Source: a virus
Taxonomy: Duplodnaviria; Caudoviricetes
Virus record (IMG/VR): IMGVR_UViG_3300025889_000351
Location: 1 to 37,776 of that record
Reading direction: 5' to 3' (one strand)
DNA length: 37,776 bases
Shown: one piece after another, positions 1-37,776 of the stretch
How the letters are laid out: every line of letters starts with the position of its first letter
Numbering within the stretch: position 1 is the stretch's first letter
Position numbers and translations under genes: made by a program
The notes under the pieces: model-generated
Databases searched by the model: none
What the model was told of the DNA's origin: nothing
What the model saw: the letters and a program-made list of their open reading frames with translations, nothing else

Positions 1-411
1 GAATGGCGGAGGCTGGCCGAGGAGAAGGTGCGGCGAGTTGCCGCACCCTCACCGGCATCGCAAGGAAAGAACCAAGGGAAACGCGAGGCCGCAAGACAGC
101 TTGGCGTTTCCGAGAGAGAGGTCCGCCGCGCCGCCAAAATCGCCAACCTCCCTGATGCCATCAAGGACCAGGGCCGCGCCGAGAACTGGTCTGCACGGCG
201 GTTGCTCAATGCTGCTCAGACCGATGAGCAAAAGGAGAAGAAGAAGGTGAAGAAGGCGGCGGACCAGCAAGTAGCCGAAACGGAGGTGGAGTATTTTGCC
301 GAATGGCTCCACCGACGGGTTGATCCTGGGGAGTTGCCAGCGCTGATCTCATGGCTGGAAGGATGTCCGCCAAAGGCTGTCATCAAAGCTCTGCGGAGGC
401 TTGCATCTTGA
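1..411 (+). CDS. 5'-truncated HTH protein, probably the C-terminal part of a phage ParB/Spo0J-like protein
   Basis: Frame open from base 1 (EWRRLAEEKVRR...); HTH-like REAARQLGVSEREVRRAAKIANL; TGA at 409-411 overlaps the polymerase start. Confidence 0.55.
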   Translation, partial: EWRRLAEEKVRRVAAPSPASQGKNQGKREAARQLGVSEREVRRAAKIANLPDAIKDQGRAENWSARRLLNAAQTDEQKEKKKVKKAADQQVAETEVEYFAEWLHRRVDPGELPALISWLEGCPPKAVIKALRRLAS

Positions 412-2198
412 AACCCACGACCATCCTCGACGTTGAGATATTCCGCAACTGGTTCGCAGTCGGGATGCTCGACGTCGGCGATGGTCGTGTGGACTTCCTC
501 GAGCTGCACGACGACCAACCGCTCGATGTCGATCGCCTGCGCTACGTGCTTGACAGGAACAGGCTGATCACCTTCAACGGAGATGGCTTCGACATCCCGA
601 TCATCCACTACGCCCTGGCCGGAGCGACAACCCAGCAGCTCCACGATGCCGCTGGCGCAGTGATCAACCAGAACCTGCGCGGATGGCAGCTTGCCGATCG
701 CCATGGGTTTAAGTTGGGGAAGCCCCGCGACCACGTTGATCTGATCGAGGTCGCGCCCGGCATGGCCAGCTTGAAGATATACGGTGGCCGCATGCACTCG
801 GCCCGGCTGCAGGATCTGCCGGTCGATCCGAACGACGAGGTCAGCCCGACCCAGCGCGTGGTGCTGAAGGCATACTGCGAGAACGATCTGCACACCACGC
901 GCGATCTATACGAGACGCTAAAGCCCCAGCTTGAGCTGCGCCGGGTGATGGGTCAGCAATACAAGATCGACCTCCGCTCAAAGAGCGACGCGCAGATCGC
1001 CGAGGCCGTGATCACGAGCGAGGTGACCGAGGCCGTGGGCACTGTGCTCCGGCCAGAGATCGCGCCGGGGACGGCTTACCGATACAAGGCGCCGGACTTC
1101 CTGCAGTTCAGCACTCTGCCCCTACAGGTGAAACTAGGCGAGATCCTGGACGCCGAGTTCGTCGTCAAGGACAACGGTGGCATCACCGAGCCCCCTGCCC
1201 TGGCGGGTCAGACGGTGACGATCGGCGCCGGCGTCTATCGCCTTGGTATCGGCGGGCTGCACTCCAGCGAGACGTGTCAGTCCGTGGTGGCCGACGAGGA
1301 GCATGTGCTCCTCGATCGTGACGTGGCCAGCTATTACCCCTCGATCATCCTGCGCCTGGGCCTTGAGCCTGCGCAGATGGCCGGCGGCTTTCTCAGAGTT
1401 TACCAGAGCATCGTCGACCGCCGCCTGAAGGCCAAGGCCGCCGGCGATAAGGTCGCAGCCGACACACTGAAGATCGTGGTGAACGGCAGTTTCGGAAAGC
1501 TCGGCAGCAAATGGTCCCGGCTATACAGCCCCGACCTCATGGTGCAGGTGACGGTGACCGGCCAGCTCTGCCTGCTGATGCTGATCGAGGCGCTCGAGGC
1601 CGAGGGCATCAGGGTCGTCAGCGCGAACACCGACGGCATCGTCATCCACTGCCACCGCGGCGACGTCGGAGAGATGGAGCGGATCGTCACTGACTGGGAG
1701 CAGCGCACCGGGTTCGTGACTGAGGAGACCAGTTACCGCGCGCTGTATAGCCGCGACGTCAACAACTACATCGCCATCAAGCCGGACGGCGGGGTCAAGG
1801 TAAAGGGCGCCTTCGCCCCGCCCGGCCTGATGAAAAACCCCAATTCCGAGATCAGCACCGAGGCCGCGATCCGGTGGCTGCGCGATCACACGCCGCTGGC
1901 GCAGACGATCCAGGGCTGCACCGACATCCGCAAGTTCGTCGTCGTCCGCCAGGTGAAGGGCGGCGCGATCGACCAGGACGAGAAGCCGATCGGCAAGGCG
2001 GTGCGGTGGTATTACTCGACCTCGGTCACCGGCCCGCTGCGCTACGCGGTGAACGGTTACACCGTGCCGAGATCCGAGGGCGCCCGCCCGCTGATGGAGT
2101 TGCCGGCGGAGATGCCGCCGGATGTCGATTTCGCTTGGTATGAGCAGGAGGCCGCCGATATTCTGGCCGCGGTTGGAGGGTTCAATGGACTGGTTTAG
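408..2198 (+). CDS. Family B-type DNA polymerase with 3'-5' exonuclease domain
   Basis: ExoI ILDVE, ExoII FNGDGFD, ExoIII YCENDL; polymerase motifs DVASYYPS, KIVVNGSFGK, SANTDG; TTG start at 408 with GGAGG at 395-399 preferred over the track start at 351. Confidence 0.9.
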   Translation: MKPTTILDVEIFRNWFAVGMLDVGDGRVDFLELHDDQPLDVDRLRYVLDRNRLITFNGDGFDIPIIHYALAGATTQQLHDAAGAVINQNLRGWQLADRHGFKLGKPRDHVDLIEVAPGMASLKIYGGRMHSARLQDLPVDPNDEVSPTQRVVLKAYCENDLHTTRDLYETLKPQLELRRVMGQQYKIDLRSKSDAQIAEAVITSEVTEAVGTVLRPEIAPGTAYRYKAPDFLQFSTLPLQVKLGEILDAEFVVKDNGGITEPPALAGQTVTIGAGVYRLGIGGLHSSETCQSVVADEEHVLLDRDVASYYPSIILRLGLEPAQMAGGFLRVYQSIVDRRLKAKAAGDKVAADTLKIVVNGSFGKLGSKWSRLYSPDLMVQVTVTGQLCLLMLIEALEAEGIRVVSANTDGIVIHCHRGDVGEMERIVTDWEQRTGFVTEETSYRALYSRDVNNYIAIKPDGGVKVKGAFAPPGLMKNPNSEISTEAAIRWLRDHTPLAQTIQGCTDIRKFVVVRQVKGGAIDQDEKPIGKAVRWYYSTSVTGPLRYAVNGYTVPRSEGARPLMELPAEMPPDVDFAWYEQEAADILAAVGGFNGLV

Positions 2199-2283
2199 TA
2201 AGTTCCTGCTGTTTCTCACCGTCGCCTGGGTTGGGATCATCATCATCGTAAAGCTGGCGTTCAATGCCCTCGCGCCAGAATGA
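2185..2283 (+). CDS. 32-aa single-TM peptide (MDWFSKFLLFLTVAWVGIIIIVKLAFNALAPE)
   Basis: GGAGG at 2175-2179, ATG 2185, TGA 2281-2283; fills the gap between polymerase and VRR-NUC; below the ORF track cutoff. Confidence 0.55.
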   Translation: MDWFSKFLLFLTVAWVGIIIIVKLAFNALAPE

Positions 2284-2560
2284 ACGCGACATCGAGTTCT
2301 ACCTCGTGCGTCGTGTGCTGAAAGCCGGCGGCGACACACGCAAAGTCCAGTGGATCGGTCGTGCCGGCGCGCCGGATCGTCTGGTCCTGCTGCCCGGCGG
2401 CATTGCCTGCTGGGTCGAGTTGAAGGCGTCCGGTAAGTTGCCCAGACCCGGACAGTTTCGCGAGCACCAGATGCTGCGCCGCCTCGGCCAGCGGGTGGAG
2501 GTGATCGACTCGATCGAGGGTGTGGACATGCTCATGGAGGCACTGCTAGATGTCGCGTAG
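2264..2560 (+). CDS. VRR-NUC domain nuclease (PD-(D/E)xK)
   Basis: ERDIE...GAPDRLVLLP...WVELK...Q motif; usual position between polymerase and SNF2 helicase. Confidence 0.9.
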   Translation: MPSRQNERDIEFYLVRRVLKAGGDTRKVQWIGRAGAPDRLVLLPGGIACWVELKASGKLPRPGQFREHQMLRRLGQRVEVIDSIEGVDMLMEALLDVA

Positions 2561-4022
2561 CGCCGGCCTCCTCCGTCGTTGCTTCCCTGCGGAGTCGGCC
2601 CTCACCCCTGGCCCTGGGGTCTTTCCTCCTCCAGCGAGGCCGGCGCGCTCTTACAAGCCCCGCCCCTTCGCGCCCCTTGCCATGGACCTGTTTGCTCGCC
2701 AAGAGCGGTGCGCGCTCTGGGCAAGGCCGGGGATGGGCAAGACAACCATGGCGCTGACCCACCTCGAGGTGCTGCACAACCTCTTAGGCGAGAGCGCGCC
2801 GACCCTGGTGCTGGCTCCCCTGCGCGTCGCCCGTGACGTCTGGCCAACCGAGGTGGGGAAATGGGACCACCTCTCTGGGCTCAAGGTCGTGCCGATCGTC
2901 GGCACCCTGGCCGAGCGTCGGGCGGCACTGCGGCAGGACGCGCCGATCTATACGACGAACTATGAGCAACTCCCCTGGCTGGTTGCCGAGCTCGGTCGAG
3001 ACTGGCCGTTCGGCACGGTGGTGGCGGACGAGAGCACGAAGCTGAAGTCCTTCCGCCTCCGCCAAGGCGGCCAGCGGGCCAGGGCACTGGGCACGGTGGC
3101 GCACACCAAGGTGGAGCGGTGGATCAACCTGACCGGCACGCCGGCGTCGAACGGTCTGGCGGACCTGTGGGGTCAGACGTGGTTCCTCGACGCCGGCGAG
3201 CGGCTGGGCCGGACGTTCTCGAGCTTCCAGCAGCGATGGTTCAGGCCGACCCGGCAGGGGCAATGGCACCAGTGGGTGCAGCTTCCGGGCGCGCAGGAGG
3301 ATATCCACAAGCGGCTGTCTGACATCTGCCTGACGCTCGACCCGCGCGACTGGTTCGACCTGCGCGAGCCGATCGTCAACGTGATCAACGTCGAGCTGCC
3401 GCCGAGCGCGCGAGCAAAGTATCGCGAGATGGAGCGCGAGCTGTTCACGCTGATCAATAGCCAAGAGGTCAGCGCGGTCAACGCCGCGGCGAGATCCGGG
3501 AAGTGTCTGCAGCTTGCCAACGGCGCGGCGTATACCGCCGAGGGGGGTGGCACCTGGGTCGAAGCTCACACCGAGAAGCTGGACGCGCTCGAGGAGCTGG
3601 TCGAGGCCACCGGAGATGACCCGCTGCTGGTGACTTACCTGTTCCGCTCCGACCTGGCTCGGCTGATGCGCCGGTTCCCCCACGCGCTGGACCTGGCGCA
3701 GGCTGACGATATGGCGAAGGCTAAGGCCGGCAAGGGTAAGGTGTGGCTCGGCCACCCTGCGTCGATGGGCCACGGCGTCGACGGGCTGCAAGAGCACTGC
3801 AACACGGTCGTTGTGTTCGCCCAGGACTGGAACCTCGAATACCACGACCAGGTGATCGAGCGCGTCGGGCCGATGCGCCAGATGCAGGCCGGCAAGGACC
3901 GCCCTGTGTTCATCCACTATATCGTGGCGCACAAGACGATCGACGAGCTGGTGATGCTCCGCCGCCAGGGGAAGCGCGACGTGCAGGAGCTCCTGATGGA
4001 ATACATGAAAGGGAAGACATGA
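2550..4022 (+). CDS. SNF2-family (SF2) helicase; exact start uncertain
   Basis: Walker A PGMGKT, motif Ia LVLAPLRV, Walker B VVADEST, LTGTP, HPASMGHGVDGLQ, QVIER. Confidence 0.92.
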   Translation: MSRSAGLLRRCFPAESALTPGPGVFPPPARPARSYKPRPFAPLAMDLFARQERCALWARPGMGKTTMALTHLEVLHNLLGESAPTLVLAPLRVARDVWPTEVGKWDHLSGLKVVPIVGTLAERRAALRQDAPIYTTNYEQLPWLVAELGRDWPFGTVVADESTKLKSFRLRQGGQRARALGTVAHTKVERWINLTGTPASNGLADLWGQTWFLDAGERLGRTFSSFQQRWFRPTRQGQWHQWVQLPGAQEDIHKRLSDICLTLDPRDWFDLREPIVNVINVELPPSARAKYREMERELFTLINSQEVSAVNAAARSGKCLQLANGAAYTAEGGGTWVEAHTEKLDALEELVEATGDDPLLVTYLFRSDLARLMRRFPHALDLAQADDMAKAKAGKGKVWLGHPASMGHGVDGLQEHCNTVVVFAQDWNLEYHDQVIERVGPMRQMQAGKDRPVFIHYIVAHKTIDELVMLRRQGKRDVQELLMEYMKGKT

Positions 4023-4288
4023 CGAACATCTCGAACATCCTGATCCAGCGGGGGACGACGTATGGTCCGTTCAGCGATCAGGCAGCTCTCACGCAGGACA
4101 TCAAGACGGTGATGAAGCAGCGCGCCGGCTGGACTCGGCTGACCGACAGCCAGCGGGAGGCGCTGGAACTGATCGCCAGCAAGATCGCGCGCGTGATTAA
4201 CGGCGATCCGAACTATCTCGATTCCTGGATCGACATCGCCGGATATGCCAGACTGATCGCCGACCAGATCGAACGGGGTGAGAGTTGA
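4019..4288 (+). CDS. DUF6378-like small helical phage protein
   Basis: RGTTYG...KIARVINGDPNYLDSWIDIAGYA; ATGA overlap with helicase stop, so start 4019 rather than 3743. Confidence 0.75.
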   Translation: MTNISNILIQRGTTYGPFSDQAALTQDIKTVMKQRAGWTRLTDSQREALELIASKIARVINGDPNYLDSWIDIAGYARLIADQIERGES

Positions 4289-4313
4289 GTTCTAGTGCAA
4301 TCTGCACTATGAT
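4285..4313 (+). promoter_or_regulatory. Sigma70-like promoter with palindromic operator in the spacer
   Basis: TTGAGT (4285-4290) N17 TATGAT (4308-4313); inverted repeat TAGTGCA-atc-TGCACTA at 4293-4309. Confidence 0.6.
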
Positions 4314-4332
4314 CTAACTTCTGCTAAAGAAA

Positions 4333-4388
4333 CGGCGAGCAGGTCGTCCCCCCTACCTGCTTGTCGGTCCTTACAAAAGTGTAAGGAC
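4333..4388 (+). other. Two adjacent stem-loops (structured leader or small RNA candidate)
   Basis: CGGCGAGCAGGT/ACCTGCTTGTCG 12-bp stem with two G-U pairs and loop CGTCCCCCCT; GTCCTTACA-AAAG-TGTAAGGAC perfect 9-bp stem. Confidence 0.5.
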
Positions 4389-4409
4389 ATACTATACATT
4401 ATGCGCACT
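4382..4409 (-). other. dif-like XerC/XerD recombination site (candidate attP) with degenerate XerD arm
   Basis: Minus strand AGTGCGCATAA-TGTATA-GTATGTCCTTA vs E. coli dif GGTGCGCATAA-TGTATA-TTATGTTAAAT: 21/28 identical, 16 contiguous; intergenic. Confidence 0.72.
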
Positions 4410-4426
4410 AAAGGGGGTGATTTTAG

Positions 4427-4440
4427 ATAGCGGTTGCTAT
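4427..4440. promoter_or_regulatory. Operator-like palindrome ATAGCGGTTGCTAT (copy 1)
   Basis: Near-identical copy ATAGCAGTTGCTA at 5347-5359; each copy follows a dif-like site and precedes a gene. Confidence 0.45.
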
Positions 4441-4458
4441 AGGGATTTTTGGCAGGAA

Positions 4459-5280
4459 ATGGACTTCACCTTGCACCTGGGGGATTGCTTGGAGCTGATG
4501 AAGACATTGCCGGACGGGTCGGTTGATCTGGTTCTGTGCGATCTGCCGTATGGGACGACCCAAAACAAATGGGATTCTGTGATTCCTCTGGGAAACTTGT
4601 GGACTGAGTATCGTCGCGTCTGCACCGGGGCAATCGTTCTTACGGCAGCGCAGCCGTTCACCAGCGCACTGGTCATGAGTAACCTGCAGATGTTCAAATA
4701 CGAGTGGGTGTGGTGTAAGAACAAGGCGTCGGGCCACCTGAACGCCAAAAAGCGTCCACTTCAAGCCCACGAAAGCATCCTTGTATTTGCGGAAGGCACC
4801 GCGCCATACACGCCCCAGAAGTCCGACGGGCACAGACCAGCCAATTACGCCAAGAGTATTAATCGGAGCAGTAACTACGGAGCGCATCGAGAAACTGTTC
4901 ACAAAGGCGGCAACACCGATCGATACCCGAACACGCTGCTGCCCGTATCGGTGGTGAACAACGACTCGCCTGAGCGGTGCCACCCAACCCAGAAGCCCGT
5001 CGCCCTGATGGAGTATCTAGTGCTCACCTACTCCAACGAAGGCGACACGGTCCTCGACAACACGATGGGCTCAGGCACCACCGGCGTGGCTGCTGTGAAA
5101 CATGGGAGACGCTTCATCGGCATGGAGAAAGATCCAGATTACTATCGGATCGCCCAGCAGCGGATCGAGAAAGCGTGGTTAGAGCGGGAACCTGCTAAAG
5201 CCCCCAGCAAGGAGAAAGTGCAACGTGTCCGTTTACATAATCCCAAGGCTACGAACTGGGTGCAGTGCGAATTGTTCTAG
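4459..5280 (+). CDS. Orphan N6-adenine/N4-cytosine DNA methyltransferase (beta-class motif order)
   Basis: GDCLE, catalytic DLPY (DPPY-type), HPTQKP, SAM-binding DNTMGSGTTG, FIGME; ATG 4459 with AGGA upstream. Confidence 0.92.
   Translation: MDFTLHLGDCLELMKTLPDGSVDLVLCDLPYGTTQNKWDSVIPLGNLWTEYRRVCTGAIVLTAAQPFTSALVMSNLQMFKYEWVWCKNKASGHLNAKKRPLQAHESILVFAEGTAPYTPQKSDGHRPANYAKSINRSSNYGAHRETVHKGGNTDRYPNTLLPVSVVNNDSPERCHPTQKPVALMEYLVLTYSNEGDTVLDNTMGSGTTGVAAVKHGRRFIGMEKDPDYYRIAQQRIEKAWLEREPAKAPSKEKVQRVRLHNPKATNWVQCELF
5230..5257 (-). other. Degenerate third dif-like sequence inside the MTase 3' end
   Basis: Plus strand CGTTTACATAA-TCCCAA-GGCTACGAACT; XerD-like arm 8/11 to ATTTAACATAA with correct 11-6-11 geometry, but core and XerC arm are poor. 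Confidence 0.3.
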
Positions 5281-5311
5281 CTAAATCAATGATGTGGAAC
5301 GGATCACCCCC

Positions 5312-5339
5312 CCCTGTCCGTTTATACATTATGCGCCCT
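5312..5339 (-). other. Second dif-like site (XerC arm plus core only), direct repeat of 4393-4406
   Basis: Minus strand AGGGCGCATAA-TGTATA-AACGGACAGGG; 14-bp TATACATTATGCGC identical at 4393-4406 and 5323-5336. Confidence 0.55.
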
Positions 5340-5368
5340 TGACTTTATAGCAGTTGCTAAAATAGTAT
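5339..5368 (+). promoter_or_regulatory. Sigma70-like promoter with operator palindrome (copy 2) in the spacer
   Basis: TTGACT (5339-5344) N18 TAGTAT (5363-5368), or extended -10 TGC-TAAAAT (5355-5363); TAGCA-gt-TGCTA at 5348-5359. Confidence 0.55.
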
Positions 5369-5391
5369 CGCGAACAGTAACGAGGAATCCC

Positions 5392-5934
5392 ATGCGCCGA
5401 CTGTCTCCCACATGGAAGCCCACCTGGACGTCTGAGCAGGATCGGGCGATCGTCGACTACCGCGACCAGGAGGGGTGCTCCTGGCCGGAGATTGGCCGGC
5501 GCATCGGTCGCAAGGAAAGCAGCATCGTTGCCCGCTACCGCGCGCTTACCGAGTCGGGCTTCAACCCCCACCGCCCTCTGGAAATACCGGCGGGCACCGA
5601 CCAGCGGATCGAGATGATGGTCCGTGCCGGCATGGCTGACGGCGAGATATCCATCCGCGTCGGCCTGCCGCACGGTGTTGTCAGCGCCCGGCGGAAGATG
5701 CTGCAGATATTCCGCACCCCGGCCCGGCGCGGCAACAAAGAGGTCAACCCGCAGCCAGCGGATCTCGGCGACATCGTCGGCCCGGTCCTCTGCGGGTTCG
5801 CGGAGGTCAAGGACTGGGTCGCCCAGCACGCGCCGCGCGCGAAGACCCTGGACGATGTCAACCAGGTCCGCCTGCGCCTGGGCCTACCGCCTTTTGCAAT
5901 CGAACGCCGTCACATGGAGGAAAGCCGTGTTTAA
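5392..5934 (+). CDS. Myb/SANT-like (GcrA-like) tandem-HTH DNA-binding protein
   Basis: WTSEQDRAI...GCSWPEIGRRIGRKESSIVARY fits the Myb repeat pattern; second HTH-like GMADGEISIRVGLPHGVVSARR; GAGG RBS. Confidence 0.65.
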   Translation: MRRLSPTWKPTWTSEQDRAIVDYRDQEGCSWPEIGRRIGRKESSIVARYRALTESGFNPHRPLEIPAGTDQRIEMMVRAGMADGEISIRVGLPHGVVSARRKMLQIFRTPARRGNKEVNPQPADLGDIVGPVLCGFAEVKDWVAQHAPRAKTLDDVNQVRLRLGLPPFAIERRHMEESRV

Positions 5935-6124
5935 CCCTGCTGATCTCGCCGAGGCGCGCATGCTGTTCGCGCGCCTGCAATCCCAGCTCACGCTGCTGTC
6001 GAGCCAGATCGACGGCTACACACTGGCCCTGGAGGATGCGGTCGTCTCCCTGACCGACGCCCAAGACCATCTCACCGCAGCCATCAATGAGGAGGAACGG
6101 TTCCATGAAGACCTTCGCGCTTGA
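5927..6124 (+). CDS. 65-aa coiled-coil hypothetical protein
   Basis: GTG 5927 with GGAGG at 5916-5920; heptad-like LQSQLTLLSSQIDGYTLALEDAVVSL. Confidence 0.6.
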   Translation: MFNPADLAEARMLFARLQSQLTLLSSQIDGYTLALEDAVVSLTDAQDHLTAAINEEERFHEDLRA

Positions 6125-6194
6125 CGTCCTGGCCGGCGCCCTGTGCGCCATCACCGCGATCCTGGTCGTGATCGCCTTTGCGGTCATCGGCTGA
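6105..6194 (+). CDS. 29-aa hydrophobic membrane peptide (MKTFALDVLAGALCAITAILVVIAFAVIG)
   Basis: GGAGG at 6091-6095, ATG 6105, TGA 6192-6194 overlapping the next ATG (TGATG). Confidence 0.6.
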   Translation: MKTFALDVLAGALCAITAILVVIAFAVIG

Positions 6195-6547
6195 TGCTCG
6201 AGACCCTGGCCCGCCCGCTGCGCGACCTGGAGGAGCTGATCGCCGCGATCGGCGCCCGCCAGGTCTGCCGCGAGCTCAACATCCACGACAAGACTCTTTA
6301 CCGCTGGCGCACCCGGCGATCCACCATGCCGGGTCGGCAGCACATCACAGTCAAGATGCTGCTGGGCGATCTGCCCGGCACCGCGGGCCAGTGGACCGGC
6401 TGGAAGTTCGTCGCCGGTAAACTGGTCTCACCAACCGGAGATCAGTTCCAACCCGGCGAGATCCTCGCCATCGGGCTCAACCACCAACGCATCGCCGCCC
6501 TCGAGCAAGAGGTCATCGCCCTGCGCGTCAAGCTGGAAGTCGCTTAG
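6194..6547 (+). CDS. HTH + DUF3653-like protein; candidate XafT-like Xer activation factor
   Basis: N-terminal HTH GARQVCRELNIHDKTLYRW; WTGWKFVAGKLVSPTGDQFQPGEI resembles the DUF3653 W-x-G-W-x-F-x-x-G-x-L-x-x-P-x-G pattern; C-terminal coiled coil; coupled ATG at 6194. Confidence 0.65.
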   Translation: MLETLARPLRDLEELIAAIGARQVCRELNIHDKTLYRWRTRRSTMPGRQHITVKMLLGDLPGTAGQWTGWKFVAGKLVSPTGDQFQPGEILAIGLNHQRIAALEQEVIALRVKLEVA

Positions 6548-8016
6548 GCGCCGTTGTCGGAGCGGGATATCTCACGCCAGTTCGTCCCGCTATACATCAG
6601 CGTGATCGTGTCCTGCGCGTTGTCAAGCGTGCAGTCTCCGGCCAGTTGCAGGTTGTCGACCGCGTCCTTGAGCACGACAGTGCGCGCCGAGTCGGCTGCC
6701 CGCAGCACCAGCATCATGCCGTCCGTGCCGCCGCTGATGGTGTCGAGATCATCGCTTGCCGCATCGCCCTCGGTGTCCACCGTGTGGTGGCTGGCCGTAA
6801 CCGTGATCGCCCCCGTGGCTATCGTCAGTTCGCTGCCGGTCGTCAGCACCACCTTACCGGCCACCGTCAGGTCCGCCCCGACCGAGAGGTCACCGTCTGA
6901 GCCGGTGATCGGGTCGGCCACCACGGTGTGCCCGCCGGAGATGTGCGCCACGCCAGAGTAAGCGTTGGGCGCGTGCGACCAGAGCGCGGTGGCGTTGTTC
7001 ACCTGTCCGCCCATCACGTAATACTGGATATACCCGTTGCCGGTGGCGACCTTCTCGAAGGCATACTCGTATTTGTTGGTGCCGTTGCCTGAGAAGTTGC
7101 AGGCGTGGAAATGCGCGGTGATCCAGTAGTTCGAGGCATACCCGGTCGAGGCGTCCAGGAACACGCCGCTGACCGTGGCCACGTCGCAGTCCGGGTTGTC
7201 GAAGCTGCAGCCGACGAAGATGTTCTCCAGCGCCGAGCTGGTGTCGCAGCGTATCTTCACCTGATACTGGTTCGCGGTGTGGATCTGGTCGAAATGGCAG
7301 TTGACGAAATAGTTGTCGCCGGTGCTGTTGATATCCAGCAGGCAGACGTGACTGGCATCGCCGGCGTCGAGCGGTGACGGCGCCAGGTGGATGCGATCGA
7401 ACTGGTGCCCGCCGGCTTCGACCAGCATGTCGCGATAGCCACCGTTGACAATCACGTTGGTGAAGTTGCTGTCCGACCCCGAGGCGATGTGCCAGCCCAC
7501 CCCGCGTGAGTCCATCGTGATCTGCACGTTCTCGATCGTCTGGTGCGCCACGCCGGTGACGTTGTTCACCACGCCGTACGACCCACCTCGGACGACATCG
7601 GCATTGCGCAGGGTGTCCTTGACCCCCTGCATCTTGAGCACCGTGGTGGCGACGTTGTTGCCGTCGAGGATCAGATCCTCGATCACCGCGCAGCCGAGAT
7701 CGCTTGCGTTTTCGTCTGTGGTGACCAGGGTCGCCATCGACGTGCCGGCACGGATCACCGTCCCAGTGAAGGAGGTGAACGCGCTGTACTTCCGGCCTCG
7801 AGCCTCTCCGCGAAGCGTCACTCCGCCCGGCACCGTCAGCCCGGTGTTCACCACGTAGACACCGTAAGGAAACAGCACCAAGCCGCCGTCCGTGAGCGAG
7901 TCGATCGCCGCCTGGATCGCCGCGGCGTCGTTGGTGCTACCGTCACCCGTCGCGCCGAACGCCTTGACGTCGGTCACCTGGGACAGCTTGATCTGGTTCT
8001 CGCGCGCGTTGCTCAT
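6544..8016 (-). CDS. Tailspike / depolymerase 2 (pectate-lyase-like beta-helix), no virion-anchor domain
   Basis: DVKAFGATGDGSTNDAAAIQAAID...VLFPYGVY begins about 15 aa from the start; N/G/D-rich beta-helix repeats. Confidence 0.8.
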   Translation of the reverse strand: MSNARENQIKLSQVTDVKAFGATGDGSTNDAAAIQAAIDSLTDGGLVLFPYGVYVVNTGLTVPGGVTLRGEARGRKYSAFTSFTGTVIRAGTSMATLVTTDENASDLGCAVIEDLILDGNNVATTVLKMQGVKDTLRNADVVRGGSYGVVNNVTGVAHQTIENVQITMDSRGVGWHIASGSDSNFTNVIVNGGYRDMLVEAGGHQFDRIHLAPSPLDAGDASHVCLLDINSTGDNYFVNCHFDQIHTANQYQVKIRCDTSSALENIFVGCSFDNPDCDVATVSGVFLDASTGYASNYWITAHFHACNFSGNGTNKYEYAFEKVATGNGYIQYYVMGGQVNNATALWSHAPNAYSGVAHISGGHTVVADPITGSDGDLSVGADLTVAGKVVLTTGSELTIATGAITVTASHHTVDTEGDAASDDLDTISGGTDGMMLVLRAADSARTVVLKDAVDNLQLAGDCTLDNAQDTITLMYSGTNWREISRSDNGA

Positions 8017-8030
8017 TAATCAAAACTTTC

Positions 8031-8330
8031 TCAGAAAATTGCGATTGCAGAAGCCACAACCAGCACAGCGACCACAGGCAAAACCACATCCAGCAAGCTG
8101 TCCCGGCTCCAATACCGCGTTTGCAAGCAGAGAAGTTCAGTCGGCTGCGGCGCTTTGTATCGTTCGCCACCATTGGCCTCGATGAAACGATATTCGGCCT
8201 GTGTGTGTTCCCGCCCAACGAACAGCGCGGCACCGAATGCAGCACCCGCCCACCAGTTCCCGGTCGGCCAGCCTATGAGAACCATGAGCGCCAGGGCCAG
8301 GGCGGCATGGCTGAAGTTCGACAAGTTCAT
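8031..8330 (-). CDS. Membrane protein, hypothetical
   Basis: 99 aa with 2-3 hydrophobic segments; ATGA overlap with the upstream gene. Confidence 0.7.
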   Translation of the reverse strand: MNLSNFSHAALALALMVLIGWPTGNWWAGAAFGAALFVGREHTQAEYRFIEANGGERYKAPQPTELLCLQTRYWSRDSLLDVVLPVVAVLVVASAIAIF

Positions 8331-8611
8331 CGACGTTGCTCCAGTAATTTAACCCGCTCGTTGATCTTCTTGATCCACTCGACCAATCGCTCGACCCTGT
8401 CCTTCTGGTCCTGATCGCGCTCGTCCTGATGCTTGATGCGCTCCTCGAAGCGCGCCACCAGCGTCAGCACCTCATCCAGCTTCGCTTCGCGCGATATCTT
8501 CTCGCCCAGCCGCTTTTCCAGCGCGTCCACTTTGGAGTTCAGCGAGCCAGCCGCCATCGCCGTCGTTAAGGCGAAAGCGGCAAGGGGCCACCACTGCTTG
8601 ATCCAGTCCAT
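8327..8611 (-). CDS. N-terminal TM + coiled-coil protein (lysis accessory / i-spanin-like candidate)
   Basis: MDWIKQWWPLAAFALTTAMAAG followed by a charged coiled coil; ATG at 8611 overlaps the upstream TGA. Confidence 0.65.
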   Translation of the reverse strand: MDWIKQWWPLAAFALTTAMAAGSLNSKVDALEKRLGEKISREAKLDEVLTLVARFEERIKHQDERDQDQKDRVERLVEWIKKINERVKLLEQRR

Positions 8612-8811
8612 CAAATGGCTGTTCCTTGCAAACAAGTAATAGCCAGTGCATGAGCAGCGGTTGCAAATTCAGAACCATACAGATGCCCAATCGCGTTAGC
8701 GAATTGCTCCGGGTTTATCTTGTTTGTCAACATCTGCAAAAACGCCAGCGCGCCGTCTGCCGTCTTGAACGTCGCGCTCATTTTGCAGGCTGGCAACCAG
8801 ACCGTAATCAT
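8611..8811 (-). CDS. 66-aa hypothetical protein
   Basis: ATGA overlap with the endolysin stop and TGATG overlap with the downstream gene. Confidence 0.55.
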   Translation of the reverse strand: MITVWLPACKMSATFKTADGALAFLQMLTNKINPEQFANAIGHLYGSEFATAAHALAITCLQGTAI

Positions 8812-9269
8812 TGCACGAACTCCGCTTCTGCCGCACGACGACGAACCAGCCCACGCAGGACGCGACCGCCTGCGTAAACCCACTTCGCAAGCTCTCGCCG
8901 CGCTCCGTCCCAATCCTCTGCCTCGACCCGCTTGCGTAGCGTGCTGGCGCGGTAACGCGGGACGCCGAGGTTATACGCAAAGTCGGTCATAGCCCCGAGC
9001 GCACCGGCGTGGTTAATCAGCATCGGCGAGGCGCGCAGAACGCCGGGCATGTAGTTGTTTCGCAGTTCACCGATCAGCCATTCATCCGCCTGTTCCTGGC
9101 TGATCGGCGGGTCGGTTTCCTGCACGCGGGAGCCGTCAGGCTTGTAGACAGTCCCCCAGCCCTGTGTCCAGTAACCCGCTGGACACAGGTATGGCTCCGC
9201 CACGAAGCCCTCGAACTGCCGACAAAGGGCGGCGGCTATCTCTAGCGCGTCGGTTGTGTCCGTTCCCAT
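8808..9269 (-). CDS. Endolysin, GH24 (T4/P22-type) lysozyme
   Basis: FEG...PYLCPAGYWTQGWG (E-x8-D/C-x5-T triad), FAYNLG, GLVRRRAAEA. Confidence 0.93.
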   Translation of the reverse strand: MGTDTTDALEIAAALCRQFEGFVAEPYLCPAGYWTQGWGTVYKPDGSRVQETDPPISQEQADEWLIGELRNNYMPGVLRASPMLINHAGALGAMTDFAYNLGVPRYRASTLRKRVEAEDWDGARRELAKWVYAGGRVLRGLVRRRAAEAEFVQ

Positions 9270-9718
9270 ACCCGACCCACAAACCAAAACGAGATGATCA
9301 TAAACAAAATGGTCACGTCATCCTGCGTCCATAGTGACAGCAGGACATCCTTCCACTCGCCGCCCTGCTGAACTGCCACGAGATAGCCTGCCAGCTTGAC
9401 GATGAAGTAAGCGGTGACGAAGGCATATGTGATCAGCGGGCGAACCAGCGCCGAGATCGCCGCGACGAACTTACCGGCTGCGACAGCGGTCTTACTCTGC
9501 TCGCTAAACGCCTTGCCGATGCTGTCCAGTTCCGCCGTCAGCATCGTCGCCTGTGTCTCTCGCATGTGGATTTCACCCCTGACTTTGGCGAACTCCATTT
9601 CAGACGCTTGCATAGCTAGCTCATGTTTGCGCTCATTGGCGCGGTCGAACGCCTTGAGCAGTTCCGGCGCAATCCGCAGGACGCCGCCGAACAGACCGCC
9701 AAGAAGGGTTTCTATCAT
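9242..9718 (-). CDS. Probable holin (3TM/GTA-holin-like)
   Basis: Hydrophobic N-terminus, KHELAM, VRPLITY, IISFWFVGR; directly upstream of the endolysin. Confidence 0.7.
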   Translation of the reverse strand: MIETLLGGLFGGVLRIAPELLKAFDRANERKHELAMQASEMEFAKVRGEIHMRETQATMLTAELDSIGKAFSEQSKTAVAAGKFVAAISALVRPLITYAFVTAYFIVKLAGYLVAVQQGGEWKDVLLSLWTQDDVTILFMIISFWFVGRVWERTQPTR

Positions 9719-9725
9719 GTCTACC

Positions 9726-11915
9726 TCAATTCCCTGTCGCGAGATAGTAAAAGTCCGAGCTACCCCCAGAGTTGTGGTTTAACGTGAAACCTGTCGTTGA
9801 CACGGAGGAAGCCGTAACATTCACCGCAGTGTTTGTTCCATTGTGAATGGCGATTACACTTGTGCATTCGTTCGGGAACGCATTGTCGAAAGTTACAACG
9901 ACTCCGGTCGTGCCGGTCACTGATCCAGATTGGATTCTCGGTTGTCTGACAGATGTGGCTCCAGCGTTCGTAAATTCCGTCGTCACATACTCGAAGATAT
10001 TATCGTCGCCAACAACGCAATTGCTAACACCCGAGCGGATATATACGCCGTAATCGATCTCATAACCAGAAAACCCAAAAATGTGGTTTCCGGTGGCGCT
10101 ATAACAGCGCCCTTCGTTGAAATCTATTGCGACCCGGGTGTCTCCAGTTCTACCCGCTTCCATGGAGAAGATGTTACCGATCACTTTGGTAAACCTTCCG
10201 TTGGTTCCCTGCAACAACACCCCCGTCCAATTTGGCCAGGGGTCAGTATTGAGAGCCGCGCAGGCGTAGAAAACGCAGTTCGCAATTACCGACTGTTGAG
10301 AGTTGTAAAGCCAAACGCCAACATTGGAGCAGTTCATAGAGCATCCGACGACAGTTAGCTGCGGCTCTGCTCCGCTTGCAATGTTGTGGCGGATGCCATA
10401 GGTACAATAAACGACGTCGGTGTTGTTGATGTAGCAACCCTCCGACGTTCCGTATACTTCAATGCCCGTTGTAAATTCTAAAAACAGTGAATCGGAAATC
10501 ACGAACGCGGTGCTTTCTCCGTCAAGAAACACACCACGGGACGACGCGGGGGATTTGTTCATCTCCCCATAAGCGTGAAGATTTCTGATTTCGCCGTTGC
10601 GCGCGTTGGTGACGGCGATTGCAGTGTTCCAGTATCCGTAACCGCTCAGCGTATCGCTGACGCGATCCACATTCTGACCGATGAACAAATCAGCAGCATA
10701 CACTGATGCGTCAATGTTGTTGCTATGATCGAACTCAAACCACAGAGCGTTACCGCAATTATCGGCAGACGTAATCAAGCCGAGGTCGCACACCTCAAAG
10801 TGCGGCAACTGGTTATCGGTTACACTGGTCGAATGGAAATGGATTCCAAGATCGGTATCGGCCTGAAAGTCTAGCGTGCTTAAATAAGGCCCGTCACCGT
10901 GAACGGAAATGTGTTGTTGCGCGTTGCACGTTACAGTCAGTTTGCTTGTGATTTTGTAGATGCCGGTCGGGACGTACAAACGACCTCCGCCTGCGGCTAT
11001 CAAATAAGTAAACGCATCGTTGAAAGCAGTCGTGTCATCCGTTGATCCGTCGCCTACCGCTCCGAAATCTTTCACACTCAAAACTTCGCGCAGCTTGGAT
11101 TGCACGTCTCCTGCCGCAATGCCGGCGCCGGGAAGGTAGCTTATGTCCGCAGCGTCCGCCGTGTCACCTGGAGGCAGCGCGCTTCCGTAACGGGCCAGGA
11201 TTTCCGAGCCGTCGGACGGGGCAACGGTGAACACCAGCGAGCCGTTGGTCAGGGTGTGATCCACGCCCGGCACCAACGTGCTACCGTCGATCGAAACGTC
11301 CATGTTCCCGAGCGTCACCGGGTCGCTGGTTAGGGCGAACTCAGTGGTTGACCCGTCGCCGACGAAAGTGTCGTAACGATACGACGCGAACGACGCCGCG
11401 GTCGCCAGATCCGACAGCGGGACGTTCGTCAAGGTCGCGGCGTCCGAGTCCCAGCCGATCAGCGCGTTCGCCGACGGCGCCGGCAGTTCGACGTCGGCGC
11501 CGGTCGTGACACTGACACGCAAGGCCCGCCCCACCTCCTCCCGGATTTGTTGCATTTGCATCACCATGCGATCGAGCTCGTTCTCTATCGCCGTTGCCGA
11601 GAACCGACCCCCGCTTGGCAGGTCCAGCGGCTGGTCGTAATCCAGCACGCCGATGATCGCCAGCACCTCGCCAGTCGCCAGGGGATCACCGCTGATCGGG
11701 TAGGTCACCGTCCCGCCAGGGCTGCTATCCTGGTCGCCGTTCAGCGTCACGCTGTAGTCCGTGTCCAGCACGCGAACCGTCTCGACGCCCAGCGCCGTTG
11801 CCGTCGTCACCTGGATGTCGGACTCAGCGAAGACCTTGAAATTGAATGCGAACGACGTTGCGCTGTCGTTCCCCTCATAGGGTCCAGCCCGGCGCGCAGT
11901 GGATGGGATCGTCAT
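9726..11915 (-). CDS. Tailspike 1 with T7 gp17-like N-terminal anchor and beta-helix depolymerase domain
   Basis: N-terminus GNDSATSFAFNFKVFAESD...IENELDRMVMQMQQ; SVKDFGAVGDGSTDDTTAF...LYVPTGIY; beta-helix repeats; short C-terminal beta domain. Confidence 0.85.
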   Translation of the reverse strand: MTIPSTARRAGPYEGNDSATSFAFNFKVFAESDIQVTTATALGVETVRVLDTDYSVTLNGDQDSSPGGTVTYPISGDPLATGEVLAIIGVLDYDQPLDLPSGGRFSATAIENELDRMVMQMQQIREEVGRALRVSVTTGADVELPAPSANALIGWDSDAATLTNVPLSDLATAASFASYRYDTFVGDGSTTEFALTSDPVTLGNMDVSIDGSTLVPGVDHTLTNGSLVFTVAPSDGSEILARYGSALPPGDTADAADISYLPGAGIAAGDVQSKLREVLSVKDFGAVGDGSTDDTTAFNDAFTYLIAAGGGRLYVPTGIYKITSKLTVTCNAQQHISVHGDGPYLSTLDFQADTDLGIHFHSTSVTDNQLPHFEVCDLGLITSADNCGNALWFEFDHSNNIDASVYAADLFIGQNVDRVSDTLSGYGYWNTAIAVTNARNGEIRNLHAYGEMNKSPASSRGVFLDGESTAFVISDSLFLEFTTGIEVYGTSEGCYINNTDVVYCTYGIRHNIASGAEPQLTVVGCSMNCSNVGVWLYNSQQSVIANCVFYACAALNTDPWPNWTGVLLQGTNGRFTKVIGNIFSMEAGRTGDTRVAIDFNEGRCYSATGNHIFGFSGYEIDYGVYIRSGVSNCVVGDDNIFEYVTTEFTNAGATSVRQPRIQSGSVTGTTGVVVTFDNAFPNECTSVIAIHNGTNTAVNVTASSVSTTGFTLNHNSGGSSDFYYLATGN

Positions 11916-11942
11916 CTAGCAGACACTCCTAGGATGGAGGGG

Positions 11943-11975
11943 ATCATAAGGCGGGCGGGGTGAGACACGGATACG
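11943..11975 (-). promoter_or_regulatory. Phage-specific late promoter copy (tailspike/lysis unit)
   Basis: CGTATCCGTG-N17-TATGAT. Confidence 0.75.
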
Positions 11976-11976
11976 T

Positions 11977-14900
11977 TCACCGCTGCCGACTTTCCTTGCT
12001 CGAGCTGCCGGTCGCCAGGCCACGGGCCATGTCCACCGGGCTGGTCGGCTCGATCTTGCCTTGGGCCATGCCGGCGGCGTAGCCCAGCGGGCGAGCGGCT
12101 GCGTAGAACGGCAGGCCGGTGATCAGCGTGGCGGCAGCCGCCACGTCGCGGACGACGTTCTGCGCTTTGGCCTCGCCACGGATGGCTTGGTAGACGTCGT
12201 AGGGAACCCCGACCGCGGCTTCAGCCAAACTGACCGCTGGCGACAGAGACATACGATCGTCGGCGGGGTTGTTGTTGAACCGAGCGATCGACGCATTGAT
12301 CAACTGCCCGGCGAACGGAACCATACCTGTCATACCGCGGATCGTGCCGAAACCGAACACCGCCATCAGCCAGTCGTCCAGATACTCCCCGTCCTTGTCC
12401 TCGTCATCCGGCCCACCACGGAATGCTAAGGCGATCGCCTCCGCGACCCATATCTGGACAAACAGGCCCATGAATGCGACATAGAGCAGCTTGCCGGCGC
12501 CCTTGCGCAGACCGACTGCTTGGATGATTTGTAATGCAGCCGTGGCGTTGGTGTTCGCCAGCATATTGAACCAGCTCGTGAACTGCGTGAGAGATCGTGA
12601 CAAGGCACGACCGCCCTCCATCTGGCTTATGTCTTCTGGTAACGTCGAGCCCTGGGTCTGACGGATAACGCCGTCAGCAAACCGCACGGCGTCGGTCTGG
12701 TTCATGCCCTGCTCGATCGCCTGGTTGTAGGCCGCCGTCCAGATGATCGGGCTCATCGTATTGTCGACCGCGGACTGCATGAAATATGCGTGCTGGCGAG
12801 TCCACGCCTGGCTGCGCTCCAGCATGGACGGGTCGACCAGGATGTTCTCGACGGCGTCGTTCATCGCCGCCACCTCGTTCAACATGCGGTCCTTCATGAA
12901 GGGCGACATGGTGGCAACTGTCTCCTTCATCTGCCGAGGGCTGGTCGTGAACTCCGCCGTGGCCTGCAGCATCAAGGTAGGACGAACCTTGACGGCTGCA
13001 GACGCGAACCCGGTGATCTGCTGCGCCGTGTTGCTCAGATTGGCGAACATCAGCGCCATGCCGGCGCGAGATCTAGCTTCACTGAGGATCCGAGTCAGGT
13101 TCCGATTCCCACTCGTCGGCGTCTCAACCTGCTGCTTAGCAGCCCGGTTCAGCCATGGGATCAACATGCCTTCGTAGGCGCCCGGCGCCACACGGTCCAG
13201 GGCGTAGCTCACATCGCGCTGCGTCAGGATGCGGCGCACGTCGTTGACCGCGCCCTGCATGTGCGAGAACATCAGCACCTTGTCCATGTGCTGGGCCAGG
13301 GCACGGAGATCGAGCAGCAGCGGCTTGTTGTATTCCACGCGGGACTTGGTGAACCCGCTCGGTGCCGAGGGGAACGCATACGCCATCGCGTCGTTCTCGC
13401 CCTCGGCAAGCTCGCGCATGCGGGCGTCCTTGACGATGCGGGTGTCGGTCTGCGCCGGCACGTAGCCACCACGGTAGGTGCCGAACGGCGTCGCCACCGG
13501 GTCGGCGGTGATCTCGGCAAAATACCGACCGAACACCTTGCGGTGGGTCTTCTGCGCCAGGGGCTTCATCTCCTCGAGCAGATCCCACACGCCCTGGGCA
13601 AAGTCCCAATGCGCCTTGGTCAGCTTACCCTCGGCGTGCATCCGGTCGATGAACGCATCCCACCGGCTGGTGTCGACCGAGCCGTCCTCGAGCTCCGTCG
13701 CCCAACCCCGGCCCAGCAGCAGCTTGCGCTTGTTGCTCTCGTTGCCGGTGTGCAGGATGGCGTGCAGCAGTTCCGCCGTGCCGCTGTCGCGGGCGTTGCC
13801 GAATGTGTAGCCAAGCTCCGCTTGCGCGTTGATCTCGCCGCGCGGAACGAACGGCCCCACCGCCTTGACCAGATCCGTGAACCGCCGGCGGTATTCCGTC
13901 CTGGCCGACCGATACCTATCCGCGGCGTCCTTGATCGGCTGGAAGACATAGCGCAGGAACGGCCCGCCATACTTGCCGTCCATCCCCTCCGCCCATTGCT
14001 CCACGCGCCGGAGGATGGCCTTGGCGAACTGCAGCTTGATGCGCAGCTCCTCGCGCCGGGTGATCGCGCCGGCCTCGCCGGGGATGGTGTCGGGGATGCC
14101 GATCTCGTCCATCCGCTCCATCAGCGGCTGGGCCGCCTCGCGGATGTCGATCATCTTGCCGTCGATCTCCACCTCGCGCGATGTCTTCGCCAGATCCCAC
14201 ATGCTGCGCAGATCGTCGAACAGCCCGCGCGCTTCCTCCATCGTCATCTCGTTGAACGGCATGGCGTTGGCGACGGCGTTGTCAACGGTGGGCTTGAGCG
14301 CGGCGTAGACGGCGGGATCTTCGCGCTGCACCACATCCATGTAGGCGGTGGCCGTCTTCTCCAGGCGCGGGGATATCCCGTGCGCGGCCATGATCGCGCG
14401 CATGGCGTTGACCACGTCCGGGTTGCGGCCACCCTTGACCACGCGCTCGTCGTTGCCACGCGCCACCCGGCTGTAGAACTCGAGCTGCTTCTTGATCTCT
14501 GCCTGCGCCTCCACCAGCGCCTTGACGGCGTAGTGGTTCAGCACCTGGTCGCGCTTGGCCTGCACGGCGGCCTCGGTGTTGCCGGCGGCGGTCTCCTTCT
14601 GCCAGGTCTTTGCCGCCTTGGCCTCGGCGGCCCGGTGCAACTGCGCCGCCTTCTTCAGATCAGTGATCCGCCGGCGGGCAACCAGGTTCTCCGCGAACTG
14701 CTTGGCCGCCGCCATGATGGTGTTCACGGTGATGGCCCGACCGGAGGAGCTGACCCGCCCGGTGTCCGTGCGCCCGGCCATCATCTCCTGCTGCGCCTTG
14801 AGCTCGGTGGCCAAAGACTTGGCGCGGGCCTCGTTGTGGATGGCCTCGCTCGCCGCCTGCTCGATCGCCTCGGGGCTGGACAGATCGCCGTGCCGCTCCA

Positions 14901-17900
14901 GCATGCGCTGGTCGGTCATGCCCTCGATCACGCTGTTCATCGGCTCCGCGGCCAGGATCTCGCGCACGAGCTGATCGCCGGAGGTGTAGCCGAACATATC
15001 GGCGACGATGTCGGGATGCAGACCCTCCTTCGCCGTCATCCCGCGCAGACGGGTCAGATCGGGACGCCCGAGCATGGTCTCGGGATACATCTCGGCCAGG
15101 GCGGCGGTGCTCAACCGGAACCCCTTGTCGGCCTTGACGTCTTCGCCCTGCTCCGTGGTTATCTCGCCACGGCGCAGCCATCGCATCGCCCGGTAGAGCG
15201 GCTGCTGTTCGACCTCGGCCTGCACCTCTGCGCGGATGCCCTTGCGCAGATCGCGCGCCTCCCGCTGCAACTGGGCGATCTTCTTGTTGCGCGCGTTGAT
15301 CGTCCACTTGAGATCGCGCAGGGAGCGGGCCTGCAGCTTCTCGATCGCCTCGTTCGTCGCCTCGAAGTCAGGCAGCAATCCGGCAGTGCGCTCGGCCTCG
15401 GCGATCTGCTCGTCCGTCGCCACCAGGCGATCGAACACTTGGCGGATCTCGGGCGAGATCTGCAGGTTGCGGCTGGACATGAACTGGGTCAGCGACTTGT
15501 AGACGTTGACCATCCAGGAGCGGAACCGGCGGAACAGCGGCTGCAGCTCCTGGCTCGGCGCCTTGCCCTCGAACAGATACGCCTCGAAGCTCTCCGCCCA
15601 CCGCTCGTGGTAGGGGCGCTTCTCGTCCAGCGTCATGTTGTTCCAGGTCGCCAGGTCGGGGATGCCGAACCACTTCAGCGTGGTGACCATGTCCTGCTGG
15701 ATCTGCGCCGGCGCGTTCGGCTGGCTGGCGATGTCCGCCATCACCTCGAGGAAGAAGTGTCCGCTCTCGTGCAGGAAGCTCGAGAGGTTCGCCGACTCAC
15801 CCAGGGTGATCAGCAGGTTCTGCGGGTCGAAGGTGGCGTTGGGGGACAGGGCGGTGGCTGGCTGCCGCAGCACACTGGGGTCCATCAAGGTCTGTGGCCC
15901 CGGAGCGGGAGGAGCGATCCCAAAGGCGTCAGGGTGCAGCGCCACATAAGACGTGCCTCCCATTTCCTCGTCTGCGACCGAGATATAGTCTACTCCCCGA
16001 CCCCGGAGAGCGTTTCTAAACTTCTCGACGCCCCCGTATTTGTTCACGATCTCGGAATATAATTTATCGAGGGACGAGTAGTGTCTCGCCTTCCCGCGCA
16101 AGATCGCGGGAAGTGCGTGTAATGTCACCAAGCGCTCCGACAAGTCTTGACTGTTAGCCCACGGGCCAATCGCCGCCAGCACCGCCCCGAACGAGCGGGG
16201 GTCGTCGGCGTCCGTGATGTTCCTCCGCGTCTCTTGACCGAGCCTCCCCCAATCGTAGGCGTCGAACACCTCGTTTGTTGCGTGGAATGCCCGAACCTCC
16301 TCTGCCTGGGTGTCATACGTCGACGACTGCCTCAGAACATTCGGATCGTTCGGGTCGAACGTGCCGACGTTGCCGATGGCGGATTTGATTTGCTCGGGGT
16401 GGAATGCGACGAACTCCCCAGGGCCATCCTCAAATGAAGCGATGACACCATCATATCCGCGTTCAATGAGAACGTCCCTAATAGCTCGGGAGATATCAGG
16501 TTCTAAGGAAAAGTCAGGTTCCGCGTTTGGGTCAAAAGAAAATCCCGTGCGCCTGATTACTTCGTCGTGGATCTCCGCCGGCAGCGGCGTGCCGTTCATC
16601 ACAAGTCCACGGGCGCCCTGCCCTTTTGGCCCCCACATAAACGGATTCTTGAGAGATAAATAAACAGGGACCACATTTGGGGAACCCAAACTGTTGCGGC
16701 CAAGGTTCGTGTAGGCAGACCCAATATCCGGTCGGTTTGAGAAATAAAACCCTTGCCCGATCCATCCGCTATCCGTCGTCTTACCGCTCATGTTCAGATC
16801 GAACACATTAAAGTCCGCGCCCGTCCCATGATAAACAACCAACGGCTTACCCTCGGCATCCACCACCTTGCTGTCGCCGAACCAGTTCTTGAACGCCGGC
16901 GTCTGGGTCTGGTCGCCGCCTGCATTCAGCACATTCCGCCCACCCACGATATTCGCTCCGACCCGGAGCGGATAGCGGGTGTAAAGTTCCTCCGGGGTCA
17001 CGCCCATGCGGTTGGCGGTGACGCTATACCAGGACGACACCAGCCGGGCGTAGGCGTCGTTCACGTCCGTGGTGAACCGCTTCGCCGTGTTCAACTGGTC
17101 AAGGATGTTGGTCTTGACCGTCTCCACGCTCGCAGCCCACGCCGTCTGGTCCTGCGCCTCGGCCAGCACGCGCTCGGCTTCTTGTTGGAGCATCTCGTCG
17201 CTGAGAGACCTGGCCGCCACCGTCTCCGACTGGTTGAGCGCGTCCGGCGCCGATCGGCCCAGCTCGACCACCGCCTGCTCCAGCGGTGTGCCCGGCGCGA
17301 TCGTCAGCACGTCCGCCATCGGGATCGCCACCGGCATCTCGGCTGACGGCGCCTCGTCCAGCGCCTGGCGCGTCGACTCCGGCAGGGCGGCGACGATCTC
17401 CACCGGCATCTGGTTCAGCACGCCGGCGTCCAGGTAGACGGTCTCGTCGGTGATGCCGCCCATGATGTCGCGGAACGCCTCCGGCGCCTTCAGTCTGACC
17501 TCAGTCTGACCGGCAGCCTGCAACGCGCCCGCATACCGCTGGGCGTCCTGGATGCTTTGTTCTTGCGCACCGAACTGCTGCGCCCGCCGCTGGGCGGCGA
17601 TGAAGTCGACGCTACCGATCCCAGCGCCCAAGGTGATCGTCGTGCCGATGAACGCATCACGCGCCTGGGTCAGCGCGTCCAGGGTGTCCTTGCTGAGATC
17701 GTCGGGGAAGAACGTCTGGCCAGACAGGGATTGCGCGATCTCCCGACCGCCGACACCGGCCCACGCCTGGACGAACTCCTCGAAGCCCTCGGTGGCCCCG
17801 ACGGTCAGCATCTTGCGCGACGCGGAGATCAGCGCCTCGCGGGTGGCCGGCGACGCCAGCGCCAGCTTGACTTGGGACATCACCGCCTTCTTGGCAGCGT

Positions 17901-18837
17901 CCCTGCCGACAACCTTGCCGAGACCTGGTGCAAGGCGCGCCAACACCACGTCACTGAGAAGCTCGATCGAGCCGTTGACGATACCCACCGCCGTGGATAC
18001 CTGCCGGGCGATCTCTTTCGGGATCGTCTGGCCGGCGGCGTCTTTCATCTGGGTCAGTTCGTCGTAAGCGAACGCCGCCTCGAGGTTGTAGGCGTAATTG
18101 AAGGAGCCTGTTAGGAACCCAGCGCCGGCACCGATGAAGCCGCCGGGAACCGCGCCCACGCCTCCGGCCAACGCGCCCATGCCGGCGCCAACCGCCAAGC
18201 CCGCGGCGGCACCCTGCGCACCGGCGCCTGTGCTATCAATGAACTGTCGAACGGAATACGAGCCAACCCTGGCGAGATAGCCGGCGGTGCTCTCGTTGTC
18301 CTGCATCTTGCCGAACTGCTGCATCTGATCGCGTATTTCTTTCAGACGCTGTTCCTGCTGCTCGGTCCTGGCGCCACCGGATCTGTCGATGTTGATCAGG
18401 TGCGCCATCTCAGCTTGTAGGGACGCTTGCCGCCAGCCGGTGCTCAAGCCAGACGTGAAGCCACTGGTCTGACCCTCGATCGTCACCAGCGGGCCGACGT
18501 CCTTGTGAACCATCTGCGCGTAGGCTGGGTTGTCGCGCAGCATGATGGACAGGTTGGGCGCCTGATACAGATCCCGCTCGATCGCCGCAGCCCTGTTCTC
18601 GGCCTCGACATCGAACAAGTTGCGCAGCACCAGGTCAGTGGACAACCCCGTCTGCTGCGACAGATTGACCGCACGCGCGGCCTCATCCGGGTTGGTCTTG
18701 ACACCGTTTCTGATCGACGCGCGCAGACGAGCCTGATCGAAGTCGACCACGTCGCCGACCGCCGCGTCGAACGGGTTGGTGGATGCGGCCTGTTCCGGGG
18801 CGACTACTTGTCCGACAGCCTCGTCGAATGGGTTCAT
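11977..18837 (-). CDS. Giant (2286 aa) internal virion/DNA-ejection polyvalent protein with ART-like modules and a HExxH metallopeptidase motif
   Basis: Position after tail tubular and ejection genes; mostly helical; FKNWFGDSKVVD...VYHGT...GFYFS...GYDGVI...EFVAFHPEQIKS; FLHESGHFFLE. Confidence 0.8.
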   Translation of the reverse strand: MNPFDEAVGQVVAPEQAASTNPFDAAVGDVVDFDQARLRASIRNGVKTNPDEAARAVNLSQQTGLSTDLVLRNLFDVEAENRAAAIERDLYQAPNLSIMLRDNPAYAQMVHKDVGPLVTIEGQTSGFTSGLSTGWRQASLQAEMAHLINIDRSGGARTEQQEQRLKEIRDQMQQFGKMQDNESTAGYLARVGSYSVRQFIDSTGAGAQGAAAGLAVGAGMGALAGGVGAVPGGFIGAGAGFLTGSFNYAYNLEAAFAYDELTQMKDAAGQTIPKEIARQVSTAVGIVNGSIELLSDVVLARLAPGLGKVVGRDAAKKAVMSQVKLALASPATREALISASRKMLTVGATEGFEEFVQAWAGVGGREIAQSLSGQTFFPDDLSKDTLDALTQARDAFIGTTITLGAGIGSVDFIAAQRRAQQFGAQEQSIQDAQRYAGALQAAGQTEVRLKAPEAFRDIMGGITDETVYLDAGVLNQMPVEIVAALPESTRQALDEAPSAEMPVAIPMADVLTIAPGTPLEQAVVELGRSAPDALNQSETVAARSLSDEMLQQEAERVLAEAQDQTAWAASVETVKTNILDQLNTAKRFTTDVNDAYARLVSSWYSVTANRMGVTPEELYTRYPLRVGANIVGGRNVLNAGGDQTQTPAFKNWFGDSKVVDAEGKPLVVYHGTGADFNVFDLNMSGKTTDSGWIGQGFYFSNRPDIGSAYTNLGRNSLGSPNVVPVYLSLKNPFMWGPKGQGARGLVMNGTPLPAEIHDEVIRRTGFSFDPNAEPDFSLEPDISRAIRDVLIERGYDGVIASFEDGPGEFVAFHPEQIKSAIGNVGTFDPNDPNVLRQSSTYDTQAEEVRAFHATNEVFDAYDWGRLGQETRRNITDADDPRSFGAVLAAIGPWANSQDLSERLVTLHALPAILRGKARHYSSLDKLYSEIVNKYGGVEKFRNALRGRGVDYISVADEEMGGTSYVALHPDAFGIAPPAPGPQTLMDPSVLRQPATALSPNATFDPQNLLITLGESANLSSFLHESGHFFLEVMADIASQPNAPAQIQQDMVTTLKWFGIPDLATWNNMTLDEKRPYHERWAESFEAYLFEGKAPSQELQPLFRRFRSWMVNVYKSLTQFMSSRNLQISPEIRQVFDRLVATDEQIAEAERTAGLLPDFEATNEAIEKLQARSLRDLKWTINARNKKIAQLQREARDLRKGIRAEVQAEVEQQPLYRAMRWLRRGEITTEQGEDVKADKGFRLSTAALAEMYPETMLGRPDLTRLRGMTAKEGLHPDIVADMFGYTSGDQLVREILAAEPMNSVIEGMTDQRMLERHGDLSSPEAIEQAASEAIHNEARAKSLATELKAQQEMMAGRTDTGRVSSSGRAITVNTIMAAAKQFAENLVARRRITDLKKAAQLHRAAEAKAAKTWQKETAAGNTEAAVQAKRDQVLNHYAVKALVEAQAEIKKQLEFYSRVARGNDERVVKGGRNPDVVNAMRAIMAAHGISPRLEKTATAYMDVVQREDPAVYAALKPTVDNAVANAMPFNEMTMEEARGLFDDLRSMWDLAKTSREVEIDGKMIDIREAAQPLMERMDEIGIPDTIPGEAGAITRREELRIKLQFAKAILRRVEQWAEGMDGKYGGPFLRYVFQPIKDAADRYRSARTEYRRRFTDLVKAVGPFVPRGEINAQAELGYTFGNARDSGTAELLHAILHTGNESNKRKLLLGRGWATELEDGSVDTSRWDAFIDRMHAEGKLTKAHWDFAQGVWDLLEEMKPLAQKTHRKVFGRYFAEITADPVATPFGTYRGGYVPAQTDTRIVKDARMRELAEGENDAMAYAFPSAPSGFTKSRVEYNKPLLLDLRALAQHMDKVLMFSHMQGAVNDVRRILTQRDVSYALDRVAPGAYEGMLIPWLNRAAKQQVETPTSGNRNLTRILSEARSRAGMALMFANLSNTAQQITGFASAAVKVRPTLMLQATAEFTTSPRQMKETVATMSPFMKDRMLNEVAAMNDAVENILVDPSMLERSQAWTRQHAYFMQSAVDNTMSPIIWTAAYNQAIEQGMNQTDAVRFADGVIRQTQGSTLPEDISQMEGGRALSRSLTQFTSWFNMLANTNATAALQIIQAVGLRKGAGKLLYVAFMGLFVQIWVAEAIALAFRGGPDDEDKDGEYLDDWLMAVFGFGTIRGMTGMVPFAGQLINASIARFNNNPADDRMSLSPAVSLAEAAVGVPYDVYQAIRGEAKAQNVVRDVAAAATLITGLPFYAAARPLGYAAGMAQGKIEPTSPVDMARGLATGSSSKESRQR

Positions 18838-20420
18838 CAGCGAATACCCTTTGCCCGCTTGTATGCGTCGACGATCTGTTCTTCTGTGGGCTTAGTGACG
18901 CCACGACGCGCAAAGGACTGAACAATCAGAGCACGGTCTTGCGCAGATATTTCGGGGACAAACGGCTTACCAGTGCGAACGGATTCTTGGTATGTCGCAG
19001 CCGTCTCTGATTCACCAAACCAGTTCAGTGGGTTCAAGTTGCTGCCTGTCTTCCCTTTCAACAAAAGCGAGTCCAGCAACTGGTCCTCGTCTTTGGAAGA
19101 CAACGCCTTTTTCCCGCCGCCGGTTCGGTTCTCGTATTCCATGATTGCAGCAGCCGTAAACGCACCCGCGTTTTTGTCTTTCAGTCCGTTTGTCTGAACC
19201 CACGCTTTTATCTTGTCCTTGAACGACAAACGATCTGCAGCGGGAGGGCTGCGCATTTTCTTCTGTTCTTCGATCAACGCATGGAAGTCGGAGCTTGAAA
19301 GTTTGTCTTGGTATTGAAGGAGTTGCTCGTTCTTGAACCTTTCGGGATCGTCCAGGCTCATTGCCCAGAGAGTATTCTTCACTGTGTCGTTGCTTTTGGT
19401 TGGCCTTGGCTCCAACCTCTTGGCCACATACTCCTCGAGGGCCGGAACCTTAAGCGGGTCCATCTGTTGTTTAAGAGCTTCCGGGATAGGTAAACCACGC
19501 TCGGCGCGGCTCCACGCTTCTGCGCCGGCACGATCATACTGATCCTTTTGCCCAAGCTCACGCAGATCGCGGTTTTCCTTGATCAGCGCCAGAACCTTCT
19601 TTTTCCGCTTTGGGTCGTTGATCTCTTGTGCGGCAGATATCTGTTCGCTGAGAGATTTATCTCCAAGCCCGTTCACAAAGTTCTGCGCCCACTGGTTCTC
19701 CCCCTCCCCCGCCAGTCCCTTCTCGATCGTCGCCCGGTGGTTGGCCAGGATCTCGTCCTTGTTCTGCCGGTAATACGCGGACGCGGCGCCGGCGTTGGTC
19801 GTGGACAACTTGGTGATGTGAGCCACGTGCAAAGCATCGAGGGTCTTCAGCTTCGCCACGCTGATCTGGTCTTCGTTCAAACCCAGGATGCGCGCACGTT
19901 CGTCGATCGATGCGCGAATGGATTGCGCAGCGGCGTCGACCGCTCCCGTGGTCAGCCCCATCTGGATGTCAGAGAACAGCTTCGCCTCGAACGCCTGGTT
20001 GGCGTGCCTCTCGCGCTCGGCTGCCGAGTAGGTCATCACCGAGTTCATGGCGGACAGCTTCTTGCTGTTCAGATGCGGAGATGCAATCGAGCGCGCCCGC
20101 GCGTTCATGTCGCCGCCGTAAGTCTCCGCCGCCTGCCTCCACCACTGCTCCGCCGCCGGGCCGTATTCCTCCACCCGCTCACCGCGGTAATGCTGCCGCG
20201 CCTGCGCGTCCCACTTCAGCCATTCCTGGGTGATCTGCGTCTCGACCTCGTTGGCCTTGGTCTGCGCGTTGAAATAGTCGATCCGGTTCGCGGCATCGCC
20301 CACCGCCATCAGCCCTTGACCGATCGCGTTCAGCCCGCTGCTGACGTCCGGCGTCCGTTGATACGGGCCAGGGAGCGGTTCAGATCGGACCTGTGGCTGA
20401 TAAAGCGGAACTGTCGGCAT
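18837..20420 (-). CDS. Internal virion/ejection protein
   Basis: MPTVPLY start, A/Q/E-rich helical protein, syntenic with T7 gp15-type position. Confidence 0.7.
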   Translation of the reverse strand: MPTVPLYQPQVRSEPLPGPYQRTPDVSSGLNAIGQGLMAVGDAANRIDYFNAQTKANEVETQITQEWLKWDAQARQHYRGERVEEYGPAAEQWWRQAAETYGGDMNARARSIASPHLNSKKLSAMNSVMTYSAAERERHANQAFEAKLFSDIQMGLTTGAVDAAAQSIRASIDERARILGLNEDQISVAKLKTLDALHVAHITKLSTTNAGAASAYYRQNKDEILANHRATIEKGLAGEGENQWAQNFVNGLGDKSLSEQISAAQEINDPKRKKKVLALIKENRDLRELGQKDQYDRAGAEAWSRAERGLPIPEALKQQMDPLKVPALEEYVAKRLEPRPTKSNDTVKNTLWAMSLDDPERFKNEQLLQYQDKLSSSDFHALIEEQKKMRSPPAADRLSFKDKIKAWVQTNGLKDKNAGAFTAAAIMEYENRTGGGKKALSSKDEDQLLDSLLLKGKTGSNLNPLNWFGESETAATYQESVRTGKPFVPEISAQDRALIVQSFARRGVTKPTEEQIVDAYKRAKGIR

Positions 20421-20423
20421 TCA

Positions 20424-21083
20424 TTAGTATCCTTTAGCCGTCTGATAGGCCCAGTTGGCGCCAGGATTGCTGTATTGGTACCACTTGTTGGCCACCTGCC
20501 CGGCGCCGGCGAGCAACGTGCCACCGGCCATCATCCATGGGCTCCGTGACGCTGCCTCGGCTCGGTAGTTCGTCGCCTGTGCGCGCCGTGCCCACGCCTC
20601 ATTCGCAGCGTTGGTGCGCGTGGTCGCGACGTCGGTCTCGGAGAAGAAGTCGGTCTGGTCGAGGATGTCAGCAGCGGAGCCGTAGGTGAGATCCAGACCA
20701 CGGGCACCCATCATGCTGCGCTGCGTGGATTTATACGCGGCGGCCTTCCGCCGGATGTCCATGCTCTGCTGCTCGCCACGCTTGAGCGCGTCCTGCGCCT
20801 GGTATTCGGCAATCTTCGCGTTGTTCTCCGCCACCTGATTGGCGACCTGCGCCTGGTTATAGGCGGAGATGGCTTGCAGGCCAGTGCCGGCAAGAGACGC
20901 GATCTGGCCGATGGTGCCCCATGAGAGGCCGGTGGCAGCAGCGGGAGCTGCCGCAGCCAGTGTTCCGAACTCAAGCCCCGCCGTCGCAGCCGCTGCCGCC
21001 GTAGAAGCTGCGACCGTCCCAGTCGCCGCCGCCGTAGTTCCAAATATCGACGGAAGGGCCGCCGCCAACATCGCAAAGCACAT
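20424..21083 (-). CDS. Internal virion/ejection protein (T7 gp14-like position)
   Basis: MC start, Ala/Gly-rich hydrophobic N-terminus, QAQDALKRGE...GARGLDL...GSAADIL. Confidence 0.72.
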   Translation of the reverse strand: MCFAMLAAALPSIFGTTAAATGTVAASTAAAAATAGLEFGTLAAAAPAAATGLSWGTIGQIASLAGTGLQAISAYNQAQVANQVAENNAKIAEYQAQDALKRGEQQSMDIRRKAAAYKSTQRSMMGARGLDLTYGSAADILDQTDFFSETDVATTRTNAANEAWARRAQATNYRAEAASRSPWMMAGGTLLAGAGQVANKWYQYSNPGANWAYQTAKGY

Positions 21084-21085
21084 TG

Positions 21086-21547
21086 TCAGACCCTCATATC
21101 AAATCTGTGAAACGGCTCGCGCAACGCGCCGAACGGCATCGGCGGGCTCAACTCAAACCCGACCCGGCGCAGCCACCGCTTGCTGGTGGTGTTCGCCACA
21201 TGCACGAAATTCGTCAGATGCGGGAACACCTCCAGCATCCGGTCGAGATACTCCGGCGTGCGCTTGACCATTTGCCGGGCGTATTTCTCCAGCACAGGCG
21301 TTCCCATCATCCAGGGTGCCCCAACCCCTCCCATGACGGAGACCGGCCCACAGCCTAAAATGGCGGCGATATGGCCATCAGCAAACGCCGTCCAGCACAT
21401 CACCGAACTCCGCACGCTGCGATGCAGGGGGTAGAGCGGCTCCGCATACCCGTAAGCCCGGACCTCAAGCATGTCCTGCTCGCGCAGGTTCTGCGCCAGT
21501 AGCACCTCGTCCCCCGGCTCAGTGTCGCGGATCAGGACATCAACCAC
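21086..21547 (-). CDS. T7 gp13-like (GNAT-fold) virion assembly protein
   Basis: NLREQDMLEV, PWMMGT, NFVHVANTTSKRWLRRVGF; follows tail tubular B. Confidence 0.75.
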   Translation of the reverse strand: MVDVLIRDTEPGDEVLLAQNLREQDMLEVRAYGYAEPLYPLHRSVRSSVMCWTAFADGHIAAILGCGPVSVMGGVGAPWMMGTPVLEKYARQMVKRTPEYLDRMLEVFPHLTNFVHVANTTSKRWLRRVGFELSPPMPFGALREPFHRFDMRV

Positions 21548-24020
21548 CGCCCTGCACCTCCAGGGTCATGGACAACACCGACATCGGCAGCGGCTTGTCC
21601 TGGCGCACACAGATCGCCGCGTCCTGGTTCCAGCTCGGCTGCACGCTCACCACCACCTCGCCCGTGATCAGGCCAGGCGGGTTGTCATAGTCGTCGGTGA
21701 CGTCCCGCGCCGGGTATTCGCGCAGCGTGGTGAAGCTCGGCCCCACCTGGATCACGCCAGTTTGCGACACGCGCAGATGCACCTTGTTGACGTTCTTCAC
21801 CGTCCCCTGCCCGGTCGCCGGAGCGCCCTCCATCGCCAACGGCAGGGTCTTGATGTCGGATGTATACGCCAGGCCAACCTGCACGACCGACGCCTCCTCC
21901 TCCAAGGTGATCGACCCGTCGGTGACCGTCACGTTGGGATGCACGGCGCCATCGGCCAGGACCGCTACCTCCTCGCCCTCGATGTGCCAGAGTCCGGTGA
22001 TCGTCGTGGTCGCCGTGCTGTCATAGGTCAGCCCGCTGTCGACGTAGAACCCGTCCTCCTGGTCGGTGAAGATGCGGGAGTGCAGCCGCTCGATGTAGCG
22101 CACGTCGCGCCCGTCGATCGTCCGCTTGATCACGGCGTAGACCGCGTCGTCGTTACCCTCGGCCACCACCGCCACACTCTCGAATGTGCCGTCGGTGTCG
22201 TGGAAGTGCCACCCATAGACCTGCTGGTCCGGCACATACGTCATGGCCGCCAGGGTGCCGTCTGACCGCACTGCCCATAGGATCTGGTCCGGCGCGCGGG
22301 AATAGGCGATCTGGTTGATCGTGTAGCCGTTGAACCGATGCGGCGCCATGATCGAGACGTCGATCGTGGAGTAGTTGCTGCTCTCCCACTTGTAGGCGAG
22401 CTCGCGCACGCGGGAGCCCTGGGCCTGGACATATAACGCCGAGCCGCTGGTGACGACCGGCTGCACGTTGCTGGCGCCAGTGTAGCCCTGCGGCTTGATG
22501 CTGATGCTGCTCGGCGTGACCGCGGCGCCGCCCTCGTTGAAGATGCGGAACTCCCCGCCCGCGGTGAACGCGATCAGGTCGGACAGCGAAACCAGGTGGC
22601 GGATCTGGTTATACTGACCGGCGCTCATCTTGATTTCCATCGCGTCGTCGTCCCGGCTGTAGAGCGACGTCGTCAGGTTGGCCTCGGTTCCGGTGCGGGT
22701 GGCGAACAGCACCTGCGGCTTGTTGTTTGTGCCACCGAACCACCGACGCTGTTCGTGATAGGTCGACGTCGACGGGTAGTCGTCAGTGCCGGCGTTCAGC
22801 GTGACGATATCCTCGGGCGGCGTCTGGGTCGTGTCCTCCTGGATGTTGTCGTCCTTGATCACCAGCTCCGGCACAGAGGCCGTGCCGGTCGCCGCGCTGG
22901 TGGTGGCGTCGGTCACTGACAGATAGGTGAACGTCGTGGTCCCCGTTACCGTGATGATCCAGGCGCCGTTCAGCGTCGCCTCGCCAGTGTCCTCAATGAT
23001 GATCAGCGAGTTGTTGGCAAATCCGTGCGAGGAGGTCGTCGTCACCGTGACGGTCTTGTTCCCGGCGCCCGGTCGGTCGATCGTGCTGATGGACTTGCTG
23101 ACCGCACTGGGGCTCGGGCGGGTCTGCCCAATGTACCCATACGTGCCACCGCGGAGCTTGTAGGCGTTGTAACGGATGGCGTCCCCGACCGGCGACCAGG
23201 TCAGGGTGTTGTAATTGCCGGCAAGGCCTAGGTTGTTTTGCACATTGACCGGATCAGACGCCAGCGACTCTGTCACCCCGTCCGCGTCGATCGTCGTGAC
23301 GACGTAGGATTGCTGCACCTTGTCACTGTTGTTCTCGATCGTGGCTTCGACGCTGAGATCCGTCGGGGCGTTGGTCGGGGCGTCGAACGCCAGAGTCGTC
23401 AGCGTCCAGCTCGTGGCGCTCACCCGTGCCAGTTCGCGGGTCGCGTAGCTCGGATGGGTGATAGTCGTGATGTCCGCGGACTGCGCGAAGTGCAGGTCGA
23501 ACAGGTCGTCCTCGGTGTAAGGACTGGTCAGGGTGTAGACCCGCGCCGCCGTGCTGCCCGATGCCGTGGTCGCCACCCCCCAGAGATCCGTCGTGGTGAA
23601 GGTGTTCGCGCCGGTGCTGGTCACCTTGTGGTAGCGCGTGCCGATATAGACCCAATCGCCGGTGCTGTAGCCGTGGCTCGTCACCGTCACCGTGTCGGCG
23701 ACGATCGAGACGATCGCCTTACTCGCCTCGAGCTGCGTGCCGCCGTTCAGGTGGAAGCGGATATACTGGTGTCCAAACTCCAGTATGACGGTCTGCGTCG
23801 CGCTAAACGCAAACGGCATCAGGCGCACGGCGCGGGTGCTATCCTTCGCCTCGAGGATGTATTGGAATCCAGGGCGACGCACCGCCGGCCCGTGCGGCAG
23901 GGTGATGAAGTTCCGTGCCAGCGCCAGGCCGGTCTGATACTTCACCAGGTCGAGGCGCCCGGCCAGCTCCGGCGTGATCTCGCCGCCGGCGAAGCTCTTG
24001 AAAAGGAACTTGACGCTCAT
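21540..24020 (-). CDS. Tail tubular protein B / nozzle (T7 gp12-, P22 gp10-like)
   Basis: SFAGGEITPEL.GR.DL..Y...NF...PHG...RRPG; YPS...YHEQRRWFG; GWHFHDTDG. Confidence 0.88.
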   Translation of the reverse strand: MSVKFLFKSFAGGEITPELAGRLDLVKYQTGLALARNFITLPHGPAVRRPGFQYILEAKDSTRAVRLMPFAFSATQTVILEFGHQYIRFHLNGGTQLEASKAIVSIVADTVTVTSHGYSTGDWVYIGTRYHKVTSTGANTFTTTDLWGVATTASGSTAARVYTLTSPYTEDDLFDLHFAQSADITTITHPSYATRELARVSATSWTLTTLAFDAPTNAPTDLSVEATIENNSDKVQQSYVVTTIDADGVTESLASDPVNVQNNLGLAGNYNTLTWSPVGDAIRYNAYKLRGGTYGYIGQTRPSPSAVSKSISTIDRPGAGNKTVTVTTTSSHGFANNSLIIIEDTGEATLNGAWIITVTGTTTFTYLSVTDATTSAATGTASVPELVIKDDNIQEDTTQTPPEDIVTLNAGTDDYPSTSTYHEQRRWFGGTNNKPQVLFATRTGTEANLTTSLYSRDDDAMEIKMSAGQYNQIRHLVSLSDLIAFTAGGEFRIFNEGGAAVTPSSISIKPQGYTGASNVQPVVTSGSALYVQAQGSRVRELAYKWESSNYSTIDVSIMAPHRFNGYTINQIAYSRAPDQILWAVRSDGTLAAMTYVPDQQVYGWHFHDTDGTFESVAVVAEGNDDAVYAVIKRTIDGRDVRYIERLHSRIFTDQEDGFYVDSGLTYDSTATTTITGLWHIEGEEVAVLADGAVHPNVTVTDGSITLEEEASVVQVGLAYTSDIKTLPLAMEGAPATGQGTVKNVNKVHLRVSQTGVIQVGPSFTTLREYPARDVTDDYDNPPGLITGEVVVSVQPSWNQDAAICVRQDKPLPMSVLSMTLEVQGGG

Positions 24021-24649
24021 GCGCGGGCGGCGATGCTCGAGGGGGTGAAGTCGATCGACGAGGAGCTGGCGTTCGCGTCTGCCGTGGCCGACATGGTGGA
24101 CATCACCATGGCCCGCTGGCGCATGGCATCAGCCACCCGCATCCCCTCTGTGCCCTTGATGATCGGCCCGGCCAGGTAGCTGCCCAGCAGGTAGGACAGC
24201 GCCGTCATGAACGACGGCGTGAACTGGGTCGAATCGGTGACGTCCCTGGTGTAGACCAGGACCGCCTCGGGCTCGTTGGTGTAAAGAACCGCCCCCTCGA
24301 TGTCGAACTCGGCCCCGTCCCGATCGTTCGGGCTGTAGGCCACGTCGTCCTGCGTGAAGACGGTCAGCGTCGACCCAGCGGCCAGGATGCGCAGGGGGCG
24401 GAGGCAGTTCGACGGCAGCGCGTAGGCGTAGGCCCATGTGTCCGAGGTGTTGGTGACTTCGGCCAGTTCCACCCGTGCGAGCGAGAACTTCCAGGTGCCG
24501 ATCTCGAGCATCTCGAGCCGGGCCGGATTGTAGTATGTGTCGCAATAGCCCGCCTCGAGGCTGCCATCGGGCGGGTTGATGCTGGATATCACGACCCCCG
24601 CGCCGATGTGGGCGAGGGCCATGTTGCAAATCTGGACGACTGAGGCCAT
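24017..24649 (-). CDS. Tail tubular protein A / head-tail adaptor (T7 gp11-like)
   Basis: MASVVQICNMALAHIG...WKFS...YAYALPSNCLR; GGAGA RBS 6 nt before ATG 24649. Confidence 0.85.
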   Translation of the reverse strand: MASVVQICNMALAHIGAGVVISSINPPDGSLEAGYCDTYYNPARLEMLEIGTWKFSLARVELAEVTNTSDTWAYAYALPSNCLRPLRILAAGSTLTVFTQDDVAYSPNDRDGAEFDIEGAVLYTNEPEAVLVYTRDVTDSTQFTPSFMTALSYLLGSYLAGPIIKGTEGMRVADAMRQRAMVMSTMSATADANASSSSIDFTPSSIAARA

Positions 24650-24670
24650 CGGCAATCTCCGGTTCCGGCG

Positions 24671-24703
24671 ATATTACAAGCGGGTCTCCGGCACACGGAT
24701 ACG
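24671..24703 (-). promoter_or_regulatory. Phage-specific late promoter copy (tail/ejection unit)
   Basis: CGTATCCGTG-N17-TAATAT. Confidence 0.75.
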
Positions 24704-24704
24704 T

Positions 24705-24953
24705 TCAGCGGGCGTTCCGGCGGCGGACGTGAATGATCCAGTAGGGGTTGGCGTCGTTAGCCAGCAGGTGGGCGTAAGCGGGGCCGGTGGCCAGGCGGGA
24801 GAAATCGACCAGGGCGTCGGCCACCGTGGTGCCGGACGCTTTGGCCTTGAGCAAGCAGCCGGCAGTCCCTGGGCCCGCCAGCGCGACCAATCGCTCCCCC
24901 GCCGTCGGCCCACAGGAGAACCGCAGGTAGTGGTAGAGGAGATCGAGGAGCAC
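24705..24953 (-). CDS. 82-aa hypothetical protein
   Basis: GTG start overlapping the upstream TAG; ends just before the promoter motif; basic RRR C-terminus. Confidence 0.6.
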   Translation of the reverse strand: MLLDLLYHYLRFSCGPTAGERLVALAGPGTAGCLLKAKASGTTVADALVDFSRLATGPAYAHLLANDANPYWIIHVRRRNAR

Positions 24954-26728
24954 TACAGATCCTCAGACCACGTTAGCGACACGCCGATGGTGCAGCTTTG
25001 CGTGCTGGCGACGGTCGCGGTCAGGGTTTCGCCGGGGCTGATGTAGATGTTCAGGTCGGTGATGTCGGCATACATGCTAGTGCCCACCGCGACCACCGCG
25101 TTGTATTCGACGTTGCCGCCCGTGATGGTCGTTCCGTCCGTATCGGTGGAAGCAATGGACTGCCCGCTGGTGATGGTCACGCCGCTGTCGGACGTGCTGC
25201 CGGAATAGGCGGCGTAAGCCGGCGAGCCACCCAGCGTGGTGTCCTTGACCAGCCTGATCGTCGCTACACCGCTACCAGCGCCACCGACATTGGTTCCCGC
25301 GCTGATGGTGCGAATACGGATCAGCCCGCCGTTTGGCACGCCGTTGTATGTGGACGCATTGCGGATGCTAAACCCATTAGTCTCAGTCGTGACGGTGGTG
25401 CGGGTGATGTCGTAGCCATGACGCGGGCCGAGAAGTGCGCGGTCCCCTTCCACCGCCAACATCCCACTGGCCGCTTTGACGATGATGTTGGTGGCGTTCG
25501 TGTCGTTGACCGCGCCCCATACCAACGGCATCGACGGGTTCAGCAGGCTAGGCGCGGTGTTAGCGTTGGCATATTCGATCTGATGAACCAACGTAAAATT
25601 CCCGGTGGTCGGACTCTCAACGAAAAACGCCAAGCTTCCAAAACCAAGATACTGATACGTGATCTGATAGACGTTGCCATTCGTCGGCACCAAAGTTTGG
25701 CCGGATGGGTTCGCCGCCGACCCGCTGCCATCCATGACATCGACATTCCACGACGCTTGCGGAATGTGTGTCGGCGTGGCGCTCTTGATCGTCCAAATGC
25801 CAAAGGTCGCACCGTTATAGCCGAAGAACAGACCATTTTCGAGGTTAGGGAAACCCACCCCGGCATACTGCGTCGAGTTCGCCGCGCCAGTCGTGAACAG
25901 CGCCGTGAACCGCGCGAGCGCGCCCTGCCCTGGGCGGTATTTCAGGTTGCGCTTGGTATAAGCGACCGCACTGGATGACGACGCCGCCGTGGTCGCGGCA
26001 GACAGCAGCCCGTTGGCAGCGGTGACGCTACCTGACCCGGTTGTCGTGCTGCCGACTTGTATGGTGTTGAGGCCATACACGAAATCGACCTGCGCCACTG
26101 GCGTCAGTTGCGCCGTCAGCATTTCGCCAAACGCCGTGACCGGATTGGCGACCGACACCTTGAGATTGTTTTGGCTGTCAATCCCGACGTTGTTGTAGAC
26201 GCCGCCATCCGTCCGTCCGACGATGATGGTGCGGCCCAACGATGCCGACATCGCGGGAGAGATAAACGCATCCAACCGGAGAAGTTGCGGAGACAACGCA
26301 GTGGTCAGAACTTTGGTATCAAAATAGAAGTCAGTCTGGCCGGTTTCATCGCAGGTGAAGCGATAGCGCACGTGCGGCGTAAATGCCGGTGCGCTGAACA
26401 TCTGGAAGCCCGACCCACCAACATATGGAATGGTCAGGGTCCGAAGGATGTCTGTTCCGCCAGAGTCGCGGCAGAAATCAATGACGATGGTGCCGTCTTT
26501 GTCGGATAACGCGCTAGTCTGCACCTGGGTATACCCGACCAGAGACAGCACGCCGGAATCGTAGGTTTGACCGTTTGTCAGCAGCGTAGCCGTGCTGAAC
26601 GCCACCTGATCAACTGGCATCACCTCAACGCGCTGGCGGTAGTAGTCGGTGCCGCTGCGGCTGACGACGCTGTTGTCGATGCGCTTGCCGGTGGAGTCTG
26701 GCGAAATCTGGATATAGCCGTCGGTCAT
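24953..26728 (-). CDS. Putative virion structural (fibre/appendage) protein, 591 aa
   Basis: T/S/G-rich beta-type composition; within the late operon; ATGA coupling. Confidence 0.65.
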   Translation of the reverse strand: MTDGYIQISPDSTGKRIDNSVVSRSGTDYYRQRVEVMPVDQVAFSTATLLTNGQTYDSGVLSLVGYTQVQTSALSDKDGTIVIDFCRDSGGTDILRTLTIPYVGGSGFQMFSAPAFTPHVRYRFTCDETGQTDFYFDTKVLTTALSPQLLRLDAFISPAMSASLGRTIIVGRTDGGVYNNVGIDSQNNLKVSVANPVTAFGEMLTAQLTPVAQVDFVYGLNTIQVGSTTTGSGSVTAANGLLSAATTAASSSSAVAYTKRNLKYRPGQGALARFTALFTTGAANSTQYAGVGFPNLENGLFFGYNGATFGIWTIKSATPTHIPQASWNVDVMDGSGSAANPSGQTLVPTNGNVYQITYQYLGFGSLAFFVESPTTGNFTLVHQIEYANANTAPSLLNPSMPLVWGAVNDTNATNIIVKAASGMLAVEGDRALLGPRHGYDITRTTVTTETNGFSIRNASTYNGVPNGGLIRIRTISAGTNVGGAGSGVATIRLVKDTTLGGSPAYAAYSGSTSDSGVTITSGQSIASTDTDGTTITGGNVEYNAVVAVGTSMYADITDLNIYISPGETLTATVASTQSCTIGVSLTWSEDL

Positions 26729-28689
26729 GGGCAGGACTCCGGTAGTTGCTGGCGCCAGACCGCCTCGGTGATCGCCAGGATCTCGCTGCTGTTCAACTCA
26801 GTCGCGCCGTAGGTGATGTCTGGCGCGTCGCCCAGCGGCAGCGTCTTGTTCCAGATCGCGGCGGCCAGGGCCTCGATCGTCGATTGCGAGAGCGAAGATA
26901 TAAAGCTGGCCGACAGGGTCGCGGATACGCCGGCGAGCGCGTAGCTCTCCGACAGCGCCGTCAGCAGACGCCCGGCCAGAACCGAGGCGGCCTGTCCGGT
27001 GAGGTCGAACTCGCCCAGTTCTGCCGACAATATCCGGGAGACAATGAGCCCCACGTCTTGGCCCGTGAGACCGAACGAACCCGCCTCCGCCGCGATCGTG
27101 CGGCCATAGCTCAGAGCCGCGTCAATGCCGGCGAGACTATACGCGCCGTCCGCCGCCGTCAGCGTGTAGGTCGGGCCAGACGGCGTGTAGTCCAGTGTCG
27201 CGTCATAGCCGGTGAGCGCATAAGTCCCCTGCCCTGCCAGCAGCGTGCGCGCCGCGATTAGCCCAGCCGTGTTGCCGGCGATGGTGAACGCACCTGCGCC
27301 GGCCAGGATGGTGCGACCAGCGGTCAGGCTCGCCGCATTGCCCGTGATCGTGAACGCCCCGGCTCCTGCGGCGAGTGTCCTGCCATAACTCAGCGCCGCG
27401 TCCTGCCCCGCCAGGGTGAACGAGCCGTTCGCCGCCACCAACGTGTAGGTCGGCCCGGCGATCGGCGTATAGGTCAGAACCGCGTCATATCCGGTTAGAC
27501 CGAATGTCCCGGCGGCGGCGGTGAGCAACCGTCCAGCCAGCAGATTAGCGTTGACACCCGTCAGGTCGAACGACCCTGCGCCAGCGGTCAAAGACCGACC
27601 AGCCAACAGCCCAGCAGCCTGTCCCGATAGCGAGAACGATCCTGCGCCAGCGGTCAAAGACCGACCAGCCAACAGCCCAGCAGCCTGTCCCGATAGCGAG
27701 AACGATCCTGCGCTTGCAGTCAGGGATCGACCTGCTAGAAGCCCAGCAGCCTGTCCAGATAGAGAGAACGACCCCGCGCCTGCGGCCAGAGAACGACTTG
27801 CTAGAAGTCCGGCAGCCTGTCCTGATAGGGAGAACGATCCTGCGGCGGCGGTCAGAGATCGACCTGCTAGAAGCCCGGCATCCTGTCCTGATAGGGAGAA
27901 CGATCCTGCGGCGGCGGTCAGAGATCGACCAGCCAATAGACCCGCCGCGACGCCTGATAGCGTAAACGATCCCGCCTCACTGGTCAGCGTGTAGGTCGGC
28001 CCTGCTGGCGCACCGCCGCTAGTCTGAAAAGTGTCTTCCTGAAACCCATCGAACTGAAAAGCACTAATCTCTAAAACGGCATTTTGTCCGGTCAGGGAGA
28101 ACGTCCCCGACCCCGCCACGACCGCGTAAGTTCGGGATAATGTCGCCGCGTTGCCTGTCAGCGAGAATGAGCCACCAGCCGCCGTCAGCGTGTAGGCGTT
28201 CGTATAGGTGACGACAATCTGGATGCTGGTCAGGTTAATCGTCGGGTTGGCGTCTGACGACTGAACGCCGAAATATTGGAGGGGGTTTGACCCCGTGCCG
28301 TTTACGTCATCGACTGTCCACGCAACGCCAGTTCTTGGATTATTCGCCCAAGAATCCTCGCGGGCGGTTATTGAGCCATTTGATGGGTTGTGTGTACTGG
28401 CGTCGTACGTAGAACCGCCAATCGTCAGACGAGCGCCGATATTACAGTTTTGCGCGGCGTTCTTGGAGTCGTAGTATTGAACAGCGACAGAACTGATCGT
28501 CGCCGTGCTTGGAAGGCTGAACGCTGAGAAACCAAACTGAATGGCACCAGCAGTGGTGCCGTGCGTCAGAACATCGGTGCCACCCGTGTCTGGGTAGTCA
28601 TCAACCGCCTGATATCTAGTGCCTGCCGATCCTGTCCACGTGCCAGACGCGGAGATGTCGCTCGTCGGCGCGCGGGTTTGCGTGGTCAT
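26725..28689 (-). CDS. Repeat-rich putative fibre protein, 654 aa, with 22-aa tandem repeats
   Basis: (LLAGRSLTAxAGSFSLSGQxAG)n; Ala/Gly/Thr/Ser-rich. Confidence 0.7.
   Translation of the reverse strand: MTTQTRAPTSDISASGTWTGSAGTRYQAVDDYPDTGGTDVLTHGTTAGAIQFGFSAFSLPSTATISSVAVQYYDSKNAAQNCNIGARLTIGGSTYDASTHNPSNGSITAREDSWANNPRTGVAWTVDDVNGTGSNPLQYFGVQSSDANPTINLTSIQIVVTYTNAYTLTAAGGSFSLTGNAATLSRTYAVVAGSGTFSLTGQNAVLEISAFQFDGFQEDTFQTSGGAPAGPTYTLTSEAGSFTLSGVAAGLLAGRSLTAAAGSFSLSGQDAGLLAGRSLTAAAGSFSLSGQAAGLLASRSLAAGAGSFSLSGQAAGLLAGRSLTASAGSFSLSGQAAGLLAGRSLTAGAGSFSLSGQAAGLLAGRSLTAGAGSFDLTGVNANLLAGRLLTAAAGTFGLTGYDAVLTYTPIAGPTYTLVAANGSFTLAGQDAALSYGRTLAAGAGAFTITGNAASLTAGRTILAGAGAFTIAGNTAGLIAARTLLAGQGTYALTGYDATLDYTPSGPTYTLTAADGAYSLAGIDAALSYGRTIAAEAGSFGLTGQDVGLIVSRILSAELGEFDLTGQAASVLAGRLLTALSESYALAGVSATLSASFISSLSQSTIEALAAAIWNKTLPLGDAPDITYGATELNSSEILAITEAVWRQQLPESCP
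27571..27975. repeat. 66-bp coding tandem repeat, about 6 well-conserved units plus degenerate flanking units
   Basis: CGA(T/C)CC(T/C)GC recurs at 27571, 27637, 27703, 27769, 27835, 27901 and 27967; units 27575-27640 and 27641-27706 are identical. Confidence 0.9.
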
Positions 28690-28698
28690 CCAATGTTG

Positions 28699-29637
28699 TT
28701 ACCAAGTTGCATGAGCCACACGCCGCCATGTGTTCGTGGCAATGCACACGTAAATATACGAACTATCCCAGCAGATTTGCCCGGTTGTTCCTGTTGCGGA
28801 TGCGGAGGCTGGTGTCTTTGCGGTGTTAACCTGAATAGAGTCGTCGTTGACGGTTAATTTAGACGCGCCAGATGTAGTCGTGCCGATCAAAAGTTTTCCG
28901 CTTGTATCAAATCGCCCCACGTCCGCGTTGTTGACAAAAAACACAAAGGGTATGTTCGTCTGCGCTCCAAAAACTGCCGCAGTCGCCGTTGTGCCGGATA
29001 CGACACAATACACCGGGTTACTGTTAAAAGCGTTAACGCTGAAATAGCCTTCTACGGCAGTTCCTGCGAGTAGTTGCGGTGTTCCGCTGGACCCGGCCAC
29101 CTGTAACTTATATGATGTAGAATCTAGGCCAATGCCGACATTACCGCTCGCGTCAATAACAAACGGCGTGCTGTCAGTGCTCGCGGAATCTTCCACTAAC
29201 AGCGCGTTGCCAGTGCCGGTCTGCGTAATCCGCAACGCCGCGCTTGTTGTCGATCCACTAATGACAGAAGCAACCGGAATCGCCGTGTGGTCAAACCCTA
29301 CAGAGCCACCAGACAGCGTAATCGGGGAGGTGACGCTAATTTCCTCCGCTGCGCCAGTGCTGGCCGTCGTACGGCCCAACAGTCTGGACGTCGCCATGGT
29401 GTAGGGAGACGACGTATAGGCTCCCCCGGTCAACGCCAGATTTGTCGCGCTATACGACAACCCCGTGCCGACCGTGATTTCCTCGGCGGCACCCGTCCCC
29501 GAGGTCGTTCGTCCCAGCAACCGGCTGGTCGCCATCGTGAACGTATGCTCTGCATTCCAGTTTGACGGGCGGACTTTCGTCGCGTCTCCGCCGTCCGATA
29601 CCGCCGAGGTAAACTGGTGCTTGAGGCTGATCGTCAT
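28699..29637 (-). CDS. Putative fibre-like structural protein, 312 aa
   Basis: Internal duplication TMATSRLLGRTT.STGAAEEI; fibre-like IDASGNVGIG / FDTSGKLLIGTT; C-terminal GQICWDSSYIYVCIATNTW. Confidence 0.65.
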   Translation of the reverse strand: MTISLKHQFTSAVSDGGDATKVRPSNWNAEHTFTMATSRLLGRTTSGTGAAEEITVGTGLSYSATNLALTGGAYTSSPYTMATSRLLGRTTASTGAAEEISVTSPITLSGGSVGFDHTAIPVASVISGSTTSAALRITQTGTGNALLVEDSASTDSTPFVIDASGNVGIGLDSTSYKLQVAGSSGTPQLLAGTAVEGYFSVNAFNSNPVYCVVSGTTATAAVFGAQTNIPFVFFVNNADVGRFDTSGKLLIGTTTSGASKLTVNDDSIQVNTAKTPASASATGTTGQICWDSSYIYVCIATNTWRRVAHATW

Positions 29638-30074
29638 CAGGTCACCGTGAAGAAGCCAGCCGATCCGTCGAAGTCAATCAGCAGCGTCTCGCCGTCGTTC
29701 AGCGTGATGCTGCTGGCATAGTCGTAATAACAAACCAGCGGGTCCGCCGGCGAAGTCGGCGTGTCGTCGTAGATGTATACGTAGCGGAACGGCCCGGTGC
29801 TGCCACCCGAGGAAGTCAGCGTCAGGTCGGTCAGGATCAGCTTGATCGTTCCCGCCGTGTTCGTGCTGCTGGTCGTGGTGATGTTGCGGGTGGAGAGGTT
29901 GGTGTAACTGACCTGCGTGATGTTCGCCAGGATGCCGGCGCCGTCGCCGGTTGGCGGCGTGCTCTCGGAGCCTGGTGCGGTGTTGGACAGCGCCACGACG
30001 AACTGGTCCGTGCCGACATTGGCCGTCTTGACCATATTGCCGACCCAATCGTTGATCTTGGTGAAGGTAGCCAT
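29637..30074 (-). CDS. Putative structural protein, 145 aa
   Basis: Beta-rich, GPFRYVYIYDDT...YDY; GGAGA RBS; late operon. Confidence 0.65.
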   Translation of the reverse strand: MATFTKINDWVGNMVKTANVGTDQFVVALSNTAPGSESTPPTGDGAGILANITQVSYTNLSTRNITTTSSTNTAGTIKLILTDLTLTSSGGSTGPFRYVYIYDDTPTSPADPLVCYYDYASSITLNDGETLLIDFDGSAGFFTVT

Positions 30075-30084
30075 CTGATATCTC

Positions 30085-30441
30085 CTAGATAGACCGGCGA
30101 CCGGCCATGATGACGGTTAAGTCGGTTGTGCCATCGCCGCCAAAGATCCGCGGCTTGATCCAGATCGGCAGCTCGACGATCTGATGCAACGCCGCTGCCG
30201 TCAGCGTCAGGGCATCCCCTTTCGGGTCACTCAGCGCGTGATACGTCACGCCGTCGTTGCTGCCGCCGATCGTCACGCTGGCGCCGCCGAACGTACCGGC
30301 CACCTGGATCGAGCGATCAGAGAAAACGGCGAGCCGCACGGGCTCGCCGTCATCGTCAGCCTGCATCGAAGCCCACGTCGTTACTGCGACGTCGACGGAG
30401 GTCTCGTAAGGGAAGGTTGTGGTCGGATAAATGGTCGCCAT
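30085..30441 (-). CDS. Putative structural protein, 118 aa
   Basis: SIQVAGTFGGASVTIGGSNDG...WIKPR beta-sandwich-like pattern. Confidence 0.65.
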   Translation of the reverse strand: MATIYPTTTFPYETSVDVAVTTWASMQADDDGEPVRLAVFSDRSIQVAGTFGGASVTIGGSNDGVTYHALSDPKGDALTLTAAALHQIVELPIWIKPRIFGGDGTTDLTVIMAGRRSI

Positions 30442-30448
30442 CTACCGC

Positions 30449-30667
30449 TCATGCCAGATCAAGCTGACTGACAGCCGGCTGGTGCGCCATCTCCGACAGC
30501 GTCTCCGGGGGCTTGCGCACCTGCTTGGGAGCACGTGACGCAACTGCCTCCTTGCTGTCGACCTTGGCGAACCATGAGCCCTTCAACTTGTCCGACACCT
30601 CTAGCTCGGTGCCCTCGCGAACGCGGGCACCGTTGTAGAATGCGGGCTTGATGGCGACCACTTTCAT
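30449..30667 (-). CDS. 72-aa hypothetical protein downstream of the cement gene
   Basis: GAGGTG RBS; typical codon usage. Confidence 0.7.
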   Translation of the reverse strand: MKVVAIKPAFYNGARVREGTELEVSDKLKGSWFAKVDSKEAVASRAPKQVRKPPETLSEMAHQPAVSQLDLA

Positions 30668-30679
30668 CCGATCACCTCA

Positions 30680-31144
30680 TCACGCCTGAGACGGCGAGTC
30701 GTAGGCGACCCAGTTAGCCACGTCGGTGGTCAGGAACGCATTGACCGCGCCGGCGTTCAGCGCCGTGGTGCCGGTGACCTGCTGCACGGCGAGGTAACGC
30801 TCGTACGCGATACCCTCCATCGGCAGCGGCACCGCCATCAGGATCGTGCCAGCGGCGATCGCCGTGGTGCTGGTCGCCCAGGGGGCGCCAGTCACATGGA
30901 TCGTCTGGGTGCCGTTGGTGGCGATGGTGCCCGAACCGTCAGACACCAGTTGGAACGCGACGGTGCCCGTCGAGCTCGCCACGGTGATGCCAGTGGACAC
31001 GGCCACGACCAGGTAGAGCGCCTGGTTGCCGCCGACATCACGGGCGAGATCCATGTCGATCACGTCGCCGATGTTGTAAGTGCCAGCGGCACCAGTGTTC
31101 AACGACACCGCGTCGCAGAACTCCAAGTTTGCATCGAGAATCAT
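30680..31144 (-). CDS. Capsid cement/decoration protein (Bbp16-like)
   Basis: MILDANLEF...DVID...YERYL...GAVNAFL; directly after the major capsid gene; AGGAG RBS. Confidence 0.8.
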   Translation of the reverse strand: MILDANLEFCDAVSLNTGAAGTYNIGDVIDMDLARDVGGNQALYLVVAVSTGITVASSTGTVAFQLVSDGSGTIATNGTQTIHVTGAPWATSTTAIAAGTILMAVPLPMEGIAYERYLAVQQVTGTTALNAGAVNAFLTTDVANWVAYDSPSQA

Positions 31145-31169
31145 GTCAAGAACTCCTACAAGCTGCGCG

Positions 31170-32165
31170 TTAGACGACGCGGGATTCGGTGTTGACCAGG
31201 GCGTCGGTGCGACGAACCGGAATATCGTCGAACGTCAGAACCCGCTTGCCCTCTACGTTCTCCCAGGAGAGGTTGCTGGCGATACGCTCGAGGATGCCGA
31301 GACGCAGCTTTTCGCGGATGGTCCGGTTGCAGTAGAACACCGCGCGACCCTTGCCGAACGACGGGATCAGTTCAGTCGCCTGAACCATCCAGTTGATCAG
31401 GTTCTTGCAGTTCGAGATCGTGTCGAGCTCGGAGATGTCGATGTTCGCCACGCGCACGAAATAGCGCCAGTCGCGGATGGACAGGCCGCAGTCCCAGCGA
31501 TAGTGGGTGCGGTAGGCTTCCATGCGGCCATTGCTGCCGTCGGCGTTCTCCACGGTCACCTGGCCCTTGTCGGACATCTGCAGGCCAGCCTGCGAGCCCT
31601 TGGGGTAGATACCATGGCCAGTCTGCGGACCCCAGACGCACAGCCAGATCGAGGTCAGGTCACCACCGGAGCCGGAGAAAGCGTCGATGATGTTGTCCGC
31701 GTTCTCAGCCGAGAGGCTGTTGTAACGCGGCGACAGGCCGGTGAACGCCTCGGGCTCGGTGCCTTCGTTGCCATACATGAGGGTGCTGGCCATCTCCTGG
31801 CTCATGCCCTCGATGTGGGCCGCGTCTTCCGACAGGCGGAACGCCGCGGTGTTGCCGTTCAGGTCGGCGAGCGCCTTGTCCACCTCGGCATAAGCCTCGA
31901 GCATGCCAGCCGAGTCAGTCACCTGCACGGTGGTGCTCTTGGCCGGCTGCACGCCGCCATACAGCTTGCGCCAGGTCGGGGTGGGCAGGCCGGTGCGAAT
32001 GGTGGTCTTGTGGCCAGTCGGCAGGTTGCCTTCAATGAAGGACATATCGGTCAGGATCTCGTTGCTCTGGTTGAGCAGCTCGACGATCGAGTCGATCTTG
32101 CCGTCCGGGTCGAGACGCTTGCTCAGATCGAGCAAGGTCGGGTTGGTAGAAGTCAAGGTAGCCAT
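31170..32165 (-). CDS. Major capsid protein (BPP-1 Bbp17 / epsilon15 gp7-like)
   Basis: IVELLNQSNEIL.DM.F.EGN, RTGLP...WRKLY.GV, YAEVDKALA, WDCGL..RDWRY.VR.ANID, IPVRRTDAL. Confidence 0.92.
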   Translation of the reverse strand: MATLTSTNPTLLDLSKRLDPDGKIDSIVELLNQSNEILTDMSFIEGNLPTGHKTTIRTGLPTPTWRKLYGGVQPAKSTTVQVTDSAGMLEAYAEVDKALADLNGNTAAFRLSEDAAHIEGMSQEMASTLMYGNEGTEPEAFTGLSPRYNSLSAENADNIIDAFSGSGGDLTSIWLCVWGPQTGHGIYPKGSQAGLQMSDKGQVTVENADGSNGRMEAYRTHYRWDCGLSIRDWRYFVRVANIDISELDTISNCKNLINWMVQATELIPSFGKGRAVFYCNRTIREKLRLGILERIASNLSWENVEGKRVLTFDDIPVRRTDALVNTESRVV

Positions 32166-32177
32166 GTCAGAACCTCA

Positions 32178-32774
32178 TTAGTTCATGGTTGGGAACATAC
32201 GTTTGGCCATGTCGGGCTCGGCACCACGCGGGTTGCCTTGCACGAAACGGTCCTCACTGATCGCCTTGCCGGCTTTGTAGAATGCTCGGATCACTTCCGG
32301 GTGGTTGCCCATCCCGGTCATGTTGAGCACGTCACGGAGTTCGGGCGTGCCGAACGTCTCCAAAGCCTTGCGCGCCACGGCGAGGTTCTCGCTGAGCTTA
32401 TCGCCACCGATCTCCTTGTCGGTCTTGACTTGCTCGACCCAAGTTTCCACCAGCTTGACCTGGTTGTCGGCCTGGCGCTGGGTCATCTTGACCGCAACGT
32501 CAGTGATCTTCTTCACCGACTCCTGATCGAGCTTGAGCTCCTTGGCGACAGCGGTGAACTCGTCCGCTGCCGATTGATCGAGGACCATGTGCTCCGGTAG
32601 ATCGAAGTCATACTTCTCCGGGACCGCCGGCTCGGTAGGTTCCGCAGCCTTTGGCTCCTCGGTTGGTTCGGCTTCGCCGGCGAGCATGCTGCCCTGGGCT
32701 TGGCTCTCAGTCTCCGCGTTCCCGACGTCAGGGGAGGTTGTGTCGGTCACCGCTTCTTCTACAGGCTTACTCAT
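32178..32774 (-). CDS. Capsid scaffolding protein
   Basis: Acidic N-terminus, VPEKYDF, GMGNHPEVIR.F.K.GKAISED; directly upstream of the capsid gene. Confidence 0.8.
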   Translation of the reverse strand: MSKPVEEAVTDTTSPDVGNAETESQAQGSMLAGEAEPTEEPKAAEPTEPAVPEKYDFDLPEHMVLDQSAADEFTAVAKELKLDQESVKKITDVAVKMTQRQADNQVKLVETWVEQVKTDKEIGGDKLSENLAVARKALETFGTPELRDVLNMTGMGNHPEVIRAFYKAGKAISEDRFVQGNPRGAEPDMAKRMFPTMN

Positions 32775-33078
32775 TTTTGCCCTGATACTCCTTCAAGAGC
32801 TTGAAATACCCCTCGGGAGCCGCTTCGAGCACCTCTGCCGTGAGGAACAATCCGATCTGCCGCTTGCCCTCGTTGAACGCCATCAGGGAGCCTGAATGGT
32901 TAAACGAGGTCCGCGCCACACCGGCCTCCTCCAGCAGACGGCTCACGATTCGCCGCCCTTGGGGGTGGGCCATCAGCCACTTGAGATCCTCTAGCTCCTT
33001 CCGCCGGCGCTCGCGTGCCACCGCCTCCTCGGCATCGGCATCGCGCTCCTGGGCGCGTAGGTCCGTCGGGTCACGCAT
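32767..33078 (-). CDS. Conserved head-module protein (Bbp19-like)
   Basis: DLKWLM..PQGRR...LLE..G....F......AFNEGKR..GL. Confidence 0.75.
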   Translation of the reverse strand: MRDPTDLRAQERDADAEEAVARERRRKELEDLKWLMAHPQGRRIVSRLLEEAGVARTSFNHSGSLMAFNEGKRQIGLFLTAEVLEAAPEGYFKLLKEYQGKNE

Positions 33079-33092
33079 GACTGACGTCGTGG

Positions 33093-33125
33093 ACTATACG
33101 GGAGGGCTTCCGGCACACGGATACG
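33093..33125 (-). promoter_or_regulatory. Phage-specific late promoter copy (scaffold/capsid unit)
   Basis: CGTATCCGTG-N17-TATAGT. Confidence 0.75.
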
Positions 33126-33126
33126 G

Positions 33127-33387
33127 TCAGTCGTTCCCGGTCGTGAGATGCTTGTTCAGCTTCTCATCGATCCGGTCGAGCTTGTCGAACACCTTGGTGA
33201 ACAACCGCTCTGTCTCCTCCCGAGTCACGTAGCAGCGGGCCACCATCACCTCGATGTGGGAAATCTTATCAGCCAACTGCTCGTCCCTTTTCTGCAGGTC
33301 GTTGAGCGAGGACCACACGCGCTGGATCAAGAAACCCAGCCCCGACAGAATGATACCGCCGGCGATGTTGACGATTGTCTGTTCCAA
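33127..33387 (-). CDS. N-terminal TM + coiled-coil protein, 86 aa
   Basis: TTG start; IVNIAGGIILSGLGFLI TM segment; YVTREE...LDRIDEKL. Confidence 0.65.
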   Translation of the reverse strand: MEQTIVNIAGGIILSGLGFLIQRVWSSLNDLQKRDEQLADKISHIEVMVARCYVTREETERLFTKVFDKLDRIDEKLNKHLTTGND

Positions 33388-33391
33388 CGCA

Positions 33392-34291
33392 TCACACGCC
33401 GATCACGGTCCAGTTGGACCCGTTGTACCAGACCAGCGCCGCGGCAGCCCCGCCGTCCGCCACGGTCGATCCCACCGACGGCGTGGTGGCGTCGTTCACC
33501 TGGGCGATCATGCCGACCGCCGGGGTCGCCGGCAGACTGGCCACCGCCACTGCCGTGGCCGGGACCACCGAATGGACGAACGCCACGGACTTGTCGCCGG
33601 CGATCGTCGCCGCCGTCGCGAGCGCGTTTTGCGACGTGCCAGAACCTCCTGCCGGAGCAACCTTGAAGATGATAGACCCACCAGCACCGGAGCCCGTTCC
33701 CCGCGAACCATTTACGGTGAGCGCAACGCCCGCCGTGTCGGTCTCTCCTGCCAAAACCGACTGCACGTTGACCGCTTGCGCCGCCGGTGCCGCCGCGTCA
33801 GCCGCGCCCAGGCGAACCGCGCCACCCTCGACGGACAGGTTCCCCGTGACAGTGGCGGCGCCAGTGACAGACGCAGTGCCCGTCACAGACAGGTCACCCG
33901 TCACACCCATATCCTCGGGAGCGACAATTCCGTCATCATTGAACTTCACCAGCACCTGGCCCGTGCCGGGGTCGGTCAGCTCGCGCAGCGTGTCGTCCGC
34001 GTCGGCGATCGAGCACACCGCCGTGCCGGTTATCGGGTTCTCGCCGTCCGTATCCTCGGCGCGGAACCGATACGACTCCTCGCGTTTGGTCTCGTTCTTC
34101 GACGTCCCGCTGAAACCAGTGTCCGCCGTGCCGCCGGCAATCACCTCCCATGTCGCGAACCGACGCTGGCGTTCGAGATAAACGAACCCGGTGAACGTGC
34201 CGGTCACGCTATAGGTGACGCTCTGCCCCGGCTTGATCGCCAGCACCAGGCTGGTGCCAGCCGCGGTGAAGCTCTTAGAAACTGTCGCCAT
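33392..34291 (-). CDS. Putative structural/fibre protein, 299 aa
   Basis: AGGAG RBS; GDLSVTGTASVTGAATVTGNLSV repeats; C-terminal VWYNGSNWTV. Confidence 0.65.
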   Translation of the reverse strand: MATVSKSFTAAGTSLVLAIKPGQSVTYSVTGTFTGFVYLERQRRFATWEVIAGGTADTGFSGTSKNETKREESYRFRAEDTDGENPITGTAVCSIADADDTLRELTDPGTGQVLVKFNDDGIVAPEDMGVTGDLSVTGTASVTGAATVTGNLSVEGGAVRLGAADAAAPAAQAVNVQSVLAGETDTAGVALTVNGSRGTGSGAGGSIIFKVAPAGGSGTSQNALATAATIAGDKSVAFVHSVVPATAVAVASLPATPAVGMIAQVNDATTPSVGSTVADGGAAAALVWYNGSNWTVIGV

Positions 34292-34303
34292 GGGTATCTC
34301 CTG

Positions 34304-35989
34304 TTACGCTGCGCCGGCGGGCGTGCCGCCATATCCGGTGAGGCGCGACATAATGTCGTGCATGTTGTCGCCATCGATCTCGCTGACGGTCTTCGCCGTG
34401 TCCGCCGCGACCGGCATCGCGGCAGCCGCCTGCGCTTGGGCCATCTGCTGCGCCCTCTGCTGACGGACTGCCGCGACCTGGTCGTCTGGCACAACCAGCT
34501 CGGGGTTGACGCCATACATCACTGAATAGTCGTCAACGACCTGGTCAAAGTTGATCTTGTCGATGATCTCAGGCTTCATCTGCGCGAGCTGACCGACCGT
34601 CATCAGCAGACGATCGGCACCTTGCGCCGCCACCGCGCGCTGCGCCTGAGCCAGCACGGAGATGAACTCCACCTTGAGGTTCATCCCCTCCAGCTCCTGC
34701 GGCACCGGCGGCAGGATATGCGCGCGAGCTGCATAGTTGAAGGTGATGTCGATCAGCGGCGCCAGTAGCTCGTTGTGCAGACGCTCGAGCACAGGTCCGA
34801 GCATGAGGAGCTTCTCCTCGTGACGCTCGGCCACCTCGGTCGCGGTGATGTTGCTGCGCTGGTCGTTCGCCAGCAGCAGGAACAGGTCGGCGTAATACGC
34901 GGAGCGAATGCGCTGGCGCACGTCCTGGATGTCCAGCAGCAAGTGCTGCAGGTTCAGGTTCACCTCATACGCCGACCTGATGCCCTGGTTCGGCCCCTGG
35001 CTGTCCACATAGAACACGCCGCCCGGCAGCCTGGACTTCGCCGCTTCCTTGTAGCGGGTTGGCACCTGCAAGGGCGGGTTGACCTGCAGGTCGATCGCCT
35101 GCGCTTTGCGAAGCTGCTGGTGCTGGAGCTGCTTGACGTCGCCCAAACACTCCATGCCGGGGCTGGTGCCGTAGATGTCGTTGCCTGTGACCAGCCACCT
35201 CGGCGCGAGCACCGGGCACTGCTCGAAGCCTGACTCGGACAGGAACTTGTCCCAGTCGTCCCGGCTCGGCTCGAAATAGCAGGACATCCACGGCATGTTC
35301 TTGCCGTCTTTCTTCGCGTAATCCCTATCCCGGCGGGGCTGCACGATGTGGATCACGTCGACCCACTGATCGTAGTTGCCGTTCTTGTAGAGATTCCTGA
35401 CGGTCCTCGAGCACTGGTCTTCGCCGAACTGCTCGACCATCTGCGCCACTGTCATCTGGAATTCACGGCACATGGTGTCGACCACGCCGCGGGCGTCGGT
35501 GGCGATGGCGTATTCGCCGATCGTCAGCGGGTAGTGATGGATGACATTCTCAAAATCCGGCAGGACGATCGAGGCCGCCGTGCCGAACAAGCCCAGCTCG
35601 TCATACATGACGTGTAGGGCGCGGTAGGTGTTCGATGAGGTGAAGATCGATCGGATCAGGTTGGCGGTGTCATGCAGCCAGGTCTTGACCGCCTGCGCTT
35701 CCATCAGGTCGCGGTCCTGGATCTCGAGCTTGAACCAGGGTCTGGCCGGCGAGGTCATGCCGGACATCAGCCCGGCGGACAGCGTCCTCGAGCCGAATAC
35801 CGCGGTGTTGTCGTGGATGTTGTTGGCGCGCTTGCCGCCCTTGTTGCGGTCGTCGACGAAGAATCTACCGGCCCGAGGCTGCTGATAGTCCGAGATCTCG
35901 CGCCAGTGCGAGACCCAGGACGACCGCTCGTTCCAGAGCGCCGACTTGCGATTGAGCAGCCGCTGGCGAGGGTTGAGTTCCACCGCCAC
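34304..35989 (-). CDS. Portal protein (podovirus head-tail connector)
   Basis: GLMSGMTSPARPWF, FGTA, RW...GN..YG.SPGM..LGDVKQLQ, TATEVAERHEEKLLMLGPVLERL. Confidence 0.93.
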   Translation of the reverse strand: MAVELNPRQRLLNRKSALWNERSSWVSHWREISDYQQPRAGRFFVDDRNKGGKRANNIHDNTAVFGSRTLSAGLMSGMTSPARPWFKLEIQDRDLMEAQAVKTWLHDTANLIRSIFTSSNTYRALHVMYDELGLFGTAASIVLPDFENVIHHYPLTIGEYAIATDARGVVDTMCREFQMTVAQMVEQFGEDQCSRTVRNLYKNGNYDQWVDVIHIVQPRRDRDYAKKDGKNMPWMSCYFEPSRDDWDKFLSESGFEQCPVLAPRWLVTGNDIYGTSPGMECLGDVKQLQHQQLRKAQAIDLQVNPPLQVPTRYKEAAKSRLPGGVFYVDSQGPNQGIRSAYEVNLNLQHLLLDIQDVRQRIRSAYYADLFLLLANDQRSNITATEVAERHEEKLLMLGPVLERLHNELLAPLIDITFNYAARAHILPPVPQELEGMNLKVEFISVLAQAQRAVAAQGADRLLMTVGQLAQMKPEIIDKINFDQVVDDYSVMYGVNPELVVPDDQVAAVRQQRAQQMAQAQAAAAMPVAADTAKTVSEIDGDNMHDIMSRLTGYGGTPAGAA

Positions 35990-35992
35990 CGG

Positions 35993-36187
35993 CTAGCCGC
36001 CCAACAGCGTGCTCTTGCCGGTCGCGACGCTGCTCGGCTGCAGGCCGGCGGGGCCGGTCAGCAGGCTGCCCCCAACAATGCCCGAGCGGTTCCGCCGCAT
36101 GGACGCGGCCAGCATCCCGCTGTCCGGGGCCTTCTTCTCTTGTGGCGGGGGCGGCGGGTCAGGGACGGACGATCCGAACAAGCACAT
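35993..36187 (-). CDS. 64-aa small protein upstream of portal
   Basis: MCLFG...PPPPP...SLLTGPAG...KSTLLGG; AGGAG RBS 8 nt before ATG 36187. Confidence 0.75.
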   Translation of the reverse strand: MCLFGSSVPDPPPPPQEKKAPDSGMLAASMRRNRSGIVGGSLLTGPAGLQPSSVATGKSTLLGG

Positions 36188-36215
36188 ACTGCGGGCTCCT
36201 GCGTGCAATGCGCGG

Positions 36216-36248
36216 AGCATACGACCAGCGGCTCAAGACACGGATACG
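36216..36248 (-). promoter_or_regulatory. Phage-specific late promoter copy (portal unit)
   Basis: CGTATCCGTG-N17-TATGCT. Confidence 0.75.
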
Positions 36249-36253
36249 GCAGG

Positions 36254-37582
36254 CTACAGGCGGGCGTAGGGGTCGTAATTGAGAGCACTATCCTCGTGCA
36301 CCGGCAGCCCCATCCAGCGGGCTCTGGCCTCAATTGTGTGGTCGCGCCAGACCGGGAAAGCGAAGGTCAGGGCCAGGGCATCGCCCAGGTCAGGGGACGG
36401 CAGGCCGCGAGCCTTGATGTCGTCTTTCGCCTCGAGCTGGATCTTGTCGGCGGAGGTGAACTTGTAGGTCGGCGCGGCCAAATCCTGCTTCAGCTCGGGG
36501 ATGTCCGGGATGGCGCCCCCGGCTGCCAGCCAGTCGCGCAGCTCGAACCACATCTCTGCCCGCTTGTTCAGATAGCGCCCGGTCGAGGGCTGACCGGCGA
36601 AATGCACCTCGATCACGTCGTGGTGGAGCTGGCGCAGCCGGTCGATCACCCCTGCCCCGTTGCCGGCGTCGATGAACACGGCATCGGGCTGGAACCGCTC
36701 GATCTCCTGCCCGACGCGATCGGCCAGGGTCATGTTGTCCATGCCGCGGAATATCCTTGGCGGATGGGCGAACAGCCCCTGGCGCATGAATATGACCGAC
36801 CGGTCGTCGCCGAACCGGGCCGGGTCGACGCCGATCACCTTGGCGGCGAAGTCGTATTGCGATTTGTCCAGGTGCCGCCCCGCGGCGGTATGCACGTCGG
36901 ACAGACTGATGAGCTGGTCGTCGCCGGCGGCGGAGAAGTCGCAGAGCATTTCGCGCCGGAAGGTGTTCTCGTCGACCGACCGCTTGTAGCGTTCGACCTC
37001 GGCCCGCTCGAGGGCGTCGGTGTCGTATACCGTATAAGAGGCCGCATACCAGTCGGGCAGGTCTCTGGCCTTGAAGAACAGCTCGCTGAACAGGTTGATA
37101 CCCCGCGGCGTGCCGATGAACGTGGACCAGCCGAGGCGATCGGTCAGGGCCGGCTGCAGCACCTCGGTCCAGGTCTCAGGCTTGACGTCCGCCACCTCGT
37201 CGATGACGACCCCGTCCAGGCGCACACCGCGCATCGCGTCGGGATTATCTGCACCGTAGACCCGGATCATGCTGCCGTTCGACGTGAACCGCACCCAGAG
37301 CTCGGACTCGTTGACCTCGGCCAGGGCGCGCATGGTCAGGGGCGCCACGATCTGCTTCAGCCGGGACCAGGCGATTGCTTTGGCCTGCTTGAGCAAGGGC
37401 GCCACGTAGAAGAACAGCCCCAGCTCTTTGTCGCAGCGCAGCGCCTTGTCGACCAGTTCGCGGAGCGCCAGCTCGGTCTTGCCAGCGCGTCGGTGCAGGG
37501 CAAGGACGGTGAACCGCTTCCGCCGCTGGTGGCACTCCCGCTGCCAGGGCCGGGGCCGATAGCCCAGGTCGATGGTGGTCAC
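36254..37582 (-). CDS. terL: Terminase large subunit
   Basis: Walker A HRRAGKT, Walker B GVVIDE, GTPRG, nuclease GVDPARFGDD and SPDLGDALALTF; GTG 37582 with GAGGAGG RBS and GTGA overlap. Confidence 0.95.
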   Translation of the reverse strand: MTTIDLGYRPRPWQRECHQRRKRFTVLALHRRAGKTELALRELVDKALRCDKELGLFFYVAPLLKQAKAIAWSRLKQIVAPLTMRALAEVNESELWVRFTSNGSMIRVYGADNPDAMRGVRLDGVVIDEVADVKPETWTEVLQPALTDRLGWSTFIGTPRGINLFSELFFKARDLPDWYAASYTVYDTDALERAEVERYKRSVDENTFRREMLCDFSAAGDDQLISLSDVHTAAGRHLDKSQYDFAAKVIGVDPARFGDDRSVIFMRQGLFAHPPRIFRGMDNMTLADRVGQEIERFQPDAVFIDAGNGAGVIDRLRQLHHDVIEVHFAGQPSTGRYLNKRAEMWFELRDWLAAGGAIPDIPELKQDLAAPTYKFTSADKIQLEAKDDIKARGLPSPDLGDALALTFAFPVWRDHTIEARARWMGLPVHEDSALNYDPYARL

Positions 37583-37776
37583 GCCTCCTCGGCGTCCGGC
37601 ACGCCGGTGCTGATCACGACCTTGGTCTCGAGCGGTCGGCCATCGGGGCCGGAGATCTCCGTGCGCTTGTTCTCGCGATAATCGTTCGGGAACCTGGCCG
37701 CCATGCTGCGGGACCATAGCGAATGGTTCAACCGGTCTCCGCCGGGGCTCTCGACCATATGCTTTGCCGCCAGCGT
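37579..37776 (-). CDS. terS: Terminase small subunit, C-terminal part (5'-truncated)
   Basis: Open frame ...NHSLWSRSMAARFPNDYRENKRTEISGPDGRPL...EEA-stop overlapping the terL start. Confidence 0.7.
   Translation of the reverse strand, partial: TLAAKHMVESPGGDRLNHSLWSRSMAARFPNDYRENKRTEISGPDGRPLETKVVISTGVPDAEEA

What the first reader, a model, noticed from the sequence alone, without database searches (positions are those of the whole stretch)
4382..6547. Candidate tailed-phage IMEX: TLC-type dif-like attP plus an XafT-like (HTH + DUF3653) gene
Seen: an intergenic 28-bp site, AGTGCGCATAA-TGTATA-GTATGTCCTTA (minus strand), matches E. coli dif at 21/28. Its XerC arm and central hexamer are essentially intact and 6 of the 7 mismatches fall in the XerD arm. 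About 1.8 kb downstream, the last gene of the arm (6194-6547) has an HTH followed by WTGWKFVAGKLVSPTG, which I read as DUF3653-like. No integrase is present in the window. Established (from recall): the Vibrio cholerae TLC satellite integrates at dif through an attP with a degenerate XerD arm, using XafT, an HTH + DUF3653 protein that activates XerD without FtsK. The best-known Xer-exploiting elements are filamentous phages, satellites and genomic islands. Inference: this podovirus-type phage may integrate at the host dif site, or resolve its own multimers, using host XerCD and its own activator. I do not know of this being described for such phages.
Basis: partly seen in the sequence, partly recalled or inferred. 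Interest (0 to 1): 0.9.

Follow-up and report, generated by a model that had tools for sequence, protein, structure and literature searches.

The report
Tailed phage borrowing host Xer recombinase
A family of freshwater tailed phages carries, where its relatives keep an integrase, a partial copy of the bacterial chromosome-unlinking site (dif) beside a relative of a known Xer-activating protein, so these phages likely use the host's XerC/XerD enzymes to enter the chromosome; small gene cassettes are found inserted at that same site.

Summary
The site at 4382-4409 matches a host-type dif at 21/28 (best of 200 shuffles: 19), and 6194-6547 is HTH + DUF3653. Site and gene travel together in a freshwater podovirus clade sister to BPP-1: 12 of 12 near-complete relatives have the site, same orientation; 0 of 14 have an integrase. 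Close sisters have xis + integrase in this slot. A cI-like repressor occurs in 18 of 18 close genomes with the site, 0 of 3 without. All 37 distinct XerD arms keep T1 or G5, the published XafT rule. The protein is homologous to XafV of VGJphi, a tested Xer activator; homology to TLC XafT was not shown. Five empty/filled pairs show 0.4-1.6 kb cassettes inserted at the site's centre; many cassette genes modify DNA. No prophage junction was found, so integration at dif is inferred (about 0.6). My literature searches found no tailed IMEX. This scan noted dif-integrating tailed phages and dif-bounded phage cassettes before, on other DNA. New variant of a known kind.

The parts
4382..4409 (-). dif-like site 1: XerC arm 4399-4409, central hexamer 4393-4398 identical to host dif, degenerate XerD arm 4382-4392 that keeps G at the fifth inner position
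4367..4388 (.). 9-bp inverted repeat with 4-nt loop overlapping the outer XerD arm; a similar repeat at the same place in many relatives; role unexplained
   Evidence: covariation not beyond controls
4428..4439 (.). palindromic operator-like box (TAGCANNTGCTA type, one mismatch) in front of the methyltransferase gene
4459..5280 (+). N6/N4 DNA methyltransferase, cargo of the 930-bp segment between the two sites (a start at 4417 is possible)
   Evidence: PF01555 E 2e-29; GC 0.545
5312..5339 (-). dif-like site 2: XerC arm 5329-5339 and hexamer 5323-5328 kept; cassette-type XerD arm (2/11 to host, G5 kept) with its own short inverted repeat
5339..5368 (+). sigma70-like promoter match with the operator-like palindrome (5348-5359) in its spacer; likely drives the operon that ends in the DUF3653 gene
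   Evidence: consensus match only
5392..5934 (+). Myb/HTH-like putative regulator between site 2 and the DUF3653 gene
   Evidence: weak Pfam and PHROG hits
5927..6194 (+). two small ORFs of unknown function (5927-6124; 6105-6194, whose stop overlaps the next start)
   Evidence: sequence; no family for the first
6194..6547 (+). HTH + DUF3653 protein, homolog of the Xer activation factor XafV; last gene of the rightward arm; lacks the C-terminal tail of about 18 aa seen in relatives
2550..4288 (+). SNF2 helicase and DUF6378 gene: left anchor of the slot that holds xis + integrase + attP in BPP-1 and in sister phages

Best explanation
This is a likely integrase-free lysogeny module of a clade of BPP-1-related tailed phages: a dif mimic that would act as attP for the host XerC/XerD, plus a phage protein of the XafV/XafT family predicted to switch the recombinases on without FtsK. 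Shown here: the site, its co-occurrence and fixed orientation with the gene (XerC arm towards the gene), the absence of integrases, exchange of this module with xis + integrase in the same slot, linkage to a cI-like repressor, homology to XafV, and cassette insertions whose breakpoints lie in the hexamer plus inner XerC arm. Inferred: XerC binds the intact arm; the protein dimerises and recruits or activates the recombinases on a site that XerD binds poorly; because the hexamer equals that of host dif, a full crossover inserts the circularised genome at dif and rebuilds a working dif from the phage C arm and the host D arm; the repressor then holds lysogeny. The same reaction would insert and excise small promoter-bearing circles that carry their own dif-like site, building arrays of DNA-modification and anti-defence genes; the window's methyltransferase segment would be one such cassette. 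Odds by step: Xer acts on the site about 0.9; the protein is a Xer activator about 0.65; chromosomal integration at dif about 0.6.
For: Site at >=14/17 in 66 of 85 gene-anchored loci, always minus strand upstream of the gene, most often 48 bp from its start (loci redundant, some too short). 12 of 12 near-complete genomes have it in the slot at >=13/17 (11 at >=14; two stray 13/17 matches elsewhere; shuffle mean 0.45 at >=14 per 12 genomes). In SNF2-anchored loci (64 of 80 kept; 11 short, 5 duplicates dropped): gene+site 26, gene only 2, site only 5, neither 31 (kin not independent). PF00589 in 0 of 26 gene carriers (0 of 14 at >=90% complete); PF00239 in 0 of 14. 5 of 50 SNF2-anchored records have an integrase; none of the five has site or gene; L151 has excisionase + integrase in the slot and nests at 100/100 among gene carriers on the SNF2 tree; BPP-1 has helicase-xis-int-attP there. 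cI-like repressor (phrog_12107, E 7e-13) in 18 of 18 close-clade genomes >=90% complete with the site (one truncated) and 0 of 3 that lack site, gene and integrase, which sit at three places on the tree. 37 of 37 distinct XerD arms have T1 or G5 (32 G5; background 0.44), the rule for XafT-driven integration in PMC9226527 (passages). Family profile against VGJphi ORF136 = XafV: 94.9%, E 4e-8, 75 columns across both domains; XafV raised integration 10,000-fold in bioRxiv 10.64898/2026.06.12.731946 (section 10). Empty/filled pairs with both outer flanks >=83% identical and inner flanks 43-62%: 5 of 22 multi-site loci with an insert (L062/L061 97/98%, L017/L022 98/90%, L075/L048, L020/L082, L034/L079).
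Against: No integrated copy was seen. 0 of 84 primary sites have a host-type D arm (>=8/11); 25 of 25 phage-type D-arm matches in IMG/VR continue into the phage promoter; a host D arm + phage promoter pattern gave one unrelated-looking hit; the GTDB scan with two peptide patterns gave only 2 weak actinobacterial matches; no homolog cluster or 106 sits on a contig over 47.1 kb. These collections lean towards free virus contigs. Five loci keep the site without an intact gene, among them complete G028 (sites and repressor, no gene) and G027 (fragment); 2 loci keep the gene without a primary site. DUF3653 alone does not imply Xer activation: PSB15 of Xanthomonas inoviruses binds the packaging signal and is dispensable for integration (bioRxiv 10.1101/2024.03.19.585677, passages). 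XafV did not integrate the TLC-type attP, yet this site is TLC-type. The window's own segment has no matched empty allele (best 64/64%). The two distant carriers G018 and G020 did not match the repressor query, and the repressor region lies outside the window. The host is not established.
Confidence: 0.58

Rival explanations
1. Xer acts on the site, but only within phage DNA: to capture and drop gene cassettes and/or to resolve dimers of a plasmid-like prophage or replicating circles. The phage does not enter the chromosome.
For: Cassette insertion at the site is the only recombination with direct comparative evidence; no chromosomal junction found; the near-identical contig L058 encodes a ParB-like protein just upstream of the window.
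Against: The ParB-like gene has no homolog in 18 relatives. The module swaps with xis + integrase in one slot and is lost together with the repressor in 3 of 3 cases. A hexamer held identical to host dif (55-57 of 57 per position except one at 53) is needed for crossover with the chromosome, not for self-resolution; the variable-hexamer sites show cassette joints need not keep it.
Confidence: 0.24
2. The phage integrates at dif, but the HTH + DUF3653 protein is a transcription or DNA-binding factor and not a Xer activator; recombination runs by the basal XerC-first route or through FtsK.
For: PSB15 precedent; fold matches are generic XRE/Cro HTH regulators, none at E<=0.001 in the PDB; 5 loci keep the site without the gene; PMC12715192 calls P15/XafT a transcriptional regulator (section 10).
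Against: Full-length homology to the tested activator XafV; position next to the site as in TLC and VGJ; D arms of only 1-6/11 identity to host dif, the kind FtsK drove poorly in PMC9226527.
Confidence: 0.12
3. The motif is a phage regulatory element that resembles dif by chance or ancestry; cassettes move by microhomology recombination between repeated promoter modules, and the phages are lytic.
For: Every site is followed by a promoter-like stretch with an operator found 4-7 times per genome; the phages encode an exonuclease and a Gp2.5-like annealing protein; about 14 bp are shared at the breakpoints.
Against: The 13-bp core equals host dif and occurs only in this slot, not at the other operator-bearing promoters; the T1/G5 pattern and the pdif-like secondary sites are Xer-specific; genomes lacking the gene keep the operators but lose the site.
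Confidence: 0.06

Closest known systems
TLCphi satellite of Vibrio cholerae with XafT (PMC6744903; PMC9226527)
   Same: dsDNA attP with intact XerC arm, dif-identical central region and degenerate XerD arm; T1-or-G5 rule met; HTH + DUF3653 gene beside the site; no integrase
   Different: 42-47 kb self-sufficient tailed phage with its own polymerase, not a 4.7-kb satellite; direct homology to XafT not shown; activation and integration untested
VGJphi/f237 inovirus with XafV (ORF136) (bioRxiv 10.64898/2026.06.12.731946)
   Same: protein homologous over HTH and DUF3653; gene next to the att site
   Different: XafV is limited to XerC-initiated reactions and did not integrate the TLC attP; here the site is TLC-type and the virus is tailed dsDNA
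dif-type DJR (PM2-like) prophages, P16-attP-P15 module (PMC12715192)
   Same: lytic-capable dsDNA phage group in which dif-type and integrase-type members coexist
   Different: non-tailed; repressor adjacent to attP there, about 10 kb away here; no cassette arrays at attP in the passages read
Bordetella phage BPP-1 (Rauchvirus)
   Same: closest cultured portal match (56.5%), same gene order, sister group on the SNF2 tree, lysogeny module in the same slot
   Different: uses xis + tyrosine integrase and a tRNA-His attP; no dif-like site
dif modules bounded by pdif sites on Acinetobacter plasmids (search listing; details recalled)
   Same: one- or two-gene modules bounded by XerC/XerD-type sites, some with variable hexamers
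   Different: here all sites are direct repeats in one phage slot, next to a putative activator; cargo is DNA modification and anti-defence, not drug resistance; pdif sites mostly alternate in orientation (recalled)

Membership tests
IMEX (integrative mobile element exploiting Xer) | dif-like attachment site | tested here: met
   21/28, above all shuffles; conserved in 12 of 12 near-complete relatives
IMEX (integrative mobile element exploiting Xer) | no integrase of its own | tested here: met
   PF00589 and PF00239 in 0 of 14 carriers >=90% complete; PF07508 not searched; about 3.8 kb of the window's own 45.4-kb genome unseen after adding L058
IMEX (integrative mobile element exploiting Xer) | found integrated at host dif, bounded by hybrid sites | tested here: inconclusive
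   no junction; collections favour free virus contigs; Burkholderiales genomes could not be searched by profile
IMEX (integrative mobile element exploiting Xer) | integration depends on XerC and XerD | not testable with these tools
   needs an assay
TLC-type IMEX | intact XerC arm and central region, degenerate XerD arm with T1 or G5 | tested here: met
   37 of 37 distinct D arms; window site has G5
TLC-type IMEX | HTH + DUF3653 protein encoded beside attP | tested here: met
TLC-type IMEX | sequence homology to TLC XafT itself | tested here: inconclusive
   no match to ORFs of pTLC NC_004982, but that record gave no DUF3653 hit and no att motif
TLC-type IMEX | XerD-first, FtsK-independent crossover activated by the protein | not testable with these tools
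   needs in vitro or in vivo recombination
Xaf family (XafV/XafT) | homology to a tested Xer activation factor over both domains | tested here: met
   hhalign to VGJphi ORF136 94.9%, E 4e-8; shared PHROGs 1668 and 20671
dif (pdif) module / integron-like cassette array | accessory genes bounded by Xer-type sites, with empty and filled alleles breaking at the site | tested here: met
   26 of 82 non-redundant loci have 2-4 sites; 5 clear empty/filled pairs
dif (pdif) module / integron-like cassette array | free circular cassette, or the same cassette at different array positions | tested here: inconclusive
   among 38 cassettes only homologous cargo at 70-78% identity with different bounding sites; no circle seen

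The most novel reading that the evidence does not exclude
A tailed-phage IMEX whose attP doubles as an integron-like platform run entirely by host XerCD and a phage activator: one 28-bp site serves for lysogeny at dif and for ordered capture of promoter-bearing anti-restriction and anti-CBASS cassettes, and the whole module is freely exchanged with a conventional integrase module. The protein pairs a XafV-type sequence with a TLC-type site, so it could reveal what decides XerC-first versus XerD-first activation.
Probability: 0.4. Interest if true: 0.88.

Novelty: new variant of a known kind. Interest (0 to 1): 0.74.

Why it matters
Described Xer-exploiting viruses are filamentous, satellite or tailless. 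A tailed clade using this route would be scored as lytic by integrase-based lifestyle calls, so lysogeny in freshwater phages would be undercounted. The clade offers a natural swap (integrase module, dif module, neither) among near relatives, dozens of natural site variants that match the published XafT sequence rule, and a new activator for studying FtsK-independent Xer control. The cassette arrays suggest a host-recombinase route by which phages gain DNA-modification and anti-defence genes.

Tried and rejected
Complex prediction of E. coli XerD (105-298) with the DUF3653 part: no answer, score 0.00, no evidence either way. Laying contigs of 8 public runs on the region: no joint or loose end listed at either site; contigs show presence, not absence, and two runs may be this DNA's source. 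No RNA holder listed. Single-protein scan of IMG/VR found nothing; the alignment did. tblastn of the protein or a relative against cultured phages and plasmids: no significant match. 120 of about 200 IMG/VR stretches with a full host-type dif: two small contigs with weak profile hits, no member of this clade. S24 peptidase repressor search: 0 of 30, also absent in integrase carriers, so uninformative. Hairpin structure over the outer D arm: covariation not beyond controls. The operator palindrome as a binding site specific to the DUF3653 protein: rejected, it occurs 4-7 times per genome and in genomes without the gene. Foldseek: PDB only generic HTH; viral library only two uncharacterised tailed-phage proteins at E<=0.001. 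Direct comparison with TLC XafT failed for want of a usable record. A taxon-wide bacterial genome search could not be centred on Burkholderiales. The broad alignment was too divergent for a locus scan.
Full report
Observation. The window is an IMG/VR virus record, 88% complete, with BPP-1-type head, portal and tail genes on the minus strand and a polymerase, SNF2 helicase arm on the plus strand. The 28-mer at 4382-4409 is as described. It scores 21/28 against the commonest host-type dif among fetched loci, and no shuffled window exceeded 19 in 200 trials. ORF 6194-6547 passes the Pfam cut-off for DUF3653 and has weak HTH hits. A 45,375-bp metagenome contig (L058) encodes the identical protein and differs at 4 of 16,544 shared bases; it adds 3.8 kb with exonuclease, SSB and ParB-like genes and no integrase. 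About 3.8 kb remain unseen; in relatives that part holds repressor, cro-like gene, primase and small terminase.

Conservation. The protein has 88 close homologs. Of 85 loci fetched with their alignment, 66 have the C arm + hexamer at 14/17 or better, always on the minus strand upstream of the gene, most often 48 bp before the start (the set is redundant and some misses are short contigs or variant sites found, where 78 of 82 non-redundant loci had a C-arm match). All 12 near-complete genomes examined have one such site in the slot before the gene. Anchoring instead on the SNF2 gene, 64 of 80 loci were usable: 26 have gene and site, 2 the gene only, 5 the site only, 31 neither (many of the 31 are more distant phages, and kin are not independent).

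Module exchange. No tyrosine integrase occurs in 26 carrier records (14 at least 90% complete) and no resolvase-type serine recombinase in those 14; PF07508 was not searched. Five of 50 SNF2-anchored records do have an integrase and none of them has site or gene. In L151 excisionase and integrase fill exactly this slot, and its SNF2 nests among carriers with 100/100 support (48 rows; short and most distant loci left out). BPP-1, in the sister group, has helicase, xis, int and attP in the same order. A cI-like repressor divergent from a cro-like gene is present in 18 of 18 close-clade genomes at least 90% complete that have the site (one copy truncated) and absent from the 3 that lack site, gene and integrase. 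Two distant carriers gave no match to this repressor query. This pattern is what a lysogeny module should show; it is correlation, not proof.

Site anatomy. Among 57 distinct primary sites the inner seven bases of the C arm and the hexamer are nearly invariant, while the D arm matches host dif at only 1-6 of 11 positions; all 37 distinct D arms keep T at the first or G at the fifth inner position, against a background of 0.44. PMC9226527 (passages) reports that XafT-driven integration recovers these two motif classes and that FtsK accepts only dif-like arms. The outer D arm is often half of an inverted repeat; covariation did not exceed controls, so its role is open. Each site is followed by a promoter-like stretch with a palindromic operator that recurs 4-7 times per genome, also in genomes without the gene.

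Protein. The family profile aligns with VGJphi ORF136 over 75 columns spanning HTH and the WxGWRF hairpin motif (94.9%, E 4e-8), and shares two PHROG families with it. ORF136 is XafV, which raised integration 10,000-fold and is limited to XerC-initiated reactions (bioRxiv 10.64898/2026.06.12.731946, abstract and sections 10-11). Homology to TLC XafT could not be tested properly. PMC6744903 (parts 1-2 of 5 and passages) defines XafT as HTH + DUF3653 and finds most DUF3653 genes near dif. Against over-reading, the DUF3653 protein PSB15 is dispensable for integration (bioRxiv 10.1101/2024.03.19.585677, passages).

Cassettes. 26 of 82 loci have 2-4 sites, all in one orientation, separated mostly by 0.3-1.5 kb. 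Some added sites keep the dif hexamer and share one cassette-type D arm, found in IMG/VR only on 8 contigs of this clade. Others have an intact C arm, a variable hexamer and a more canonical D arm, like pdif sites; in 17 whole genomes these occur only in the slot. For 5 of 22 multi-site loci with an insert, a single-site relative matches both outer flanks at 83-98% while inner flanks fall to 43-62%, with the break inside the shared hexamer and inner C arm. The window has the same architecture but no matched empty allele (64/64%). Of 49 cargo ORFs scanned (of 69 called), 18 hit Pfam: 5 Mom, 5 DNA methyltransferases, Nmad5, the CBASS inhibitor Acb3, 2 Vut_1 and others. The Acb3-like gene also occurs outside the slot in relatives. 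I read the breakpoints as Xer crossovers; microhomology recombination over about 14 bp is not excluded.

What is missing. No prophage junction was found: 0 of 84 primary sites carry a host D arm, 25 of 25 phage D-arm matches run on into phage sequence, the junction pattern gave one unrelated-looking contig, GTDB species genomes gave no close homolog with two peptide patterns, and no homolog cluster lies on a contig over 47.1 kb. Complete G028 has sites and repressor but no gene, and G027 a fragment. The host is probably Burkholderiales, by inference from the closest cultured phages and one homolog filed under a Limnohabitans MAG on a phage-sized contig; holders laid are freshwater or aquatic runs.

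Novelty. Eight literature searches returned Xer integration for inoviruses, TLC and tailless DJR phages (PMC12715192, passages and section 10; PMC11630473, passages, where tailed prophages use their own integrases; bioRxiv 10.1101/633727, passages, an inovirus). None described a tailed IMEX or phage dif cassettes in what I saw; the library lacks most subscription papers, and the unseen supplements of PMC6744903 and the 2026 preprint may list tailed carriers. Microviruses at dif are recalled, not checked. This scan's own unchecked notes report dif-linked tailed phages and dif-bounded phage cassettes in other genomes; I saw them after forming this reading and do not count them as support.

Verdict. 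It works like a TLC/VGJ-type IMEX and meets the sequence-level criteria; membership awaits a junction or an assay. New variant of a known kind; interest 0.74.

Noticed in passing
L025, L026, L042, L015, L083, L129 (slot between SNF2 and the DUF3653 gene): Secondary sites with intact XerC arm, variable hexamer and a D arm near TTCCGTTCAGG; 26 of 30 have a stop triplet in the D arm on the coding strand, and many cargo ORFs end there. How they recombine with unlike hexamers is unexplained.
   Followed up: partly
L025:8236-9093: Cassette encoding a CBASS inhibitor Acb3 homolog (E 6e-70); homologs lie in the replication arm of other relatives.
   Followed up: partly
L006:8577-9772 and L032:4530-5674: Vut_1 transporter-like gene plus a 240-aa gene without Pfam hit, 78% alike in two phages but bounded by different site types; possibly a base-modification pair (inference).
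   Followed up: no
window 351-2198: The window has a family B-like polymerase where the annotated relative G005 has family A; of 12 relatives only G003 matches the window enzyme.
   Followed up: partly
L058:2552-4215, reaching window 1-411: A ParB-like gene and a phrog_5931 gene inserted before the polymerase; no ParB-like homolog in 18 relatives.
   Followed up: partly
window 11977-18837 (-): 2286-aa virion protein with an ART-PolyVal ADP-ribosyltransferase domain and LPD22.
   Followed up: no
window 27061-28196: Array of 66-bp repeats in a 654-aa tail-region gene.
   Followed up: no
window 36254-37717 versus relatives: Two terminase types in the clade: 63-79% identity in five of 12 genomes, 27-32% in seven.
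   Followed up: no
L009, L037, L040, L060, L066: An HNH-like gene (by eye, no Pfam hit) sits directly upstream of the DUF3653 gene; L040 has lost the site and L009 keeps only a variant.
   Followed up: partly
relatives, 48 bp between site and start codon: The start codon follows the promoter-like stretch by a few bases with no evident ribosome-binding site, suggesting a leaderless transcript (inference).
   Followed up: no
PQ492659.1 (L322): Limnohabitans phage DC33, 39 kb with a podovirus-type portal, is filed under Inoviridae in its record; it has no dif-like site.
   Followed up: no
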